From contig BOXE01000006.1 in the NCBI GenBank assembly GCA_019650635.1, positions 1,176 to 65,175 on the forward strand: DNA of 64,000 nucleotides, read 5' to 3'. This document shows positions 1 through 64,000 of this stretch, one piece after another. How positions within the stretch are numbered: position 1 is the first letter of the stretch; each line of letters begins with the position of its first letter. The notes under the pieces were generated by a model that saw only the letters and a list, made by a program, of their open reading frames with translations, searched no databases and had not been told where the DNA came from. The stretch is from Alphaproteobacteria bacterium (GTDB taxonomy: Bacteria; Pseudomonadota; Alphaproteobacteria; Methylaequorales; Methylaequoraceae). The translations under genes and the position numbers were made by a program.

Positions 1-448
1 TCAAGAGGATTTAACACAAAAAATTTATTCACTACAATGCTTTTAAAAAATTATCAAATGAAATATTTAAACTCCCAAAAGAAGGAAATGATTTCTTTAA
101 TATTTCAATTAAGAAATGAATTTATTTTTAAGTAATAAAATCTACCTAAAATTTCTTTCAAGATTAATTTTAAAATATTCTGAAATTTTTAACAAAAAAT
201 CGATTAAACTTTCTTGCAGAAGAAAATGACTTTAAGCCTTGAAGATGGTGAAAGATGGCTAAAGGTATTTTAAAATTAAAAGAAAGAATTGGCTAAATCT
301 TTTAGTTTCTTCCAGAAGAATTAAAAGTTCAAAAATGAAGAAATCAGCAATATATCTCTTTTACTAGCTTCCTTGAAATGTTAATCAAGGTAAAATATTA
401 ATTAATCAAAAGGATCATTTTGAAGAAATAGGGTTTAAAATTGAAATA
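1..448 (+). CDS. scpA: Segregation/condensation protein A (ScpA). The 5' end is cut by the window edge and the reading frame is broken as assembled.
   Basis: Translation of nt ~361-448, LLASLEMLIKGKILINQKDHFEEIGFKIEI, resembles the conserved ScpA C-terminus. It lies directly upstream of scpB. Confidence 0.4.
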
Positions 449-954
449 ATGAATAAAGATTGCAAAAATTTCATTGAATCTTTAATTTTTTCTGCAGAAA
501 AACCCCTTAACAAGGAAAGTATGAAAAAATGCTTTTTTATTATGGTAAATTTTAAATTTAGATCTCATTTTAAGGAGCTTAAACACGATTTCAAAGATAG
601 AGGTGTTGAATTGGTTGAATTTGGGAAAAAAATTTTTTTAAAACAGCTGATACACTAAGAATTTATGAGAATTGAGACAAAAGACAAGAATTTGTCTCCG
701 CAGCATGGAAACTTTTGCTATAATTTCTTATCATCAACCGGGTTTCAAAAAGCTGAAATAGAAAAATAAAGGAAAACCAGTTTTAGAGGGACATTAGATA
801 CTTTATTTGAGTTAAATGGATAAAACCCTCAGGTAGGAGGGAACCCTGGCGACCTGTAACATGGGTAACTGATTTTGAATTTTTAAGACACTTTGGTTTG
901 AAATCTATTAAAGATTTACCAAAAGTTGATGAATTAGAATCAGTTATCTTGTAG
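449..954 (+). CDS. scpB: Segregation/condensation protein B (ScpB), frameshifted as assembled.
   Basis: The ORF 449-658 begins ...FIESLIFSAEKPLNKESM. Downstream frames give ...AEIEK...TLDTLFELN...FLRHFGLKSIKDLPKVDELESVIL with a stop at 952-954, a typical ScpB layout. Confidence 0.55.
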
Positions 955-979
955 TATATTTTTAAAAAAGGGAGAGTTT

Positions 980-1132
980 ATGTTTGGACTAGGTCATTGG
1001 GAAATTATTCTAATTCTTGTTATAGTTTTAATATTCTTTGGAGCAGGTAAGTTGCCAAAAGTAGCAGGAGAGATAGCTAAAGGAATTAAGTCATTTAGGC
1101 AAGGTTTAAAAGATGATAAGAAAGAAAAATAA
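980..1132 (+). CDS. tatA: Twin-arginine translocase subunit TatA (50 aa, below the ORF-track cutoff).
   Basis: Hand translation gives MFGLGHWEIILILVIVLIFFGAGKLPKVAGEIAKGIKSFRQGLKDDKKEK. A GGAG sits upstream, and tatB/tatC follow. Confidence 0.85.
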   Translation: MFGLGHWEIILILVIVLIFFGAGKLPKVAGEIAKGIKSFRQGLKDDKKEK

Positions 1133-1141
1133 AATGATTGT

Positions 1142-1344
1142 ATGCTTAACATAGGTTTAATTGAATTTTTAATTATTTTTTTCTTTTTTATTTTACTCGT
1201 TCAAGCCAGAAGATATCCCAACTATATTTAAAAACCTTGGTTTATTTTACAGAAAATTAAGTAGATATTTTTACAATATTAAATATGAGATAGATGAAAT
1301 TAATAACGAATTTTCAGAAGTAAACATAAAAAAAAAAAGAATAA
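1142..1344 (+). CDS. tatB: Tat translocase subunit TatB, frameshifted as assembled.
   Basis: It starts MLNIGLIEFLIIFFFFILLV and then loses frame where the expected ...KPEDIP... motif is readable in another frame. It lies between tatA and tatC. Confidence 0.55.
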
Positions 1345-1347
1345 AAA

Positions 1348-2076
1348 ATGAAGTATCTAGATCATCTAAAAGAACTAAGAAATAGATTACTAATAAGTTT
1401 TTTATTTCTAATAATTAGTTTTATTTTTTTTTTTTTATAATGCATCTTTTTTAGGTGAAATTCTATCTAAACCTTTATTCAAATTACTTGTTGACGCTGA
1501 TGACAAAAGAATGATTTTTACAGGATTACCCGAAGTTTTTCTTATCTAACTTAAAAATATCGTTATTTGCATCTTTTATTCTTTCAATGCCCTTTTTTGA
1601 TTGTTCAAATTGTACTTTTTTTATCTCCAGCAATGTATAAGAGAGAGAAAAAAAAATTTTTATGCCCATTTTTTTTTTGATTCCAATCTTATTTTTTTTA
1701 GGGATAACTTTTGCATACTTTGTTTTGATACCTTTTATTTGGTCTTTTTTTATATCGTTTGAAAATTTTTTTTCCTCAGGCCTTAATTTAGAACTTGAAT
1801 CTAGGTATTCAGAATATATGAAATTAACAATGTTTTTATTGTTTGCATCTGGAATGTCTTTTGAATTTCCGATTCTTTTAATAATTTTAACAAAATTTGG
1901 TATTGTCGATGTTCAAATTTTTAAGAAAAAATAGAAAATACTTTTTCTTAGGAATTTTAATTTTTTCAGCATTATTCACCCCTCCTGATATTATTTCACA
2001 GTTAGGCATTGCTATTCCCCTTATAATCTTTTATGAAGTTTCAATAGCCTTTATTTTTTTTTTTATGAGAAAGTAA
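1348..2076 (+). CDS. tatC: Tat translocase subunit TatC, with several frameshifts in T-runs.
   Basis: The N-terminus reads MKYLDHLKELRNRLLISFLF. The fragment 1662-1934 (…FLIPILFFLGITFAYFVLIPFIWSFF…SRYSEYMKLTMFLLFASGMSFEFPILLIIL) is TatC-like, with a stop at 2074-2076. Confidence 0.8.
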
Positions 2077-2080
2077 AATT

Positions 2081-3362
2081 TTGCACGATATAAAGTTTAT
2101 TAAAAAAGAACCCTTTAGTTTTTGATGATTCCTTAAAAAAAAGAAATCTGCCACCTTGCAGCTCTAAAATAGTTAAAATTCATAATGAATACTTAGAACA
2201 TCTCAACTTAAAACAAAAATTATTAGAAGAAAAAAACTCATTATCCAAATCCTTTGTAAATAAAAAGGAAAATGTTGAAGACATTAAAAAATTAGTTCAT
2301 GAATTAAAAACAAAAATTGATAATTTAAACTGATTTAGCAGAATTAAAATTAAAAGAGTTAAATGAATTAATGTTGTTTCTACCTAACATTCTTTCAAAA
2401 AATGTTCCTAGTGGAGAGTCTGAAAAAGATAACAAAATTATAAAGGAACATGGTGTAATTAAAAACTTTAACTTTAAACCGAAGAATCATCTAGAGTTAG
2501 CTGAGAATCTTGGTCTGCTAGATTATAAAAAAGCAATAAAGATTTCAGGAAGTCGCTTTTTCAATTTTAAAGAGTGATTTGGCTAAGCTTCATAGAGGGC
2601 TTGTTAATTTTTTACTTGATAATAATTCATTAGAATTTGGTTTTGAGGAGTATGTTGTTCCAGAACTTGTAAAAAGTGAAGCTCTAGAGGGAACAGGCCA
2701 ACTTCCCAAAGTTTGAAGAAGATTTATTTAAAACAAATTTTAATAATCTCTATCTAATTCCCACTTCGGAGGTCCCCTTAACAAATCTTAACAGAGACTC
2801 AATTATTAATAAAAAAGATATGCCCTTAAAATATACAACATTTACAAATTGCTTTAGAGCAGAGGCAGGTGCATCAGGGACAGATACTAAAGGATTAATG
2901 AGAGAACATCAGTTTGGTAAGGTTGAGCTAGTAACAATTTCTGAGCCCGATCAATCAGATACAGAATTAAATAACATGATAAGTTGTGTTGAAAATATAT
3001 TAAAAAAATTATCTATACCTTACAGAATTGTCGAGCTTTGTTCTAGTGACATTGGCTTTTCATCTTCTTACACACTCGATATTGAAATCTGGATGCCGGG
3101 TCAAAATAAATACAGAGAAGTATCGAGTTGTTCGAATTGTAAAGATTTTCAATCAAGAAGAATGAAAATGCGTATTAAAAATTTTGAAAATGGAGAAATT
3201 TATTACCCACACACCCTTAATGGTTCATCTTTAGCTGTTGGAAGACTATTAATATCTATTCTTGAAAATTATCAGAATGAGGATGGAACAATAAAAATTC
3301 CACCAATTCTGAAAGACTATACAAATGGTTTAAGTATTATTTCAAATGATAAAAAAATCTGA
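2081..3362 (+). CDS. serS: Seryl-tRNA synthetase, with multiple frameshifts as assembled.
   Basis: Three pieces support it. The N-terminus is (TTG)HDIKFIKKEP. The fragment 2371-2577 contains ...GESEKDNKIIKEHG...NHLELAENLGLLD. The fragment 2820-3362 carries class II motifs (FRAEAGASGTDTKGLMREHQFGKVE...LNGSSLAVGRLLISILENYQ). Confidence 0.85.
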
Positions 3363-3993
3363 AATTAAAAAAAAAATTAATTTAATTTTAGAACTTCAAA
3401 ACTACGGAATTGAAAAGCCTGATATCCTTAAGGTTATGGAGGAAGTTGATAGACAGATATTTGTAGAGGAAAGTCTGCGAAAAAAAGCTTATGATAATAT
3501 AGCTCTTCCTATAGATTGTGGACAAACCATATCACAACCTTTAGTTGTTGCGTTGATGACTCAATTTTTAGACTTAAAAAAAAACATGAGAGTACTGGAG
3601 ATTGGCACTGGTAGTGGTTACCAAACTTTTATTCTCTCGAAATTAGCAAGATTTATTTATACTATAGAAAGACATAAATTTTTATACATAAATGCCTATA
3701 ATCTTTTTAAAAAACTTATGGTCACAAATATTTTTTGTAAGCATGATGATGGGGGGCTTGGATGGAAAGATCAGGCACCATTTGATAGAATAATAGTTAC
3801 TGCTAGTGCCCCTGACATTCCGAGCAAGCTGATTGAGCAATTATCAATTAATGGTAAAATGATCATCCCCATTGGAGACCAGCACAATGATCAAGTTCTA
3901 AAAAAAATTTCAAAAAATGGAGAGACTCTCTCGATTACTGATTTAGGCTCAGTGAGATTTGTACCACTATTAGAAGGAAAAGAGAATAAATGA
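3346..3993 (+). CDS. pcm: Protein-L-isoaspartate O-methyltransferase.
   Basis: Intact 215-aa ORF with ...GQTISQPLVVALMTQFLDLKKNMRVLEIGTGSGYQT... (SAM-binding GxGxG) and ...DRIIVTASAPDIP. Confidence 0.85.
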   Translation: MIKKSEIKKKINLILELQNYGIEKPDILKVMEEVDRQIFVEESLRKKAYDNIALPIDCGQTISQPLVVALMTQFLDLKKNMRVLEIGTGSGYQTFILSKLARFIYTIERHKFLYINAYNLFKKLMVTNIFCKHDDGGLGWKDQAPFDRIIVTASAPDIPSKLIEQLSINGKMIIPIGDQHNDQVLKKISKNGETLSITDLGSVRFVPLLEGKENK

Positions 3994-4868
3994 AGAATTT
4001 ATTTGTATTTTTCTTTTTTTTTGTTATGAGCTGTGAAAGTTACTTGTATGATGATTACAAAATCATTGATTATAAAAAAAGAATCAATCGTGATGATACT
4101 TTCAAGAACAATGTGTACAACGTGAGAAAAGGTGATAACCTCTATTCAATATCTCGAAAGTTTAATGCTTCAATTGAGGAGCTTATTAAATTTAATAAAA
4201 TACAAGAACCATATAAAATATTTCCAAATCAGTCCATTTTCATTCCTCTCAATCAAAAACATAAAGTTGTTAAAGGCGAAACTCTTTATTCCATATCAAG
4301 ATATTATGAGACTACAGTATTTACTCTTGCCAAATATAATAATATTAAAAATGTCAACAATATAAAAGTAGGTAAAGAATTGATAATTCCTAAAGGAATT
4401 AAAAAAAAAGAAAAAATTAAAGAGAAAAAATGGGATAGTAATTTCAAAACAAAACAAATAGATAAAAAAAAGAATGAAACTCTTAGAGATAAACAAAGTT
4501 CAAAATTTATATGGCCAGTCAAAGGAAAGCTTCTTTCAAAATATGGTAAATCAAAGGAGGGCTTTTATAACGATGGGATAAACATTGATTCAAAAAAAGG
4601 AACAAAAGTGAAATCTTCAAAGGCTGGAAAGGTAATTTACTGTGGTAATGAAATTCCAGGTTATGGTAATTTAATTTTGATAAAACATTCAAAAAATTGG
4701 ATAACTGCGTATGCACATCTTAACGAAGTTTTTACTGAAAAAGGTAAAAAAGTTGTTAAAGGTGAGACGATTGGTTCAGTTGGCAATACAGGTAATGTGA
4801 GGTCTCCACAACTCCATTTTGAAATTCGTAAAGGTAAGGAATCTGTAAATCCACTAAAATTACTTTAA
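3990..4868 (+). CDS. LysM-domain / M23 family metallopeptidase (NlpD-like).
   Basis: It has a signal or lipoprotein-like N-terminus (FFFFFVMSC). There are two LysM-like units (YNVRKGDNLYSISRKF..., HKVVKGETLYSISRYY...). The C-terminal M23 motifs are GINIDSKKGTKV...AYAHL...GNTGNVRSPQLHFEIR. Confidence 0.85.
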   Translation: MKNLFVFFFFFVMSCESYLYDDYKIIDYKKRINRDDTFKNNVYNVRKGDNLYSISRKFNASIEELIKFNKIQEPYKIFPNQSIFIPLNQKHKVVKGETLYSISRYYETTVFTLAKYNNIKNVNNIKVGKELIIPKGIKKKEKIKEKKWDSNFKTKQIDKKKNETLRDKQSSKFIWPVKGKLLSKYGKSKEGFYNDGINIDSKKGTKVKSSKAGKVIYCGNEIPGYGNLILIKHSKNWITAYAHLNEVFTEKGKKVVKGETIGSVGNTGNVRSPQLHFEIRKGKESVNPLKLL

Positions 4869-4882
4869 TTATAATTAATCTG

Positions 4883-5593
4883 TTATTTTAGATTATTTAC
4901 AAATTGTTGAGCAGTTCTTCCAGAAAAATTTCCTTTTTGAATTGACCAATTTAAAGCCTTTTTTTCTACGTCCTTTGAAAATCTTATTGAATTCTTTTGT
5001 AAATAAAATTTTACCATATTAATATATTGCTCTTGATTAGAATCGTAAAACCACCCAACATCCAAAACGATCAGACAAGGATATTAAATTTTGATTGGTT
5101 TCTTTATTTTCAATGTCATTATTTGAACTATCTGAACTTCGATGTGAAAGATGTCTTAAATTTGAAGTTTATTTAAAACCGAACGTTTTCTATATGACTA
5201 AAAGACTTCCTTCAACGAGAGTTTTAAATAAACTGAAATTATCATCATTATCTTTTAAACGAAATATCATCAATAAAAATGATGAATTTATGTTTACATT
5301 TACTTAACTGGTATACTATATTGTTAGATTCTCAATATTATTGTTTAACACCTTTAAGCATTTTTAAATCTTTATTTAATTCTTTGTTGTAATAATTACT
5401 ACACACTTACCAGAGAAGATTTACCCATACCTTAGCTCCCCCTAGTAGAATATTATTTGAAGATTTATCTTCCAAAAATTTTTTGTATTTTTAAGAACAA
5501 TTTCTTTTTGGTGATTAATTTCTAAAAGATCGTCTAGCTTACATTTAGATTAATTTTAATAGGCTCTAACTTATTACTCATTGGAATAAAAAT
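4883..5593 (-). CDS. DUF815-type AAA ATPase, heavily frameshifted as assembled.
   Basis: Minus-strand frames give ...NNILL.GGAKGMGKSSLV (Walker A), ...FIIFIDDISF..., ...SLSDRFGCWVVLRF.. and the C-terminal ORF 4883-5065. The order of motifs matches the DUF815 family as I remember it. Confidence 0.45.
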
Positions 5594-5746
5594 AAAAAAT
5601 TATTTTCTTTAAGTTTTTGATACTTGTAATGACACTCATAAATTCTTTATATATTTATTCAAATTTTATTTTATACTTGTATTTATAAAGATTTTCTATA
5701 TTGATTTCATTGTATTTAAATGTAAACAATTATTTAAAGGAATATC

Positions 5747-6044
5747 ATGATTAATTATGCTTATGCCCAAGCAGCTGCTCAACAGCCATCAATGCTAGCA
5801 TCATTCATACCATTAATTTTAATTTTCTTAATTTTTTATTTTCTTCTAATTAGACCACAACAAAAAAACAAAAAGAGCACAAAGTCCTTTTAGACTCAAT
5901 ACAAAGAGGTGATGAAATTTTGTCAAGTGGAGGAATTTTAGGAAAAGTTATCAGAGTTGATAATGATAAACTTACAGTTGAAATAGCAAAAGGTGTTAAT
6001 GTTATATAATCCGATCAACTGTTGCAGATGTAATAAAAAAGTAA
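5747..6044 (+). CDS. yajC: Preprotein translocase subunit YajC, frameshifted as assembled.
   Basis: It reads MINYAYAQAAAQQPSMLASFIPLILIFLIFYFLLIRPQQK, and after a frame change ...GDEILSSGGILGKVIRVDNDKLTVEIAKGVNV. It lies upstream of secD/secF. Confidence 0.7.
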
Positions 6045-6051
6045 AAATAAA

Positions 6052-7605
6052 ATGCTAAAAATTAATAAATGGAATGTTTTCTTTGTTTTGGCAGTTTGTG
6101 ACAGCAATCTATTATATTATTCCAAATATTTATGGAAAAAGTGAAGTAACAGCACTTCCTAAGTTTCTTTCACAAAAGCAAGTTAATCTAGGACTTGATC
6201 TTCAGGGTGGATCACACCTTTTACTTGAGAGTTGATACTAAATCAGTTTTAAAAGAAAAGTCGAAGATTTAGTTGATGATATTAGAAAGTCTTTGAGAAA
6301 ATCAAAAATTAAATACTCTAATCTAGGTTCAAAATAACAGGTGCAGTTGTAACGTTTAGTATCCAGAAAAATAACAGTAGCCAAAAAAATATTAAAGAAA
6401 ATATTGAAAAGGGCATACAATTGAAAAATCTAAAATAAATTAAACTTATTTTTCAGATGAATATATTATTGAAACAAGGGCTAATACTGTCGAACAATCA
6501 ATGAAGTTGTAAGGAAAGAGTGGATGAATCAGGAACAAAAGAGCCCTCATTCAAAGACAAGGCGAAGAAAGAATAGTTGTTCAGCTTCCTGGAATCAAGA
6601 ATCCAGAAAAGAGTGAAAGCTTTAATTGGAAGAACTGCAAAATTGAATTTTCATATGTAGATCCAACTACAGTAGAGCTTGCTGAACAAAGAAAACTTCC
6701 TCCAGGAACCCTTTAAAGCTTTGAACTCTGACCCAACAGCTTACGAGAAACAGTTTGTTTTTAAAAAAAAAGAGTTTTGCTAACTGGGAGAGACTCAAAA
6801 ATGCTGCAGCTACTGTTGAGCTCAAACAGGAAGATATGTAGTGCATTTGAATTTGATAAAGGGTGCGAAAGAAATTCGCTAAAATTACAACTGATATACT
6901 TATCAAAGATTAGCAATTCTTCTTGATAATAAAGTAATAAGTGCTCCTCAGATCAGAGAACCAATTACTGGTGGCCAAGGAAATATAAGTGGTAACTTTT
7001 CTCCTAAACTGCTAATGATTTAGCAGTTCTTCTTAGAGCCGGTTCTTTACCAGCCCCAAATTTAAAGTTTTGGAAGAAAGAACTGTAGGCCTAGTCTTGG
7101 AATTGATTCAATTGAGGGGGGGAAAAAAAAGCATTAGCAATTGGTTTTATTTTAGTAATAGTATTCATGATTATAAGATATAAAGCATTTGGACTCGTTG
7201 CGGATTTTGCTATAATTTTCAAATTATATTATTGATTTCTATGTTAGCGCATTGAAGAAACCCTTAACAATGCCTGGGATTGCGGGATAGTTTTAACAGT
7301 AGGAATGGCGGTTGATGCCAACGTTTTGGTATTTGAAAGAATTAAAGAAGAAATAAGGTCTGGAAGATCAATTTTGAATTTATTGATTTAGGTTATAAGT
7401 TTGCAATAAAAACGATTTTGGATGCAAACTTTACAACTCTTATTGCAGCCCTTTTACTTTATAATTATGGTTCAGGTCCCATTAAGGGTTTGCATTTGAC
7501 GTTAAGCATTGGTATATTAACTTCAATGTTTACAGCCTTAATTTTAACTAAACTTATATTTACCTTTTGGGTTCTAGGTTAAAACCGAATAAATTGTACA
7601 TTTAG
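6052..7605 (+). CDS. secD: Protein translocase subunit SecD, with many frameshifts as assembled. The 3' end is approximate.
   Basis: Several fragments are readable in changing frames: ...[15 protein letters not shown]..., ...[13 protein letters not shown]..., ...[21 protein letters not shown]...[12 protein letters not shown]..., ...[19 protein letters not shown]. Confidence 0.75.
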
Positions 7606-7610
7606 AGATT

Positions 7611-8468
7611 ATGAATTTTAATATTAATTTTTTAAATACAGATTTATCCCCTTTTGTACTATCCACATCATTGATGGGTTATCAGCCTTTTTATTCTAAC
7701 CAAAAATTTGAATCTTGGATTGACTTTAAAGGTGGAATTATGATCGAAGCAAAATTTTCAGTGTCCGATCTATCTTTATTAAGAATAAAATCGAAACTTG
7801 CAAATTGGGAAAATTTTGAAATACAGGAATTTGGTGATTCTAATACAATCCTATTAGATTTGAAAAAATGATGATGTAATTACCCAAGAGCAAATTATTC
7901 AAAAATTAAAAAAAGAGTTAGATGAGGACACTGATTAAGAAGGGTAGAATTCGTTGGCCCAAAGTTGGAAAGAGCTAAAATCAATTGCAAATTAAAGCTG
8001 TGTTTTTTTCTCTTATTGCAATGTTCATTTATATTTGGTTCAGATTTTCTGGATGGCAATTTGGTCTTGGTGCTTTAGTTGCCCTGTTTCAGATGTTCTT
8101 TCAACTATGGGTTTTTTTCTTTAACACAAATAGAGTTCAATTTGGGTTCAAATTTCTGCTATTTTAACTATTGCAGGCTATTCAATAACGATACAGTTGT
8201 TGTGTTTGACAGAATAAGAGAAAATTTAGTTAAAACCGACAAAGAATTAAAGGAGATTTGAACTTATCTATTAATCAAACTCTGTCAAGAACATTAAAGA
8301 CTTCAATCACTACCCTTCTGCTTTAAGCATTTTTATTTTTGAGGAGGTAGTCAAAGGTTTTGTTTCTGCAATGATGTGGGGTTTTAATTGGTACATACTC
8401 ATCTATATTTATTGCTCTCCATTAATATTATTTTTTGGTTTTAAAAAATTGAAGAAAAATCATAAATG
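7611..8468 (+). CDS. secF: Protein translocase subunit SecF, frameshifted as assembled.
   Basis: Readable fragments are ...IDFKGGIMIEAKF..., ...IAMFIYIWFRFSGWQFGLGALVAL..., and ...NDTVVVFDRIRENL. The stop is at 8466-8468, and it follows secD. Confidence 0.7.
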
Positions 8469-8469
8469 A

Positions 8470-9200
8470 AATTTAATGATGACTTTGAAATAGAAACAAT
8501 TATTTGACCTTCTATATCGCATTCGTTTAAAGGTCCAATTTTTTTGTGAAATACTAGATTGTGTTCCCCTCAAACCAAAATGATTTGAAATCGATTTAAT
8601 TAATTTTTTTTTTAATTTACCATAAATTTGATGTTTAAAGACAAAAATTTATTTATTTTTTTTCTTTAAAAGATTTCATCAATAAAAGGAATTGTTTTCT
8701 ATAGAAGGAGACATGCTATCTCCCTTCAATTTATAGATAAAAAAATTTTAAGAACATTATTTCTTAAATCGGTATACCAACTCTTGTTCAGGTGGATATG
8801 GACTAACAGCTTTAAATGTTTTAATATTTTTGAAGCCCAAAAATTTCGGGAAATCTATTTACTTTATTTAATAAGTCAAACGTTGCTGCTTTGTCAATGT
8901 TTTGTTTAGCTTTTGATGCTGCTAACATTATTGAATGCGATAATGTATGGAGTTCAGGAAATTTTTCAAGTTGGGGTTCCTTAATGTAATCGCCCCATAT
9001 TACTCTTATTTCGTCCTTTTAAATTTATGACCGTGTTCTTCTTTTTGAGCTATAAGTCTTGAAATTTGTGCGTGATCTTTAGAGTTAAAGAAATTTTTTT
9101 TTCAATTTCTTCGATCAAATCAACAAGTCTTATCATTGTCAAAACGGCAATTTGAGATATTATTGGATCATAAATCTTGCAGGAATATCCAATGTGCTGA
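8470..9200 (-). pseudogene. Possible S24 (LexA/CI-like) peptidase-family gene, badly frameshifted. The boundaries are uncertain.
   Basis: The minus strand around 8700-8740 reads ...GDSMSPSIENNSF (the S24/S26 'GDSM.P' serine motif). Upstream frames give ...DHAQISRLIAQKEEHGH...PELHTLSHSIMLAASKAK. No intact ORF is present. Confidence 0.25.
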
Positions 9201-10177
9201 TACTTTCTTAAAAAGGGCTAATTTTATCTATAACATTGATTATTTTGTATATCATTTTTGTCCTTAATATGTTTTGTTTATCCAGGTTATTATTATTTAA
9301 ATATATTAGATATAATATATTATTTTTTTTTAAAAAGTGGAAACTGAAATGAACAAAAAGAAAAAAGGTTTTTTCTATACTAGGTATCTTCAAAATCAGA
9401 TTTATTTTAGAAAAAATCTATTGTAAATGCTTATTTAATCTTTAGAAATATCTTTTTTAAAATTTTGAATTTAAAGAAGATATTCCAACTTCTCTTTTAA
9501 GCAAAAATGGATTTATGATTGTATAAATGAAAATGATTATTCAAAAAGAAATATCAGGTCAATTCAAAGTTTTTTCTGAAAAAGACTCAAAAAAGGATCC
9601 CCCATTAATTGATTCATTTAGTCAAATACATAACTTATCCGAAACTAAAAAACTTTTAAATGCATTTCAAGAATTCAACGATAAGTTTAATGATTTGCTC
9701 GAGTAGGATAATAATAATTTTAAAACTAATGTTTATTTCCAGATTTATTTTTTTTTTTTATTTAAAAAGTTAAATCAGAAAAAAATTTTGAAATCAATGC
9801 GTGTTTGATGAAAATTTGGGAGATATTTTGAAATTATTTTTTGGAAATATTTATTAAAAAAAAAAATTTAAAATTTCTAAAGTTTTTTATTTATATAAAC
9901 TTTTAGTTAGATTAATAATTTAAAAATGAAATATTTCATTTTAAATATTTTGATTATATTATAAATTCTCTTTGTTTCAAAAGAAATTTAATACCATCAA
10001 ATATTTGCTTATATTTTTTAAGTTTTTATTTATTTTATTTAAGTTTCGGATTCAAAAATTTTAATTCCAAACCATTATAAAGCAAAAAGAAGTAATTGAA
10101 TATAAGAATACAATAAAAACAGCAGAAGATCACCATAAAAAAATCGCTAGAAAAGATTAATAGGAAAAAATTATTTG

Positions 10178-12970
10178 TTTAAAATTCATTAAGACATTTA
10201 CCCGTGTCTTTTTCTTTTTTTTGATAAAAATTTCAACATTTCCCTTCAAATAAGATATGACCTCCCCTTATCTCCACCTTCAGGGCCAAGTCGATAACCA
10301 ATCTGATGTTTTAATACTTAAATTATGTTCTATTACAAGTACAGTATTTCCTTCTCAACAATTTTGAAGAATTTCTAGTAGTTTTCTTACATCGTGGTAT
10401 GAAACCAGTTGTAGGTTCATCAAGAATATACATGGTTTTGCCAGTTGATCTTTTTGAAAGTTCTTTTGCTAATTTTATTCTTTGGGCTTCTCCTCCAGAT
10501 AAAGTTGTAGCTGATTGTCCTATTTTTATATACTCCAAACCAACTTTTTAGTGTTTCTAGTTTTTAGAAATTGAGGGAATAGCTTTAAAAAACTCTAACC
10601 CTTCCTCTACGGTCATATTTAATACATCGGATATATTTTTATTTTTAAATTTTACTTCCAGCGTCTCTCTATTAAATCTTCTTCCTTTACAAAGATCACA
10701 GGGAACAAAGACTCTGCAGAAAATGCATTTCTATCCTTAACATTCCGTCCCTTGGCAATTCTCACATCTACCTCCTTTAACATTAAAAGAAAATCACCAG
10801 GTTTATATCCTCTTGCTCTTGACTCTGGAAGATTTGAATACCATTCTCTTATGAAATTAAAACATGCGGTATATGTTGCAGGGTTAGATCTTGGTGTTCT
10901 TCCAATTGGACTTTGATCTATTTGAATTATTTTATCAAGATTTTCATGTCCTTTAATTTCTTTATGATTGAGGGGTTGTTCACTTGAGTTATTGATTTTT
11001 TTTTGACAAAGACTTAAAAAGGGTTTCTATAATCAATGTTGATTTTCCTCCACCTGATACTCCAGTTATACTGATAAACTTTTTAAGAGGAAACCTAACA
11101 TTTATATTTTTAAGGTTGTTTCCATTTGCACCTTTTATTTCAATATATTTACCACCACTTGACTTTTTATTTTTATTAATTGGAATCATTAATTTTTTTG
11201 ATAAGTATGCTCCTGTTAGACTTTTACTATTTTTAATTATTTCGATAGGTTTACCTTCAGCTATTATATTTCCACCATTTACTCCAGCCCCAACTCCTAC
11301 ATCAATAACATAATCACTTTCAAGAATAGTCTCTTCATCGTGTTCAACAACAATTAGTGAATTTCCAAGATCTCGAAGATTTTAAGTGCTAATAAGTTTT
11401 TTTTTATCTCTTTGGTGAAGACCAATTGAGGTTCGTCAGACATAAAGAACACCGTTAACCCTGATCCTATTTGTGAAGCTAATCTTATCCTCTGACTTTC
11501 CCACCTGATAATGTGTTAGAACTTCTTGACAACTGAAGGTACCTAAACCAACGTTATTAAGAAAGGATAATCTGTCAATTATTTCTTTGATAATTTTGTC
11601 GAAATTTGTTTTTTATAATCAGACAAGTTTTTCTACAAATCAATAAACCATTTTAAAAGTTTCTCAATTGATAACTTTGTAATTTCATATGTTTTATTAT
11701 TTATTTTAACTGCTAGTGCTTCTTTCTTTAATCTCGTTCCACCGCATACTTCACAACGGAATTTACTTAAATATTTATTTAGTTCTTCCTTTGCCACATA
11801 TCTGACAGCACACAGCTTGTTTTCTAAAAATCCAACTTCTCCATCGAATTCTCTGCTGTAACTCCAACCAGTATAATTATTAAAAATATTAATCATTTTA
11901 TTGTCACCAAAAATTACTTTTCTTTTCTTCTCTTCAGTGAGTTCTTCCCATTTGTGATTTGGATTTATCGAGCAATGTCTAGCTACTTCTTTTGTTAATT
12001 CTATATAAAATTGGTTATTCTTATTCCATGGGAGTATAACCCCTTGATTAAGAGACAATGAAGGATCGCCGATTATAAGATCTGGATTAAATTTTTCTTT
12101 GTAACCAAGCCCATCGCACGCTTTACAAGCTCCATTAGGACTGTTAAAAGAAAATAGTCTTGGCTCTATTTCTTCAATAGTAAAACCTGAAATTGGACAT
12201 GCAAATCTTGATGAAAAAATAAAATAATTTTTTTCTCCACTACATCATAAAAATAAATAACTCCATCAGATAAATTTATCGAAGCTTCAATTGATTGCGC
12301 TATTCTTCCTTCAAATTTTCTGTCAACTTCTATCCTATCTACTATGACATCAATCGAATGATTTTTTTTTTTATCAAGCTGAGGAATGTTCGAAGAGTCA
12401 CAGACTTCATCGTCAATCCTGAATCTCATAAATCCTTTTTTAATTAAATCATTAATCTCTTTTTTAAACTCACCTTTTCTATTATTCACTACTGGAGAAA
12501 TTAAATAAAATTTTTTTTTTTTTTCGAACTTATAAAATTCATCTACAATTTCTTGAACACTCATCGATTTAATTTCTTTTCCAGTTTCAGGTGAGTAGGG
12601 AATTCCGATTCTCGCAAATAAAACTCTAAAATAATCGTATATTTCTGTAACTGTTCCTACTGTTGATCTTGGATTCCTCGATGTTGTTTTCTGATCAATT
12701 GATATTGATGGGGATAACCCATCTATTGAATCAACATCAGGCTTTTCCATCATATTTAAAAACTGTCTTGCATAAGAGGATAAACTTTCAACGTAACGTC
12801 TTTGCCCCTCTGCATAAATAGTATCAAAAGCTAAAGAGGATTTTCCAGATCCAGACAAGCCACTTATAACAACAAACTTATTTTTGGGAATATTTACATT
12901 AATATTTTTTAGATTATGTTGTCTTGCCCCGACTATTTTAATAAAGTTTTTGAGTACGCTTTGTTTTCAT
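10178..12970 (-). CDS. uvrA: Excinuclease ABC subunit A (UvrA), with multiple frameshifts as assembled.
   Basis: Four fragments support it. 12166-12858 has [33 protein letters not shown]. 11633-12058 has a zinc finger, CEVCGG. 10989-11189 has [12 protein letters not shown]. 10323-10538 has [15 protein letters not shown]...[10 protein letters not shown]. The N-terminus ...[20 protein letters not shown] lies just upstream of 12858. Confidence 0.9.
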
Positions 12971-13044
12971 TTCCTTAAAAACTTTTAAAAGATTTATATT
13001 TTATTTAAAGTAATTATGATATTATAATTTTTTTTATTATAACA

Positions 13045-13506
13045 ATGGCCGGATCAGTTAACAAAGTTATATTACTAGGGAGATTAGGTGGAGACCCAGA
13101 AATCAGAGTTTCTCAAGATGGAACAAAGATAGCTAGGTTTTCAGTTGCTACGAGTGAATCTTGGAAGGATAAGACAACAAATGAAAAAAAAGAAAAAACT
13201 GATTGGCATAGGATTGTAATTTTTTCAGCAGGACTGTCTGAGATTGTAGAGAAATTTCTTAAAAAAGGTTCATTAGTATATTTAGAAGGTCAAATTAGAT
13301 CGAGAAAATTCAATGACCAAGCCGGCATTGAGAAAACAACAACTGAAATCATACTTCAAGGATATAATTGTCAGTTGACAATGTTGGACAATAAATCCGA
13401 TGATTCTCAAAAATTGAATTCTCCTAACATTGAAAACTCAACTGTTGAGAAAAAGTTAGATGAAATGCCGCAAGATTTTGATATTGAGGATGAAGTTCCT
13501 TTTTAA
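13045..13506 (+). CDS. ssb: Single-stranded DNA-binding protein.
   Basis: Intact ORF with MAGSVNKVILLGRLGGDPEIR...TDWHRIVIF and an acidic C-terminal tail ending DIEDEVPF. Confidence 0.9.
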   Translation: MAGSVNKVILLGRLGGDPEIRVSQDGTKIARFSVATSESWKDKTTNEKKEKTDWHRIVIFSAGLSEIVEKFLKKGSLVYLEGQIRSRKFNDQAGIEKTTTEIILQGYNCQLTMLDNKSDDSQKLNSPNIENSTVEKKLDEMPQDFDIEDEVPF

Positions 13507-13520
13507 AATAAAAAAAATTT

Positions 13521-16156
13521 ATGATTGATGACAGTAAGCCAGAAAATATAGAAAACGAAAGCATTTTTATAGAAAAAGAAATGGAAAATTCTTTCTTAGA
13601 CTATGCAATGAGTGTCATTGTTTCACGAGCTTTACCAGACGTTTGTGATGGTTTAAAACCAGTTCATAGACGAATTATTTATGCAATGAATGAAGCAGGT
13701 TATGTTTCAGGAAAACCATCTAGAAAATCTGCAAGAATTGTTGGTGATGTAATGGGTAAATATCATCCTCATGGAGATTCAGCAATATATGATGCAATGG
13801 TAAGGCTGGCTCAGGATTTTAGTATGCGGGTTCCACTCATTGAAGGCCAAGGAAATTTTGGTTCGATGGATGGTGATTCCACAGCTGCAATGAGATATAC
13901 GGAAGCTAAATTATCCCCAATTGCTTCATTTTTTTAGTAAATAAGTATTGATAATGAGACTGTTAGTTTTTAAAGAAAATTATGATGGAACTGCTCTAGA
14001 ACCAGAATTACTTCCTGCAGAATTTCCAAATTTACTAATTAATGGTTCCGAGGGCATTGCAGTAGGTATGGCAACTAAAATTCCTCCACACTGTCCAAAT
14101 GAAATAATTGATGCATGTTGTAAAATTATTCAAGATCCTGATATTTCTGATGAAGAATTGATGGAATTAGTTAATGGTCCTGATTTTCCAACTGGAGGAA
14201 TAATTGTTGGGTAAATCTGGTATTAAAGATGCTTATTTAAAAGGTAAAGGTTCAATAATAATAAGAGCAAAAACATCTGTTGAAAATTCAAAAAAAGGAA
14301 GAGAATCAATAATTATTTCTGAGATTCCTTATTCAGTTAAAAAATCTCAATTAATTGAAAATATTGCAAAAGTAGCAAAAGAAAAGATTATAGATGGAAT
14401 TTCGAACTGAGGATGAATCCAATAGAGAAGGGGTGAGAGTTGTTATTGATTTAAAAAGAGATGTTCAAGCTGATGTGTAATGAACCAATTATACAAATTT
14501 ACGTCATTACAGACTTCTTTGGGATAAATATGTTGGCATTAAACAATGGTGTTCCAGAATTTATTAAATTTAAGAAGATATTTGAACTTTTCACAAAGTT
14601 TAGAAAAGATGTTGTTTATAAAAGAACCAAATATCATTTAAAGAAAACAAGAGAAAGAGCGCACATTTTGTTAGGACTCTCTGTAGCTTTAGAAAATATT
14701 GATAAAATAATCGAACTTATTAGATCGTCAAAAGATTCAAATGATGCAAAAACAAATTGACTTCTCAAAATTGAAAATCCCATCTGACAATTTTATAAAA
14801 GATTTTATTAACTCGATAATGAAAGCTTAATTAAACTGGTAATTTTAAGATCACTGATACCCAAGCTAAAGCAATTTTAGAGATTAAGTTGAGCAGACTA
14901 ACAGGGTTGGAGAGGTCAAAATTAATTAATGATTTGAAGGAATGTGTAAATTTAATAAATAATTTTTTAAAAATTTTATCTTCGAAAGATAAACTTAACG
15001 AAGTAATCATTGAAGAATTACATCAAATAAAAGAAAAATAGGATCTTTACGACAAACTGAGATATCAGAGAATGAAGAAATAATTGATGACGAATCACTT
15101 ATTAAGTCTGAGGACGTTGTGGTAACCTTGACGCATACTGGATATATAAAATGTGGTTCCAAACTAAATTCTTACAGAGCACAAAAGCGAGGGGTGGAAA
15201 AGGCAGAGCTGGAATGACAACAAAACAAGAAGACTTTGTCAGCGACGGCTTTGCAGTAAATACCTCGTTCACTACTATTTTTTTCATCAAGAGGAATTGT
15301 GTATAAACTAAAAACATACAAATTACCAATTGGAAGCCCGACCTCTAAAGGAAAAGCTTTGGTAAATTTACTGCCTTTAAGAAGCGGAGAAAAAATAACA
15401 GCAATAATGCCATATGATGTTTCGGAAAATAATATAATTTTTGCTACGTCTTCAGGAAACATTAGGAGAAATAAACTTACTGATTTTCACAACATCAATG
15501 CAAATGGAAAAATTGCTATGAAACTAAATGAAAATGACAAGCTGGTAAATGTATTAACATGTTCAGAAGATTCAAATATTTTTTTATCAACTAAACTAGG
15601 AAAATGTATTCGATTTTCATGCAGTGATCTCAGAATTTTCTCAGGTAGATCGTCTACAGGTGTCAGAGGTATAAAACTTTCAAAAGGTGATACAGTTATT
15701 TCTTTAGCTATTCTTAATGGTATTGATTTTGATGTTACTGAAAGAGACGAGTATCTAAGAATAAGCGCTCTAATGAGAAAAAATGAAAAGATAGAAAATA
15801 ATAATTTAAATGATGAAAAGTTTGAAAATTTGAAAGAAAATGAGGAATTTATATTAAGTGTTACAGACAAGGGTTTCGGTAAAAGAAGTTCCGCTTTTGA
15901 ATACAGAAAAACTAAAAGAGGTGGACTTGGTATTGCAAATATGCAATTAAGTGATAGAAATGGAAGTCAAGTAGTGGCGTCTTTTCCAATTAATGATAGT
16001 GATCAGTTAGTTTTAGTAACAGATAAGGGAAAATTAATTAGATGTCCTGTGAATGACGTTAGAATTGGAGGAAGACAAACTCAGGGTGTGACGCTTTTTA
16101 ATGTATCTGATGAAGAAAAAGTTGTTTCCGTTGCTAAATTAGAGGAAAATGACTGA
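13521..16156 (+). CDS. gyrA: DNA gyrase subunit A, with at least 5 frameshifts as assembled.
   Basis: The fragments 13521-13937 (…[29 protein letters not shown]…[19 protein letters not shown]), 13948-14214, 14204-14410, 14461-14760 and 15299-16156 (C-terminal beta-pinwheel repeats) are collinear with GyrA. Confidence 0.9.
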
Positions 16157-16656
16157 TAATCTTATTACAGGAATTTATCCTGGAACATTTGACCCTGTGA
16201 CTTTTGGGCATCTAGATATTATCCATCGTGCTTCTCACATAGTTAATAAATTGATCATAAGTGTTGCTGAAAATAAGCATAAAAAGCCCTTTTTTAAAAT
16301 AGAGCGAGAGAATTATTATGATTAAAGAGTCGTTAAACAGTATTGATACTAAAAATTGTTTGATAGAAACGTTGTAGGTTTTGATAATTTGTTAGTTGAA
16401 CATGCAAAAAAATGTGAAGCAAAAGTTATTATCAGAGGTTTAAGAGCTGTAGCAGATTTTGAATATGAGTTTCAGATGGCAGGTATGAATTCAAAGTTAG
16501 GTCCTGAGATAGAGACAATTTTTTAATGGCATCCGAAAACTTCAGTTAACTTCTGCAAGGTTTGTGAAAGAAATTGCATTGTATGATGGTGAGATTAATA
16601 ATTTTGTTCCAGACAACGTTCTTAAAATGTTTGAAATTAAAAGAAAGGAAAAATAA
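16149..16656 (+). CDS. coaD: Phosphopantetheine adenylyltransferase, frameshifted as assembled.
   Basis: It starts [42 protein letters not shown]. Later frames give ...[23 protein letters not shown]. The stop at 16654-16656 overlaps the next start. Confidence 0.8.
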
Positions 16657-17183
16657 TGTTTAAATTTTTAAGATATTTTATACAAACTTGCTTATTTTTT
16701 ATTTTTACTAATACTATGGCAACAGAGAGTCCAGTGCTTCACATGGTTTTAGAGAAAGGGATTGTAAAAATTAAGACTTTTTCAGAAAAAGCCCCAAATA
16801 CAGTTAAAAGGATAATAGAATTGTCGGAATCTGGATTTTACGATGGTTTGACTTTCCATAGAGTCATATCTGGTTTTATGGCTCAAGGAGGAGATCCAAA
16901 TGGTGACGGAACTGGTGGAAGTGGTAAAAATATTAAAGCTGAATTTAATGATATTAAACATGAACGGGGTATTGTATCGATGGCAAGAGCAAATGACCCA
17001 GATTCAGCTGACAGTCAATTTTTTATTTGTTATGACAGTCATCCATTTTTGGATGGCAAATACACAGTTTGGGGTAAAGTTATTGAAGGGATGAACTTAA
17101 TTGATAGAATTCCAGAGGGAAAAGGACAAAATGGACAAGTTCTCAGAAACCCTACCAAAATAATTACAATAAGATTAAAATAA
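16656..17183 (+). CDS. Cyclophilin-type peptidyl-prolyl cis-trans isomerase with an N-terminal signal peptide.
   Basis: Intact 175-aa ORF with ...FHRVISGFMAQGGDPNGDGTGG...GIVSMARANDPDSADSQFFI. Confidence 0.85.
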   Translation: MFKFLRYFIQTCLFFIFTNTMATESPVLHMVLEKGIVKIKTFSEKAPNTVKRIIELSESGFYDGLTFHRVISGFMAQGGDPNGDGTGGSGKNIKAEFNDIKHERGIVSMARANDPDSADSQFFICYDSHPFLDGKYTVWGKVIEGMNLIDRIPEGKGQNGQVLRNPTKIITIRLK

Positions 17184-17236
17184 AATAAATTTTTGTTGTG
17201 AAAATCATATAATTTTACTATATCCTTACTAACAAC

Positions 17237-17312
17237 GCGCCCGTAGCTCAGTTGGTAGAGCACTCCCCTTTTAAGGGAGTTGTCATGAGTTCGAGCCTCA
17301 TCGGGCGTACCA
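17237..17312 (+). tRNA. tRNA-Lys (anticodon UUU).
   Basis: The cloverleaf was read by hand. The acceptor pairs GCGCCCG with CGGGCGU, the D arm is GCTCAGTTGGTAGAGC, the anticodon arm is CTCCC-cTTTTaa-GGGAG, the T arm is ATGAG-TTCGAGC-CTCAT, and the 3' CCA is encoded. Confidence 0.9.
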
Positions 17313-17329
17313 AAAGACTTGAGTGCTAA

Positions 17330-17948
17330 ATGTGGGCTAGATTAAAAACTATTTTTACTGGAATCCTAGTAACTGCACCGTTGTATTACTTTTGGATCGT
17401 AATCTCACTTATTAACTTATTTGATAGGCTTATCACACCTGTCATACCATATTATTTAAATCCTAATTTTTATCTACCAAGAGATGTTCCAGGATTAGGT
17501 CTCATAGTACTTATTTTATTCATGGTTGTTATTGGTTCTTTGACAGCCAATTTCTTCGGTTCATGGCTTCTTAAGAAGACTGATTTGATAATACAAAGAA
17601 TTCCATTGATTAAAGTTTTTTATAAAACAATAAAACAAATTTTGGAAACGATTCTCAAAACAAATTCTGACGCCTTCAGAGGAAGCAGTTTTAGTTGAAT
17701 ATCCTAGAAAAGGAGTGTGGGTTATAGGTTTTACAACTGGCGATGTTGAAGGTGAGATTAAAACAAAATTGAAAAAAAAACTTACTAATGTTTTTATCCC
17801 AACAACACCCAATCCAACATCCGGTTTTCTTTTAATGGTTCCTAATACCGAATTAAAAAAATTAAATGTTAGTGTTGATGACGCAATAAAAACAATTGTA
17901 TCAGCAGGTATAATTAAATTAGAAACTAAACGGAATAAAAATTCTTAA
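17330..17948 (+). CDS. DUF502 family membrane protein, with one frameshift as assembled.
   Basis: The fragments 17330-17698 (…RIPLIKVFYKTIKQILETIL) and 17715-17948 (preceded by ..VEYPRKGVWVIGFTTGD) together match the DUF502 pattern. Confidence 0.7.
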
Positions 17949-19992
17949 AATTTTTCTCTTGATAAAAAATTTTCTGAAGAAACTCTATTTTATCTATGTT
18001 TTCTCTATAATTTTTTATTAAATATTCTGAGTTTTCTCTAACAGAATTAAGTAGTGAGTGATCTTCATGAGGTCTAAAAAATTTCCATGATGGAAACCCA
18101 GTTTGGTTTGTCCCAAAAAAATCACCAGCTCCTCTTAAATAAAGATCCTTTTCAGCGATTTCAAAGCCATCACTGCTTTTTTTTAAAATCAAAAGTCTTT
18201 GTTTTGATAACTCTGATAAATTTTGATTATAAATTAAAACACAATTTGATTGAAGATTACCTCTAGTTACTCTTCCTCTAAGTTGATGAATTTGTGCAAG
18301 TCCAAATCTTTCAACATTTTCTATTATCATTAATGTTGCATTAGGAATATTTATTCCAACTTCAATAACGGTTGTAGATACAAGAATCATAATTTTTTGA
18401 TCTTTAAAGTCCTGCATTACTCTCTCAGCATCTTCTTTATTCACTTTGCCGTGAATAAAACCAACTTTGTTTTTAAATCTTTTCCTTAGGTATTCATATC
18501 TTGTAATTAATGTTTGTTCTTCAGAATCTAATGTTCCTATTGTGGGTAAAATCCAAAATATTTGTTCATTCTTAATAAGTTTTCTTTCAATACCCTCTAT
18601 TAGTGTTTCAATCTGATTTTTATTTATTAAAGATGTAATTACTTCTTTTCTTCCCTGGGGTTTAGACTTAATATTCGAGATAGATATTTCACCATACATT
18701 ACAAAAGAAAGACTTCTCGGAATTGGTGTTGCAGACATTATTAAAGTATGACATCCAGCTGACTTTTCTAAAAGATTAATTCTTTGTCTAACACCAAACT
18801 TGTGTTGTTCATCTATGACGATAAGACCTAATTTATAGAACTCAATAGAGGAATTGTAAACGCTATGAGTTCCTATTAAAATATCGATTTTTTTCTTTTT
18901 AAACGAGCGTAAATATCTTTTTTATTTTTGGTTTTACCAGTTAGTATTTCAGTTTTAATATTAAATGGAGAAAGTAGTTTGTTGAAATAATCAAAATGCT
19001 GATTTGCTAATATTTCTGTTGGAGCCATTAAGACTACTTGAAACCCACTTTTAATAACATCGGCAATAATTAAAAGTGCAACTATTGTTTTTCCAGAACC
19101 AACATCACCCTGTATAAGTCTATACATTTGTTTTTTTAATGATAAGTCATATTTTATATCTTGCAAAGTTGTTAATTGATCTTTAGTAAGCTTAAATGAA
19201 AGTCTTCTTTGGATTTCATTTGACAATTCATAATTTAAAATTGGGGGTATATTATTTTTTAAATTAATTTTTTTTTTTAGCTCATAAAAAATTATATAAC
19301 TTGCGAGAAGCTCGTCATATGCAAGTCTTTGACGATTTTCTTTCGAGTAATTTCAATTCACAAAGAGAATTGGGGTTGTGAAGATGTAAAAGAGAATCTT
19401 TAAAAGAGTTCCAATTTTTTTTTCTAAACTTTTTTAGAATCCATTCTTCAGGAAAATTAAAAGATTCAAATATATCTAAATGATTTTTAACAATCTTTCT
19501 GAAAATTTTTTTATTAATTTTTTTTCTTGATAAATCGTATTGCGGTTCAAATTTATCAAAATAAAAGAAATCTTTTTCATTTAAAACTCCTGTTGGATGA
19601 ATAATTTGAAGCTTATTTTTTACATAAACTAATTTACCTGAGATTCTGTACCTTTTTTCAAGTTTAATATAATTTTTGATTTGAAATTCATTCATATTAA
19701 AAAAAATGAGTTCAATTATTTGTTTTTTTTTATTTTCGCATAGAATCTTAAATGGAGCGTTTTTACTGTACTTTTTTTCATATTTAATTATTAACAAGTC
19801 ACATGAGATAATTTTTTCGAAATGATTTGGTTTAATTTCTTCAACTAAAATATTTTCATTAATACTGAGTGGCATATGAGTAAAAAGATCAATAATTCTT
19901 TTTCCGAAATAGCTAAGAATGTTTTTTATTGTTAAGTTTGTTCTTAAAAAATCGAAATTATTAAAAATATTTTTATTTTTCAAATTGTTCAT
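17926..19992 (-). CDS. recG: ATP-dependent DNA helicase RecG, frameshifted as assembled.
   Basis: Three fragments support it. 19315-19992 is the wedge/OB N-terminus. 18876-19226 has FKLTKDQLTTLQDI...RLIQGDVGSGKTIVALL. 17926-18738 has SATPIPRSL...QLRGRVTRG. Confidence 0.85.
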
Positions 19993-20008
19993 TTAAAATG
20001 CTCCAAAA

Positions 20009-20283
20009 CGTTATTATTATGAATACATCTTCTAAAAAAAAAAATTCTTCATAGAGCTAAGTACAGAGGAATTAAAGAATTAGACATTATATTTGAAAAA
20101 TTCGTCAACACTTATAAATATAAATTAAATGATCAAGAATTTAAAGAACTTGAAGAAATTTTAAATCTGCCAGATAATCTTCTTTTGGATATTATTTTAA
20201 AGAAAGAAAAAGTACCTGCCAATTATAACAATCTTGTAATGAAAAAAATTTTTAAAACTTGTAACGACAAATCAAGTGAATAA
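20009..20283 (+). CDS. sdhE: Succinate dehydrogenase assembly factor 2 / SdhE (DUF339), frameshifted near the start in an A-run.
   Basis: The frame ending at TAA 20281-20283 reads ...RAKYRGIKELDIIFEKFVNTYKYKLNDQEFKELEEILNLPDNLLLDIIL. It contains the RG.xELD motif. Confidence 0.65.
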
Positions 20284-20360
20284 AAGCTTTAATAAATTTG
20301 CACTAGATAAATCTTCATTAGAGTTTTTTTTAGCTGCTCAGTGTAATAAATACAAAAAAA

Positions 20361-23300
20361 TTGCATATTTTTCCAGTATTGAATATGACTTTGATGACAT
20401 CAAAAAATAAATTACTTAAAATCAACCCTAAATTGAATGTAATAGAATTTCCAAGTTTTGATTGTTTATTTTTTTCAAATCTTTCACCAACAAATAAAAA
20501 TAAGTCTGATCGAATAAATTGTCTTCATAATTTAGTTTTCTCAGATTTATCAGATAATATAATTATAAGCCCTCTTAAAGCAATAGCAACTAATACAATT
20601 AATATTGAAACCGTAAAGAAATTTCAATTAGTAATAAGAAAATTAAGCTCTTTAACCTACGACAAAATTCTTAATTTTTTAGTTGAAGGTGGATATGAAA
20701 GGGTGGATTTTGTTCATAATAAAGGAGAATTTGCAATTAGAGGAGAAATTATGGATATTTTCTCTCCAATTCATGAACAACCCCTTAGAATTTTATTTGA
20801 CTTTGAAAAAATAGACAAACTTAATTTGTTTTCTACACAAGATCAACTTTCAATAAGTACTGTTAATGATTATTATTTATCCTTATCCTCTGAGTTTCAA
20901 TTCAATTCTGAGAATATAGAATGTTTTAGAAGCTTATTTAGACAACTTAAACTAAAGGATAAAGACGATTATTATAAATCACTTTCTCAGAAAATAGTCT
21001 TACCAGGTTCAGAACAGTTCTTTCCAATCTTAAATAATAATTTTAATTCTTTTTTAGAATATTTAGATGGTTATAAAATCCTTTTGGACTCAAATTTTGA
21101 AAAGGATTTCAAACAAGTAACATCGGATTCATTTGACAATATTGATGAATATAAAGATTTAAAAAAAATCGGTTGTAATTATTTTTATAATTTAAAAGAA
21201 CTAAATTCTAAAATTGAAAATAGATTCCATACTCTTTCATTCAATCAGTTAAATTCAAAAGAAGAAGGAATAAATTATTTTTCATCAAGATATAATTTTA
21301 ATAAAAATAAAATACTAAATCAAAAAAAGTTAATAACTTTAATAAAAAAAAGAGAAATTATAATTTTCTGTTATTCCTCAAATGTAAATAAAAAAAAAAT
21401 TCTAAGTTTTTTAAATTCACAAAATATAAACTATATAGACAAGTTTAAACAAGATTTTTTCGATTTAACTAGAATAAACTTTAACTTTTTAGTCTATAAA
21501 TTCACAATAAATAATAGTTTTGTTTTAAATTTTAATAATACTCATTCACTATATTTTATTGCCGACCAAGAAATTTATGGCAAAACTTCCAAAAAATATA
21601 TTTCTAAATCAATAAAAGAAGAAAATTTGATAGATGATTATTCAAATCTTAAAATTGGAGATTATATAGTCCATAATGACCATGGTATTGGAAAATATAA
21701 TGGACTTATATCCAGAACGTTTAATAACGTTGTTCAAGAGTTTTTAGAGTTGCTATATCATGGAAATGACAAATTGTTAATTCCAGTAGAAAACCTAGAT
21801 CAGATTTCAAAATATGGTCAAAGTGAAATTAAGGTGAGCTTAGATAAGTTAGGTATACAGAGTTGGCAGCAAAGAAGGGCTATTGTAAAGAATCGAATAA
21901 AAGACATTGCAAAGAATTTATTAAAAACTGCAGCTAAGAGAAAATTAGAAAAAGGTGATGTTCTCATTCCTAAATCTTTTGAGTATGAGAAATTCTCATC
22001 AGAATTTGAATTTACGGAAACATCAGATCAGTTAAAATCAATACAGCAAATTGAAAATGATTTGGCCTCAGGTACACCTATGGATCGTTTAATCTGCGGA
22101 GATGTGGGTTTTGGCAAAACAGAAATAGCAATGAGAGCTTCATTTATTTCTGTTTCAGCTGGATTCCAAGTTGCATTGATATGCCCTAAATTACTTTTAG
22201 TGAATCAACACATAAAAAATTTTAAAAAAAGATTTAAAAATTTTGATTATGTAATAAAAAAAATTTCAAGAATAGAATCAGATACTGAAAAAAAAAATCT
22301 TAAAGAAGAAATTAAAAACGGAAATATTGATATTCTAATTGGAACTCATGCAATATTATCAAGCGAACTCGTCTTTAAAAAGTTAGGTTTAATAATCATT
22401 GATGAGGAGCAGAGTTTTGGTGTTGAACAAAAAGAAATACTAAAAAAATTTAAGCCAAATTGTCATATCCTGACTTTAACTGCAACACCAATTCCAAGAA
22501 CATTACAATCGTCTATATTTCAATTAAAAAATATTTCATTAATTAAAACTCCACCTCTTAGTAGATTGAATATAAAAACCTATCTTATGTTGAAGGAAAA
22601 AAAACAATTAAAAAAAATTATTCAAAAAGAAATTAATCGTGATGGACAGGTTTTTTATGTTGCACCGAGAATTTCTGATTTAAATAATATCCAAAAAAAT
22701 CTAAATAATCTCATTCCTAATGAAAAAATAGAAGTAATTCATGGTAGATTGTCCAATAAAAATATTGAAGAATCTTATAATAGATTCTTTTTAAAAAAGT
22801 CAAAAATATTGGTCTCAACAGCTATGATCGAATCTGGATTAGATATTTCTAATGTAAATACAATAATAATTGAAAAGCCACAATTATTTGGTCTTTCTCA
22901 GTTATATCAGTTAAGAGGACGAGTAGGCAGATCAAGTAGACAAGCATATGCATATTTGCTTCTTGATGATTTTAAAAATATAAGTGAAAATTCGATTCAA
23001 AAACTTAAAATAATCTCTAAAATTCAAAATCTTGGTGCAGGCTTATCTATTGCTTCTAGTGACCTTGATCTTAGAGGAGGAGGAAATATTGTTGGTTCAG
23101 AACAGTCAGGTCATATTAAAGAAGTAGGTATTGAACTGTATTACAAAATGCTCAAAGAAACTATTGACGAACTTAAAAATATTAAGACAAATGATAGAGA
23201 TTGGTCCCCAGTCATTAAACTTGGATTCGCAATTAGTATTCCAAAAAATTATATTAAAGATTTGGATATGAGATTAAGGTTTTATAGAAAAATATCGAAT

Positions 23301-23645
23301 ATAGTTAATATTGACGAATTAAAAGATATGTTATCCAACTTGAATGATAGGTTCGGAAACATTCCTAAATCTCTCAAAAATTTATTTCATATAATTGAGA
23401 TTAAAATAAAAGCCAAAAAGATGAATATAAAAAAAATTGAGAATACCAATAAAGGTTTTGTACTGGAATTCAAAGATGATAATATGATGAATGTTGAAAA
23501 ACTTATAAAATTAGTTGAAAAAAATGCTAAAATTTTAAAATTGATGCCAGGTTCAAAGTTATTTTTTAAGAATGTTAAAATTAAAGATGAAGAGAAAGTC
23601 ATGAGTTTAAAAAATTTTTTACAAATACTCTCTAAACAAATATGA
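20361..23645 (+). CDS. mfd: Transcription-repair coupling factor Mfd. The true start is probably about 85 nt upstream (GTG near 20275), with a frameshift near 20400.
   Basis: 1094-aa ORF with ...GDYIVHNDHGIGKYNGL... (CarD/TRCF domain), helicase motifs GDVGFGKTEIAMRA, IIDEEQSFG, TLTATPIPRT and QLRGRVGRS, plus a C-terminal TRCF domain. Confidence 0.9.
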   Translation: MHIFPVLNMTLMTSKNKLLKINPKLNVIEFPSFDCLFFSNLSPTNKNKSDRINCLHNLVFSDLSDNIIISPLKAIATNTINIETVKKFQLVIRKLSSLTYDKILNFLVEGGYERVDFVHNKGEFAIRGEIMDIFSPIHEQPLRILFDFEKIDKLNLFSTQDQLSISTVNDYYLSLSSEFQFNSENIECFRSLFRQLKLKDKDDYYKSLSQKIVLPGSEQFFPILNNNFNSFLEYLDGYKILLDSNFEKDFKQVTSDSFDNIDEYKDLKKIGCNYFYNLKELNSKIENRFHTLSFNQLNSKEEGINYFSSRYNFNKNKILNQKKLITLIKKREIIIFCYSSNVNKKKILSFLNSQNINYIDKFKQDFFDLTRINFNFLVYKFTINNSFVLNFNNTHSLYFIADQEIYGKTSKKYISKSIKEENLIDDYSNLKIGDYIVHNDHGIGKYNGLISRTFNNVVQEFLELLYHGNDKLLIPVENLDQISKYGQSEIKVSLDKLGIQSWQQRRAIVKNRIKDIAKNLLKTAAKRKLEKGDVLIPKSFEYEKFSSEFEFTETSDQLKSIQQIENDLASGTPMDRLICGDVGFGKTEIAMRASFISVSAGFQVALICPKLLLVNQHIKNFKKRFKNFDYVIKKISRIESDTEKKNLKEEIKNGNIDILIGTHAILSSELVFKKLGLIIIDEEQSFGVEQKEILKKFKPNCHILTLTATPIPRTLQSSIFQLKNISLIKTPPLSRLNIKTYLMLKEKKQLKKIIQKEINRDGQVFYVAPRISDLNNIQKNLNNLIPNEKIEVIHGRLSNKNIEESYNRFFLKKSKILVSTAMIESGLDISNVNTIIIEKPQLFGLSQLYQLRGRVGRSSRQAYAYLLLDDFKNISENSIQKLKIISKIQNLGAGLSIASSDLDLRGGGNIVGSEQSGHIKEVGIELYYKMLKETIDELKNIKTNDRDWSPVIKLGFAISIPKNYIKDLDMRLRFYRKISNIVNIDELKDMLSNLNDRFGNIPKSLKNLFHIIEIKIKAKKMNIKKIENTNKGFVLEFKDDNMMNVEKLIKLVEKNAKILKLMPGSKLFFKNVKIKDEEKVMSLKNFLQILSKQI

Positions 23646-24823
23646 ATACTTCAAAGAAACAGATTAATTTCAATTTGAACGATTTTCTTCCTTTTATTGA
23701 CGGTTTGGATATTGCAATAAACTTTTCTTTAGTTATTTTTTTATCTTCTTTTCTTTTAGAGTCATTAGATACAAGAATAGGTATCGTTATCTTATGTTTT
23801 GTTACTTCATTATCTTTTATTTCCAGAATATTTGACTTAAAAATTTCAAAGTTATTAGAAAAATTAAAAATGAATAAAATAAACCTATTCTTAATTTTAT
23901 GCTTTCTCTACTTTATACCTGTTATAATTCAAAAGGAATTTCCAATTCTTTTATCAATTGGAATTTTCATAATTTTTCGGGTTTTTACAGGTATTATAAT
24001 TTCATTAAGTTATAGAAATGTTTTAATAAACGAACAAAAATTTGGTACGAATGTTTTACAGTTGAAATATTGGATATTAATTTTTCTTGGTATTGCCTGC
24101 GGTTCACTATTTTATAATTTAATGAATGAAATTTATTCAAATGATTTTATTAATAACGGTGGTTGGAAAATTCTTTATTTAGTAGTTATATCCTTACTTT
24201 TAGTAATATTTGTATTTTCCAAATTTTATTTAAAAAAGAATCTAATTATAATTCTAGATTCCAATAATATAAAAAATAATTCTTTTGTTACTAACTATAT
24301 AAATAGTTTTATTTTATTTATACCTATTTTATGTTTTTTACTTTTTTCTTTTTCTAATTGGCTACCAAAATTCAGTAACCCTGATAATTTATACTTTTTG
24401 AGTTATGGATTTTTATATTTATTTTTAACTAACTTAATTTTGTTTTTTATAACACCGCTTGCTAATATTGTAGGTAGAAGAAAATCTGTAATATTTTTCA
24501 ATTTATCGGTTCTAATAATTTCCTCAATTTGCTCATTTGTAGATCATTCATCAAGTTATAGTATCGATTTTCTTAAATTTTTTTTATCTTTGGTGTCAAG
24601 TTTCACAATTTGTTGCTTTATCCTTCAACAGCAAATAAACAGAACAACAGAAAATTTATGTATTTCAAGCTTAAACCTTTCTTTTCTTACCGCAGCTATA
24701 TTTGTTTCGCCACTTGTTTTTATTGCAGTTAATTTTTCAATAAATTATTCTGTTATTTACATATTTTTATCAATAGTTTATTTTATAAATTATACAAGAA
24801 TCGTTTTAAAAAAAGATGGATAA
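23642..24823 (+). CDS. Polytopic inner-membrane protein, possibly an MFS-type transporter.
   Basis: 393-aa ORF with about 10-12 hydrophobic segments. I recognised no specific family motif. Confidence 0.4.
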   Translation: MNTSKKQINFNLNDFLPFIDGLDIAINFSLVIFLSSFLLESLDTRIGIVILCFVTSLSFISRIFDLKISKLLEKLKMNKINLFLILCFLYFIPVIIQKEFPILLSIGIFIIFRVFTGIIISLSYRNVLINEQKFGTNVLQLKYWILIFLGIACGSLFYNLMNEIYSNDFINNGGWKILYLVVISLLLVIFVFSKFYLKKNLIIILDSNNIKNNSFVTNYINSFILFIPILCFLLFSFSNWLPKFSNPDNLYFLSYGFLYLFLTNLILFFITPLANIVGRRKSVIFFNLSVLIISSICSFVDHSSSYSIDFLKFFLSLVSSFTICCFILQQQINRTTENLCISSLNLSFLTAAIFVSPLVFIAVNFSINYSVIYIFLSIVYFINYTRIVLKKDG

Positions 24824-25136
24824 AATTTCAGCTTCACACATTTTGATCATGCATAAAGATTCTAAAGATTCTAGATCAAGTTTATCTAAAGATGAAGCTA
24901 TGAAACTTATCAATGAAATACATAATGAACTGACTAATAATAAATCCTCTTTCAAAGATCTTGCTAGTAAACATTCTGAATGCTCCTCATCTGCATATGG
25001 AGGAAGTTTAGGAGAATTTGGTAAAGGAATGATGGTAAAGCCCTTTGAGGAAAGTGCCTTTTCTCTAAAAGTTGGTGAAATTTGTGAACCAATTGAAACT
25101 GAGTTTGGTTTTCATATAATTAAAAGAGATAAATAA
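24816..25136 (+). CDS. Parvulin-type (PpiC) peptidyl-prolyl isomerase.
   Basis: It contains SASHILIMHKDS...CSSSAYGGSLGEFGKGMMVKPFEESAFSLKVGEICEPIETEFGFHIIKR. Confidence 0.8.
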   Translation: MDKISASHILIMHKDSKDSRSSLSKDEAMKLINEIHNELTNNKSSFKDLASKHSECSSSAYGGSLGEFGKGMMVKPFEESAFSLKVGEICEPIETEFGFHIIKRDK

Positions 25137-25803
25137 ATTCCGTGCGGTAATAAGAAACCTTATTCTTTTAAATCTTCTGACCAAGCAGCTGCCAATAGCT
25201 GTCTGATTCTTACAATATTTTTCATTATCTTGAGTTTTAATATTTATATCTTTTTTTTTTTTTTTTTACGCTGGCGTTTAACCACAACATTTCAATTGAT
25301 TCAATTAAATTTTTTTTTTCAATTGAGGATAAATTATTGAAATTTTTAATAGACTCTTTCAAATTACTTACTTCGTCGTCATGCGCCATATTCAGTTGCC
25401 ATTTCGAATAAAAATCTTGTTTCTTTTTGATAAACTTCTTTATTAATAAATCCTTTTACGTAAAGTTCTCTGACATTTTCCATTTCATTTTTTATTGCTA
25501 TCAATTTTTCTTCTGTATTTGTCATATTTTGATAATAATATAGTATTATATTTAGTAAACATTATAAAATGAAAAATAGACTTTCAAAATCTATTCAAAG
25601 ATTAAAAAAAGAGAAAAAAATTTCTGATAAAGAGAAATCTGATTCAAAAGTTTTAACAGCGTATAATGTAAAAATATTTAGAAATTTGTCCGAGAAATAT
25701 GACTTATCATTAACATTAAATAATGAAAAAATTAATAAAGAAAATGATAAGGAACAAAATTTAAGTTTGGGTGCACAGATGACTCTAGAAAGAATAAAAA
25801 AAG

Positions 25804-26286
25804 GTGAGAATTTTAAGTTATAAAATTCTCTTTTTTTTTATTTTTGGATTTACCGAGCTGCGATCAAACGAGTTCGCACTCATTCATTCAAAAAATTTTT
25901 CTAATTTGTTAGTAAAAATAGCCGTTGATGATAATACAAAGCAAAAAGGTCTTATGAATATAAAACAGTTAAAAACTCATAATGGGATGCTTTTTATTTA
26001 CGATGCACCGCAAATAGTCAAGTTCTGGATGTACAATACTTTCATACCATTAGATATAATATTTATTGACGATAGAAACATTATAAGTTCTATAAAAGAG
26101 GGTGTTCCAATGGAAAAAAATTTAATTTCATCTGAAATTAAAATTTCTGCTGTATTAGAAATACCAAGAGGTTGTGCAAAAAAATTAAAAGTTAAGAAAG
26201 GTCAAACTGTGTCTTGGATAATAAAAAAAACTGCAGAAATTAAAAATATTAGATATTTTCATTGTTTAAATTTAAAAGAAAAATAG
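25804..26286 (+). CDS. DUF192 family protein (secreted).
   Basis: It has a signal-like N-terminus and ...GLMNIKQLKTHNGMLFIYDAPQIVKFWMYNTFIPLDIIFIDDRNII..., which matches the DUF192 pattern. Confidence 0.65.
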   Translation: MRILSYKILFFFIFGFTELRSNEFALIHSKNFSNLLVKIAVDDNTKQKGLMNIKQLKTHNGMLFIYDAPQIVKFWMYNTFIPLDIIFIDDRNIISSIKEGVPMEKNLISSEIKISAVLEIPRGCAKKLKVKKGQTVSWIIKKTAEIKNIRYFHCLNLKEK

Positions 26287-26306
26287 AATAAAATGGGGAG
26301 ATTGTT

Positions 26307-26925
26307 TTGGGAAAATTTATTGAAAAATATAAATTAGAAAATCCTAACTTTAGCTTTGAATTAAATGAACTAATTCAAAAAATTAAGTCTGAGAATAATC
26401 AAGAAACAGAAGATTTATTTTCTACAATTAACTCACTTCGAGAAAAATTAGACCAATCTATTTTTGAAAAAAATAATGCAGTACAAAAAGCTATTTCATT
26501 AAAAAATGATGAAATAAATCAATTAAAATCTTCTGTTAAAGAACTAAGAAATCAAATGGAAAAGCTAAGATTTGAAAAAAGAGAAGCAATTCAAATTCAA
26601 ATTCAGGCTTCAGCAAATGAAATTAAACAACTTAAGTTATCTTGTTCCGCATTAAGAGAAGAGCTTGAAAATTTAAAATTCGAAAAAACAAGAAGCTGTT
26701 CAAAATGCTATAAAGAAATCTTCACTTGAAATTAACGAATTAAAAGATGCAACATCTGCTTTAAGAGATGAATTAGTTGAATCAAAATTTTCAAAAAAAC
26801 AAGAAATTCAAAAAGCGGTTTTAAATTCCAGTGATGAAATTAAACAACTTAAAAATTCAACACAGTCACTTAGAGATGAATTAGAAAAAGTAATTAAAAA
26901 TTATCAAAAAAAAATCCAAAAATAA
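26307..26925 (+). CDS. Coiled-coil protein with about 4 tandem units of roughly 30-35 aa, with one frameshift near 26700-26730.
   Basis: The repeating units are NDEINQLKSSVKELRNQMEKLRFEKREAIQ, ANEIKQLKLSCSALREELENLKFEK, EINELKDATSALRDELVESKFSKKQEIQ and SDEIKQLKNSTQSLRDELEKV. Confidence 0.55.
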
Positions 26926-26939
26926 CAATAAATTAAAAG

Positions 26940-29243
26940 ATGAAAAATAGTAATGAAAATATAGTCCAAACCCTGGAGAAGCTTAGAAGAACTGAGCTTC
27001 TACTTCAAATATCAAGAAAAATTGCTGGACTTAAATCTTTAGAGGAGATTCTATGGACACTTATAGAATTCGTTACTAATGAGTTAGATGCAGATAGAGG
27101 AACATTATTTTTAAATGATAACGAAACAAATGAACTTTATTCAAGAGTTGCCAAGGGATTTGACTCGCGAAATAAAATTTTAAATAACGTTGGAATAGCA
27201 GGTGCAATTTTTCAAAACAAGTCTGGGGAAGTCATTCATGACGTTTATGCGACTCCCGTTTTAACAAAGAAGTTGATCAGGAAACAGGTTATAAGACAAA
27301 AAATATGATTTGTTGTCCAGTTAAAACTGTTGACGGACTGACAATAGGCGTTATTCAAGTTTTAAATAAAAAAAAAGGTAGATTTACAAAAGATAATCTT
27401 TTCTTTACAGAGTCAATTGCCACCCAAGCTGCTGTATCAATTCAAAATGCACAAAATACAGAACATTTTGAAAAAAAAAGAGCTAAAGAAATGGAGTTTA
27501 TAAGTATAGTTTCTGATGTAACAGCTGAAATCGATTTAGGAGCTTTACTTCAAAGAGTGATGGAAGAGGCAACACGAATGCTCAATGCTGACAGGGCTAC
27601 ATTATTTTTAAATGATGAAAAAACCAATGAATTATTTTCAAGGGTAGCTATGGGGGAAGGCATTGGTGAAATAAGACTTCCTAACACTGCTGGAATTGCA
27701 GGTTCGGTTTTTACTTCTGGTAAATCAATGAATATTCCTTACGCCTATGCTGATTTAAGATTTAATCCTTCATTTGATAAGCAGACAGGGTATTTTACTC
27801 GTTCGATTTTATGTGTACCTGTTGTGAATAAAGAAGGTAAGGTAATTGGTTGCACACAAGTTTTAAATAAGAGTGGTGGCAAATTTACAGATGAAGATGA
27901 ATCTAGGTTAAAGGCATTTACTCAACAAGTTGCAATTGCTCTTGAAAATGCCAAGCTTTTTGAAGATGTATCTAAATCTAGAAAGTATAATGAAAGTATG
28001 CTTTCTAGTATGTCTAACGGAGTTATAACAATTAACAGTGAAGAAGAAATTGTTACTTGTAACAAATCTGGATTAAAAATACTCCGAACTAAAGATTCAG
28101 ACATAATAAAAAAACAATCCAAAGATTTTTTTTCCGGAAATAAAAAATGGATATATGAGAAAATTAAGAGTGTTGGTGAATCAAAAGAACCAGAAATTAT
28201 TGTTGACGCTGAAATAGAGGTTTTCGATTATGAAACAGAAAAAGAGGAAAAAATATCAGTAAATTTGACAATACTCCCACTAATTAATGAAGATAGTGAC
28301 GGTAGAACGGATCAATCAGATAATTTTCTAGGTACTTTATTAATGTTTGAGGACATTTCTTCAGAAAAAAGAATGAAATCAACAATGTCTAGATATATGG
28401 ACCCTGGAATAGCAGATCAATTATTAGAGGATGGATCTGACATCATGGGTGGGCTAGAAACAACCGCTACTTTGTTGTTTTCTGATTTAAGAAGTTTTAC
28501 TACCATAACAGAGTCGTTGGGTGCTCAGGGTACTGTAAAATTATTGAATGAATATTTTGAAATAATGGTTGAATGCATATCAGAGCAGGGGGGGATGTTA
28601 GACAAATTTATTGGAGATGCAATAATGGCTGCATTTGGTCTTCCTATATCACATGAGGATGATGAAGATAGGGGTGTTAAAGCTGGTATCAATATGATCA
28701 AAAGATTATGGGAGTGGAACGAGCAAAGAGAAAAAGATGGAAAAGCCACCTGTTGATATGGGATTAGGATTAAATACGGACAAAATTGTGGCAGGAAATA
28801 TTGGATCACAAAAAAGAATGGATTACACGATGATTGGTGACGGTGTGAATTTAGCAGCACGTTTAGAAAGTGCATGCAAACAATATAGTGCAAGAATATT
28901 AATCAGTGACTATACATTTAAAAAACTAAAAGGTACTTATCGCATTAGGTATATAGATGATGTAGTTGTTAAAGGAAAAAACGAACCTATTGGTGTTCAT
29001 GAAGTTTTAGATTATCACAATGATAAAACTTTTCCGAATTTAATGGATGTGGTCAATCATTTTAATGAAGGTAGGAAACACTATAAAGGTGGAAGTTTTG
29101 AACAAGCTATTTCATCTTTTAATGAATGTCTAAAAGCAAATTCTCAAGATAACTTATCAAAAACATACATTGAGAGATGCAATTTATTAATAGATGAAAA
29201 ACCGACAGATTGGAATGGAGTTTGGGTAATGAAAAGCAAATGA
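26940..29243 (+). CDS. GAF-GAF-PAS class III adenylate cyclase with a TPR-like tail (CyaB1-like architecture). Two single-base frameshifts are present as assembled, near 27250-27300 and near 28740.
   Basis: GAF-A reads ...DADRGTLFLNDNETNELYSRVA...GYKTKNMICCPV...VLNKKKGRFTKDN. GAF-B reads ...NADRATLFLNDEKTNELFSRVA...TGYFTRSILCVPV...VLNKSGGKFTDEDE. A PAS-like segment (MLSSMSNGVITINSEEEIVTCNKSG) follows. The cyclase motifs are LLFSDLRSFTTITE, LDKFIGDAIMAAFG and MDYTMIGDGVNLAARLES. Confidence 0.85.
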
Positions 29244-29962
29244 GGAATTTTCCATTAGACAAAGGTTTGCCAAGTTTAGATTATATAGTTAAAAATTGGC
29301 CTAGAACAAAATGTATTTTAAAAAAATATATTTTGTCAAATCATAAACAACCAGATTTATACTCGATAGCAATAATATGTTTAAAAGAGTTAAAAGTTTT
29401 TAAGTTAAAAGACTATAAATCGATTATTAGAAAATTATCAAAATTGTGTTTAAGAAATACTTGTTTCAATACATATCATGATTCTCATCACTTTAAGTCA
29501 GTTTTGGCAATTTCATGTATATTAGGAAAACAAATAAATTTAAAATATAAAGATAGGCTTTTATTGGTCATAATAGCCCTTACTCACGATATGAATCATC
29601 AGGGAAGGAGAATACTAATGAGTAAGCCCTACTATCAGGAATTAAAGAGTTATGATGGATTAGAAAAAATTTTATTTAAGAAAATCTTTATTTTTAAAGA
29701 ATTGAAGAGGATTAAGAGAATATTTGAGAGTACCTTTTTCCCTGTTAAACCAGAAAATGTAGAAGATGATCTTGAAAAAATAATTTTAGATGCTGATATC
29801 TTATCATCTTTAATGTTTGGTCCTCAGGTTGGAGTGAAACTCGCTGGCAGATTGAAACAAGAAATTAGGTATAATGATGATTCAGAATTACTTTTTTCAA
29901 ATTTTCTTAAACTTTTAGGGGGAAAATGTTTATATCTAGATTATTCAAAAAAATCATGTTAA
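29240..29962 (+). CDS. HD-superfamily protein resembling class I 3',5'-cyclic-nucleotide phosphodiesterase catalytic cores.
   Basis: The ATG at 29240 overlaps the cyclase stop (ATGA). The motifs are ...YHDSHHFKSVL..., then 37 residues later ...ALTHDMNHQG..., then ...IILDADILSS. Compare the PDE patterns YHN..HA.DV, HD..H.G and the metal Asp. Confidence 0.5.
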   Translation: MRNFPLDKGLPSLDYIVKNWPRTKCILKKYILSNHKQPDLYSIAIICLKELKVFKLKDYKSIIRKLSKLCLRNTCFNTYHDSHHFKSVLAISCILGKQINLKYKDRLLLVIIALTHDMNHQGRRILMSKPYYQELKSYDGLEKILFKKIFIFKELKRIKRIFESTFFPVKPENVEDDLEKIILDADILSSLMFGPQVGVKLAGRLKQEIRYNDDSELLFSNFLKLLGGKCLYLDYSKKSC

Positions 29963-30007
29963 TAATAAACTATTATGAAATGTTGTCGTTAAAAGTTATT
30001 CACAGTT

Positions 30008-31348
30008 ATGAAATTGTGGATAAGTAGTAATATGGGAAAATTTGTAATAGGGTGTTTTATTTTTTTGATTGGTGTTGGATCATTTGTATTCGCGCAAGAA
30101 GAAAAAGATGAGGTTATACCTTATAATCTAAAAGCCGCACTTAAGTCAGTTTTGAATAATCATAAAACTATATTGGCAACAAAAAGTGATATAGAGGCTG
30201 CTAAGTTAAGACTAAAACAATCCAGGGGTGGTTATTTTCCTTCGTTAGACGTTACAGCCAATTACGGACATGAAAATATTATAAAATATGGACCAGGCAA
30301 CAACACGCAATTGATGGCAAGGGACGCAACAGCAAAAATAACTCAAACAATTACAGATTTTGGTTTGACTAAATCAACAGTAGAAACTTCAAGATTATCA
30401 TTAAAACAAACACGAGCAACTGAGGCACAAATTAAAAATGACATTTTATTAAGAGCAATTTCAGCATACTTGAGAATTATTCAATCAAGGGAAAGTGTTC
30501 GATACGCAAGACAATCTGTTGCAAACATAAAAAAACAAACTGAATTGGAAGATGCAGCAGTAACTGCAGGAGGTGGACTTACTTCGGATGTTCTCCAAGC
30601 AAAAACTCAATTAGCTGGTGCTCAGGCACGTTTAATTCAGTTTGAAGGCGTATTAGCCACTTCTAGACATGAATTTGAATATGTTTTTAATTCATTTCCA
30701 GATAATTTAAATTCTTTGATCCTCCTTAAATCTGTTTTTGATAAATTACCTAAATCTTTAGAGGAGGCTGAAGAAATAACAATGAAAAATAATCCCTCAC
30801 TGATTGCAGCAAGAATCACAGAGGATATTGGTAAAGAGGCAATAAACACAGCTAAATCTTCTCTTTTTCCAACTGTTAAAGGGATAGTGAGTCATTCAGA
30901 AAAACAAGATTTTGGTGGTGTAGTAGGATTCAAAAGAGAAACCTCTGCAAAGTTAGATTTTGCATATCCATTAAATCTAAGTCTTTCGGAATACGCTGGT
31001 AAAGATGCAGCGGTTGAGTCTTATTTAGCAACATCTACAAGAATAAGAGATCAAGAAGATATGATTAAACAAATGTTAAGAACTACATGGGACGGATTAA
31101 AAACAGCTCAGCAAAATGCTCAATTTCTTACAAATCAGGCAAGAATCTCTGGTGAATTTTTAGAGCTTGCAAGACAAGAAAGACAGGCAGGAAACCGTAC
31201 TTTACTTGACGTTTTAGGGGGTGAAACTGCTCTAATTAATGCTCAAGCAGATGCGATTGCAGCACAAATTGAAGTTCTCATAAATAGTTACACTTTAATG
31301 AGTTTAATGGGGGGACTTTCAATTGAATCAATTGAATTTGTTGAATAA
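30008..31348 (+). CDS. TolC-family outer-membrane efflux/secretion protein (T1SS OMP, locus A).
   Basis: 446-aa ORF with a signal peptide (FIFLIGVGSFVFAQ) and two TolC-type repeat halves (…AAKLRLKQSRGGYFPSLDVTANYG…, …LINAQADAIAAQIEVLINSYTLMSLMG). Confidence 0.85.
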   Translation: MKLWISSNMGKFVIGCFIFLIGVGSFVFAQEEKDEVIPYNLKAALKSVLNNHKTILATKSDIEAAKLRLKQSRGGYFPSLDVTANYGHENIIKYGPGNNTQLMARDATAKITQTITDFGLTKSTVETSRLSLKQTRATEAQIKNDILLRAISAYLRIIQSRESVRYARQSVANIKKQTELEDAAVTAGGGLTSDVLQAKTQLAGAQARLIQFEGVLATSRHEFEYVFNSFPDNLNSLILLKSVFDKLPKSLEEAEEITMKNNPSLIAARITEDIGKEAINTAKSSLFPTVKGIVSHSEKQDFGGVVGFKRETSAKLDFAYPLNLSLSEYAGKDAAVESYLATSTRIRDQEDMIKQMLRTTWDGLKTAQQNAQFLTNQARISGEFLELARQERQAGNRTLLDVLGGETALINAQADAIAAQIEVLINSYTLMSLMGGLSIESIEFVE

Positions 31349-31404
31349 ATTAGGTCTTTTTAACTTTTAAAATAGTAGTATTTCGCCTATAGTTAAAACT
31401 GGAT

Positions 31405-41247: not shown

Positions 41248-42777
41248 TTATTTTTTTTGTTTAAATTGTATATATAGTCCCATTAGGAGTACAGCAAGAA
41301 TTGGACAAATACTTGCCATAGATAGAATACCAAAACCTTCAGTGGCGGATACAGCATTTCCTAGACCCAGACCCATAGCCAGAACAAGTGGTACGGTTAC
41401 CGGGCCGGTTGTGACTCCAGCGCTGTCCCAGGCGACATTAACAAATTCTTCAGTTGAAAAGTAAGTTAAAACAATTGCAAGAAGATAAAGTGGTATTAAA
41501 ACGGTTGCTAAGTCAAAAGCAAATACAATTTTTCCAACACCTAAGGCTATCCCAAATGCAACACCTCCAGCAACGCTATACATTAACATTGACTTTTTGA
41601 AAGCACCATTGGTAAGCTCTTGAACTGTCAAACCAAGAGCATTAAGTGCGGGCTCAGCAAGTGTTGCTCCAAATCCTAAGAGCCAAGCGAAAAGAATTAC
41701 TATAGTTAAACCCAATAATTCGTTATAAATTGGTGATACTTCACTTATTGGGACTTCCATAAAGGCAGCAGGAAGATTGGTTCCAGCTTGCCCACCTATA
41801 GCTCCTAAACCATATGTGAGTCCAATATTGAAGACACACATCCCAACAATGGACAAAGTTAACCCATAAGTTGTTATCATATTGTTAGGAAGTTTAGATC
41901 TAAGGATTACAAAAAGCACAATCATTAAAAATATCACAAGTGGAAGTATTGCTCGAACTCCTCCAATAATTTCAACAAACGGGGTTTGTGACCACTTAGA
42001 AACCTCTCCTATGGTCATATCTGAAGCCATACTAGTCGAAGCAATTATTTCCTCAACTGAGATTGTCTGAGAAACATGTATAGCAAGAATCAGAACAGCG
42101 ATAATTGGAAATAATGAAGCCATTGTAACGACGCCGAAACCAGAAAGAGATGAATCTCCTTTACCAGCTGATGCTGCAATTCCAATACCTAGTGATAGCA
42201 CAAGAGGTACAGTAACTGGTCCAGTTGTAACAGCACCACAATCCCAAGCTAATCCAAGAATAGTTCTTAAATCAGGATTACTCCATACATATGCAGTAAG
42301 AATTATTGTTGGTGCAAGAGCTGCATAAATCATAGGTTTTAGAGACCAACCTTTGACAAACCTTATTGTTCCAATGATGGCTGCTAGTCCAACACCAGCA
42401 CCGACCATTACAACTAAGGTTTCACTTCTATTGTTTAGTATCTCATAAAGATACGGTGCGTCCTGAGGATTTATTGACGAACCAAATGCTTTGAGTGCTC
42501 CAATAGCTGGTTCCGCATAAGTTACCCCCACCCCAAGTATTCCAATAATAATTAAAACAAGAACCATTGGTGCTTTTTTTGGTAATGTATCACCAATTAC
42601 ATTGCCAAATGGCATTAAACCGGTTTTAAGACCTTCCATAAAAATTGCCAGGCCTATTATTACTGCAATCAATCCTAGACAAATTGTTGTTGCTGAAGAG
42701 ATTGGTTGTCTTAAAATTAAAAGTTGAAATAGAAATAAATATGCTGCAAGTGGAACAACAGCTTTAATTTGTTCCAT
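41248..42777 (-). CDS. DUF1538 family polytopic membrane protein (internally duplicated).
   Basis: 509-aa ORF whose two halves each carry ...AWD(C/S)(G/A)(A/G)VTTGPVTVPLVL(S/A)(L/M)G(I/L)G. Confidence 0.7.
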   Translation of the reverse strand: MEQIKAVVPLAAYLFLFQLLILRQPISSATTICLGLIAVIIGLAIFMEGLKTGLMPFGNVIGDTLPKKAPMVLVLIIIGILGVGVTYAEPAIGALKAFGSSINPQDAPYLYEILNNRSETLVVMVGAGVGLAAIIGTIRFVKGWSLKPMIYAALAPTIILTAYVWSNPDLRTILGLAWDCGAVTTGPVTVPLVLSLGIGIAASAGKGDSSLSGFGVVTMASLFPIIAVLILAIHVSQTISVEEIIASTSMASDMTIGEVSKWSQTPFVEIIGGVRAILPLVIFLMIVLFVILRSKLPNNMITTYGLTLSIVGMCVFNIGLTYGLGAIGGQAGTNLPAAFMEVPISEVSPIYNELLGLTIVILFAWLLGFGATLAEPALNALGLTVQELTNGAFKKSMLMYSVAGGVAFGIALGVGKIVFAFDLATVLIPLYLLAIVLTYFSTEEFVNVAWDSAGVTTGPVTVPLVLAMGLGLGNAVSATEGFGILSMASICPILAVLLMGLYIQFKQKK

Positions 42778-42984
42778 AACTCTAGAAATTGTGTATGGGC
42801 TAAAGAGTAAGTGCCTTGGCAGGAGATACTTTAATTTTTTGAGGCTTTAGTGATTTTCCTTTAGTTGCCTTCGGAGTGAGAAGATTATAACTTAAAGATT
42901 TATGATTAATCTCTGATTCGTGAATATAATCTGAATATTTCATAATTTATCATAACATATTGTAGAAATTAATAAAATCTTTAT

Positions 42985-43444
42985 TCAACATGACTTGTTG
43001 ACTTCTCTAATCTGTAAAGAATCATGTTTTGTTATTTTTTTAATTATTTGATTCTCCGACTCTATAACCTCATCTATTTCATCATGAGAATAAAGTACAT
43101 TTTGAAACTCATTTCTTTTAGCAAGTTCTTTACATAAATTTAAAATTACTTTTGGGCGCTTTGAACCAGAATTAATTAGCTCATCAAGATTTTCTTTACT
43201 TATAGATATCAACTCTGTGGATTGACTTGAGTAATGTTGCGCTTCTGTTTTGTTGTAAAATTAAAGCCATTTCACCAAAAACCTCTCCATCTCTCATAGA
43301 TCCAACTTTTTTTCCATCAACTACTACATCAAGCGCTCCAGAAACTATCATGTAAGCTTTATCGCCCTTGTCGCCTTGATTAAAAAGCGTCTCGCCCTCT
43401 AACATCAAAACTTTTGTTGTTTTTCCGTGATTAATTTCTTTCAA
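42985..43444 (-). CDS. Stand-alone cyclic-nucleotide-binding (CAP/PKA-type) protein, with one frameshift near 43,212.
   Basis: It reads ...GDKAYMIVSGALDVVVDGKKVGSMRDGEVFGEMALILQQNRSAT (phosphate-binding cassette) and then a roughly 70-aa helical tail (42985-43212 ORF). Confidence 0.75.
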
Positions 43445-43881
43445 GAAAATATCCTTTGAGATAATCTATAGTGAATCTGAAGCGCTAAAGCTCTTATTAC
43501 GTTGGGAGAGTCGTGAGTTAGTTTTACAAGATCGGCTTTAGTAATTGGAAGTTTTTGGTTGTCGGATTTTCCTAATTCCTTTGACATTTCATTAATTACT
43601 TTATGAAGATCTATGTTAGAGGATAATAAAATAGCTTCCAAAGCCTTTCTTTTTATTTCCACAATTTCACTTGGTACAATTGCTTTTATACTTGCAGTTC
43701 TGTTTTCATTTAGGATTAAAGACAATTCTCCAAAGATTTCACCTGTTTCAATTTTTCCAATTTTTTTTCCTTCAATTTCTGCAACTAGTCCACCTGAAAT
43801 AACTAAAAAGGCTGTTTCACCTTTTTCACCCTCTCGAACAATATATTGATCTGGAAGAACTCTTATCTTTTTTAAACCCAT
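43441..43881 (-). CDS. Stand-alone cyclic-nucleotide-binding protein.
   Basis: 146-aa ORF reading ...REGEKGETAFLVISGGLVAEIEGKKIGKIETGEIFGELSLILNENRTASIKA. Its stop overlaps the next start. Confidence 0.8.
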   Translation of the reverse strand: MGLKKIRVLPDQYIVREGEKGETAFLVISGGLVAEIEGKKIGKIETGEIFGELSLILNENRTASIKAIVPSEIVEIKRKALEAILLSSNIDLHKVINEMSKELGKSDNQKLPITKADLVKLTHDSPNVIRALALQIHYRLSQRIFS

Positions 43882-43895
43882 TTAAACCTAATATT

Positions 43896-46266
43896 TTATT
43901 TAGAAGTTGCCACAAAAACACCATCCCAATCTTTTGGGGGAGGATACTTTTTATATTCATTAATTCGTTCCGTCATCATTTCATAGTAATCTTTCATTAA
44001 ATTTTTACAAAGTGTTTTTGCCTGAGTCATTTCCTCGATAGCATCTTTCCAATTTTGATTAAAATAGTGATTTAATACATTTTTGTGTTTTTTTTCAAGA
44101 TTTTTGAAATCAACACTATTTTTAAAACTTGGATCACCGAGCAAACAAAAAATTGATACAGCTTCTTTTTTTCCTTTTACTGCTAGCATATCAAGTTGAA
44201 GCGTAGCAAAAGTATCTTTAACAGCATCGTTTGTTTCTTGTCCAATAACTGTTTTAACTCCATAACCTTTTGATTGACCTTCAAGACGTGATGCTAAATT
44301 GACTGCGTCTCCAAGTACTGAATAGTCAAATCTTTGGTCTGATCCCATGTTTCCAACAACACAACCTCCAGTATTTAGTCCAATTCCAATTTTTAATTCC
44401 AAAAAATCTTTATTTTCTGACTTCGCTTCTTGCTCTCTGATATCGTTAAGTTCTTTCAGTGCTTTATGCATACTTAATGCTGCTTCACAAGAAACTTGCT
44501 CATGTTTATCAACATCTATAGGTGCATTCCAAAAAGCCATAATACAATCTCCCATATATTTATCGATTGTTCCGTTTTTATTTATGATTTCATTAGTAAG
44601 AGGAGTTAAAAATCTGTTTATAAGTTTTGTTAGGCCTTGAGGATCTGATTTAAAAGCTTCTGAAATTGTTGTAAATCCTCTTACATCACAAAAAAGAAAT
44701 GTCATTTTTTTTGTTTCTCCACCCAAAACTAATTTATCAGGATCTTCAGCTAATTGCTCTACTAAAGCAGGGGATAGATATTGAGAAAATGCACCTCTTA
44801 TTTGTTTTTTCTCATTGGCATCTCGTAAGTAGTTTGCAAAGGTGTTACTAAAATAAATTACAAAAGTTGTTACACCTGCAAAGGTTGGATCAAATAAAGT
44901 TTTATGCTCAGTAAATAACCTTACACTAATATAAAATGCAGAACTTATTATGGTTACAAGTAATGAAATATTTACAATTGGACCAAACCTTAATGCAGAC
45001 ACTGTGATAAATAATGCAAGCAAAATTGTAAAGAGTGCTTCATAAAATTTCATATTTGCACCAGATTTCAAAAAAGGTGATCCTGAAATTTTAACTTTGT
45101 TTTTTTCAATTATTGCTTCTTCTTCACTTAAACCTTTTTTTAATGCATCTTTATAAACTTTTTCAGAATTTTTTGTAGATGTATAATAAAGAATTGCTGA
45201 AATGACTGTATCAATGAGATTTGCATGAATTTCAACACCTGGCATTCTTTCATCGACTGGAGTGGGTCTAATATCCTTTAATCCAGTGGCCGATGTGCCT
45301 AATATACCAAGTTTTCCCTGTAATCTATCTTTGCCAACCCTTCCTTTAATTATATCCACTGCACTTACATAATACCTTGATTTACCTTCTTAACTTTTCC
45401 AGCATCTGAATCACCATAATAAATCCACACTCTACCATTCTCATCAGTGGAATGCAGCATTTCCAATAGCTTTAGTTTGAATTATTATTTCTTAATTCCC
45501 GTCAAACCTGTCCTAGTGGCAATACTATTTCTTGAAACGCAACCCTTATCATATCAAGCCCAAGAGTTGGTCTGATTTCACCTGCAACATTTGATATTAA
45601 AGGTACTCTTCTAATAATACCATCTGGTTCCTGTGCAACTGAAACTGTACCAGACCCAGAAGCAGCTTTTTCAAACTCTGTCACATTAGCAAGCAATCCA
45701 GGATAAGATATCAACCATTCCTTTGGATTTTTACCTTTGCCAACAAAAACTTTTACAGATGAATCGTTTATATCATTTCTGTTTGCATCACCTTCAACAT
45801 CCAAGCCAGAGTGCCCAATTACTACAGGAAAGTCATTCATAGCTTCCGTGGCTAAAAACTCATTAGAAGGAAGTTCACTTAATAGCTTGGCAATTTTTGG
45901 GTTTCTTTTTTCTAAATCTTGAGAAATTAAATCAGGTGAAGTTCTGTCTTTTTCTGCAAAGAGAACATCTAGACCTAAAACCAGCATGCCTGACTCTTTA
46001 GATTTTTTAAAAAGATCGGCAAGTACAGTTCTTGGCCATGGCCATTGACCGATTTCTCTGAGAGATTTTTCGTCAATATCTACTATTACGGAATAAGTTT
46101 GCCCATCTGTAGACCTTGGGAATTTTTTTTGAAGAACATCAAAATATTTTAGTCTTAGAACTTCTACTATTTCAGGATCAGCTATACGAATCAAACCAAA
46201 AAGAATAGCCATTACTAATGAAGCAATAGTAACAATAAGTCTAAAACTTAGCTTTAATTTTATCAT
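43896..46266 (-). CDS. CHASE2-domain membrane adenylate cyclase (class III). The frame is broken in 45,360-45,500 as assembled.
   Basis: 45502-46266 holds the N-terminal TM segment and CHASE2-like periplasmic domain (…VIVDIDEKSLREIGQWPWPR…). Across the gap it reads ...TDENGRVWIYY.... 43896-45359 contains …LGILGTSATGLKDIRPTPVDERMPGVEIHANLIDT…, TM segments, and the cyclase motifs FLFCDVRGFTTISE, IDKYMGDCIMAFW and FDYSVLGDAVNLASRLEG. Confidence 0.8.
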
Positions 46267-47987
46267 GGTTCTGCAAAACTATTACCAAGAGTTCTTATAA
46301 GTGGGTAAATAAAATACGTAATTAATCTTCTTTGCCCAACTCTAAACTTTCCTGAAACTTTCATTCCTGGCATTAAATTAAATCCTGGAGGAATATCTTT
46401 TAACTCATTTTCTGTTATTTGAGCCCTAGCCCTATAAAAATTTCCAGGTTTTCCATCGACATCTTTATCAATTGTGTCAGCAGAAACATAAATAAGCTTT
46501 CCTTTTAATTCACCATGTTTTTGTGCTGGAAGGGCATTAAGTTGAATTTTAACAGATGTATCCGGAATTAGTTTGCTAATATCAGAAGGATCAACATCAA
46601 AAACAGTTAATAACTCCACACCTGTTGGTACCAATGTAACAACACTTTTACCTTGTGTTATAACTGCTCCAGGATATAGAGAATGAAGGTCTAGAATCAT
46701 TCCGTCAGACGGCGCTCTTACCACGACATCAGTTTGTTGTCTTTCAAGTTTTTTAACATCCTCTTGTAGAGACATTCTTTGATCCTCTAATCCAACAAGC
46801 TCATCGTTTATTCCTCCAAAAAATTGGCTGTTATATTCTTTTCTATTAGATTTTAATTCGCTTAGTTTATTGCTAGTTTTTGTAAATTCTTTTTCTAAAG
46901 ACAACCTTTTGTTTTTTTCAGCTAAAACTTGTGACTCTGCTACAAGATCAAGTTCAAATAACTCCAACTTTGAATCTTCCAGCTGCTTTTGTATATCAAG
47001 TTGTTCTTTGATAAACTTTAAATCGTCTTCTGTGGAACCTATTTGCTGATCTAATGAAGCAATCTTTGCTAAATATTGGTCTTTTTTATCTTTAAAGATT
47101 CGGCTCTGTCTTTCGTCATTTGGATTTGCAACCGAGACACTATTCCTTAACAATGACTGCTTTTTTAGTCTATCAATTTTTGAATTTACAACTGAAAGCT
47201 GATAATCAAGTTTCATTTTATCAGCTCTTTGAAGTGTAGCATCGAAAGTTACGAGTGGGTCTCCTTGATTAACACTCTCACCTTTTTTTACAAGTATTTC
47301 TTTGACAACAGAATTATAGTTTGATTGCACCTCTACATTTGGGACAACGGTGGTAATCTTTCCAGAAGCAGAAATTGTAGTATCAATTTCGGAAATAGTG
47401 CCCCAAGTAATTAAAAATAAAACTAGGAAACCAAATGAATAAACTGACATTTTTACTGAACGTGGTACCTGCTTTGTTTTAATTCTATCAATGTCGTCAT
47501 CAAATTCATCTAATAACTCACTCATCATTTTTTTCTTTGATCTATTTTCTTTTTCCTCCTCAGTTAAAACTTCTTCTTGATCTTTGTTATTTTCATTTTC
47601 ATTTCCAGATTCAAAAGCATCCACAGATAATTTTTCGTTTGCATTTCTGGCATAGCTTGCAAGCTGCTGCATCATATTAAAAGCTGTTTGTGGAGAGTTT
47701 TTGAGATAACCTAATAAAGCATTTTGATCAATTTCTTTTACCGTTGTCTCAACTGTTGCTCTTGCCATTGCACTTCTTGGTTGTTTGTCAATTAATGCCA
47801 TTTCTCCAAATAACGCCCCTTTTTCAAGTATTGATAAAGTGACGTATTCGTCACCGTTGAATTTGCATACCTCTATTTTTCCTTTTACTATTTGATAGGC
47901 ATAGTCACCAACTTCACCTTCTCTAAAGAGTACATCACCAGCAGCTAAATTTCTTACAGCGGGTTGAATATTTTTTTTTTCGGCCAT
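46263..47987 (-). CDS. HlyD-family T1SS membrane fusion protein fused to an N-terminal cyclic-nucleotide-binding domain, locus B.
   Basis: 574-aa intact ORF. Residues ~10-115 read ...GDVLFREGEVGDYAYQIVKGKIEVCKF...LEKGALFGEMALIDKQPRSAMARA. A TM segment (VYSFGFLVLFLITWGTI), a lipoyl/barrel and coiled-coil region, and ...MPGMKVSGKFRVGQRRLITYFIYP follow. Confidence 0.85.
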   Translation of the reverse strand: MAEKKNIQPAVRNLAAGDVLFREGEVGDYAYQIVKGKIEVCKFNGDEYVTLSILEKGALFGEMALIDKQPRSAMARATVETTVKEIDQNALLGYLKNSPQTAFNMMQQLASYARNANEKLSVDAFESGNENENNKDQEEVLTEEEKENRSKKKMMSELLDEFDDDIDRIKTKQVPRSVKMSVYSFGFLVLFLITWGTISEIDTTISASGKITTVVPNVEVQSNYNSVVKEILVKKGESVNQGDPLVTFDATLQRADKMKLDYQLSVVNSKIDRLKKQSLLRNSVSVANPNDERQSRIFKDKKDQYLAKIASLDQQIGSTEDDLKFIKEQLDIQKQLEDSKLELFELDLVAESQVLAEKNKRLSLEKEFTKTSNKLSELKSNRKEYNSQFFGGINDELVGLEDQRMSLQEDVKKLERQQTDVVVRAPSDGMILDLHSLYPGAVITQGKSVVTLVPTGVELLTVFDVDPSDISKLIPDTSVKIQLNALPAQKHGELKGKLIYVSADTIDKDVDGKPGNFYRARAQITENELKDIPPGFNLMPGMKVSGKFRVGQRRLITYFIYPLIRTLGNSFAEP

Positions 47988-47993
47988 TTTTTG

Positions 47994-50165
47994 TTACCCG
48001 GCCTTCTTTAAAGATTTAATTTTGTTTTCAACACCTAAAATAGACATTTGCTTATTATACGTTTGACCAAAATAGCCTGAAATTTGTCTTAATTCTTCAA
48101 AAGAACCTTGTTGAGATATTTTTCCTTTTTCAAGCACAAAGATTTTATTACATAGTCGAAGGTGCCAAACTCTGTTTGACACTATAATTATTGTTCTACC
48201 AAGAGCAATATCTGATAGTGCATCGTATAATTTTATTTCACTGTCAACGTCAAAACCTGTGAAAGCATCATCAAGTATCATAATACGAGGGTTTCTAATA
48301 AGTGCTCTAGCAATTGCTAGTTTTTGTCTTAAGCCAGTTGCAAGATTTGTAGCATTTTCTTCTAAGAATGTTTCATATCCATCAGGATAGGACTCAATTT
48401 CTTCATGTGCGAAAACTTTTTTGGCAGCCCAAGTTATTCTGTCCATAGAGGAATTTGGCATTGCACTAGCTATTGTTTCCCTTATTGTTCCAGGAAAAAA
48501 ATAACTATCCGTTCCAACTAATGAAACTTGTGATCTTACATGACTCAGGTCCAATAAACGTAGATCTATATTATCAAGAGCTACGATTCCAGCTTGCGGT
48601 CTATATAAACCTTGAATTAGTTTTGCAATGGTACTTTTCCCACAGCCACTTTTACCAGTAATACCAATTATCTGTCTTGGATTAATTTCAATATCAATAT
48701 CATTTAATACTTTTGTGTTGTCGTCGTACCCAAACTCAACATTTTTAAAACTAACCTGTCCCATTAATTGAGGTTTTTGGCCTCTGACAGTTGTTTCGGA
48801 GTTTGCATCCACTATTCCTGATATGATCTGAAGGGATTGAACTAATTTTGTTATTTCTGTTTTTAGCGTAACTAGATCAATTATTGGCTTTGAAACTCTG
48901 CCGGCAAGCATATTAAAACCTACTAAAATTCCAGCTGAAAGAGATCCAGAAAATACAAGATGCACCCCGACAAAAATAACCATTGCAGTCATAAGTTGAT
49001 TTATAGTTGATGAAATGTTGTTTAAAACTGCTGACTTTTTTTGCATTTCTTCATTTGCAATAATATAATTTGCTTCCAAATCTCTCCACTGATCTTTCAA
49101 ATTAGGTTCAAGAGCAAGTCCCTTTACATTCTCAATTCCGTTTACAGCAACAGAAATAAATTCTTGTCGTTTTGATTCAGCCTTACTTAAACCAGCGAGA
49201 GAATCTCTTTGTTTTTTTGAGTAAAACATTGATGCTAAAGCTCCTAAAATACTGAATGAAAACACAACAATAAATAGTAATGGACTATAAAAAAATAGAA
49301 TCGGAACAAAAACAAGTAAACTAATTGAGTCTAGTGCTGTTGAGAAAACTTTTTGAGTCAGAAGGCTTTTGATCTGAGATATTTGTCCCGTGAATCTCAA
49401 AAAGGTAGCTGATTCTTTATGAAACCTTTGCATTGGTAAAGCAATTAATTTTTCAAAAACTTTAACTGAAAGTTTGGCTTCAACTTTTTGTGAGAAAAAA
49501 TCAAGAAGATATGATTTTAAATACCCAAGTATTCCATTAAATACATACGCAACAACTACACCTGAAGTTATAACATATAAAGTTGAATAAGCTTCATAGT
49601 TTACAACCTTATCCAAAACCAACATCATGAAAACAGCTGGTATGACTGCAAAAATATTTAAAATTAAAGCTACGATTACAACCTGAACCATAACAGATTT
49701 GTTCCTAAATGACTCACCAATTAACCATCCAATTTTTAATTCGCTGTCTTCTTCAAATTTTTTAAGCTTGGCTTTCAAAAGAATAACTTCTCCATCCCAT
49801 CCTTTTTTTAATTCTTTTAAATTTATTTGTTGGGGTTTGGGACTGGTAACACCAGTATCAAGGCATAAAACTGACTTGTCATCGTCTTTTTCACCTTGAA
49901 TGACTCTTAAAGCTATTATGTACCTTCCATTTTTAAGCCTTAAAATTTGTTGTTTTTTTGATAAGAGCTTTATTAGTTCCTTTTCGCTGATTTTGGTTGC
50001 TTTTGCTTTTAAATCAAAGGATTGAGCTAAGTCACACATTTCAGAGGTTCTAAGCTCTCTATCTTCAATTTGAAATCTTTCTGGGATATCATTCGGACCA
50101 ATATGAACACCTAGTTGTCTTGCAACTAGAATAATTGATTTTTGAGAACCGCGCATCGCTTCCAT
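47994..50165 (-). CDS. T1SS ABC exporter of HlyB type with an N-terminal C39-like (non-catalytic) domain, locus B. The NBD catalytic motifs are non-canonical.
   Basis: 723-aa intact ORF. The N-terminal ~130 aa align to the HlyB CLD pattern, without the Cys of the C39 'CG..C' motif. Walker A is GKSGCGKST. The Q-loop position reads LVGTDSY, the signature LATGL, Walker B IMILDDA and the H-loop IIVSNRV. Confidence 0.85.
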   Translation of the reverse strand: MEAMRGSQKSIILVARQLGVHIGPNDIPERFQIEDRELRTSEMCDLAQSFDLKAKATKISEKELIKLLSKKQQILRLKNGRYIIALRVIQGEKDDDKSVLCLDTGVTSPKPQQINLKELKKGWDGEVILLKAKLKKFEEDSELKIGWLIGESFRNKSVMVQVVIVALILNIFAVIPAVFMMLVLDKVVNYEAYSTLYVITSGVVVAYVFNGILGYLKSYLLDFFSQKVEAKLSVKVFEKLIALPMQRFHKESATFLRFTGQISQIKSLLTQKVFSTALDSISLLVFVPILFFYSPLLFIVVFSFSILGALASMFYSKKQRDSLAGLSKAESKRQEFISVAVNGIENVKGLALEPNLKDQWRDLEANYIIANEEMQKKSAVLNNISSTINQLMTAMVIFVGVHLVFSGSLSAGILVGFNMLAGRVSKPIIDLVTLKTEITKLVQSLQIISGIVDANSETTVRGQKPQLMGQVSFKNVEFGYDDNTKVLNDIDIEINPRQIIGITGKSGCGKSTIAKLIQGLYRPQAGIVALDNIDLRLLDLSHVRSQVSLVGTDSYFFPGTIRETIASAMPNSSMDRITWAAKKVFAHEEIESYPDGYETFLEENATNLATGLRQKLAIARALIRNPRIMILDDAFTGFDVDSEIKLYDALSDIALGRTIIIVSNRVWHLRLCNKIFVLEKGKISQQGSFEELRQISGYFGQTYNKQMSILGVENKIKSLKKAG

Positions 50166-50197
50166 GAGAATATAATATATTAATTTTTGATTTAATC

Positions 50198-50235
50198 AAA
50201 AAAAAAACCCCCTTAGAAACTCTAAGAGGGTTTTT
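50198..50235 (-). terminator. Rho-independent terminator, bidirectional in shape and strongest on the minus strand.
   Basis: The minus-strand RNA is CCCUCUUAGA-GUU-UCUAAGGGGG followed by about 10 U. It lies about 20 nt after the stop of the 50256-51360 gene and upstream of the ABC gene. Confidence 0.75.
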
Positions 50236-50255
50236 AATTTATAAAAGTATAGGCT

Positions 50256-51360
50256 TTAGACTACCTCACCACCGTCATTTGGATCGTCTGGAGGTGGAGG
50301 CATATCTGCGGGCATATCACCTGGCATTGGCCCAGGATCTCCTGGAGGAGGTCCTTCTGGACCTTGATGTGCTCCTGCATCATCCATGTGTGATTCATGT
50401 CAGCCTATCTCCAGGAGGAGGTTTTCTCCGGAGGAGGCCCCCTTCACCAGCACCAAAACCGTGGATCGTTAGGATCGTGTTGTGGCATATCACCTGGAGG
50501 AGGTCCGCCAGCGGCCCACCTTCAAAATAAGGGGTCCCCTTCACCACCAGGAGGTGGCGGAGGCATTCCGTCTCCATCCATATCCATGCCTGGAGGCGGT
50601 CCGTCTGGTCCCATGCTGGTCCCTGGTCCACCCCCATATCACCTGGAGGCGGTCCGTCTGGTCCCATACCACCTGGTCCCATGTCACCCGGAGGCGGTCC
50701 GTCTGGTCCCATTCCACCTGGCCCCATATCACCTGGAGGCGGTCCGTCTGGTCCCATACCACCTGGTCCCATGTCACCTGGAGGCGGTCCGTCTGGTCCC
50801 ATAGCACCTGGCCCCATGTCACCTGGAGGCGGTCCGTCTGGTCCCATTCCACCTGGCCCCATATCACCTGGAGGCGGTCCGTCTGGTCCTTGCCCAGCCA
50901 TATCACCTGGAGGAGGTCCGCCTTCACCTGGAGGCGGTCCTTCTGGTCCTGGCCCTGCCATATCACCTGGAGCCCCTGGTAAATCACCCGGAGGCGGAGG
51001 TGGGGGTGCATCAGCACCTGGTCCCATGTCTGGAACAGGAGGCATATCTGGACCAAAATCAGAGCATGGTCCGTCAGGACATCCATCTAAATGAGTATCC
51101 ATAACCTCAGAAACAGCGTCAAAAGCGTCTGCTGCACTTGCACCAGGGTTTTCAGCCATAAAATCGTTGTATGCACCTTGAGCGGTGTCAGCCATGTTCA
51201 TCATAACTTCCGGCGGCATTCCACCATCAGTCATAACGTCCATTGCTGCAGTCATACATTCGTCAAAACTACCTCCACCCTGCATCACGTCAAATGCAGC
51301 TGAACCTGCGGCATCACCGAGATCCATTAGTTCAGGAGGCAGGTTAGTAAATTCTGCCAT
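50256..51360 (-). CDS. Met/Asp/Pro/Gly-rich repeat protein with no FecR or RTX domain. The C-terminal third is frame-broken as assembled.
   Basis: The ORF 50395-51360 has a Met-rich N-terminus (MAEFTNLPPELMDLGD...DECMTAAMDVMTDGGMPPEVMMNMADTAQ) and then at least 6 copies of GPDGPPPGDMGPGGM. After the frame changes, the sequence continues ...GPDGPPPGMDMDGDGMPPPPPGGEGDP... and ends ...PPPPDDPNDGGEVV* with a stop at 50256-50258. Confidence 0.65.
50590..50890 (-). repeat. Tandem 45-nt coding repeat of about 6-7 units, with two alternating variants that give a roughly 90-nt super-period.
   Basis: The plus-strand unit is ggaggcggtccgtctggtcccat(a/t)(c/g)cacctgg(t/c)cccat(g/a)tcacct, repeated head to tail. 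Confidence 0.85.
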
Positions 51361-51477
51361 AATAAATTCCTTTATTAAATTGTAAGATTAAATTGTGTTA
51401 ATACTTTTAAAAAGTCGATACAGTCTAATTTTAAGCTTATTTTATTTTTAAATTTTAATCAAGCTTTAAATTAATTT

Positions 51478-52803
51478 TTATTTTTCAATTGTTTCAAAAT
51501 TTAGAATTCCGCATAATTTTAATAATTCGAAGGATGAAATAATTAGTTGATATTGTGCGTTTACTAAATTTGATTCAGAATCTGTTAGTTCTTTTTGCGC
51601 ATCTAGAATTTCTAATGTTGTTCTGGTACCAACACTTGCTTCTTTTGTTACTCCCTCAACTGCCATTAAATTTGACTCAACTGAAACCTCAAGAGAATTT
51701 ATACTTGATTTTGAACTTTGTATTTTCTTCCATGCCGAATTAATTTGAAATTGTAAGTCAAGTTTTTTGTCTCAATTGATTTAATAACAGTAAGAGCAGA
51801 ATCTTTTGATTTTTCTAAATTCAAAAAATTATGTCCTTTGTTAAATAATGGAACTGTAACATTGGCAGTTACTGAGTATGAATCTGTTCTTTCAACTGTT
51901 CTTGAGGAGTCAAGTGATTTTCCTACTGAACCAGACAAAGAAAATTCCGGTGCAAAGTTTAAATTATTTTTTCTTACATCCAATTTTGAGTTCATAAGTT
52001 GTAATTTTAATTTTCTATAATCTGGGTTCTTTTCTAAACCTGTTTTTATTGAATCTTCCAGAGATTTTGGAAGTTTTGGTATTTGACCAAATTTTAACCA
52101 ATCTTTTGGATTGGCGTCGACAATTTGCGCATTATTAGAATCAAACCATTTAATATCTGGAGCTCTACCAACAATTGTTTTAAAATCAGAAATTGAAATT
52201 TCTAAGTTATTTTCAGCTTCTATTCTCTTTGAAGTAGCACCTGCTAATCTTGCTTTAGCTTGAAAAACGTCAGTTTTAGTTACGTCTTTAAATTCGAATC
52301 GTTTTTCAGCAGCATTTAGTTTTTTTTCAAGAGTATCTTCGTTCCTTTTTGAAACATCTAAAAGAAAATAATCCTTTAAAACAGTATAATAAGCTCTACT
52401 AGCTTTAAATAAAACATCTTGGACTGTGGCGTAAAAGGTTAACTTTGCGATGTTCAAGTTATTTTTAGCTTGCTTAAAAATTTATAGCTTTTGTGTAACC
52501 TAAAGGTTGAGATAAATCTACGTCGAAAGTGGTTGGGTTGAAAGCGCTATCATTAATTCGAGATGTATCAGGATTGCTTTTTGAAATTTTCCTTCCTTGT
52601 GAAGCTGAAAAGTCAAGGGATGGTAGAAAATCTGTTTTGGAAATTTTTAAATCTTTTTCTGAAATTTTTAATTCTGTTTTACTTTTTTCAATGTCCGGAT
52701 AAAACTTATATGCATCTTTCAAAACATCGGAGAGTTCTTCAGAAATTGAAATAATAGGAAAAAATATCGATGCTAAGATAACCAGATTTAATTTGGATTT
52801 CAC
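51478..52803 (-). CDS. TolC-family outer-membrane protein, locus B. Two frame breaks are present as assembled.
   Basis: The fragments 52474-52803 (signal peptide MKSKLNLVILASIFFPIISIS, ...FLPSLDFSASQG), 51699-52457 and 51478-51666 (…ILDAQKELTDSESNLVNAQYQLIISSFELLKLCG) are collinear with TolC. Confidence 0.8.
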
Positions 52804-52931
52804 TTCTAAATTTCCATTTCCTCAAAATTAAACTAATATTAAAGTAACTTCGAATTAACAACAACATTTAAAAGAAAAATTTAAATTTTTCGCTTTTAAT
52901 TCACCAATTCATATATTATAAGCAGATTAAT

Positions 52932-53008
<77 letters not shown>

Positions 53009-53016
53009 TTAAGTTT

Positions 53017-53664
53017 TTGGAAAGCATTGATATTGACCTTTATGGGAGAAAGTTATGTTTAAAAACTATTTTGTTGCAATTTTTATTATCAGTAATTGGA
53101 TTTTCTGCTTCAGCAAACGACTATTTTAAAGCTCTAGAGCTTTTTAATAAAAAAATGATAGAACAATCTATCATTCACTTTAAGAAAGTAGCTGAAGACG
53201 AGAATCATGAAAAAAGAAGTGATGCAATGTTTAATATTGCTCTTATCTATGATAATGGTTTTGGAATTCAAACTGATAAAACTAGAGCACTATATTACTA
53301 TGAATCTGCTTCAGAACTTTCAAACAAGTATGCTTTATTTAATTTAGGTTGGATGTATTATAATGGAGAAAACGTAAATAAAGACGTTTTCAAAGCATAT
53401 GAATTATATAAAATGGCGTCAGATTTTGGTCATCCAAGAGCAATGTATAATTTAGCTAATATGCATTTTACTGGAACAGGTACTGTTAAAGATTTAAAGA
53501 TGGCTTATAAATTATTTTTAAAATCAAAGATGCATGGAATCCAAGAAAGTGAATATTTTATTGAACAAATTGCAATTTCTTTAAAACCTGAGGAGTTAAA
53601 TCTGCTTAATAGAGAGTTTGAATCATTGATAGAAAAAAAAATTGTTTTACCGCCTATAAATTAA
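53017..53664 (+). CDS. Sel1-repeat (TPR-like) secreted protein. The real start is probably the ATG near 53,054, with a frame slip in the signal peptide.
   Basis: It has four or five Sel1-type repeats (…AMFNIALIYDNGFGIQTDKTRALYYYESASE.., ..ALFNLGWMYYNGENVNKDVFKAYELYKMASDFGHPRAMYNLANMHFTGTGTVKDLKMAYKLF). Confidence 0.75.
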   Translation: MESIDIDLYGRKLCLKTILLQFLLSVIGFSASANDYFKALELFNKKMIEQSIIHFKKVAEDENHEKRSDAMFNIALIYDNGFGIQTDKTRALYYYESASELSNKYALFNLGWMYYNGENVNKDVFKAYELYKMASDFGHPRAMYNLANMHFTGTGTVKDLKMAYKLFLKSKMHGIQESEYFIEQIAISLKPEELNLLNREFESLIEKKIVLPPIN

Positions 53665-53880
53665 AAAGATATCTTACTAATACTAATATTAAGTAAAATG
53701 AAATTAGGAAGCATAGAATAACTATTGAAAACTTATTTTTTTTAAACTTTAAAAAAAAATTTGTAAGTCAGGTATGTATCAATAATTGCAAGTATAAATG
53801 CAAATAGATAGATATTCATGAAACTGAATAAACTATATTTTAAAAATAAATTTTTATAAATATGCAGTAGATTGTTATAT

Positions 53881-54262
53881 TTATATTACTTCCTCCCCAA
53901 TATTAATCATAAAAAGGCGTTTTTTTTCTAAAAACGCCTTTTTATTTTTTTCACAGTTATAACGCTTAATATATTGATCTTTATAAGTTATCCATTTGTT
54001 TGTAGAAATATTAAAGGTGCTCCTAGTATTAAAAATATCATTATTAAAAATAATTTCATTTCTTCCAAATAAAATTACATTATCAAAAAATCCTCCTGAA
54101 TAATTTCACTATAGTTTGATCTTTAAAGTTAACAATTTTTGAAAAGTCTCTGCTTAATCCTATGTCTAAGGAGGAATTTATTTCTGAACATACAAGTTTA
54201 AAGTCTTGGCTTATTACAGACTTGTTAAATAATAAAATTATAATTATCAAAATTTTAATCAT
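53881..54262 (-). CDS. Small secreted hypothetical protein, frameshifted. The true stop probably lies before the hairpin at 53,911-53,945.
   Basis: The minus-strand ATG is at 54260-54262. It reads MIKILIIIILLFNKSVISQDFKLVCSE... and later ...WITYKDQYIKRYNCEK. Confidence 0.3.
53911..53945. terminator. Bidirectional hairpin terminator.
   Basis: The sequence AAAAAGGCGTTTTT-ttc-TAAAAACGCCTTTTT has A/T runs on both sides. Confidence 0.6.
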
Positions 54263-54274
54263 ATTACAATAACT

Positions 54275-54351
54275 TGGCGACCCCGGTACGATTCGAACGT
54301 ACGACCTACTGCTTAGAAGGCAGTTGCTCTATCCAGCTGAGCTACGGGGCC
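54275..54351 (-). tRNA. tRNA-Arg (anticodon UCU).
   Basis: The reverse complement reads GGCCCCGTAGCTCAGCTGGATAGAGCAACTGCCTTCTAAGCAGTAGGTCGTACGTTCGAATCGTACCGGGGTCGCCA. The anticodon arm is ACTGC-cTTCTaa-GCAGT. Confidence 0.9.
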
Positions 54352-54470
54352 GAATAAGTCTATTTATACATAAAGATACTAGAGATTGAAATATTTCTTT
54401 TTTTTAACTTTATTATTTTAAATATTAATAATTTTCTTAAATTTTTTTTTGATTATATCAAATTTTTCTT

Positions 54471-55302
54471 TTAATTCTTAAGAATGTACGAAGGATTCAT
54501 AACATTATTATTTAACAAACATTTGTACATTTTATCAATCAGAGAATCAGAGAGGTTTGGACGTAGAATATTAAAATAATTAATTTTTTTTTTTATTTGA
54601 TTTAATTTTTTTTTTACATCTATTTTTTTTAAATTTTTGTAAGACTCTAATTCCTCACCACACCACAAAAACTTAAGTTCATAATGTGAGTTAATTTTAC
54701 TGTAAGTTAAAATTTTTGGTTTTTCTAACTTACTTGAATCAAATTTGGACAGTTTATCATCAATTTGATCAATATAATCTAAAGAATTTTCAATATATTT
54801 TAATGCAACTTTTTTTTCACGATAATATTTCTGTTCAATATTTCTTGTATCTTTGCCTATAACATTATTAAAAGGATCATAAAAATTTATTTCTATACTA
54901 TCTTTAAATTTTATTTTTTTTTGCTTTAAGTTATTTTCTTTTGCACTCAAATTGAAACACTCAATTATATCTGGGTGAGAGAGGTCAGGTTTTATAACTG
55001 AAATTTTTGAATAAAAATTCTTCATTGCCATTAATACATTTAAAACATCTTTTTTTTCTATATTTGTTTGAGATCTTATAATTTTTTTTGACCATCTAAG
55101 GTGAACATGAAAAAGATTTAACATGAAATTTGAAGTCTCCCAATGATAAGAACTTCTTTTGTTTAGAAAATATCTGGTAAAAAAAATTCTTTTCTTGGAA
55201 TTTATTCCACTCTTCAATAGAAATTTGAATATCTTTTAATGCTTGTTCTTTATGTGGTTTTAAAAAATTACTTTTTTTTTGATTTTGAAGAATGTTTGTC
55301 AT
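54471..55302 (-). CDS. Hypothetical protein, probably one gene split by a frameshift near 55,100-55,200.
   Basis: The ORFs 55096-55302 and 54471-55217 overlap in different frames. The protein is Lys/Asn-rich and I recognised no family motif. Confidence 0.35.
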
Positions 55303-55588
55303 TTTTTTTTCTCATTATAAAGACTGGAAATAATGTTATAAACGAAATTACAAGTGAAGCTATTAAAATAACAATCATCCAGTATGTGGTTGCAATTTTT
55401 TCACAAAGATCTTTATTCGTTATAACGAAATCTTCGTTACATTTTTCGTAGTTATTGAATAAGTGATGAATAAGTTGTGTGTCTGAAAAGTAAATTAGGT
55501 TAATTAAGTACCCAAAAGAAATTAAAAAGAGCGTAAGAAAAATAATGCCTATCAAACATAGAAAGAGTCTCAGAAGGAAAAAAATCAT
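55268..55588 (-). CDS. Small membrane protein (2-3 TM segments), hypothetical.
   Basis: 106-aa ORF with hydrophobic segments IFFLLRLFLCLIGIIFLTLFLISFGYLINLIYF and WMIVILIASLVISFITLFPVFI. Confidence 0.4.
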   Translation of the reverse strand: MIFFLLRLFLCLIGIIFLTLFLISFGYLINLIYFSDTQLIHHLFNNYEKCNEDFVITNKDLCEKIATTYWMIVILIASLVISFITLFPVFIMRKKNDKHSSKSKKK

Positions 55589-55611
55589 GTTATTTTAATA
55601 TGAATATGTTA

Positions 55612-56199
55612 CTAATTTTTGATTTTATATTCTAATTCATTGACATGTCTTTGAAATCTATCTTTTAGTGTTTTGTGATTTTTTAAGAATTTTTTTAATT
55701 TATTACAAAGTGTTTTGTAGTACCACAAAATATCGTTAGTTGTTTGTAAATGATTTTTCCATAATTTTTTTCCAATTTTATTATGATCGTTTATCATACA
55801 ACTAACACTATGAAGTTTATCACATAAAATTACAAAAAGAGAAGATTGAGATTTTTTCTGAATTGTTTCTAAATATTCTTTTTTTTTTTCAAGCCATTGA
55901 TCATTTTGGTTATCCAAATCCTCGTAATCAGAACATTGCTTTACTATATTAAAAACTTTAACACCGAATTTCTTTTTTATAAAATTTGACTTTTTATTTA
56001 TATCTTCTAACTCAAAATAATCGTGAATTAATGCTGCAATTGCTTCATCAGTATTTCCATTATTTTCTATTATCAAATTACTAACTGAAGACAAATAATT
56101 AAAATATGGAAATTTTATTCCTTTTCTGTATTTATGCCGATAAAAGTTATATGAAAAGTCCAATGCTCTTTTGTATTGAATTAAGTCTAATTTCCCCAT
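55612..56199 (-). CDS. HD-domain protein related to small SpoT/Mesh1-like (p)ppGpp hydrolases.
   Basis: It reads ...YRHKYRKGIKFPYFNYLSSVSNLI...EAIAALIHDYFELEDINKKSNFIKKKFGVKVFNIVKQCSD...VILCDKLHSVSCM. The first conserved His ('PY..H') is not present. Confidence 0.4.
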   Translation of the reverse strand: MGKLDLIQYKRALDFSYNFYRHKYRKGIKFPYFNYLSSVSNLIIENNGNTDEAIAALIHDYFELEDINKKSNFIKKKFGVKVFNIVKQCSDYEDLDNQNDQWLEKKKEYLETIQKKSQSSLFVILCDKLHSVSCMINDHNKIGKKLWKNHLQTTNDILWYYKTLCNKLKKFLKNHKTLKDRFQRHVNELEYKIKN

Positions 56200-56268
56200 G
56201 TTATAATTAAATGTTTAAAAGATTATAATTTATTGTTCAAAAGAGTAATATCAGCATTGGAAATTTTT

Positions 56269-57285
56269 TTAAATGTTTTTGTAAAAATTATTTAAAGTTT
56301 CAATGTGTGTTACAGTTGCTTTTGCATTACCTTCAACATTGTAACCGCCCTCTAAAATTGACAGAATTCTTCCATTACAATGCTTTTCGGCTATTTGGAG
56401 CGCAATTGTTGTCAGTGTTTTAAATCCTTTATCTGAAACTTCAAAGCAACCAAGAGGATCATCCTTTCTACTATCAAATCCAGCAGATATTAAAATAAAA
56501 TCAGGTTTAAAAATATTTGCTTTTTTTACTAATGTATTTTCATAAGTACTTATAATTTTTTTATCAGTTGTACCGCAAGGAAGGTGAATATTAACATTAT
56601 ACCCTTTACCTTTTCCACTTCCTGTTCTGTCAGGTGATCCAGTTCTTGGGTAGGCGTTTGCATCATGAGTTGAAAAGAAAAGAACTGAAGGATCTTTATA
56701 AAAGAATAATTCTGTTGAATTCCCATGATGATAGTCCCAATCAATAATAAGTACTTTCTTTAATTTATATTTACTTTGTATATATTTAGCTGATATTGCG
56801 ATGTGATTATAAAAACAAAATCCTTCATGTTTTCCAGTATTTAGAGCATGATGTCCAGGTGGACGTACTGCACAAAAAATATTTTTATGCCTGTTTTTCA
56901 TAATTTCGTCTATACCCTGCAAACAGCCTTTAACTGCTGTTAGTGAGGATTTCTCACCAATTGGATACTTACTCTTTAAAGATTTAATATGAAAATTTGA
57001 ATGGATAGTCTTTACCCAATTTTTTTCTTTTGTTTTAAGATTGATTTCTCGAATCAAAATTCCTAATTTTTTTTTTTCAAGTAATTTTATTAATTCTATA
57101 ATTCTTTCTGATTTCTCTGGATGATCAATTGAGATTAAATGATTTAGTACAATATCGTGTGTCAAAACTCCGGTTTGATTCCGTTTGTTAAAATTCGCAA
57201 ATAAATTGTTAAAAAACTTTATTTTGAAAAAGAAAATGAAAATAGTATAAAAAGAAAATAGCAGAAATTTTCTTTTTTTCTTCAT
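56269..57285 (-). CDS. Histone deacetylase / acetoin-utilisation / acetylpolyamine amidohydrolase family enzyme with an N-terminal hydrophobic anchor.
   Basis: It reads ...FCAVRPPGHHALNTGKHEGFCFYNHIAISA...VLIIDWDYHHGNSTE...ISAGFDSRKDDPLG...LEGGYN. The N-terminus is MKKKRKFLLFSFYTIFIFFFKIKFF. Confidence 0.8.
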   Translation of the reverse strand: MKKKRKFLLFSFYTIFIFFFKIKFFNNLFANFNKRNQTGVLTHDIVLNHLISIDHPEKSERIIELIKLLEKKKLGILIREINLKTKEKNWVKTIHSNFHIKSLKSKYPIGEKSSLTAVKGCLQGIDEIMKNRHKNIFCAVRPPGHHALNTGKHEGFCFYNHIAISAKYIQSKYKLKKVLIIDWDYHHGNSTELFFYKDPSVLFFSTHDANAYPRTGSPDRTGSGKGKGYNVNIHLPCGTTDKKIISTYENTLVKKANIFKPDFILISAGFDSRKDDPLGCFEVSDKGFKTLTTIALQIAEKHCNGRILSILEGGYNVEGNAKATVTHIETLNNFYKNI

Positions 57286-57291
57286 TTGATA

Positions 57292-57888
57292 TTATCTTTT
57301 TAATTGAAATATTGATTCATAAGTAGTTTCGTAAATTCTTTCTACAAGATTTTCAAGAGCTTTTTGTCCAGATTTAACTGCACCACTCTGTAAATTACAA
57401 TTAAGAAAAATATTCTTTTCCCAATTCATACTCGAAGAAATGTCATTAATAACACTTTTTGAGGAATTTGAGACCTCAATTTTGATATCTAATGAAATTT
57501 GGTACATCCCAGTATTCCTGACTGTTTCAAATTTTGAGTTCCCTTTAAAATCATAGAAAGAAATTTGAGAAACAAAACCTTTTCCTTCTATTTTTTCTTT
57601 TTCTAACTTTTGATCAACTATTTCAAAATCTTTGAACATCTTATAAACTAAATTTTCAATTGATTTCTTGATTGGTTTATCAAAGTTTAATTTTAGTGCC
57701 CATGATTCACAGTTTTCAGACTAAATTTGATTGATTTGATTAAAGTTTTCTTTGGAAATAAAGATTGCATGCTTTCCCTCTATTTTTGCTGTAGGAGGAG
57801 GAGAAACTTCCAAGATATTTGATTTATCAAAATTTTTAGCGCAACTTAATATAAGAAAAAACAAACATATAAAAAAAGTTTTTTTCAC
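57292..57888 (-). CDS. Putative lipoprotein, hypothetical. One in-frame break is present as assembled.
   Basis: A GTG start at 57886-57888 gives VKKTFFICLFFLILSCAKNF (a lipobox-like LSC). It continues into ORF 57292-57639. Confidence 0.4.
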
Positions 57889-57932
57889 AATATTTAGATT
57901 ATAATAATTAAAAACATTATTGAAACGAAAAT

Positions 57933-57970
57933 TTAAATACGTAGGACTTGAAATTTTCCTACGTATTTAA
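57933..57970. promoter_or_regulatory. Perfect 14-bp inverted repeat with a 10-nt loop in a divergent intergenic region.
   Basis: The sequence is TTAAATACGTAGGA-cttgaaattt-TCCTACGTATTTAA. Confidence 0.5.
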
Positions 57971-58342
57971 GATAAAAAAGTTTTACTTCTTTGAAAATTT
58001 ATATCCCCATCTGTTTTCAGATGCGTCCCAAACTCTATTAGTTTCTTTAGGTATTTTTACAAAGAAGTTGTTAAACTTTATTATATTATTGGTTAATAAC
58101 ATACTATTCACTCCGTTAAAGTTAATTAGCATGTACTTTTGACGCATGTACTATGCGCCACTTTTAAACCATGTGGATGGTATCCTAAATATACAAATAT
58201 TTTAGTAAATTACAACAACTAATAAAATATTTAATGAATTTCATAAATCAATAGCTTTAAAATATGCATGTTTTAGTTTTATACTTTTAAAAGAGTTTAT
58301 AGAGGTGTTGAATATCCATAAGAGAACTATATTCTAGAAATC

Positions 58343-58702
58343 ATGATTTTGTTTTTTCTGATATCTCTTTTTTCTATACCGGTTTATGCAGGTGAAATTG
58401 ATGGGAAAGGTATAATTTGTAATGTATATGGAGATACTGTGGGATATTTCTTTGAAAGTGACAGAGCTTTTGAATATAAAATCGCTGGAGGAGATAAAGG
58501 GCTGGAGGTTGTAAAAAAAGATGTGGGAAAATATTACACAAATGAAAATTCAATTTTCATAAATGAAATCAAAATTAATAGAAAAGATTTAAAATATCAA
58601 AAATTCTCTTCATTTAGAGGTGAATGCAAGGCTTATGACAATTTTAATTCTTTTAAAGATGGATTTGATATAGAAAAACTAATTGAGGATAACAAGATTT
58701 AA
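58343..58702 (+). CDS. Small secreted Cys-pair protein, paralogous to 61846-62313.
   Basis: It has the signal peptide MILFFLISLFSIPVYAG, then GKGIICN..YFFESD..NENSIF..INRKDL..GECK, and ends ...EDNKI. Confidence 0.55.
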   Translation: MILFFLISLFSIPVYAGEIDGKGIICNVYGDTVGYFFESDRAFEYKIAGGDKGLEVVKKDVGKYYTNENSIFINEIKINRKDLKYQKFSSFRGECKAYDNFNSFKDGFDIEKLIEDNKI

Positions 58703-59119
58703 ATGAAAAGCTTCAATCTTACCTATGCAGCTTTTTTATTTCCAGCTATTCCTTTGATGATGCTTACCTTTGGAAACAGGTGGATTGCAATTAGCAAGTT
58801 AATTAGACAAATGCATAAGGATTTAGTTGACAAACGAAAACAACAAAGTAAATCAGCACCTAAATATTTAGTTCAAATTAAAATTTTAAGTTTGAGACTT
58901 AAATATGTTAAATATATGCAATTATTTTCAGGAATAGCTTTTATTATTAACCTTTTGACAATTCTATTTGGAATGATCGGGAGCACAATAGCGCCTTATT
59001 TGTTTGCTATGGCCTTAGTAATTTTTTCAACTGCATTGTTTATTTTTCTTATTGAAATTAATTTAAGTAGTCAAGCTCTTAAAACACATCTTGAAGATTT
59101 AGAAGATAAAAAAAAATAA
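58703..59119 (+). CDS. DUF2721-like small membrane protein.
   Basis: It starts immediately after the previous stop. It reads ...AAFLFPAIPLMMLTFGNRWIAISKLIRQMHKDL... plus two C-terminal TM segments. Confidence 0.45.
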   Translation: MKSFNLTYAAFLFPAIPLMMLTFGNRWIAISKLIRQMHKDLVDKRKQQSKSAPKYLVQIKILSLRLKYVKYMQLFSGIAFIINLLTILFGMIGSTIAPYLFAMALVIFSTALFIFLIEINLSSQALKTHLEDLEDKKK

Positions 59120-59179
59120 TTTTTAATACACTTGTTAATTTTATCTTGTGTTTTTTTTTTTTAATATTAAAAAACTAAT

Positions 59180-59749
59180 ATGATTTTCGTAAGGCTTACA
59201 ATTTTATTACTGCTATTTTCAGGAAATTTAAAAGCTTCTGACTTTAGTTCTCGAGAAGTCTTCAATAAGCTTCTAAAAGGTTTTTATAAAAATGAAATAC
59301 ATAAATGTAATTATGTTAATAAATCGTGGAGCACTGGTTTTGAGCAGTATCCTTATGGAATGGTTTTAAATAGCAGTGCATTTAAGAGTATATTAGTTTT
59401 TAACAACAGAAATGTTCTAGGAACATTATGGCCAAACATTGGAGAAATATCATTGGAAAGAGGTGTGAGAAAGTATCAATTATGGAAAAAAAATAAAAAT
59501 GATGAATATGAATTACTTAATTCAGATTATTTGGATGATGCAAGCAGTGCTGATATAAATTTAAAATCTGAAACAAATTCAAGTTATAAAGTATATTTTG
59601 ATAATAAAACATTAAAAATTGGAGTAAAACACTGGATTACAGATTTTTACAGTTGCGAAAAAATTGAATCATCTAATTTTGCAAAAAAAAAATTAATTGA
59701 TATTTTTGTTAATCAAAACGAATATGTTAAAAAAAGATTTCGCATATAG
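59180..59749 (+). CDS. Secreted hypothetical protein.
   Basis: 189-aa ORF with the signal peptide MIFVRLTILLLLFSGNLKAS and two Cys residues (…HKCNY…, …FYSCEK…). Confidence 0.45.
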   Translation: MIFVRLTILLLLFSGNLKASDFSSREVFNKLLKGFYKNEIHKCNYVNKSWSTGFEQYPYGMVLNSSAFKSILVFNNRNVLGTLWPNIGEISLERGVRKYQLWKKNKNDEYELLNSDYLDDASSADINLKSETNSSYKVYFDNKTLKIGVKHWITDFYSCEKIESSNFAKKKLIDIFVNQNEYVKKRFRI

Positions 59750-59897
59750 AGAGAAAAACCCAAGTCTATTTACAAATAATATTGAACTTCTTGCAAATTA
59801 GTATGGTAGAATTGTGGTAGAAATAAAATTTACTTATAGAATCATTTAATTTTTTTTATTTTTTTAAATTAAGAAATTTATGGTATAAATAATTAAT

Positions 59898-64000: not shown

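What the first reader, a model, noticed from the sequence alone, without database searches (positions are those of the whole stretch)
26940..29243. The cyclase copies the Anabaena CyaB1 architecture and carries class IIIb substrate residues
There are two tandem GAF domains with the NKFDE-type signature of cNMP-binding GAFs (VLNKKKGRFTKDN and VLNKSGGKFTDEDE). They are followed by PAS, a class III catalytic domain and a TPR-like tail. This is the domain order of CyaB1, where cAMP binding to GAF-B activates the enzyme in a positive feedback loop. The substrate-defining positions read Lys (DKFIGD) and Thr (MDYTMIGD). That is the Lys/Thr pair of class IIIb adenylate cyclases, several of which respond to bicarbonate or CO2. 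The CHASE2 cyclase in locus B has Lys/Ser (DKYMGD, FDYSVLGD). Such a switch-like cAMP generator is unexpected in a streamlined AT-rich marine alphaproteobacterium.
Basis: partly seen in the sequence, partly recalled or inferred. Interest (0 to 1): 0.65.

Follow-up and report, generated by a model that had tools for sequence, protein, structure and literature searches.

The report
CyaB1-type adenylate cyclase, frame breaks artefactual
The region encodes an ordinary member of a known enzyme type, a GAF-regulated adenylate cyclase that is conserved, intact and transcribed across marine Alphaproteobacteria; its apparent frame breaks are most likely sequencing errors, and it sits between a conserved coiled-coil partner gene and a small, unannotated cAMP-phosphodiesterase-like gene.

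Summary
Window 26940-29243 (+) encodes one cyclase gene read as three ORFs. When joined it gives GAF-GAF-PAS-class III cyclase plus a short helical tail. All six catalytic residues are present, with the Lys/Thr pair of class IIIb, and they are invariant in 78 orthologues.

The frame breaks are not biology. Against a 95%-identical single-cell genome, the gene carries five single-base indels. The surrounding 16 kb carries 27, in recG, mfd and other genes. Metagenome and metatranscriptome contigs at 98% identity or more all show the intact form. dN/dS is 0.03.

Intact 755-790 aa orthologues were confirmed in 358 matched stretches of a one-genome-per-species collection, in loci of 27-65% GC. The gene is therefore a conserved core gene, not an oddity of a streamlined genome.

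Only GAF-B has a complete NKFDE motif. GAF-A reads NKF..N-L. Activation by cAMP or CO2 remains inference.

Three things were found beyond the finding:
- A coiled-coil repeat gene lies directly upstream in 73 of 80 loci.
- A 240-aa gene overlaps the cyclase stop (ATGA). It folds like class I cNMP phosphodiesterases and keeps their metal ligands.
- The window also holds a CHASE2 cyclase and a cNMP-binding HlyD secretion adaptor.

Verdict: new member of a known kind, of modest interest.

The parts
26307..26925 (+). Upstream partner gene. It encodes a ~205-aa protein made of tandem ~33-aa coiled-coil repeats (consensus LRxELExLRFEKxxAVQxAVxxSxDEIxQLK). In the window it is frame-broken by a 1-nt insertion at 26683.
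   Evidence: One search shows the insertion at 26683. Searches show it directly upstream of the cyclase, often overlapping or within 15 nt, in 73 of 80 loci. Six of the seven loci without it have under 300 nt of upstream DNA. There is no Pfam or NCBIfam family above cut-off. RNA contigs carry the intact form, and one spans the junction with the cyclase.
26940..29243 (+). The adenylate cyclase gene. It codes for 767 residues once the frames are joined. Intact orthologues are 768 aa.
27033..27463 (+). GAF-A domain. The equivalents of the cNMP contact residues are kept: R53, T55, D113 and T116 in joined numbering. The NKFDE motif is incomplete (N143 K144 F149, then N153 L154).
27153..27176 (+). 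A compensated frameshift patch inside GAF-A. Three 1-nt deletions (27153, 27157, 27176) replace the invariant QGDLTREIR with KGFDSRNK and remove one codon.
   Evidence: Metagenome contigs carry the inserted bases.
27249..27251 (+). Frame break 1. A 1-nt deletion (TATGCCGA reads TATG-CGA) shifts reading from frame 0 to frame 2.
   Evidence: Every DNA or RNA contig that reaches the site has the extra base or breaks there with it.
27533..27946 (+). GAF-B domain, the likely cNMP sensor. R219, T221, V236 and D280 align with CyaB2 R291, T293, I308 and D356. The NKFDE motif is complete: N310 K311 F316 D320 E321.
   Evidence: Contact residues are from PMC4411481.
27992..28357 (+). PAS domain
   Evidence: Pfam PAS_9 E 7.5e-6 and PAS E 1.4e-4. 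NCBIfam AtoS PAS region E 2.8e-13. Homologues have precomputed PAS hits. The AF2 model shows a PAS-like order of strands and helices at pLDDT 72-87.
28463..28988 (+). Class III cyclase catalytic domain of class IIIb type. Key codons are metal Asp 28484-28486 and 28616-28618, substrate Lys 28604-28606, Thr 28827-28829, transition-state Asn 28848-28850 and Arg 28860-28862, and phosphate Lys 28971-28973.
   Evidence: (alignments to 3R5G, 2W01, 6FHT)
28741..28741 (+). Frame break 2. A 1-nt insertion in an A run (GGAAAGCC reads GGAAAAGCC) shifts reading from frame 2 back to frame 0.
   Evidence: In one search (contigs at least 98% alike) every contig spanning the site in X2 and X7 lacks the extra base; X4 and X8 had none there. 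At the 93% threshold the same holds in X1-X3, while in X7 only 22.7 of 68 depth units are recorded without it. In RNA, all of the X27 depth but only 3.9 of 13.9 units in X29 are recorded without it.
29040..29240 (+). C-terminal helical tail, predicted as three helices and TPR-like. It ends in PxDW[ND]GV[WF]VxxSK.
   Evidence: TPR_2 E 0.03. NCBIfam TPR BatC E 0.0058. Helices 702-718, 721-734 and 739-754 at pLDDT 75-88. The same tail is in the CHASE2 cyclase of this window.
29240..29962 (+). Downstream 240-aa gene whose ATG overlaps the cyclase stop (ATGA). It is a compact class-I-like cyclic nucleotide phosphodiesterase candidate with the pattern YHDSHH...HDMNHQG...QE...LDADIL.
   Evidence: AF2 gives pLDDT 85 and pTM 0.87. 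The top 50 Foldseek PDB hits are all class I PDE catalytic domains. 45 of 60 distant relatives hit Pfam PDEase_I. It is adjacent to the cyclase only in the AT-rich clade.

Best explanation
The region encodes a soluble class IIIb adenylate cyclase of the CyaB1/CyaB2 type: GAF-A, GAF-B, PAS, catalytic domain and a short helical tail.

The gene is functional in nature. The two frame breaks, and a third compensated frameshift patch, most likely come from single-base indel errors that run through the whole window sequence.

Shown here:
- The domain order.
- All six catalytic residues, with Lys/Thr specifying ATP.
- GAF-B has a complete NKFDE motif and the CyaB2 cAMP-contact residues.
- Strong purifying selection.
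- Intact orthologues across Alphaproteobacteria.
- Transcription in seawater.

Inferred, by analogy with CyaB1/CyaB2:
- The enzyme acts as a homodimer.
- cAMP binds the GAF tandem, chiefly GAF-B.
- This raises catalytic activity, so the enzyme reinforces its own signal.
- In this AT-rich clade, the translationally coupled class-I-like phosphodiesterase downstream degrades cAMP and resets the switch.
- The conserved coiled-coil repeat protein upstream is a probable binding partner or scaffold.
- Modulation by CO2 or bicarbonate is possible but unproven.
For: - Architecture and residues: with alignments to 1YKD, 3R5G, 2W01 and 6FHT.
- In P0001 numbering, D517, K557, D561, T631, N638, R642 and K679 are invariant in 78/78 orthologues.
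- GAF-B R220, T222, D281, N311, F317, D321 and E322 are invariant in 78/78 orthologues. K312 is Lys in 76 of 78 and Arg in two.
- The mapping to CyaB2 R291, T293, I308, D356 and N359 is self-consistent (PMC4411481).
- Breaks as errors: the gene has five 1-nt indels. The 16 kb shared with SAG AH-287-P08 has 27, many of them changes in the length of a short base run, hitting DUF502, recG, Sdh5, mfd and the OEP gene.
- No DNA contig at 98% identity or more shows the window's form where one spans or abuts the break sites. At looser thresholds part of the depth at 28741 in X7 and in RNA run X29 is not recorded as the intact form.
- dN/dS against the orthologue is 0.033, with no in-frame stop after indel correction.
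- Over 100 intact homologues of 767-780 aa are listed at 82-97% identity. Relatives were confirmed in 358 matched stretches of a one-genome-per-species collection, in loci of 27-65% GC.
- Module: the ATGA overlap with the PDE-like gene, its fold and active site, and the coiled-coil partner in 73 of 80 loci.
Against: - No biochemical data exist for this family. cAMP binding, activation and substrate choice are all inferred.
- GAF-A lacks the Asp-Glu of NKFDE.
- GAF contact residues do not reliably separate cAMP from cGMP. PDE5 GAF-A, which binds cGMP, also has Arg-x-Ser at the Arg-x-Thr position (alignment; PMC4411481).
- The source reads of the window were not available, so a strain-private pseudogene cannot be formally excluded.
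- Part of the depth at 28741 in runs X7 and X29 is not recorded as the intact form.
- The full-length AF2 model was poor, with pLDDT 57.7 and the catalytic domain below 50.
- The PDE-like gene is below Pfam cut-offs and fails Prosite PS00126 at one position.
Confidence: 0.7

Rival explanations
1. The enzyme is an active adenylate cyclase, but the GAF tandem does not sense cAMP. It could bind another ligand, such as cGMP or a different small molecule. It could also serve only for dimerisation and signal relay from the PAS domain or the coiled-coil partner. In that case there is no self-activating switch.
For: - GAF domains bind many ligands, and NKFDE is only a correlate of cNMP binding (PMC4411481).
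- GAF-A has a degenerate motif.
- T284 replaces CyaB2 N359.
- A conserved PAS domain and a conserved upstream partner offer other inputs.
Against: GAF-B keeps Arg, Thr, Asp and a hydrophobic residue at the CyaB2 cAMP-contact positions and has a full NKFDE motif in 76 of 78 orthologues; the other two have Arg in place of the Lys. The closest solved relatives of these GAFs are all cNMP-binding GAFs from CyaB2, PDE5, PDE2 and PDE10.
Confidence: 0.25
2. The gene is a true pseudogene in the source organism, and the frame breaks are real mutations.
For: The window sequence as given has two frame breaks plus a scrambled 8-residue patch in a conserved GAF-A strand. The source reads could not be examined.
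Against: - Indels of the same kind occur about once per 600 bp across 16 kb, including in recG and mfd.
- Other genes in the window are also split, including the CHASE2 cyclase and an ABC transporter.
- dN/dS is 0.033, and there are no nonsense substitutions.
- No near-identical DNA contig is seen to carry the broken alleles. RNA contigs 93% or more alike carry the intact form at 27249, and at 28741 all of the X27 depth but only part of the X29 depth.
- Five independent indels with no relaxation of substitutions are implausible for a decaying gene.
Confidence: 0.07
3. The enzyme is a guanylate or promiscuous nucleotidyl cyclase rather than an adenylate cyclase.
For: The best-scoring solved catalytic domain is Synechocystis Cya2, known from my own recall as a guanylate cyclase (2W01 and the chimera 6FHT).
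Against: In the 2W01 alignment, Cya2 has Glu and Gly at the two specificity positions, where this protein has Lys and Thr. The Lys/Thr pair matches characterised class IIIb adenylate cyclases (3R5G alignment; PMC2613629). It is invariant in 78/78 orthologues.
Confidence: 0.03
4. The frame changes are programmed translational frameshifts.
For: The two shifts are of opposite sign and restore the frame.
Against: Every orthologue is a single open frame, with different bases at those sites. There is no slippery heptamer at 27250. RNA contigs from seawater carry the unshifted sequence.
Confidence: 0.01

Closest known systems
Anabaena/Nostoc PCC 7120 CyaB1 and CyaB2 (GAF-GAF-PAS class IIIb adenylate cyclases; CyaB2 GAF tandem, PDB 1YKD)
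   Same: - Same domain order.
- The GAF tandem is the best solved match, E 1.2e-43.
- GAF-B keeps the CyaB2 cAMP contacts and a full NKFDE motif.
- The catalytic domain has Lys/Thr and all catalytic residues.
   Different: - This protein is about 90 residues shorter, at 768 aa against roughly 860 aa (the CyaB lengths are from my memory).
- The GAF-A motif is degenerate.
- T284 stands where CyaB2 has N359.
- It comes from Alphaproteobacteria, with its own conserved partners: the upstream coiled-coil gene and, in this clade, the downstream PDE-like gene.
- Orthology was not tested, because full-length CyaB1/CyaB2 could not be retrieved.
- There is no biochemistry for this family.
Pseudomonas aeruginosa CyaB catalytic domain (PDB 3R5G), class IIIb
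   Same: The catalytic domain aligns end to end, E 8.4e-32. The motifs FSD, DKF-GD, RMDYT-IG, VNLA-RLES and VKG are identical.
   Different: 3R5G is the catalytic domain only, 198 residues. The alignment ends at query residue 695, so it shows no GAF, PAS or helical tail.
Synechocystis Cya2 (PDB 2W01) and the phytochrome-cyclase chimera 6FHT
   Same: These are the highest-scoring solved catalytic domains, E 1.7e-34 and 3e-37.
   Different: In 2W01, Cya2 has Glu and Gly at the specificity positions (DEFMGD, KYGVVG), where this protein has Lys and Thr.
cNMP-binding GAF tandems of mammalian PDE2, PDE5 and PDE10
   Same: They share the GAF fold. The D-x-RFN-x3-D-x2-TGY-x-T-x-S-x-LC-x-P segment is very similar, E 1e-25 to 1e-31.
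   Different: In those proteins the effector domain is a phosphodiesterase, and the ligand is cGMP or cAMP depending on the family.
Class I cyclic nucleotide phosphodiesterase catalytic domains, e.g. PDE5 (1UDT), PDE10 and PDE9. This compares with the downstream 240-aa gene.
   Same: - Fold match at probability 1.0, with TM-score 0.52-0.64 normalised to the query.
- The pattern YH[ND]xxH...HDxxHxG...E...AD is invariant.
- Distant relatives reach Pfam PDEase_I.
   Different: - It has 240 residues against about 330 in the solved domains.
- Sequence identity is 12-19%.
- It is below the Pfam cut-off, at 13.1 against 24.8 bits.
- Prosite PS00126 fails at one position, with Ile where Asn or Gln is required.
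- It is bacterial and standalone.
- Activity and substrate are untested.

Membership tests
Class III nucleotidyl cyclase (CHD) | Catalytic domain homology (Pfam PF00211) above the curated cut-off | tested here: met
   81.7 bits against a cut-off of 21.9, E 6.5e-23, residues 509-683
Class III nucleotidyl cyclase (CHD) | Six canonical catalytic residues: two metal Asp, substrate Lys, the substrate Asp/Thr position, and transition-state Asn and Arg | tested here: met
   D517, D561, K557, T631, N638 and R642 in P0001 numbering. Identified by alignment to 3R5G and 2W01 and invariant in 78/78 orthologues. Window codons are listed.
Class IIIb adenylate cyclase | Substrate-binding Asp replaced by Thr (PMC2613629) | tested here: met
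   T631 in MDYTMIGD, 78/78
Class IIIb adenylate cyclase | Stimulation by CO2 or bicarbonate | not testable with these tools
   This needs an enzyme assay. The Thr is not a sufficient predictor, because class IIIa Rv1625c also responds to CO2 (PMC2613629).
CyaB1/CyaB2-type GAF-regulated cyclase | Domain order GAF-A, GAF-B, PAS, CHD | tested here: met
   Pfam and NCBIfam hits in this order. Tandem GAF match to 1YKD. PMC4411481 describes the CyaB2 order.
CyaB1/CyaB2-type GAF-regulated cyclase | NKFDE motif in both GAF domains | tested here: not met
   GAF-B is complete: N311 K312 F317 D321 E322. GAF-A has N144 K145 F150, then D or N at 154 and Leu at the Glu position in 73 of 78. The window clade has N-L.
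CyaB1/CyaB2-type GAF-regulated cyclase | cAMP-contact residues of CyaB2 GAF-B (R291, T293, I308, D356, N359) | tested here: met
   R220, T222, V237 and D281 are conserved. N359 is replaced by T284; it makes only a water-mediated contact (PMC4411481).
CyaB1/CyaB2-type GAF-regulated cyclase | cAMP binding to the GAF tandem activates the enzyme (positive feedback) | not testable with these tools
   This needs binding and activity assays.
CyaB1/CyaB2-type GAF-regulated cyclase | Orthology or shared C-terminal tail with CyaB1 | not tested
   Full-length CyaB1/CyaB2 could not be obtained. One search returned fragments only, and the Kanacher 2002 paper is not held. The tail is shared with the CHASE2 cyclase of this window.
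Pseudogene | Disrupting mutations that are real, specific to the gene and accompanied by relaxed constraint | tested here: not met
   Indels are window-wide. They are not seen in near-identical environmental DNA contigs, although part of the depth at 28741 in two runs (X7, and RNA run X29) is not recorded as the intact form. dN/dS is 0.033. The source reads were not examined.
Class I cNMP phosphodiesterase (downstream 240-aa gene) | Pfam PDEase_I above cut-off, or Prosite PS00126 H-D-[LIVMFY]-x-H-x-[AG]-x(2)-[NQ]-x-[LIVMFY] | tested here: not met
   PDEase_I scores 13.1 bits against a cut-off of 24.8, E 0.078. HDMNHQGRRILM fails the pattern at the [NQ] position, which is Ile (pattern from PMC5617230).
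Class I cNMP phosphodiesterase (downstream 240-aa gene) | PDE catalytic fold and the metal-binding His/Asp set | tested here: met
   - The top 50 Foldseek PDB hits are all class I PDE domains, probability 1.0, from a model with pLDDT 85.
- H84, H116, D117 and D186 are invariant, and H80 is nearly so.
- The wider family keeps H85, H89, H121, D122 and D194.
- 45 of 60 distant relatives hit PDEase_I, best E 1.7e-10.

The most novel reading that the evidence does not exclude
The cyclase is the centre of an undescribed, self-contained cAMP module in abundant AT-rich marine Alphaproteobacteria. A conserved repeat coiled-coil protein docks on or regulates the GAF-GAF-PAS cyclase. This pairing is conserved across the whole family, in loci from 27 to 65% GC. 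In this clade, a miniature bacterial class-I-type phosphodiesterase is translationally coupled to the cyclase as the reset arm. The output includes cAMP control of type I secretion, through the cNMP-binding HlyD adaptor 17 kb away in the same window.
Probability: 0.25. Interest if true: 0.6.

Novelty: new member of a known kind. Interest (0 to 1): 0.33.

Why it matters
The cyclase itself adds little. It is a well-conserved alphaproteobacterial relative of a cyanobacterial enzyme type characterised in 2002.

The practical lesson concerns the assembly. This window carries about one single-base indel per 600 bp, so apparent pseudogenes in it should not be read as biology.

The surroundings are of more interest. 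One 64-kb stretch of a small, AT-rich genome holds two cyclases, a candidate class-I-like phosphodiesterase that current family models miss, and a cyclic-nucleotide-binding secretion adaptor. The coiled-coil partner is conserved next to the cyclase across distantly related Alphaproteobacteria.

If these parts work together, they would show that oligotrophic ocean bacteria keep a complete cAMP make, sense and degrade circuit. They would also give a simple three-gene system in which to test it.

Tried and rejected
- I searched the protein database with the CyaB2 GAF-B segment rebuilt from the 1YKD alignment, hoping to fetch full-length CyaB1 and CyaB2. Only fragments of 252 aa or less came back, so the direct alignment to CyaB1 and the tail comparison were not done.
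- The Kanacher et al. 2002 paper (PMC126120) is not held. Searches for CyaB1 with TPR, and for HIMB59 with adenylate cyclase, gave nothing useful.
- The full-length AF2 model of the orthologue P0001, built on a shallow alignment, was poor (pLDDT 57.7, catalytic domain below 50). I used it only for the secondary structure of the PAS region and the tail, and ran no fold search on it.
- Promoter and terminator scans were uninformative: 38 promoter-like sites against 33 expected.
- I tried to place the organism by looking for the related SAG names in the supplements of a HIMB59 paper. None were listed, so I do not assign the lineage beyond an AT-rich uncultured marine alphaproteobacterium.
- Programmed frameshifting and a guanylate cyclase reading were considered and rejected (see rivals).
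- The sequence-only PDB search for the 240-aa protein found nothing. The fold search was needed.
Full report
**What is in the sequence**

Window 26940-29243 on the + strand holds one gene read as three ORFs: 26940-27308 in frame 0, 27305-28756 in frame 2 and 28737-29243 in frame 0. I located the frame switches by translating all three frames. The first lies at 27249-27251, where HDVYA is followed in another frame by DSRFNKEVDQETGY. The second lies at 28741-28743, where REKDG is followed by KPPVDMGLGLNT.

The joined protein has 767 residues. Pfam finds the following:
- two GAF domains, E 3.9e-36
- a PAS domain (PAS_9 E 7.5e-6, PAS E 1.4e-4), just under the cut-offs
- a class III cyclase domain, 81.7 bits against a cut-off of 21.9
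- a weak TPR_2 hit at 707-736, E 0.03

The best solved relatives are the following:
- the Anabaena CyaB2 GAF tandem 1YKD, E 1.2e-43
- the catalytic domains of Synechocystis Cya2 (2W01, and the chimera 6FHT)
- the catalytic domain of Pseudomonas aeruginosa CyaB (3R5G)

**The frame breaks are not biological**

A protein search returned more than a hundred intact homologues of 767-780 aa at 82-97% identity. The closest, P0001, comes from the single-cell genome AH-287-P08. I aligned that gene's DNA to the window at 95% identity. The window gene has five single-base indels:
- Three deletions at 27153, 27157 and 27176. Together they drop a codon and turn the family-invariant QGDLTREIR into KGFDSRNK.
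- One deletion at 27250, which is break 1.
- One extra A at 28741, which is break 2.

The same comparison over 16.2 kb shows 27 gap openings. Many are changes in the length of a short base run. They fall in DUF502, recG, Sdh5, mfd, the coiled-coil gene, the outer-membrane factor gene and the FecR-domain gene. That is about one per 600 bp, whatever the gene. Other genes in the window are also split, including the CHASE2 cyclase and an ABC transporter.

Marine metagenome contigs at 98% identity or more, many of them identical to the window over hundreds of bases, were laid on the gene.
- At 28741, every contig at that threshold that spans the site in runs X2 and X7 carries the intact form. Runs X4 and X8 had no contig there. 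At the looser 93% threshold, only 22.7 of 68 depth units in X7 are recorded without the extra base.
- At 27249/27250, contigs carry the intact form or break there with the missing C in their loose end.

Seawater metatranscriptome contigs show the intact form at 26683 and 27249 in every contig that reaches those sites. At 28741 all of the depth in X27 is the intact form, but only 3.9 of 13.9 units in X29 are recorded so. After indel correction the gene has no in-frame stop, and dN/dS against the orthologue is 0.033.

Five independent frameshifts with no relaxation of substitutions are not what a decaying gene looks like. I conclude the breaks are assembly or sequencing errors, with about 0.9 confidence. 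The source reads themselves could not be examined.

**Catalytic and regulatory residues**

I extracted 77 orthologues from species-representative genomes, aligned them with P0001 and counted residues at key positions. Numbering below is that of P0001.

The catalytic set is invariant in 78/78:
- metal Asp D517 and D561
- substrate Lys K557
- Thr T631 at the Asp/Thr polymorphic position
- transition-state Asn N638 and Arg R642
- phosphate Lys K679

The roles follow from the alignment to 3R5G and 2W01 and the standard class III scheme. Replacement of the substrate Asp by Thr is the published mark of class IIIb (PMC2613629). In the 2W01 alignment, Cya2 has Glu and Gly where this protein has Lys and Thr. 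This argues for ATP as substrate.

For the GAF domains I mapped the CyaB2 GAF-B cAMP contacts listed in PMC4411481 onto the 1YKD alignment: R291, T293, I308, D356 and N359. Counting from the ADRST motif lands exactly on an Ile, an Asp and an Asn at the stated numbers, so the mapping is sound.

GAF-B of this family has R220, T222, V237, D281 and T284. Its NKFDE motif is complete, with N311, F317, D321 and E322 invariant in 78/78; K312 is Arg in two of the 78.

GAF-A keeps Arg, Thr or Ser, Asp and Thr at the contact positions. Its motif, however, reads N144 K145 F150, then Asp or Asn, then Leu. In the window clade it is N-L. So only GAF-B carries the full signature.

**PAS and tail**

A full-length AlphaFold model of P0001 on a shallow alignment was poor overall (pLDDT 57.7), and I did not use it for fold searching. 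Two regions were modelled with moderate confidence. The PAS region, 361-473, has pLDDT 72-87 and a PAS-like order of strands and helices. The tail, 702-754, has pLDDT 75-88 and forms three helices.

The tail is not peculiar to this architecture. The CHASE2 cyclase of the same window aligns at 35% identity through the catalytic domain and the tail, to the last residue (PxDWxGVxVxxSK).

**Distribution**

A scan of one genome per species matched 398 stretches, of which 358 encode a confirmed relative. The best 80 loci were kept. They come from AT-rich uncultured Alphaproteobacteria SAGs, MAGs labelled Rickettsiales or Pelagibacteraceae, MarineAlpha3, SAR116, Rhodospirillales, Thalassospiraceae and Magnetovibrio. 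Protein identity is 63% or more throughout. Locus GC ranges from 27 to 65%.

The gene is therefore a strongly conserved alphaproteobacterial gene retained through genome streamlining. It is not an unexpected acquisition. Two genomic surveys of the HIMB59/AEGEAN-169 group do not mention cyclases or cAMP. I could not assign the window's lineage more precisely.

**Neighbours**

Upstream, a ~205-aa protein lies at 26307-26925, frame-broken in the window at 26683. It is built of tandem ~33-aa coiled-coil repeats. It sits directly before the cyclase, overlapping it or within about 15 nt in most of the eight loci whose ORFs I read. This holds in 73 of 80 loci, and six of the seven exceptions have no upstream DNA. 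The number of repeats varies, giving proteins of 105-460 aa. It matches no curated family. One RNA contig spans its junction with the cyclase.

Downstream, a 240-aa ORF at 29240-29962 starts with an ATG that overlaps the cyclase stop (ATGA). The evidence on this gene is as follows:
- Its family is small, with 132 clusters. It is adjacent to the cyclase only in the AT-rich clade.
- Pfam gives only HD at E 0.011 and PDEase_I at E 0.078.
- The invariant residues read YH-D-x-HH, HDxxHxGRR, QE and LDADIL.
- An AlphaFold model built on 43 sequences is good, with pLDDT 85 and pTM 0.87.
- The top 50 Foldseek matches in the PDB are all class I cyclic nucleotide phosphodiesterase catalytic domains (PDE5, PDE10, PDE9, RhoPDE, TcrPDEC). 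Probability is 1.0 and TM-score normalised to the query is 0.52-0.64.
- A profile search of 1.84 billion representatives found 195 relatives.
- Of 60 distant relatives, 45 hit Pfam PDEase_I, best E 1.7e-10. They share invariant H, H, HD and D.
- The Prosite class I pattern, taken from PMC5617230, fails at one position.

I read this gene as a compact class-I-like phosphodiesterase. Its activity is untested.

Further along the window lie the following:
- a TolC-like outer-membrane factor
- FecR-domain proteins with Gly/Pro-rich repeats, which explains the 54% GC block
- a CHASE2 cyclase with Lys/Ser
- a cNMP-binding HlyD adaptor
- a HlyB-type ABC exporter

**Mechanism**

Shown: an intact-in-nature, transcribed class IIIb cyclase with a CyaB-type sensor array.

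Inferred by analogy with CyaB1/CyaB2, using the title of Kanacher et al. 2002 as cited in PMC4411481 and the CyaB2 data in that paper:
- The enzyme is a homodimer.
- cAMP binds to the GAF tandem, chiefly GAF-B, and raises activity, giving positive feedback.
- The coupled phosphodiesterase gives the reset.
- The coiled-coil protein and the PAS domain give further inputs.

CO2 or bicarbonate stimulation is possible. The Thr is not diagnostic of it, because class IIIa Rv1625c also responds to CO2 (PMC2613629).

**Verdict**

The cyclase is a new member of a known kind. The frame breaks are artefacts. The more novel material is the conserved coiled-coil partner and the unannotated phosphodiesterase-like gene.

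Noticed in passing
window 29240-29962 (+): A 240-aa gene overlaps the cyclase stop codon (ATGA). It has no curated family hit, but its predicted fold and invariant His/Asp set match class I cyclic nucleotide phosphodiesterases. 45 of 60 distant relatives hit Pfam PDEase_I. It is adjacent to the cyclase only in the AT-rich clade (L002-L022).
   Followed up: yes
window 26307-26925 (+); also just upstream of the cyclase in L002-L081: A coiled-coil protein made of a variable number of ~33-aa repeats (LRxELExLRFEKxxAVQxAVxxSxDEIxQLK) lies directly upstream of the cyclase in 73 of 80 loci, from 27 to 65% GC. It has no known family. This looks like a conserved two-gene unit.
   Followed up: partly
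window 16937-33121 compared with L001: The window carries about one single-base indel per 600 bp relative to a 95%-identical single-cell genome (27 gap openings in 16 kb). These break recG, mfd, DUF502, Sdh5 and others. Several other genes in the window are also split. Apparent pseudogenes in this window are suspect.
   Followed up: yes
window 43896-46266 (-): A CHASE2-domain cyclase is split into two ORFs (45502-46266 and 43896-45359). It has Lys/Ser at the substrate positions. Its catalytic domain and C-terminal tail are 35% identical to those of the GAF cyclase, up to the shared ending DWxGVxVxxSK.
   Followed up: partly
window 46263-50165 (-): A HlyD-family type I secretion adaptor carries an N-terminal cyclic-nucleotide-binding domain (cNMP_binding E 1.2e-19). 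Next to it is a HlyB-type ABC exporter with a C39 peptidase-like domain. Together they are a possible cAMP-controlled secretion system beside the CHASE2 cyclase.
   Followed up: partly
window 30008-37000 (+): A TolC-like outer-membrane factor (30008-31348) is followed by FecR-domain ORFs containing Gly/Pro-rich tandem repeats of 15, 24 and 96 nt. These repeats account for the 54% GC block at 32-34 kb in a 30% GC window. The arrangement is conserved downstream of the cyclase in the AT-rich clade; in L016 the ORF is 1039 aa.
   Followed up: partly
window 26949 to 27354, and 27187 to 28356: Some metagenome contigs join 26949 to 27354, skipping 404 nt, with only 21 letters on the shorter side. Two RNA runs have a contig joining 27187 to 28356 with 17 unplaced letters between. 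These are probably assembly chimeras in A-rich sequence. They remain unexplained.
   Followed up: no

Follow-up and report, generated by a model that had tools for sequence, protein, structure and literature searches.

A T1SS locus with a cyclic-nucleotide-binding domain fused to its HlyD-type adaptor and a neighbouring CHASE2 cyclase: a candidate cAMP-gated exporter of marine alphaproteobacteria

Related secretion and signalling systems

The E. coli haemolysin T1SS (HlyB-HlyD-TolC; PDB 7SGR/8DCK) is among the closest known counterparts of locus B, the T1SS locus analysed here in a window of 64,000 nucleotides (the whole stretch of alphaproteobacterial DNA examined). The ABC proteins align over their full length, a TolC gene is present in locus B, and the periplasmic part and juxtamembrane region of the adaptor (MFP) align with HlyD. 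In both loci a cargo gene, at locus B a candidate, precedes the transporter genes, from which a terminator separates it. The cytoplasmic domain of HlyD is reported to have a charged motif that makes contact with HlyB and that is required for recruiting TolC (bioRxiv 10.1101/2025.05.27.656419). In locus B, however, the short cytoplasmic N-terminus of HlyD is replaced by a cyclic-nucleotide-binding (CNB) domain of about 125 aa and a disordered, charged linker of about 50 aa. Unlike the haemolysin locus, locus B has a candidate cargo without RTX repeats and no HlyC acyltransferase gene, and it carries genes for a cyclase and for stand-alone CNB proteins in the same strand block.

HetC of Nostoc PCC 7120 also has a CNB domain on the cytoplasmic side of a T1SS-related exporter (PMC10986499). 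This N-terminal domain bound ppGpp (Kd 59 uM), GTP and GDP in vitro but not cAMP or 2-OG, and it was required in vivo (PMC10986499). HetC is the only studied case of a CNB domain on a related exporter, and we count this against a cAMP reading of locus B. In HetC the CNB domain, with ppGpp as its measured ligand, is on the ABC protein, the peptidase is active and no MFP gene lies nearby, whereas in locus B the MFP carries the CNB domain, the catalytic Cys is missing from the C39-like domain, and a putative adenylate cyclase is co-encoded. A HetC-type CNB-PCAT was ruled out, as the ABC protein here has no CNB domain. In cyanobacterial NHLP/Nif11 bacteriocin export, CNB proteins of family TIGR03896 (cyc_nuc_ocin) are likewise tied genomically to an operon with ABC and HlyD-type genes. 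The CNB proteins of locus B, in contrast, are single-domain (TIGR03896 has two CNB domains), no active peptidase is present, and the lineage is alphaproteobacterial. Matches to TIGR03896 (27.5-35 bits vs 161), TIGR03794 (54 vs 156) and TIGR03796 (329 vs 853) are sub-threshold. An NHLP/Nif11 export system was rejected on the basis of scores far below the TIGR03794/03796/03797/03896 cut-offs, the absent catalytic Cys, and small precursor genes, of which none were seen.

Control of a T1SS by a nucleotide second messenger is known from LapD/LapG, where c-di-GMP controls the T1SS adhesin LapA through an inner-membrane receptor and a periplasmic protease that releases the channel-stalled adhesin. 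Locus B would resemble this system in that the messenger influences, after translation, what becomes of a T1SS substrate. In LapD/LapG, however, the messenger is c-di-GMP, the receptor is separate, and the messenger does not bind the T1SS adaptor. Ehrlichia tandem-repeat proteins are acidic, lack canonical RTX repeats and carry a C-terminal signal. One report (PMC3417381) describes these alphaproteobacterial proteins as T1SS substrates related to the RTX exoprotein family. The candidate cargo of locus B, here called PGDM, has no sequence similarity to them. Its source is free-living marine bacteria, it has many Pro, Gly, Asp and Met residues and hardly any Lys or Arg, and its secretion is putative.

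In the alphaproteobacterium Sinorhizobium meliloti, the CHASE2 receptor cyclases CyaD1, CyaD2 and CyaK make cAMP upon an external cue, and downstream genes of the Clr regulon include those for extracytoplasmic FecR-domain and TPR proteins (PMC5498481). FecR-domain (RTX) and Sel1/TPR-like proteins neighbour locus B too. The S. meliloti output is transcriptional, via the CRP-like Clr, whereas locus B encodes no CRP-type regulator and its receptor domain is part of the secretion machine.

Components of the exporter and the associated cyclase

The ABC gene (47994..50165, minus strand) is intact and encodes a HlyB-type T1SS exporter of 723 aa with Pfam matches to ABC_membrane, ABC_tran and Peptidase_C39. 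The protein aligns with residues 16-691 of E. coli HlyB (E = 6e-100) over its full length, including the C39-like domain. Its best NCBIfam match is TIGR01846 (488 bits, under the 725.55-bit cut-off). The Peptidase_C39 match at the N-terminus is 26 bits, and this region aligns with the C39-like domain (CLD) of HlyB. In an alignment with a partly provisional HlyB N-terminal sequence, no Cys was found at the position of HlyB Tyr9/Gly10, either in this protein or in 21 other ABC proteins associated with CNB-MFPs. The exporter thus belongs to the CLD subgroup, in which the C39-like domain lacks the catalytic Cys. The gene of the outer-membrane channel (TolC_B; 51478..52803, minus strand) would encode a TolC-family protein of about 441 aa if intact, with a signal peptide; Pfam OEP was matched on its fragments, and an intact 441-aa orthologue from a relative (L012) scored 213 bits against TIGR01844, just below the cut-off of 225.15. 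An ABC exporter, a CLD, an HlyD adaptor and a TolC channel are all present, as in T1SS of the HlyB/HlyD/TolC type. Several of the NCBIfam matches (HlyB, TolC) fall under the curated cut-offs, and we count this against the explanation favoured below.

The MFP gene (46263..47987, minus strand), also intact, encodes a HlyD-family protein of 574 aa with an N-terminal cytoplasmic CNB domain (Pfam cNMP_binding at residues 12-97, E = 1e-19) and HlyD_3. It scored 219.7 bits against TIGR01843, over the cut-off of 208.65. In the AF2 model (pLDDT 85.6), the CNB barrel (residues 11-86, pLDDT about 90) is followed by helices (88-126), a disordered linker (120-165), a TM helix (176-198) and the HlyD periplasmic part with its lipoyl, hairpin and barrel domains. 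Foldseek/PDB matches of the adaptor part were HlyD (8dck/7sgr), EmrA and MacA, and those of the CNB domain were PKG, CRP and Bd1971. The best PDB matches of the CNB domain include PKG, PKA regulatory subunits, SthK and CRP-family regulators, the first three of which are described as cGMP-/cAMP-dependent or cyclic-nucleotide-gated. Across 36 fusion proteins (23-82% identity), four residues of the phosphate-binding cassette (G61, E62, R71 and A73) show no or almost no variation. Within the MFP, conservation is highest in the CNB domain (82-97% aa identity vs 74-94% for the periplasmic part), and its dN/dS of about 0.01-0.06, with dS saturated, indicates strong purifying selection. With its canonical cassette, the domain appears competent and constrained, and it is predicted to bind a cyclic nucleotide. 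The fusion of this domain to the MFP makes the predicted coupling of the T1SS to cyclic nucleotides a physical one.

The next gene (43896..46266, minus strand) encodes a CHASE2 sensor/class III adenylate cyclase of 789-791 aa if intact. CHASE2 and Guanylate_cyc were matched on two fragments in the window and again on the intact L012 orthologue (CHASE2, E = 2.5e-46). The closest solved structure to the catalytic domain is P. aeruginosa CyaB (3r5g, E = 1e-33). Alignment to CyaB 3r5g, Cya2 2w01 and CyaC 1wc1 located the motifs FCDVRGF, IDKYMGDC, FDYSVLG and AVNLASR, and the set of catalytic residues (two metal Asp, Asn and Arg) is complete. The Lys of IDKYMGD stands where 2w01 reads IDEFMGD; we take Cya2 to be a guanylate cyclase, though the PDB entry is titled adenylate cyclase. 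A Ser (FDYSVLG) occupies the class IIIb Thr position. Judged from these residues, the cyclase looks catalytically competent and adenylate-specific.

Two genes for stand-alone CNB proteins follow on the same strand. The first (43441..43881, minus strand) is intact and encodes 146 aa (cNMP_binding, E = 5e-15) with the cassette GEIFGELSLIL..NR.AS and a highly conserved C-terminal stretch of 60 aa. The second (42985..43444, minus strand) is frameshifted and would encode 155 aa if intact; cNMP_binding was matched on an 82-aa fragment (E = 4e-13), and the intact orthologues of 154-158 aa keep the cassette GEVFGE[ML]AL..Q.RSAT. Both proteins retain the G-E...R-[ST/K]-A cassette. The second gene is missing in the most divergent subgroup, where L024-L028, and apparently L032, have a single small CNB gene.

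Gene order, conservation and frameshifts

The original prediction had placed all genes of locus B on one strand with very tight junctions, and the ORF list and annotation agree: every gene lies on the minus strand. Only 6 nt (TAA-CAAAAA-ATG) lie between the ABC gene (47994-50165) and the MFP gene (46263-47987), and the MFP stop overlaps the cyclase start in ATGA at 46266-46263. The cyclase stop (43896) is followed after 14 nt by the first cNMP gene (43881); the stop of this gene and the TTG start of the second cNMP gene share positions 43444-43441. The domains that had been read from the letters were recovered by Pfam along the block as OEP; ABC_membrane, ABC_tran and a weak Peptidase_C39; cNMP_binding with HlyD_3; CHASE2 with Guanylate_cyc; and cNMP_binding twice. 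As predicted, a single strong intrinsic terminator was found on the minus strand of the block (50203..50235). This Rho-independent terminator or attenuator, with a 15-bp stem followed by a T-run, marks the boundary between the candidate cargo gene and the transporter genes. It is present in 20 of the 20 relatives examined, where the stem sequences differ and the pairing is kept.

The association of these genes had been proposed not to be due to chance, which is borne out by the same order in every related locus with enough flank. In all 40 of the related marine loci that extend past the adaptor, the order is TolC, repeat protein, terminator, ABC, CNB-HlyD, CHASE2 cyclase, one or two CNB proteins, DUF1538 and PII-like protein. 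In each of these loci, down to 64-75% MFP identity, the cyclase gene comes immediately after the CNB-MFP gene and overlaps or abuts it. A lack of conserved linkage, which the original prediction had named as grounds for rejecting it, is thus clearly contradicted. The relatives are uncultured low-GC marine alphaproteobacteria, labelled by their submitters as Pelagibacteraceae, Rickettsiales or Alphaproteobacteria. The conserved linkage, the fusion of the CNB domain to the MFP and the seemingly competent cyclase residues support the proposal that the window contains a second T1SS locus tied to cyclic nucleotides.

CNB-HlyD fusions with HlyB-type ABC proteins form at least 35 divergent clusters (50% identity) in several phyla, and we found no published description of this pairing. 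The CNB-MFP gene lies nearly always directly downstream of a gene for a HlyB-type ABC protein of 710-760 aa without the catalytic Cys. In the distant loci a neighbouring cyclase is the exception; one second lineage (L080) has a CHASE2 cyclase beside the ABC and CNB-MFP pair. Since a nearby cyclase is the exception there, the general feature is the CNB-MFP fusion, whereas an adjacent cyclase is confined to this clade and a single further lineage. The cyclase may thus be just one input among several, or other receptors may be its targets. We count the scarcity of nearby cyclases in distant loci against cAMP gating.

The original prediction had overlooked that four genes of locus B (TolC, repeat, cyclase and second CNB) are frameshifted; these four of the eight genes have no intact ORF in the window. 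The TolC gene is in three frame pieces (52803-52474, 52481-51699 and 51771-51478) with frameshifts near 52476 and 51768, and the repeat gene loses its frame near 50630-50390, inside the repeats. The cyclase gene is split into 46266-45502 and 45359-43896 by five single-base deletions at 45531-45389 (143 bp) relative to all relatives, and the second cNMP gene into 43444-43196 and 43212-42985 by indels at 43235-43024. A further frame change, near 42800-42850, affects the adjoining DUF1538 gene. Five frameshifted genes in one block might be taken for a pseudogene cluster decaying in this particular genome, which we consider very improbable. The breaks are tightly clustered indels of 1-2 nt, found in none of the relatives, in sequence otherwise 89-97% identical to close relatives with intact genes, and the ABC, MFP and first CNB genes are unbroken. 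Moreover, SecD/F, YajC and UvrA are shredded at 4868-11633 of the same window, SecDF and UvrA far worse than locus B, and contigs named '..._pilon' (L039-L041) show like fragmentation in other genes on other contigs. Because essential genes (SecDF, UvrA) are shredded alike, we conclude that the frameshifts are sequencing or assembly errors and that the operon is intact in nature.

Candidate cargo, ligand and proposed gating

The gene between TolC and the terminator (50256..51360, minus strand) encodes PGDM, an orphan acidic Pro/Gly/Asp/Met repeat protein with no Pfam or NCBIfam match and no signal peptide. In every relative whose sequence can be read here, an orthologue of 252-405 aa occupies the same position. 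Common to the orthologues are an N-terminal domain of about 95 aa, the motifs GPDPLFGE and MHTHMDDAGAH, and the C-terminus PPPPxDDPxDD[VI]V; they contain 0-1 Lys and no Arg, with a net charge of -50 to -79. The repeat period is about 15 residues in the window copy; repeat length and sequence vary among orthologues. PGDM was rejected as an RTX protein, with no HemolysinCabind match and GGxGxD in only 4 of 17 orthologues.

We favour, with moderate confidence, the explanation that locus B is a cAMP-gated T1SS, for which we infer the gating, the ligand and the cargo. The periplasmic CHASE2 domain would sense an external cue, upon which the cyclase would make cAMP. cAMP would then bind six CNB domains hanging beneath the ABC-adaptor complex, at a site that would correspond to the region of E. 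coli HlyD contacting HlyB and needed for substrate-triggered TolC recruitment. Binding would switch cargo engagement or export on or off. The small CNB proteins could be further cAMP-dependent adaptors or buffers, and the cAMP signal may extend to the DUF1538/PII-like transporter encoded downstream. The cargo is probably the adjacent PGDM polyanion, the export of which would use its C-terminal acidic-then-hydrophobic signal. Given a receptor fused to the pump and a cAMP maker of its own, the locus suggests that a second messenger would directly switch secretion.

Whether PGDM is the cargo bears on this scheme. CLD-type HlyB transporters are known to recognise and export RTX substrates, a point against our explanation, and PGDM has no RTX repeats, while two FecR+RTX genes lie 10-20 kb away. 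T1SS-B might instead export an RTX protein from elsewhere, such as the FecR-RTX of locus A, and PGDM might have a cytoplasmic, chaperone-like or periplasmic role. Locus A, however, has its own ABC, MFP and TolC genes, and the repeat gene is in the classic cargo position, with a conserved terminator ahead of the ABC gene. The missing signal peptide, the extreme acidity and the conserved acidic-hydrophobic C-terminus also fit a secreted substrate, and the tandem-repeat proteins of Ehrlichia, which are T1SS substrates (PMC3417381), offer a precedent. A different cargo is thus unlikely, though a serious alternative. The ligand could also differ. If the CNB domains bound something other than cAMP or cGMP, for example ppGpp, the exporter would be tuned to starvation and not to the neighbouring cyclase, as the HetC domain, which bound ppGpp and not cAMP (PMC10986499), and the many distant CNB-MFP loci without a nearby cyclase would suggest. 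We regard this as rather improbable, since cyclic-nucleotide binders typically have the Gly-Glu...Arg-Ser/Thr-Ala cassette, which hardly varies here, and since in this clade translational coupling links the gene of the putative adenylate cyclase to that of the MFP.

The genes downstream offer another target for the signal. The DUF1538 gene (41248..42943, minus strand; Pfam DUF1538), about 41 nt after the second CNB gene, encodes a membrane protein resembling an UmpA/UmpB-like cation/proton antiporter fusion, with NCBIfam UmpA/UmpB matches below cut-off and a frameshifted N-terminus. It is followed by genes for a PII-like protein of 118 aa (40875..41231, minus strand; Pfam P-II, 31 bits) and a small soluble protein of 99 aa (40573..40872, minus strand), an ORF without a family match in Pfam or NCBIfam; DUF1538 is syntenic in all relatives, and the other two genes are syntenic as well. 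The cyclase and the two small CNB proteins might mainly regulate the DUF1538 transporter and its PII-like partner, with the adjacency of the T1SS reflecting operon packing in a streamlined genome. In every relative the three downstream genes come next on this strand, about 40 nt further on, DUF1538 and PII pairs also occur beside unrelated ABC and CNB-MFP pairs (L059, L062 and L063), and cAMP is among the adenine nucleotides that PII-like proteins such as SbtB bind. However, the MFP gene overlaps the cyclase start with its stop codon, and the MFP has a conserved CNB domain of its own, by which the T1SS would be a cyclic-nucleotide receptor wherever the signal is made. We give this reading a small probability as the main role; it is compatible with cAMP-gated secretion. 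That the soluble CNB proteins could really target the PII-like or DUF1538 proteins of the same strand block is counted against the cAMP-gated explanation.

At its downstream end the strand block closes with the 99-aa gene, which abuts the convergent T1SS locus A. A weak sigma-70-like promoter candidate for the ABC operon (TTGATT-16-TATTAT; 50172..50199, minus strand) came from a consensus scan only, in which promoter-like sites showed no enrichment over shuffles; the region is conserved in close relatives. At the other end, a gene for a Sel1-repeat protein with a signal peptide (53017..53664, plus strand; Sel1 Pfam match on the L012 orthologue) is divergent from TolC_B, with tRNA-Pro (52932-53008) between them, and its position is conserved.

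Gene order and reading frames of locus B

Locus B occupies 52803-40573 on the minus strand of the window, with the TolC-family gene first and the gene of a 99-aa protein last. Between the TolC-family gene and the gene of a 723-aa ABC exporter lie a GC-rich repeat gene (51360-50256) and a strong intrinsic terminator. The ABC gene is followed by the gene of a 574-aa adaptor (MFP) of the HlyD type, which carries a cyclic-nucleotide-binding (CNB) domain at its N-terminus, and by those of a CHASE2/class III cyclase and two small single-domain CNB proteins; the last three genes encode a membrane protein of the DUF1538 family, a PII-like protein and the 99-aa protein. As far as the second CNB gene, this order is the one claimed in the original prediction, and the junctions described there were also recovered. 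The ABC and MFP genes are separated by 6 nt, the MFP stop overlaps the cyclase start in an ATGA at 46266-46263, the first CNB gene follows the cyclase after 14 nt, the stop of this gene overlaps the start of the second CNB gene by 4 nt, and the sole strong minus-strand terminator in the block lies at 50235-50203. An Rfam scan of the window gave three tRNAs and nothing else.

What had gone unreported is that four of these genes are broken and that the DUF1538 N-terminus is frame-shifted. In the window, the TolC gene is in three frame pieces, the cyclase gene and the second CNB gene are in two pieces each, and the repeat gene loses its frame in the last third. When the region was aligned to ten close relatives (87-97% DNA identity), the breaks appeared as tight clusters of 1-2 nt indels present in the window only, such as five single-base deletions at 45531-45389. 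Further frameshifts lie at 52476 and 51768 in the TolC gene, at 50630-50390 in the repeat gene and at 43235-43024 in the second CNB gene. At 4868-11633, the window contains no ORF of 100 aa or longer, and YajC, SecD/SecF and UvrA are recognisable as fragments (ORFs below 90 aa) broken by many frameshifts, which shows that the window comes from an error-rich assembly. Contigs of the same clade named '_pilon', which suggests polished long-read assemblies, are similarly fragmented, with the affected genes differing from contig to contig. A gene-by-gene check of better-assembled relatives found every gene whole, with 441 aa for TolC, 252-405 aa for the repeat protein, 789-791 aa for the cyclase, 146 and 155 aa for the two CNB proteins and 566-570 aa for DUF1538. 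Since the indels are confined to the window, YajC, SecD/SecF and UvrA are shredded alike and the genes of the relatives are whole, we conclude from these comparisons that the frameshifts are sequence or assembly errors and not gene decay. An alternative genetic code was also considered for the split genes and rejected, because the frame itself changes, by 1-2 nt indels relative to all relatives, and in-frame stops are not the cause. The practical lesson is that apparent pseudogenes in the window should be read as assembly errors.

The CNB-bearing adaptor and the adjacent cyclase

The ABC exporter aligned with E. coli HlyB over its full length, including the N-terminal C39-like domain (E = 6e-100). 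The Cys at the catalytic position is absent from it and from 21 other ABC partners of CNB-bearing MFPs. The exporter therefore falls in the HlyB 'CLD' subgroup, and the locus belongs to the CLD-type T1SSs. The MFP scored above the NCBIfam cut-off for HlyD T1SS adaptors. Its AlphaFold model (pLDDT 85.6) consists of a CNB beta-barrel (residues 11-86), helices (88-126), a disordered charged linker (120-165) and one TM helix (176-198), followed by periplasmic lipoyl, hairpin and barrel domains. Because of this topology, the model places the CNB domain in the cytoplasm, in place of the small N-terminal cytosolic domain of HlyD. In HlyD, that small domain contains a charged motif which touches HlyB and without which TolC is not recruited (bioRxiv 10.1101/2025.05.27.656419). 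A Foldseek search with the MFP model matched periplasmic adaptors and nothing further.

The locus contains genuine CNB domains by family assignment. Among 36 fusion proteins of 23-82% identity, the phosphate-binding cassette FGEMALIDxxPRSAxA varies little or not at all; both small CNB proteins also keep a phosphate-binding cassette. No part of the MFP is better conserved within the clade than the CNB region (82-97% identity; dN/dS of about 0.01-0.06, a rough value given saturated dS). The C-terminal 60 aa of the 146-aa CNB protein are also highly conserved and could form a docking surface.

The catalytic domain of the cyclase (residues about 500-790) has P. aeruginosa CyaB as its nearest match (3r5g, E = 1e-33), and the protein was assigned to the class III adenylate cyclases. 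Both metal aspartates and the Asn/Arg pair are present in the alignment. The cyclase has a Lys in IDKYMGD where 2w01 (Cya2) has IDEFMGD, and a Ser at the class IIIb Thr position. We take 2w01 to be a guanylate cyclase; its PDB entry is titled adenylate cyclase. The Lys, the Ser and the metal Asp, Asn and Arg residues together predict cAMP as the product.

The original prediction held that the coupling of this T1SS to cyclic nucleotides was more than chance, a view that turned in part on finding the linkage in other genomes. The linkage was found there, and the coupling is supported: in 40/40 loci that reach past the MFP, down to 64-75% MFP identity, the cyclase gene lies directly 3' of the MFP gene. 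Close homologues of the window MFP number in the hundreds in marine metagenomes, and single-cell genomes and MAGs under the labels uncultured Alphaproteobacteria, Rickettsiales or Pelagibacteraceae encode such an MFP too. Wherever the flanks suffice, the whole block is kept, from a divergent Sel1 gene through TolC, repeat protein, ABC, CNB-MFP, cyclase, two CNB genes, DUF1538, PII-like and 99-aa genes to a convergent second T1SS. In the most divergent subgroup (L024-L028 among the numbered loci compared with the window), and it seems in L032 as well, a single small CNB gene (144-146 aa) takes the place of two. The 155-aa CNB paralogue is the fastest-evolving gene of the block (48-66% identity where the MFPs of relatives have 81-92%). 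Sensor cyclase, pump-borne receptor, soluble receptors and candidate cargo thus form one conserved block in this clade. The genomes of the clade are small and AT-rich and likely have few regulators, and retention of the circuit in them implies a function worth its cost.

An exhaustive profile search for full-length CNB-HlyD fusions gave at least 35 clusters at 50% identity, with 24-39% identity to the window MFP. Named members, all annotated generically as HlyD adaptors, include proteins of the cultured Magnetospira sp. QH-2 and of MAGs labelled Rhodospirillales, Magnetococcales, Deltaproteobacteria, Planctomycetota and Latescibacterota. A metagenome scan with the alignment of one 9-sequence subfamily as query gave 80 loci, nearly all from marine samples. 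In almost all of these with enough upstream sequence, a 710-760-aa HlyB-type ABC lies directly upstream of the fusion, and the other neighbours are heterogeneous. A CHASE2 cyclase was found near the fusion in only one other lineage (L080), accompanied by a FecR-domain protein and a possible outer-membrane protein (a weak, sub-threshold SlipAM match); a CHASE2-only fragment stands at the edge of L077. Judged by these neighbourhoods, what is general is the ABC + CNB-MFP pair, and the grouping of cyclase, extra receptors and likely cargo in one block is the special feature of the window clade. Full-text literature searches found no description of a CNB-HlyD fusion, of a CNB-bearing or cAMP-gated T1SS adaptor, or of the window-clade locus in SAR11-type genomes.

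The candidate cargo

In every relative with readable sequence, an orthologue of the repeat protein is encoded between the TolC and ABC genes. It has a conserved N-terminal region of about 95 aa, PPPGDMGPG-type repeats in variable copy number, the conserved motifs GPDPLFGE and MHTHMDDAGAH, and a C-terminus of the form PPPPxDDPxDD[VI]V. A signal peptide is absent. The composition is 17-29% Pro, 13-24% Gly, 10-16% Asp and 9-13% Met, and none of the 17 orthologues has an Arg or more than one Lys (net charge -50 to -79). The scarcity of basic residues and a Met content of about 10% make the protein unusual in itself; if secreted, it would escape tryptic proteomics. The His/Met motif MHTHMDDAGAH presumably resembles copper-binding sites.

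No family match was found in Pfam or NCBIfam, and a search of 5.8 billion proteins gave only four short metagenome fragments as homologues of the N-terminal domain. By these searches the protein looks like an orphan. An RTX or collagen-like nature was rejected, as there is no Pfam match, GGxGxD is unconserved and Gly does not occupy every third residue; the protein does not qualify as RTX cargo. A double-glycine leader was likewise rejected, because the N-terminus departs from the consensus and the peptidase Cys is missing from the ABC. Full-length copies are almost missing from the protein database, and the Tara short-read contigs L001-L004 start within the repeat gene or immediately behind it; the gene seems to be a breakpoint for short-read assemblies.

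A terminator follows the repeat gene in 20/20 relatives examined, with differing stem sequences and preserved pairing. Such a placement is well known where a cargo transcript is abundant and the transporter genes are reached by read-through. The repeat protein is the likeliest candidate for the cargo of the locus B T1SS, with about even odds.

A putative regulatory motif (C/T)TTGATTAAA shared upstream of the cargo and ABC genes was rejected, with 31 matches against 24 +/- 5.5 expected, which is chance level. In the stretch 50200-50165, a palindrome, TTGATTAAATCAA, lies just after the terminator T-run, overlaps a -35-like hexamer and is kept in close relatives; words related to it upstream of the cargo gene were not above chance.

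A proposed cyclic-nucleotide switch on secretion and its rivals

Control of T1SSs is usually described at the level of transcription or substrate presence. With a receptor for a second messenger in the adaptor itself, a one-step secretion machine would be switched directly, at the post-translational level. Given the architecture, the modelled topology, the conservation of residues for ligand binding and catalysis, and the observed translational coupling and synteny, we infer, with slightly better than even confidence, a chain from cue to secretion. The CHASE2 domain would sense a periplasmic cue and the cyclase would make cAMP, which would bind the CNB domains beneath the ABC-MFP complex and alter how the substrate is engaged or TolC recruited. 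The small CNB proteins might serve as additional adaptors or buffers, and the signal may extend to the DUF1538/PII transporter.

Three main rivals compete with this chain. The CNB domains may bind a ligand other than a cyclic nucleotide, as the CNB domain of HetC bound ppGpp and not cAMP (PMC10986499); here the receptor gene adjoins a predicted adenylate cyclase. The cAMP module may instead mainly serve the DUF1538/PII pair, whose genes stand in the same block, while the cyclase start itself overlaps the MFP stop. Finally, the cargo may be a different protein. CLD-type transporters, to our knowledge, handle RTX substrates, and this counts against the repeat protein. Tandem-repeat proteins of Ehrlichia are reportedly acidic and without canonical RTX repeats. 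They are T1SS substrates (PMC3417381), which we take as a precedent for the repeat protein as cargo.

The closest known machine is HlyB-HlyD-TolC. HetC is a regulatory precedent and a distinct system, since its CNB domain is on the ABC whereas here it is on the MFP. Another precedent is set by the NHLP bacteriocin exporters of cyanobacteria and their two-CNB accessory protein, TIGR03896; the locus does not belong to this group and gave sub-threshold matches only. The cascade of the S. meliloti CHASE2 cyclase and Clr is also a precedent, and FecR-domain and TPR proteins are among its targets (PMC5498481). The fusion family is widespread, has yet to be characterised and lends itself to direct testing, each functional step being inferred; it spans several phyla, and its presence in at least one strain in culture (Magnetospira sp. 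QH-2) brings it within reach of the bench.

Locus A (27305-40571, plus strand) is convergent with locus B and only 1 nt away from it, which puts two cyclases and two T1SSs within 26 kb. It comprises a frameshift-truncated GAF-PAS-class III cyclase (27305-28756), a second, intact TolC (30008-31348), two FecR-domain + RTX proteins (31405 to about 34640; 35029-37654), a split ABC of the 529-aa type without CLD (37707-39295) and a plain HlyD of 423 aa (39300-40571). In published work, periplasmic proteins with a FecR domain have been linked to CHASE2 sensors as their partners (PMC5192318), and FecR and TPR proteins to signalling by CHASE2 cyclases and cAMP as its targets (PMC5498481). The CHASE2 domain might read the FecR-RTX proteins of locus A, which are candidate inputs. 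A much bolder reading, which we regard as improbable, is a self-contained sense-and-secrete reflex of a widespread group of streamlined ocean bacteria: the periplasmic CHASE2 domain, maybe reading FecR-RTX proteins that the neighbouring T1SS exports, would raise cAMP, which would open the exporter directly and allosterically through the adaptor CNB ring and release bursts of the MHTHMDD polyanion as an extracellular Cu/Ca ligand or oxidant sink. If so, the repeat protein would be a candidate protein source of the strong metal-binding ligands of seawater, and trypsin-based metaproteomics would miss it for want of tryptic cleavage sites.

Several neighbourhoods of ABC + CNB-MFP pairs in other loci are worth recording. 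In Magnetospira sp. QH-2 (L126, 19142-21710), a large protein with metallo-beta-lactamase/Apyc1-like (cyclic-nucleotide phosphodiesterase-like), CNB and hemerythrin domains lies about 8 kb from the pair, which is found around 3.38 Mb in FO538765.1. In GCA_002340345.1 (L044, 5651-11503), a HlyC-type acyltransferase upstream suggests an acylated toxin-type cargo. A Magnetococcales MAG (L127, 7731-14224) combines a C39-domain ABC and CNB-MFP with a 743-aa OEP protein. DUF1538 adjoins pairs of a different subfamily in L059 (1866-4306, with the PII-like gene confirmed beside it), L062 (829-2577) and L063, a possible sign that this transporter and cNMP-sensing T1SSs are functionally connected. FecR-domain and Sel1/TPR-like proteins recur in separate lineages beside ABC + CNB-MFP pairs and CHASE2 cyclases (L080, 2-5235; L045/L111, 1778-3473; the window, 31405-37654 and 53017-53664).

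What the first reader, a model, noticed from the sequence alone, without database searches (positions are those of the whole stretch)
46263..47987. HlyD-family MFP with an N-terminal cyclic-nucleotide-binding domain on the cytoplasmic side
Residues ~10-115 of the intact 574-aa ORF form a CAP/PKA-type domain. Its phosphate-binding cassette is complete (FGEMALIDKQPRSAMARA). A single TM helix and the periplasmic HlyD body follow. In HlyD the short cytoplasmic N-terminus is the part that senses substrate and triggers TolC recruitment. A ligand-binding domain at exactly that position is a plausible allosteric gate for channel assembly. The next gene, which is translationally coupled, makes the ligand.
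Basis: partly seen in the sequence, partly recalled or inferred. Interest (0 to 1): 0.8.

Follow-up and report, generated by a model that had tools for sequence, protein, structure and literature searches.

The report
cAMP-sensor domain on secretion adaptor
A marine bacterium's type I protein-secretion machine carries a cyclic-nucleotide sensor domain fused to the cytoplasmic end of its membrane adaptor, next to a gene for an adenylate cyclase; this real and conserved but unstudied design suggests that a second messenger switches secretion on or off directly at the machine.

Summary
ORF 46263-47987 (-) encodes an intact 574-aa protein. It has a canonical cyclic-nucleotide-binding (CNB) domain (Pfam E=1e-19, confident AF2 model, only CRP/PKG folds by Foldseek), a disordered acidic linker, one TM helix and a complete HlyD-type type I secretion adaptor.

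The fusion is not a sequencing artefact. The 120 listed near-identical homologues and about 42 divergent 50%-identity clusters (26-39% identity) have the same architecture. The ligand-contacting motif G-E...R-x-A is kept in 39 of 43.

The next gene overlaps by ATGA and is a CHASE2-sensor class IIIb adenylate cyclase. In this window five single-base deletions break it. Relatives carry it intact, so the breaks are probably assembly errors. This cyclase adjacency is limited to the window's own clade.

The part conserved across lineages is a module of three elements:
- a lysine/arginine-free, Met/Gly/Pro/Asp-rich repeat protein followed by a terminator hairpin;
- a HlyB-like ABC transporter with a degenerate C39 domain;
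- the CNB-adaptor.

Best reading: a tethered cAMP sensor that modulates secretion. Ligand identity and the gating effect are inferred, not shown. The only precedent found (HetC) carries the domain on the ABC subunit and bound ppGpp, not cAMP.

Verdict: new variant of a known kind, moderately interesting.

The parts
46263..47987 (-). CNB-MFP: 574-aa HlyD-type type I secretion adaptor with an N-terminal cyclic-nucleotide-binding domain
   Evidence: Intact ORF. Pfam cNMP_binding plus HlyD_3, and TIGR01843 above its cut-off. AF2 mean pLDDT 86.7. Same architecture in the 120 listed close homologues and in 43 of 43 aligned sequences (this protein plus 42 divergent representatives).
47613..47960 (-). 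CNB domain proper (residues ~10-125): beta-roll, PBC helix, and B and C helices
   Evidence: pLDDT 88-96 with strands 11-86 and helices 62-67, 88-97 and 99-125. Foldseek top 50 are all CRP/CAP, GlxR, Bd1971 or PKG CNB domains. phmmer against PDB gives E=2e-20 to PKG.
47757..47810 (-). Phosphate-binding cassette FGEMALIDKQPRSAMARA (residues 60-77)
   Evidence: G61 is invariant. E62 is kept in 41/43, R71 in 40/43 and A73 in 40/43 representatives. The full G-E...R-x-A motif is present in 39/43.
47493..47612 (-). Acidic, disordered linker (residues ~126-165) between the CNB domain and the canonical HlyD N-terminus
   Evidence: pLDDT below 50 for residues 120-165. 17 D/E against 6 K/R in 46 residues; length varies from 14 to 72 across the family.
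47394..47462 (-). Single transmembrane helix (residues ~176-198), preceded by the conserved EF..D.D.I juxtamembrane motif
   Evidence: Hydropathy peak at 177-199 with basic residues before it. AF2 helix 176-198. Motif conserved in alignment A2.
47994..50165 (-). HlyB-like ABC transporter (723 aa) with a degenerate C39-like domain (CLD); its stop lies 6 nt before the MFP start
   Evidence: Pfam Peptidase_C39, ABC_membrane and ABC_tran; best NCBIfam match TIGR01846. Closest solved structure is HlyB 7SGR/8DCK (E=7e-26). HlyB His83 aligns with Tyr, and there is no Cys in residues 1-12. Always directly upstream of CNB-MFPs in other lineages.
50203..50235 (-). 15-bp GC-rich hairpin followed by a T-run, between the putative substrate gene and the ABC gene (terminator/attenuator-like)
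   Evidence: An equivalent strong hairpin plus T-run follows the substrate-like gene in L003, L010, L014, L015, L016, L018, L020, L021 and L030.
50256..51360 (-). Putative cargo: an acidic Met/Gly/Pro/Asp-rich repeat protein (PPGDMGPGGMGPDGP units) with no signal peptide; frameshifted in the window near its 3' end
   Evidence: The intact 396-aa relative (L003) has 70 D+E, 0 K+R and 47 Met. A similar protein sits upstream of the ABC gene in nearly all distant loci. No Pfam match.
51496..52806 (-). TolC-family outer-membrane protein of this system (split into pieces in the window)
   Evidence: Pfam OEP and TIGR01844 on both fragments. A 444-aa intact relative maps to 52806-51496.
43896..46266 (-). 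CHASE2-sensor, membrane-bound class IIIb adenylate cyclase; its start overlaps the MFP stop (ATGA); broken by five 1-nt deletions in this window
   Evidence: Pfam CHASE2 plus Guanylate_cyc. Intact at 789 aa in L001, L002, L004, L008 and L011. Deletions mapped. The catalytic domain is closest to P. aeruginosa CyaB 3R5G (E=2e-33), with GTIDKYMGDC and FDYSVLGD.VNLASRLE conserved.
43441..43881 (-). Stand-alone CNB protein 1 (146 aa), PBC FGELSLILNENRTASIKA
   Evidence: Pfam cNMP_binding E=5e-15. Conserved in the close clade.
42984..43444 (-). Stand-alone CNB protein 2 (155 aa in relatives; frameshifted here)
   Evidence: tblastn of the L001 protein. Deletions at 43235-43149. Pfam in relatives.
40573..42943 (-). 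DUF1538 membrane protein, a P-II-like protein (118 aa) and a 99-aa protein that by eye resembles the P-II-like one; they complete the co-directional gene string
   Evidence: Pfam DUF1538 E=7e-108 and P-II E=3e-7. The same trio lies beside the CNB-MFP system in L015 and L021.

Best explanation
This is the periplasmic adaptor (membrane fusion protein) of a HlyB/HlyD/TolC-type type I secretion system. A canonical cyclic-nucleotide-binding (CNB) domain has been added to its cytoplasmic N-terminus through a flexible acidic tether. The proposed mechanism is as follows. The CHASE2-sensor adenylate cyclase encoded immediately downstream (or, in other lineages, cyclases elsewhere in the genome) raises cAMP in response to an extracytoplasmic cue. 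cAMP binds the phosphate-binding cassette of the CNB domains hanging beneath the ABC/adaptor complex. The resulting rearrangement of the B and C helices changes what the tethered domain docks onto, most plausibly the C39-like or nucleotide-binding domains of the ABC partner, or the adaptor's own juxtamembrane segment. In this way secretion of the dedicated cargo, a lysine/arginine-free Met/Gly/Pro/Asp-rich repeat protein encoded upstream, is switched after translation. What is shown: the domain architecture, the topology, the fold, conservation of the ligand-contacting residues, the HlyB-like partner, the conserved cargo-ABC-adaptor module, and the adenylate-cyclase neighbour. What is inferred: that cAMP is the ligand, that binding changes secretion, the direction of that effect, and the docking partner.
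For: The architecture and fold are established. The fusion is conserved in the 120 listed 90%-identity clusters, each covering the full length. It is also found in 42 further representatives at 26-39% identity, all with cNMP_binding plus HlyD_3. In GTDB genomes it occurs in several marine alphaproteobacterial lineages, Magnetococcales and possibly Scalindua. The ligand-contacting residues are retained across that divergence: G61 in 43/43, E62 in 41/43, R71 in 40/43 and the full motif in 39/43. That pattern argues for selection on nucleotide binding. In the window's clade the cAMP module is packed tightly with the MFP gene: an ATGA overlap with a CHASE2 cyclase, two stand-alone CNB proteins, and gaps of 14 nt or less or overlaps between genes. 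The cyclase catalytic domain is most similar to the adenylate cyclase CyaB (E=2e-33). It carries the Lys of the 'DKxxGD' motif and a Ser at the class IIIb Thr position (assigning these as adenine-specifying residues rests on my knowledge of class III cyclases). A review states that the cytoplasmic parts of T1SS adaptors are essential for substrate recognition and complex assembly (PMC8277102). A CNB domain on a related exporter (HetC) is required for function in vivo (PMC10986499). The window also holds a second cyclase (GAF-PAS) next to a second T1SS.
Against: No binding or secretion data exist, and none can be produced with these tools. The linker is long, variable and predicted disordered, so no defined allosteric path can be drawn. 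Most distant CNB-adaptor loci have no neighbouring cyclase. The HetC CNB domain did not bind cAMP and bound ppGpp with a Kd of about 59 uM. Four of 43 family representatives deviate from the G-E...R-x-A motif: three are clearly degenerate and one (P0123) differs only by Ala73 to Gly. Ligand binding may therefore not be needed in every member. In this window the cyclase, TolC, the cargo gene and CNB2 are frame-broken. If those breaks are real rather than assembly errors, the system is decaying in this strain.
Confidence: 0.5

Rival explanations
1. The CNB-fold domain regulates the secretion system but senses a ligand other than cAMP, for example ppGpp or a guanine nucleotide as reported for HetC, cGMP, or another small molecule.
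For: HetC's N-terminal cNMP domain showed no stabilisation by cAMP and bound ppGpp with a Kd of 59 uM. The PBC has Ser after the Arg (RSA), as in both CRP and PKG, so base specificity cannot be read from the sequence. Most distant loci have no adjacent cyclase.
Against: The Gly-Glu...Arg-Ser-Ala cassette, which contacts the cyclic phosphate and ribose in cAMP/cGMP receptors, is conserved in 39/43 representatives. The closest folds are cAMP-bound CRP-family and Bd1971 domains. An adenylate-type cyclase overlaps the gene in this clade.
Confidence: 0.2
2. The CNB domain is a ligand-independent structural module, for example one that pairs adaptor protomers through its long C-helix or serves as a docking platform for cargo or the ABC partner. 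In this reading it has no signalling role.
For: A 30-residue C-helix like the CRP dimerisation helix is predicted. Three of 43 representatives have clearly degenerate cassettes yet keep the domain.
Against: There is strong conservation of exactly the ligand-contacting residues at 26-39% overall identity. A cyclase and further CNB proteins are clustered with the gene.
Confidence: 0.12
3. The ABC/adaptor/TolC system exports the cyclic nucleotide itself, acting as a cAMP efflux pump, and the CNB domain captures the substrate.
For: It sits next to a cyclase. My recollection is that TolC-dependent cAMP efflux has been reported in E. coli; I did not check this here.
Against: The ABC partner is HlyB-like with a C39-like domain, typical of protein exporters. 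A dedicated cargo-like protein gene with a terminator hairpin is conserved upstream in all lineages. A CNB domain on a floppy tether is poorly placed to hand a ligand to the transporter.
Confidence: 0.04
4. The cyclase and the CNB proteins form a Pycsar-like anti-phage signalling system that merely lies next to a secretion operon.
For: PADLOC models PycC and PycTIR match the cyclase domain (95.7 bits) and the CNB domains.
Against: The matches cover only the shared cyclase and CNB folds. No TIR or pore-forming effector domain is present. The cyclase has an extracytoplasmic CHASE2 sensor and is closest to the adenylate cyclase CyaB. The CNB domain is fused to the adaptor in lineages that have no neighbouring cyclase.
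Confidence: 0.03
5. The 574-aa ORF is an artefact: a sequencing or assembly error fused a CNB gene to a separate HlyD gene.
For: The window clearly carries many indel errors or frameshifts elsewhere.
Against: The same full-length architecture is found in Illumina single-cell genomes, MAGs and long-read contigs. The 120 listed near-identical clusters are 572-579 aa in all but one case (one is 623 aa), and 42 divergent representatives match too. The linker aligns without a frame change.
Confidence: 0.01

Closest known systems
HlyD of the E. coli haemolysin type I secretion system (HlyB-HlyD-TolC)
   Same: It is a member of the TIGR01843 type I HlyD subfamily. It has a single N-terminal TM helix and a lipoyl, long alpha-hairpin and beta-barrel periplasmic body. 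Its partner is an ABC transporter with a degenerate C39-like domain whose closest solved relative is HlyB. A TolC gene and a cargo gene followed by a hairpin lie upstream.
   Different: It carries about 155 extra N-terminal residues (a CNB domain plus an acidic linker) in front of the normal short cytoplasmic segment. The presumed cargo has no RTX nonapeptide repeats.
HetC of Nostoc PCC 7120 (a peptidase-containing ABC exporter with an N-terminal cNMP domain; PMC10986499)
   Same: A CNB-fold domain is placed on the cytoplasmic side of a T1SS/PCAT-type exporter, and it is required for function in vivo.
   Different: In HetC the domain is on the ABC subunit, upstream of an active C39 peptidase, and no adaptor gene is nearby. 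It bound ppGpp and not cAMP. Here the domain is on the adaptor, the ABC has an inactive C39-like domain, the cassette is canonical, and an adenylate cyclase is adjacent.
CRP/CAP-family and Bd1971-type bacterial cAMP receptor domains
   Same: They are the best structural matches (T. thermophilus CAP 4EV0, GlxR, Mtb CRP, and the Bd1971 cNMP-EAL enzyme). They share the cassette and the long C-helix.
   Different: The output is neither a DNA-binding nor an enzymatic domain. It is a disordered tether leading to a transmembrane secretion adaptor.
TIGR03896 'bacteriocin-type transport-associated protein' (stand-alone cyclic-nucleotide-binding proteins named for their association with bacteriocin-type transport)
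   Same: CNB domains are associated with HlyD/ABC peptide-export gene clusters. There are weak matches to the MFP N-domain and to CNB1 (E=3e-7 and 2e-6).
   Different: Scores are far below the family cut-off (30 against 161 bits), so neither protein is a member. Those are separate soluble proteins and are not fused to the adaptor.
P. aeruginosa CyaB and other class IIIb membrane adenylate cyclases
   Same: The neighbouring cyclase's catalytic domain is closest to CyaB (3R5G, E=2e-33) and has the conserved motifs.
   Different: The sensor module is CHASE2 with TM segments. CyaB's own sensor module was not examined here.

Membership tests
HlyD-type type I secretion adaptor (NCBIfam TIGR01843) | Sequence score above the curated family cut-off | tested here: met
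   219.9 bits against a cut-off of 208.65.
HlyD-type type I secretion adaptor (NCBIfam TIGR01843) | Single N-terminal TM anchor with a cytoplasmic N-terminus, and a periplasmic lipoyl, alpha-hairpin and beta-barrel body | tested here: met
   Hydropathy and positive-inside residues. AF2 helix 176-198, long helices 251-419 and beta domains. Foldseek matches to EmrA, MacA and HlyD 5C21/5C22.
HlyD-type type I secretion adaptor (NCBIfam TIGR01843) | Encoded with an ABC exporter and a TolC-family protein | tested here: met
   The ABC gene is 6 nt upstream and TolC is further upstream. ABC adjacency holds in all related loci.
HlyD-type type I secretion adaptor (NCBIfam TIGR01843) | Supports secretion of a cargo protein | not testable with these tools
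   Needs a secretion assay.
Cyclic-nucleotide-binding domain (Pfam PF00027; CAP/PKA type) | Profile match above the gathering threshold | tested here: met
   70.4 bits against 27.5, E=1.2e-19. Found in 43/43 family representatives.
Cyclic-nucleotide-binding domain (Pfam PF00027; CAP/PKA type) | Eight-stranded beta-roll with a PBC helix and B/C helices | tested here: met
   AF2 pLDDT 88-97. Foldseek top 50 are all CNB domains.
Cyclic-nucleotide-binding domain (Pfam PF00027; CAP/PKA type) | Phosphate-binding cassette with Gly-Glu and Arg-[Ser/Thr]-Ala | tested here: met
   FGEMALIDKQPRSAMARA. The motif is conserved in 39/43.
Cyclic-nucleotide-binding domain (Pfam PF00027; CAP/PKA type) | Binds cAMP or cGMP | not testable with these tools
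   Needs ITC, DRaCALA or nanoDSF. The HetC precedent shows that the fold alone does not guarantee binding.
HlyB-type ABC with a C39-like domain (CLD), as opposed to an active C39 peptidase (PCAT) | C39 fold present but catalytic Cys/His lost | tested here: met
   Pfam Peptidase_C39 at 26 bits. The alignment to HlyB puts Tyr at HlyB His83, and residues 1-12 (MEAMRGSQKSII) contain no Cys. The CLD definition is taken from PMC8277102.
Class III (IIIb) adenylate cyclase, for the downstream gene | Catalytic-domain match with the metal-binding Asp pair, the Lys of DKxxGD, Ser/Thr, and the Asn/Arg of NxxxR | tested here: met
   Pfam Guanylate_cyc E=5e-20. The alignment to CyaB 3R5G shows FCDVRGFT, GTIDKYMGDC and DYSVLGD.VNLASRLE. 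Assigning these residues to roles rests on my knowledge of class III cyclases.
Class III (IIIb) adenylate cyclase, for the downstream gene | Intact reading frame in this window | tested here: not met
   Five 1-nt deletions relative to SAG contig L008 split the gene at 45389-45530. It is intact in L001, L002, L004, L008 and L011.
cNMP-domain PCAT (HetC-like) | CNB domain fused to the ABC subunit upstream of an active C39 peptidase | tested here: not met
   The ABC has no cNMP_binding match and has a degenerate C39 domain. The CNB domain is on the adaptor.
Pycsar anti-phage system | Cyclase paired with a CNB effector that carries a TIR or membrane-disrupting domain | tested here: not met
   PADLOC hits cover only the cyclase and CNB folds, and there is no TIR domain. 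The small CNB proteins are 146 and 155 aa with a helical tail.
RTX cargo proteins | GGxGxD nonapeptide repeats (Pfam HemolysinCabind) in the cargo | tested here: not met
   The upstream repeat protein has no Pfam match. RTX repeats do occur in the cargo of the second T1SS in the window.

The most novel reading that the evidence does not exclude
The module defines a previously unrecognised class of T1SS that is gated by a second messenger after translation. An extracytoplasmic signal read by a CHASE2 cyclase is converted into cAMP. The cAMP binds sensor domains tethered to the adaptor protomers and thereby licenses or blocks export of a new family of lysine/arginine-free, methionine-rich, intrinsically disordered proteins in abundant marine Alphaproteobacteria.
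Probability: 0.3. Interest if true: 0.75.

Novelty: new variant of a known kind. Interest (0 to 1): 0.55.

Why it matters
Type I secretion is usually described as controlled by transcription and triggered by the substrate. Direct small-molecule control of the machine itself is almost undocumented. HetC (2024) was the only case found here, and there the sensor sits on the ABC subunit. A ligand-binding domain on the adaptor's cytoplasmic end would give a handle on how that poorly understood region takes part in substrate engagement and channel assembly. It would be experimentally tractable: a soluble domain of about 130 residues, obvious point mutants and a cargo encoded next door. The system appears in many marine metagenome assemblies, including Tara data, and its presumed cargo, an acidic Met-rich protein with no Lys or Arg, has no known function. 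The module may therefore matter for the ecology of surface-ocean bacteria.

Tried and rejected
1. Fusion by sequencing error. Rejected: the architecture recurs in independent Illumina, SAG, MAG and long-read assemblies.

2. Real pseudogenisation of the cyclase. Considered, because the window's cyclase, TolC, cargo, CNB2 and DUF1538 genes are frame-broken. The breaks are clustered single-base deletions relative to an Illumina SAG at 94% identity. Essential genes elsewhere in the window (secD/F, uvrA) are shattered as well. Assembly error is the more likely cause, but this cannot be proven without reads.

3. Alternative genetic code. The first break in the cyclase is a TGA, but it is followed by TAA stops in the same frame, so this was rejected.

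4. rRNA or a hypervariable island as the cause of the GC peak at 32-34 kb. Rfam found only three tRNAs. The GC peak is Gly-rich FecR/RTX coding sequence.

5. Pycsar-like defence. Only domain-level matches were found.

6. The first search for related loci attempt, with the 43-sequence alignment, failed for lack of a conserved stretch. A 12-sequence alignment worked.

7. Literature searches for a CNB domain together with HlyD, an adaptor or T1SS found no description of this fusion.

8. A neighbour-joining tree of the HlyD bodies placed the fusions together, but with a few CNB-less proteins interspersed. It is too crude to decide between a single origin with losses and several gains.

9. The lineage was not established.

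Full report
**What is there**

The ORF at 46263-47987 on the minus strand is intact and encodes 574 residues.
- Pfam places a cyclic-nucleotide-binding (CNB) domain at residues 12-97 (E=1.2e-19) and HlyD_3/HlyD_D23 at about 409-535. NCBIfam's type I HlyD model is passed above its curated cut-off.
It lines up with the FGExAL..PR[ST]A cassettes of PKG, PKA and CRP-family receptors.
- There is one hydrophobic segment (about 177-199), preceded by basic residues, so the first ~175 residues are cytoplasmic.
- An AlphaFold2 model built on 43 family sequences is confident for the CNB domain (pLDDT 88-96) and for the TM helix and periplasmic body (above 90). It gives pLDDT below 50 for residues 120-165.
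- The N-terminal model retrieves only CNB domains from the PDB: T. thermophilus CAP, GlxR, M. tuberculosis CRP, the Bd1971 cNMP-EAL enzyme and PKG.
- The whole model retrieves EmrA, MacA and HlyD adaptors.

**Not an artefact**

The window is full of reading-frame breaks. secD/F and uvrA at 5.7-12 kb are in pieces. Within the cluster, the TolC, cargo, cyclase, CNB2 and DUF1538 genes are also interrupted. Against the closest public relative, an Illumina single-cell contig (L008, 94% DNA identity), the breaks are clustered single-base deletions. Five fall within 150 bases of the cyclase gene. Related long-read 'pilon' contigs show the same kind of damage in other genes. I read these as assembly errors, although only reads could prove it.

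The CNB-adaptor ORF itself is untouched, and its architecture is reproduced in three sets of homologues:
- all 120 listed close homologues, which cover the full length and are 572-579 aa in all but one case;
- 42 further 50%-identity representatives at 26-39% identity, all scoring for cNMP_binding and HlyD_3;
- about twenty GTDB species genomes.

A gene fusion created by a sequencing error is excluded.

**How the fusion is built**

CNB-less HlyD proteins align to this protein only from residue ~150-165 onwards. One example is the second HlyD in this same window, at 39300-40571. The family keeps the juxtamembrane EF..D.D.I motif just before the TM helix. The CNB domain and linker are therefore an addition in front of a complete adaptor, not a replacement of its cytoplasmic segment. 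The linker is acidic here (17 D/E in 46 residues). Across the family it varies from 14 to 72 residues.

**Selection on the ligand site**

Across the 43 representatives, G61 is invariant. E62, R71 and A73 are each kept in 40-41. The whole G-E...R-x-A motif is present in 39. Of the four exceptions, three have clearly degenerate cassettes and one (P0123) differs only by Ala73 to Gly. Retention of exactly these residues at about 30% overall identity argues that nucleotide binding is functional in most members.

**The surrounding system**

On the minus strand the gene order is as follows:
- TolC (52806-51496);
- an acidic repeat protein (51360-50256);
- a 15-bp hairpin with a T-run (50235-50203);
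- an ABC transporter (50165-47994);
- the CNB-adaptor;
- a CHASE2-class III cyclase (46266-43896);
- two stand-alone CNB proteins;
- a DUF1538 membrane protein, a P-II-like protein and a 99-aa protein.

Several details bear on the interpretation.
- The ABC's closest solved relative is HlyB. It has the C39-like fold but no Cys among its first 12 residues, and a Tyr where HlyB has His83. It is therefore a non-proteolytic CLD-type transporter of the kind that exports unprocessed proteins.
- The adaptor's stop overlaps the cyclase start (ATGA), and the ABC stop is 6 nt before the adaptor start.
- The cyclase catalytic domain is closest to the P. aeruginosa adenylate cyclase CyaB (E=2e-33) and keeps the FxDxxGFT, DKxxGD and NxxxRLE motifs. 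From general knowledge of class III cyclases, this points to ATP as the substrate.

**What is conserved elsewhere**

In the window's own clade (71-100% adaptor identity) the whole string from ABC to the 99-aa protein is conserved, and the cyclase is a single 789-aa gene.

In distant carriers only the ABC-adaptor pair is constant. These carriers are SAR116, several Rhodospirillaceae, Magnetovibrio, Nisaea, UBA4588 and Magnetococcales. The DNA downstream of the adaptor holds unrelated genes and usually no cyclase. Three partial exceptions were seen:
- UBA4588 has cyclase-domain genes and the DUF1538-PII trio a few kb upstream.
- One SAR116 locus has a cyclase domain 4.5 kb away.
- A Bradyrhizobiaceae contig has a HlyD, cut by the contig end, followed by a 43%-identical CHASE2 cyclase.

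So 'the next gene makes the ligand' describes this clade and not the family.

Unexpectedly, nearly every locus has a similar gene directly upstream of the ABC. It encodes an extremely acidic Gly/Ala/Pro/Met/Asp repeat protein with essentially no lysine or arginine (0 K+R against 70 D+E and 47 Met in the 396-aa relative). Each such gene is followed by a strong hairpin and a T-run. This is the likely dedicated cargo. I recall that the substrate-terminator-transporter layout resembles the hlyA-hlyB arrangement, but I did not check this here.

**Mechanism**

A review notes that the cytoplasmic regions of T1SS adaptors are essential for substrate recognition and assembly and are structurally little known (PMC8277102). 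Given the floppy tether, I favour a tethered-sensor model over a rigid relay. In this model cAMP binding repositions the B and C helices and changes whether the domain docks on the ABC's cytoplasmic domains or on the adaptor's juxtamembrane segment. That in turn permits or blocks cargo engagement or TolC recruitment. In this clade the input would be the CHASE2 cyclase, which reads a periplasmic or external cue. The two small CNB proteins and the P-II-like proteins may connect the same signal to the DUF1538 transporter. DUF1538 proteins were reported as a Na+/H+ antiporter in Halomonas (PMC5484666). None of the steps from ligand to secretion is shown.

**Rivals**

- HetC of Nostoc has a cNMP domain on the ABC subunit that is essential in vivo. 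That domain did not respond to cAMP and bound ppGpp at about 59 uM. A different ligand is therefore the main rival.
- A purely structural role is possible, but it fits poorly with the conserved cassette.
- A cAMP efflux pump fits poorly with the HlyB-like transporter and the conserved cargo gene.
- A Pycsar-like defence module fits poorly because no effector domain is present.

**Novelty and score**

Full-text searches found no description of a CNB-adaptor fusion. The source names that could be retrieved call these proteins simply 'HlyD family' or 'hemolysin D'. The CNB domain is a promiscuous module already known on channels, kinases, an EAL enzyme and ABC exporters, so its appearance on a new output is not astonishing. 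Still, it gives a concrete, testable case of second-messenger control acting on a T1SS component, in apparently widespread marine bacteria, linked to an odd new cargo family.

I rate it a new variant of a known kind, with interest 0.55.

Noticed in passing
window 50256-51360 (-); L003 6549-7739; L010 1793-2845; L015 6679-7668; L016 4891-6615; L018 6155-7060; L021 5497-7553: A family of extremely acidic, Met/Gly/Pro/Asp/Ala-rich repeat proteins with virtually no Lys or Arg (for example 0 K+R, 70 D+E and 47 Met in 396 aa). They have no signal peptide and no Pfam match. One sits directly upstream of the CLD-ABC gene in almost every CNB-adaptor locus, across lineages. It is probably the cargo, and its function is unknown.
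   Followed up: partly
window 50203-50235 (-); the equivalent intergenic regions of L003, L010, L014, L015, L016, L018, L020, L021 and L030: A strong GC-rich hairpin followed by a T-run lies between the cargo-like gene and the ABC gene in every lineage examined. It looks like a terminator or attenuator that would set the cargo-to-transporter expression ratio.
   Followed up: partly
window 4.9-12 kb, 42.8-45.6 kb, 50.2-52.8 kb and elsewhere: Many genes, including secD/secF, uvrA, the cyclase, TolC and DUF1538, are broken by clustered single-base deletions relative to an Illumina SAG contig at 94% identity. The pattern suggests an error-prone long-read assembly rather than pseudogenes.
   Followed up: partly
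window 30008-40571 (+): A second, complete T1SS lies back to back with the first: TolC (446 aa), two large FecR-domain plus RTX-repeat proteins (31405-37654, frameshifted, up to 54% GC), a PrtD-type ABC without a C39-like domain, and a 423-aa HlyD without a CNB domain.
   Followed up: partly
window 27305-29243 (+): A second class III cyclase with GAF and PAS sensor domains (split in the window) sits just upstream of the second T1SS. The 27-53 kb stretch therefore holds two cyclases, three CNB domains and two T1SSs.
   Followed up: no
window 40573-42943 (-); L015 3927-6298; L021 1922-4298: A DUF1538 membrane protein, a P-II-like protein and a ~98-aa protein (which by eye resembles the P-II-like one) accompany the CNB-adaptor T1SS in three separate lineages. 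This hints at a functional link between this putative transporter module and the secretion/cAMP module.
   Followed up: no
window 30-52.8 kb; tRNA-Pro 52932-53008, tRNA-Arg 54275-54351: The two-T1SS region has a higher G+C content (33-54%) than its flanks (23-28%) and ends at a tRNA-Pro gene. This could mark an old island, or it could simply reflect Gly/Pro/Ala-rich coding sequence.
   Followed up: no
L026 268-3733 (Bradyrhizobiaceae MAG contig): A HlyD gene, its N-terminus cut by the contig end, is followed directly by a CHASE2 cyclase 43% identical over its full length to the window's cyclase. CNB-domain genes are nearby. The adaptor-cyclase pairing may therefore exist outside the window's clade.
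   Followed up: no
family representatives P0144, P0159, P0231 (and P0123, minor): A few CNB-adaptors have degenerate phosphate-binding cassettes, with the Glu and/or Arg lost. They are candidates for ligand-independent variants and could serve as natural controls.
   Followed up: no

What the first reader, a model, noticed from the sequence alone, without database searches (positions are those of the whole stretch)
47994..48730. The HlyB-type ABC exporter has every catalytic NBD motif except Walker A replaced
I aligned the NBD by eye to the HlyB NBD. The Q-loop Gln is Thr (LVGTDSY). The signature LSGGQ is LATGL (nt 48330-48344). The Walker B catalytic Glu (HlyB E631 equivalent) is Asp (ILDDA, nt 48267-48269). 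The H-loop 'linchpin' His (HlyB H662 equivalent) is Asn (IVSNRV, nt 48174-48176). Walker A (GKSGCGKST) is intact. In characterised ABC exporters this combination marks a degenerate site that binds but barely hydrolyses ATP, and it normally occurs in only one half of a heterodimer. The ORF is long and intact, so this is not decay. The other T1SS ABC gene in the window shows the same pattern.
Basis: partly seen in the sequence, partly recalled or inferred. Interest (0 to 1): 0.8.

Follow-up and report, generated by a model that had tools for sequence, protein, structure and literature searches.

The report
Secretion pump with disabled ATP motor
A protein-export pump in an abundant marine bacterium has lost the residues that normally burn ATP yet is strictly conserved. 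It belongs to a widespread, undescribed family of such pumps wired to cyclic-nucleotide signalling, so protein secretion here may not run on ATP hydrolysis.

Summary
The 723-aa ORF at 47994-50165 (-) is a HlyB-type type-1-secretion ABC protein. A HMMER alignment to HlyB places Thr, LATGL, Asp and Asn where HlyB has the Q-loop Gln, LSGGQ, the catalytic Glu and the H-loop His. Walker A, the A-loop Tyr, the Walker B Asp and the D-loop Asp remain.

This is not decay. All 120 relatives keep the pattern, and NBD dN/dS is 0.005-0.08, as low as in the membrane domain. The second T1SS ABC gene (37707-39295) shows the same pattern.

The new result is that this is a family trait. Every distant relative with a degenerate NBD is followed by a HlyD adaptor carrying an N-terminal cyclic-nucleotide-binding domain. 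Among 40 distinct ABCs next to such adaptors, only one is fully canonical and six have lost even Walker A.

The module also carries TolC, a Lys/Arg-free acidic Pro-rich presumed substrate and, in at least five lineages, a sensor nucleotide cyclase. No canonical partner ABC lies nearby.

The best reading is an ATP-binding but hydrolysis-impaired homodimer in a cNMP-gated secretion system. Its energy source is unknown.

The parts
47994..50165 (-). ABC1: HlyB-type T1SS ABC protein, 723 aa. It has a C39-like domain without catalytic Cys (aa 1-140), a type-IV exporter TMD (aa ~150-455) and a degenerate NBD (aa ~456-723).
   Evidence: TIGR01846 scores 488 bits, below its 725 cut-off. It has no indels against relatives.
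48630..48656 (-). Walker A GKSGCGKST (aa 504-512), intact.
   Evidence: 117/121 identical and 4 GRSGCGKST.
48510..48512 (-). Q-loop position: Thr552 in place of Gln.
   Evidence: S/A/T/D in relatives.
48330..48344 (-). Signature motif position: LATGL (aa 608-612) in place of LSGGQ.
48267..48269 (-). Asp633 in place of the catalytic Glu after Walker B. The Walker B Asp632 is kept.
   Evidence: DD is invariant in 121 sequences.
48174..48176 (-). H-loop position: Asn664 in place of His.
   Evidence: SN is invariant in 121 sequences.
46263..47987 (-). HlyD-family adaptor, 574 aa, with an N-terminal cytoplasmic cyclic-nucleotide-binding domain (aa 12-97; phosphate-binding cassette FGEMALIDKQPRSAMARA). 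An acidic linker, one TM helix and the periplasmic HlyD body follow.
   Evidence: Pfam cNMP_binding E=1.2e-19 plus HlyD_3. TIGR01843 scores 219.9, above its 208.65 cut-off. The cassette residues are invariant across 5 lineages.
43896..46266 (-). CHASE2-sensor class III nucleotide cyclase. It overlaps the HlyD stop by 4 nt. In the window it is broken by five private 1-nt deletions (45389-45530). It is an intact ORF of 792-800 aa in eight of the nine relatives compared (split in L009).
50256..51360 (-). Presumed substrate: an acidic Pro/Gly/Met-rich repeat protein (~344 aa reconstructed; P 25%, G 23%, D+E 59 residues, K 0, R 1). It has five to six 45-nt repeats and the C-terminal tail ...PPDDPNDGGEVV. 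In the window it is read in three frames because of private indels.
51463..52803 (-). TolC-family outer-membrane protein of the operon. It has two private frameshifts in the window and is an intact ORF of 442-479 aa in relatives.
37707..39295 (+). ABC2: PrtD-like T1SS ABC with the same kind of degenerate NBD (Walker A GANGSGKTT; Q to E; YSKGI; DD; H to E). It has a private 1-nt deletion near 38548.
39300..40571 (+). HlyD2, adaptor of the second T1SS. It has no cNMP-binding domain.
30008..37654 (+). Rest of the second T1SS cluster: TolC2 (30008-31348) and two FecR-domain / Pro-Gly-repeat / RTX substrate genes (31405-37654; GC up to 54%; several frame breaks).

Best explanation
ABC1 is a functional, strongly selected inner-membrane component of a type-1 secretion module. 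The module is TolC, an acidic Lys/Arg-free Pro-rich substrate, ABC1, a cNMP-binding HlyD and a CHASE2 nucleotide cyclase.

Only one ABC gene is present, so ABC1 most likely forms a homodimer. Both composite nucleotide sites then lack the signature motif, the Q-loop Gln, the catalytic Glu and the H-loop His.

In this lineage the site should still bind Mg-ATP, because Walker A, the A-loop Tyr and the Walker B Asp are kept and invariant. It should hydrolyse ATP very slowly or not at all. The NBD would therefore act as a nucleotide-occupied structural or regulatory module, not as a motor.

I propose that control has moved to the adaptor. The sensor cyclase makes cAMP (or cGMP). The cytoplasmic cNMP-binding domain of HlyD sits beside the NBD and the C39-like domain, and it opens or assembles the conduit.

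The driving force for the unfolded, polyanionic substrate then comes from something other than rapid ATP turnover. The most plausible sources are the membrane potential acting on a chain without positive charges, and extracellular trapping.

Shown: the substitutions, their conservation, the module architecture and the family-wide link between NBD degeneration and cNMP-HlyD.
Inferred: homodimer, ATP binding without hydrolysis, cNMP gating.
Speculative: the energy source.
For: The substitutions are fixed by formal alignment. They are conserved in 120 relatives under dN/dS of 0.005-0.08 in the NBD.

The operon is conserved in nine related genomes. No other exporter NBD lies in the 64 kb except the equally degenerate ABC2.

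Four distant degenerate relatives (33-40% identity) are each followed by a cNMP-HlyD. Two canonical relatives are followed by a HlyD without that domain.

Among the ABCs directly upstream of cNMP-HlyD genes in the metagenome scan there are 40 distinct motif sets. Of these, 21 keep only Walker A, 6 keep nothing, 9 keep E and H but not Q or the signature, and 1 is canonical. In a neighbour-joining tree they form one clade.

A lineage without any P-loop is still under purifying selection: omega is 0.08-0.10 overall, and 0.17-0.18 in the NBD against 0.04-0.06 for the N-terminal domain plus TMD. At least there, ATP cannot be the fuel at this protein.

The cNMP phosphate-binding cassette is invariant across lineages. 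Class III cyclase genes sit next to the module in at least five separate lineages.

The upstream gene in every lineage is a K/R-free acidic repeat protein with a conserved acidic-then-hydrophobic C-terminal tail.

UvrA in the same window keeps LSGGE and ILDEPT, so AT bias does not explain the losses.

From established knowledge, not tested here: HlyB E631Q and H662A are ATPase-dead. Asp for Glu marks the non-hydrolytic sites of MRP1 NBD1, TAP1 and TmrB (TmrB D500: PMC8277102).
Against: No biochemical data exist. Asp can act as a weak general base, and the strict invariance of Asp633 and Asn664 could mean they still catalyse.

Oligomeric state is assumed, not shown. The rest of the genome could not be searched for a canonical partner.

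In the window lineage the NBD is as constrained as the TMD and keeps every ATP-binding residue. That fits a working nucleotide cycle as well as it fits a scaffold.

One cNMP-HlyD-linked ABC (P0124/L034) is fully canonical, so the adaptor domain does not require a dead NBD.

The ligand of the cNMP-type domain is not established. The related domain of HetC binds ppGpp in vitro (PMC10986499).

The electrophoretic drive is conjecture based only on substrate composition.
Confidence: 0.55

Rival explanations
1. This is a conventional ATP-driven T1SS pump that uses unusual catalytic residues. Asp633 acts as general base and Asn664 stabilises the transition state. That gives a slow but sufficient ATPase for an easily translocated disordered substrate.
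For: Walker A, the A-loop Tyr, the Walker B Asp and the D-loop Asp are all intact and invariant. Asp633 and Asn664 are invariant rather than drifting. NBD dN/dS is as low as in the TMD. Some sister lineages keep Glu and His while lacking Q and the signature, which suggests residual catalysis is tolerated or used.
Against: The signature Ser-Gly-Gly that clamps the gamma-phosphate across the dimer is also gone. So is the Q-loop Gln that positions Mg/water and couples to the TMD. Four simultaneous losses match characterised non-hydrolytic sites. Several sister lineages have lost the P-loop altogether yet stay under selection. Within this family, therefore, export does not need ATP hydrolysis at this protein.
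Confidence: 0.2
2. ABC1 is the degenerate half of a heterodimer, or a subunit of a mixed (ABC2)3-type assembly. Its canonical partner is encoded elsewhere in the genome and supplies one consensus ATP site.
For: In all characterised exporters this substitution pattern occurs in heterodimers (review PMC7756269). The genome beyond the 64-kb window could not be examined.
Against: Only one ABC gene is in the operon in the window and in nine related genomes. The same holds in four distant lineages with up to 8 kb of flank on each side, contig length permitting. The only other exporter NBD in 64 kb, ABC2, is degenerate too, so pairing the two gives no consensus site. Known heterodimeric exporters have adjacent genes.
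Confidence: 0.12
3. The ABC/HlyD/TolC scaffold has been repurposed as a cNMP-linked signalling or regulatory device and no longer transports protein, much as SUR acts as a regulator.
For: Catalytic residues are lost family-wide. The module is tightly and translationally coupled to a sensor cyclase, with a 4-nt overlap.
Against: TolC and a dedicated substrate-like gene travel with the module in every lineage. That gene carries a T1SS-type acidic/hydrophobic C-terminal tail. The TMD is the most conserved part and carries clade-specific conserved residues.
Confidence: 0.1
4. The gene is a pseudogene in decay or a sequencing artefact.
For: The window carries many private 1-nt indels in neighbouring genes: TolC, the cyclase, the substrate gene, ABC2 and UvrA.
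Against: ABC1 and HlyD have no indels against relatives. Identical substitutions occur in 120 independent sequences. dN/dS is 0.005-0.08.
Confidence: 0.01

Closest known systems
HlyB of E. coli (T1SS ABC transporter with a C39-like domain; PDB 7SGR/8DCK)
   Same: The domain order is the same: a C39-like domain without catalytic Cys, a six-helix TMD and an NBD. The full-length alignment has E=5.7e-100. It is encoded next to a HlyD-family adaptor and works with TolC. The substrate has a C-terminal acidic/hydrophobic tail.
   Different: HlyB has canonical Q550, LSGGQ, E631 and H662, and needs ATP hydrolysis. ABC1 has T, LATGL, D and N. ABC1 scores 488 bits against TIGR01846, below the 725 cut-off. 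HlyD has a short cytoplasmic N-terminus, whereas here it is a cNMP-binding domain. The substrate is not an RTX protein.
Heterodimeric exporters with one degenerate site (TM287/288, TmrAB, BmrCD, PatAB; eukaryotic TAP1/2, MRP1, CFTR, SUR)
   Same: The substitutions are of the same kind: Glu to Asp after Walker B, H-loop His replaced and signature altered. Walker A is retained, so ATP is bound but hardly hydrolysed (PMC7756269; TmrB D500).
   Different: Those proteins always keep one consensus site supplied by a second, different NBD, usually encoded adjacently or fused. Here a single gene would give two degenerate sites.
HetC of Nostoc PCC 7120 (PCAT with an N-terminal cNMP-type domain; PMC10986499)
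   Same: It is a peptide/protein ABC exporter of the same superfamily whose activity depends on a cytoplasmic cyclic-nucleotide-binding-type domain.
   Different: In HetC the domain is fused to the ABC protein itself. The C39 peptidase is active. The catalytic Glu970 is essential. No adaptor gene is nearby, and the ligand found in vitro is ppGpp. Here the domain is on the adaptor, the C39-like domain is inactive and the catalytic Glu is absent.
SbmA/BacA (ABC-exporter-fold peptide transporters without NBDs, driven by proton-motive force; from my own knowledge, not checked here)
   Same: It is a precedent that a type-IV ABC exporter TMD can work without ATP hydrolysis.
   Different: SbmA has lost the NBD entirely, imports rather than exports and is not part of a tripartite system. 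ABC1 keeps a well-conserved NBD.
PrtD of Aquifex/Dickeya (T1SS ABC without an N-terminal domain; PDB 5L22)
   Same: ABC2 (37707-39295) has this architecture and sits with a plain HlyD, a TolC and RTX-repeat substrates.
   Different: ABC2 has YSKGI, DD and Glu at the signature, catalytic-base and H-loop positions.

Membership tests
ABC ATPase domain (Pfam PF00005) | Profile match above the gathering score | tested here: met
   94.4 bits against a cut-off of 25, profile positions 1-136 of 137.
ABC ATPase domain (Pfam PF00005) | Walker A GxxGxGK[ST] and Walker B hhhhD | tested here: met
   GKSGCGKST and IMILD632.
ABC ATPase domain (Pfam PF00005) | Signature LSGGQ, Q-loop Gln, catalytic Glu and H-loop His | tested here: not met
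   LATGL, Thr552, Asp633 and Asn664. Conserved in 120 relatives.
HlyB-subfamily T1SS ABC (NCBIfam TIGR01846) | Whole-protein score above the curated cut-off | tested here: not met
   488.3 bits against 725.55. It is still the best-scoring family, aligned over 11-707.
HlyB-subfamily T1SS ABC (NCBIfam TIGR01846) | N-terminal C39-like domain lacking the catalytic Cys | tested here: met
   PF03412 scores 26 bits against a cut-off of 22. There is no Cys before residue 44. The domain aligns to the HlyB C39-like domain in the full-length alignment, but only weakly when searched alone (E=0.21).
Type-1 secretion system | ABC, HlyD-family adaptor and TolC-family protein encoded together | tested here: met
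   HlyD TIGR01843 scores 219.9, above 208.65. OEP-family TolC is present. The operon is intact in nearly all of nine related genomes.
Type-1 secretion system | Cognate substrate with a C-terminal secretion signal | tested here: inconclusive
   The gene upstream in all lineages encodes an acidic repeat protein ending in ...DD.x[DE][VI][VG]. Secretion has not been demonstrated.
Type-1 secretion system | ATP hydrolysis by the ABC component drives export | not testable with these tools
   This needs ATPase and secretion assays. The sequence predicts strong impairment.
Heterodimeric ABC exporter with one degenerate site (TM287/288 type) | Two different half-transporter genes, one supplying a consensus site | tested here: not met
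   There is a single ABC gene per operon. No canonical exporter NBD lies in the 64 kb. The rest of the genome was not searchable.
Heterodimeric ABC exporter with one degenerate site (TM287/288 type) | Degenerate-site substitution pattern (E to D, H replaced, signature altered, Walker A kept) | tested here: met
cNMP-domain-regulated PCAT (HetC type) | cNMP-type domain fused to the ABC protein, active C39 Cys/His and essential catalytic Glu | tested here: not met
   The domain is on HlyD, not on the ABC protein. There is no catalytic Cys, and Glu is replaced by Asp.
cNMP-HlyD-linked degenerate T1SS ABC clade (defined here) | HlyB-like ABC directly followed by a cNMP_binding-HlyD fusion, loss of the signature and Q-loop Gln, and a K/R-free acidic substrate gene upstream | tested here: met

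The most novel reading that the evidence does not exclude
There may be a widespread, undescribed class of type-1 secretion systems in which the ABC component's NBD has become a pseudo-ATPase. The loss is progressive, up to complete loss of the P-loop. Export of Lys/Arg-free, polyanionic, intrinsically disordered proteins would be gated by a second messenger (cAMP/cGMP from an adjacent sensor cyclase) acting on a cNMP-binding domain of the HlyD adaptor. Export would be powered by the membrane potential, not by ATP hydrolysis. That would be an ATP-hydrolysis-independent, ligand-gated protein-conducting ABC channel.
Probability: 0.3. Interest if true: 0.9.

Novelty: new variant of a known kind. 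Interest (0 to 1): 0.75.

Why it matters
T1SS are taught as ATP-driven machines, and ABC exporters with no consensus ATP site are essentially unknown outside channels and regulators such as CFTR and SUR.

Here a single-gene, presumably homodimeric T1SS ABC protein lacks all hydrolytic residues. It is under very strong purifying selection in an abundant AT-rich marine alphaproteobacterial lineage, with hundreds of metagenomic copies.

It is one member of a clade in which the NBD has decayed to different degrees, always beside a cNMP-binding adaptor. That gives a natural series for asking what the NBD and ATP actually contribute to type-1 secretion. It also shows how a second messenger could gate protein export post-translationally.

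The module further defines a new class of secreted, Lys/Arg-free, Pro/Met/Asp-rich proteins of unknown role in ocean bacteria.

Tried and rejected
1. Pseudogene or sequencing error. Rejected on conservation, dN/dS and absence of indels in ABC1 and HlyD. The frameshifts in neighbouring genes are private to this sequence and also hit UvrA, so they reflect sequence quality.

2. AT-bias erosion of Gly, Gln and His codons. Rejected because UvrA in the same window keeps LSGGE and ILDEPT, and because Glu (GAA) and Asp (GAT) are equally AT-rich.

3. Canonical partner nearby. An HMM scan of all ORFs of at least 50 aa found only ABC1, ABC2 and UvrA fragments.

4. Taxon naming. Records are labelled only 'uncultured Alphaproteobacteria', 'Rickettsiales bacterium' or single-cell genomes AG-xxx. 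The cluster look-up gave no names. No rRNA lies in the window.

5. N-terminal domain alone against the PDB. Only a weak hit to the HlyB C39-like domain was found (E=0.21). The assignment rests on Pfam and the full-length alignment.

6. Literature. No paper was found on a cNMP-binding HlyD or on a doubly degenerate T1SS ABC. The nearest is HetC.

7. Structure prediction was not run. With 34%-range identity to HlyB over the full length, a model would not bear on catalysis. Multimer prediction (NBD with the cNMP domain) is not available.

8. The idea that a cNMP-HlyD always implies a dead NBD was rejected. P0124/L034 is canonical.
Full report
WHAT IS THERE

The finding lies in a 723-aa ORF at 47994-50165 on the minus strand. 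Pfam finds a weak Peptidase_C39 match (aa 13-132), ABC_membrane (aa 163-422) and ABC_tran (aa 487-635, 94 bits). The best NCBIfam model is the HlyB subfamily TIGR01846, aligned end to end, but at 488 bits it is well below the 725-bit cut-off.

The best match in the PDB is E. coli HlyB (7SGR, E=5.7e-100, query 13-693). That alignment puts Thr552 under the Q-loop Gln and LATGL (608-612) under LSGGQ. It puts Asp633 under the catalytic Glu631 and Asn664 under the linchpin His662. Walker A (GKSGCGKST) aligns with GRSGSGKST.

The A-loop Tyr (EFGY480), the Walker B Asp632 and the D-loop Asp639 are also retained. The accurate summary is therefore that the ATP-binding side is intact and the hydrolytic, dimer-clamping side is replaced. 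There is no Cys before residue 44, so the N-terminal domain is a C39-like domain as in HlyB and not a peptidase.

IS IT REAL AND SELECTED?

A search of 5.8 billion proteins returned 120 relatives at 80-99% identity. All come from marine metagenomes and single-cell genomes labelled 'uncultured Alphaproteobacteria' or 'Rickettsiales bacterium'. In all of them:
- Walker A is intact.
- Walker B is followed by Asp.
- The H-loop reads SN.
- The signature reads [LIMV][SA]TG[LMF].
- Only the Q-loop position wanders among S, A, T and D.

Against ten orthologous genes fetched from genome assemblies, Nei-Gojobori dN/dS of the NBD is 0.005-0.08. That is no higher than in the membrane domain. ABC1 and the downstream HlyD have no indels against relatives (one 1-nt gap falls in the 6-nt spacer between them), although the DNA is only 92-95% identical. 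Decay and sequencing error are excluded.

AT bias is not the cause either. The UvrA fragments in the same window keep LSGGE and ILDEPT.

THE SECOND ABC GENE

The PrtD-like gene at 37707-39295 has:
- Walker A GANGSGKTT
- Glu for the Q-loop Gln
- YSKGI for LSGGQ
- DD for DE
- Glu for the H-loop His

In the window it is split by a private 1-nt deletion near 38548. In seven relatives it is one ORF with the same DD, xSKGI and Glu, and two more distant lineages still have the Q-loop Gln.

CONTEXT

ABC1 sits in a five-gene minus-strand operon that is conserved in nine related genomes:
- a TolC-family protein (about 51463-52803)
- a Pro-rich protein (50256-51360)
- ABC1
- a 574-aa HlyD-family adaptor (46263-47987)
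- a CHASE2-sensor class III nucleotide cyclase (43896-46266), whose start overlaps the HlyD stop by 4 nt

The first about 100 residues of the HlyD adaptor are a cyclic-nucleotide-binding domain (Pfam E=1.2e-19).

In the window itself, TolC, the Pro-rich gene and the cyclase carry private 1-nt indels, including five within 45389-45530. UvrA at 10326-12966 is in pieces as well. The window sequence is therefore of low quality in places, and these breaks should not be read as biology. An HMM scan of every ORF in the 64 kb finds no exporter NBD other than ABC1 and ABC2.

THE FAMILY-LEVEL RESULT

An exhaustive HMMER search of 1.84 billion 50%-identity representatives showed that the ABC1 lineage is one cluster. 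Identity then drops to 40%.

The nearest outgroups are themselves degenerate:
- P0121 has lost Q and the signature.
- P0122, P0123 and P0128 have lost Q, the signature, Glu and His.
- P0122 and P0123 have no Walker A either.

I looked up their contigs. In all four, the next gene is a cNMP_binding-HlyD fusion. The closest fully canonical relative, P0124, also has one. Two other canonical relatives, P0132 and P0133, have a HlyD without that domain.

I then aligned five cNMP-HlyDs. Their phosphate-binding cassette FGEMA.I....RSA.ARA is invariant. I used that alignment to scan the metagenome collection, which gave 80 loci.

Among the ABC genes immediately upstream there are 40 distinct motif sets:
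- 21 keep Walker A only.
- 6 keep nothing.
- 9 keep Glu and His but not Gln or the signature.
- 2 lack only the signature.
- 1 keeps Walker A and His only.
- 1 is canonical.

For comparison, among 224 NBDs of the 149 best representatives, 116 are fully canonical and one keeps Walker A alone.

In a neighbour-joining tree of TMD plus NBD, all degenerate cNMP-HlyD-linked proteins form one clade. Every 'odd' representative that was included in the tree falls there too, and canonical P0124 groups with canonical proteins.

Within that clade the structural NBD residues stay conserved (G469, G526, R544, F557, R620, P626, D632, G681). The nucleotide-contact residues are mostly lost: Gln is kept in 8%, the first signature Gly in 8%, Glu in 50%, His in 33% and the A-loop Tyr in 38%. 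The TMD carries its own clade-specific conserved positions.

A P-loop-less lineage (YSQTDTASS) is still under purifying selection. Omega is 0.08-0.10 overall, and 0.17-0.18 in the NBD against 0.04-0.06 for the rest of the protein (N-terminal domain plus TMD).

OTHER PARTS OF THE MODULE

In every lineage the gene upstream of the ABC encodes a protein of a peculiar kind:
- 13-35% Asp plus Glu
- essentially no Lys or Arg
- 12-34% Pro in most, with Gly-rich and often Met-rich short repeats
- a conserved tail ending ...DD.x[DE][VI][VG] (for example PPDDPNDGGEVV, PPPPDDPTDDVV, DDDANDIV)

An acidic residue followed by hydrophobic residues at the extreme C-terminus is the form of known T1SS signals in the protease/lipase group (my knowledge). 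The window copy, reconstructed across its frame breaks, is about 344 aa with 59 acidic residues, no Lys and one Arg.

Class III cyclase genes, often with CHASE2, lie beside the module in at least five separate lineages, on either side and on either strand.

HOW IT MOST LIKELY WORKS

Shown: a T1SS-type module whose ABC component has a conserved but non-canonical NBD, a cNMP-binding adaptor, a dedicated acidic substrate and a sensor cyclase.

Inferred: one ABC gene means a homodimer, hence two identical degenerate sites. In the window lineage, intact and invariant ATP-binding residues mean ATP is probably still bound. Loss of the catalytic base, the linchpin His, the Q-loop Gln and the signature Ser-Gly-Gly means hydrolysis should be very slow. 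This follows what is established for HlyB E631Q/H662A and for the degenerate sites of MRP1, TAP and TmrB (my knowledge; TmrB D500 in PMC8277102; review PMC7756269).

The family trend points the same way. The signature and Q go first, then Glu and His, and finally the P-loop, always beside a cNMP-binding adaptor. This suggests that control of the conduit passed from the ATP cycle to the second messenger. The cNMP domain occupies the cytoplasmic N-terminus of HlyD. In the Hly system that region is needed for substrate-dependent assembly (my knowledge).

Speculative: a chain with no positive charges and about 60 negative ones would be pushed outward by the inside-negative membrane potential. That could make ATP hydrolysis dispensable.

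I put 0.55 on the composite explanation. Within it, I put about 0.8 on 'hydrolysis-impaired yet functional', about 0.5 on cNMP gating through HlyD, and about 0.3 on a non-ATP energy source.

RIVALS

- A slow but real ATPase using Asp and Asn (0.2).
- A canonical partner encoded elsewhere (0.12).
- A repurposed signalling device (0.1).
- Decay or artefact (0.01).

None of the first three can be closed without biochemistry or a complete genome.

COMPARISON WITH WHAT IS KNOWN

The protein works like, and is related to, HlyB. It fails the curated HlyB-subfamily threshold and four of the six NBD motif tests.

It carries the substitution pattern of degenerate sites in heterodimeric exporters but fails their defining two-gene architecture.

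The nearest published system with a cNMP-type domain on a protein exporter is HetC of Nostoc. There the domain is fused to the ABC protein, the peptidase is active and the catalytic Glu is essential (PMC10986499).

Six literature searches found no description of a cNMP-binding HlyD or of a T1SS ABC without a consensus site. That search covers open-access text only.

VERDICT

The finding generalises to an undescribed clade of cNMP-linked type-1 secretion modules with degenerate ABC components. It is a new variant of a known kind. Interest is 0.75.

Noticed in passing
window 50256-51360 (-); also L002:8897-9907, L026:7216-7863, L028:5942-7924, L044:1616-2623, L099:3114-4745: The presumed substrates form a family of Lys/Arg-free, acidic, Pro/Gly/Met-rich repeat proteins. 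They have a conserved Ala-rich N-terminal segment and a ...DD.x[DE][VI][VG] tail. Some are 18-24% Met with MPPEAMGGM-type repeats that resemble Cu(I)-binding Met motifs. In L026 the module lies next to HMA, Cu-type P-type ATPase and cupredoxin genes. A metal-binding role is only a guess.
   Followed up: partly
window 10326-12966, 38548, 45389-45530, 50256-51360, 51768, 52476: There are many private single-base indels relative to close relatives. They break UvrA, ABC2, the CHASE2 cyclase (five deletions in 140 nt), the Pro-rich gene and TolC. ABC1 and HlyD are untouched. This looks like local sequence-quality problems in this assembly and not pseudogenisation.
   Followed up: partly
window 26940-29962 (+): A GAF-GAF-PAS class III cyclase, split at 28737-28756 by a frame break, lies directly upstream of the second T1SS cluster. 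A 250-aa ORF with an HD-like 'HDMNHQGR' motif but no Pfam hit follows it. Both secretion clusters therefore sit beside nucleotide cyclases.
   Followed up: partly
window 31405-37654 (+): Two large substrate genes of the second T1SS have an N-terminal FecR domain, long GPGGPGDF-type repeats that raise local GC to 54% in a 25-30% GC genome, and C-terminal RTX repeats. They are read in several frames, so the repeat region may be mis-assembled.
   Followed up: no
window 52932-53008 (+): A tRNA-Pro(UGG) gene lies immediately upstream of the operon whose second gene is 25% proline.
   Followed up: no
L099-L104, L030, L028, L107: Four lineages of the clade have no recognisable Walker A at all (YSQTDTASS, ADNPKTASA, GSSGTEKAA, GTPDCGSEL). 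They still have intact ORFs with cNMP-HlyD and substrate gene. The first lineage shows dN/dS of 0.08-0.10.
   Followed up: partly
window 40573-42777 (-): A DUF1538 membrane protein (509 aa here, 565 aa in most cluster members) is followed by a P-II-like protein and a 99-aa ORF. These lie between the two secretion clusters, and their function is unknown.
   Followed up: no
L048:1000-3085: One related lineage carries two tandem copies of the acidic Pro-rich substrate gene upstream of the ABC gene.
   Followed up: no
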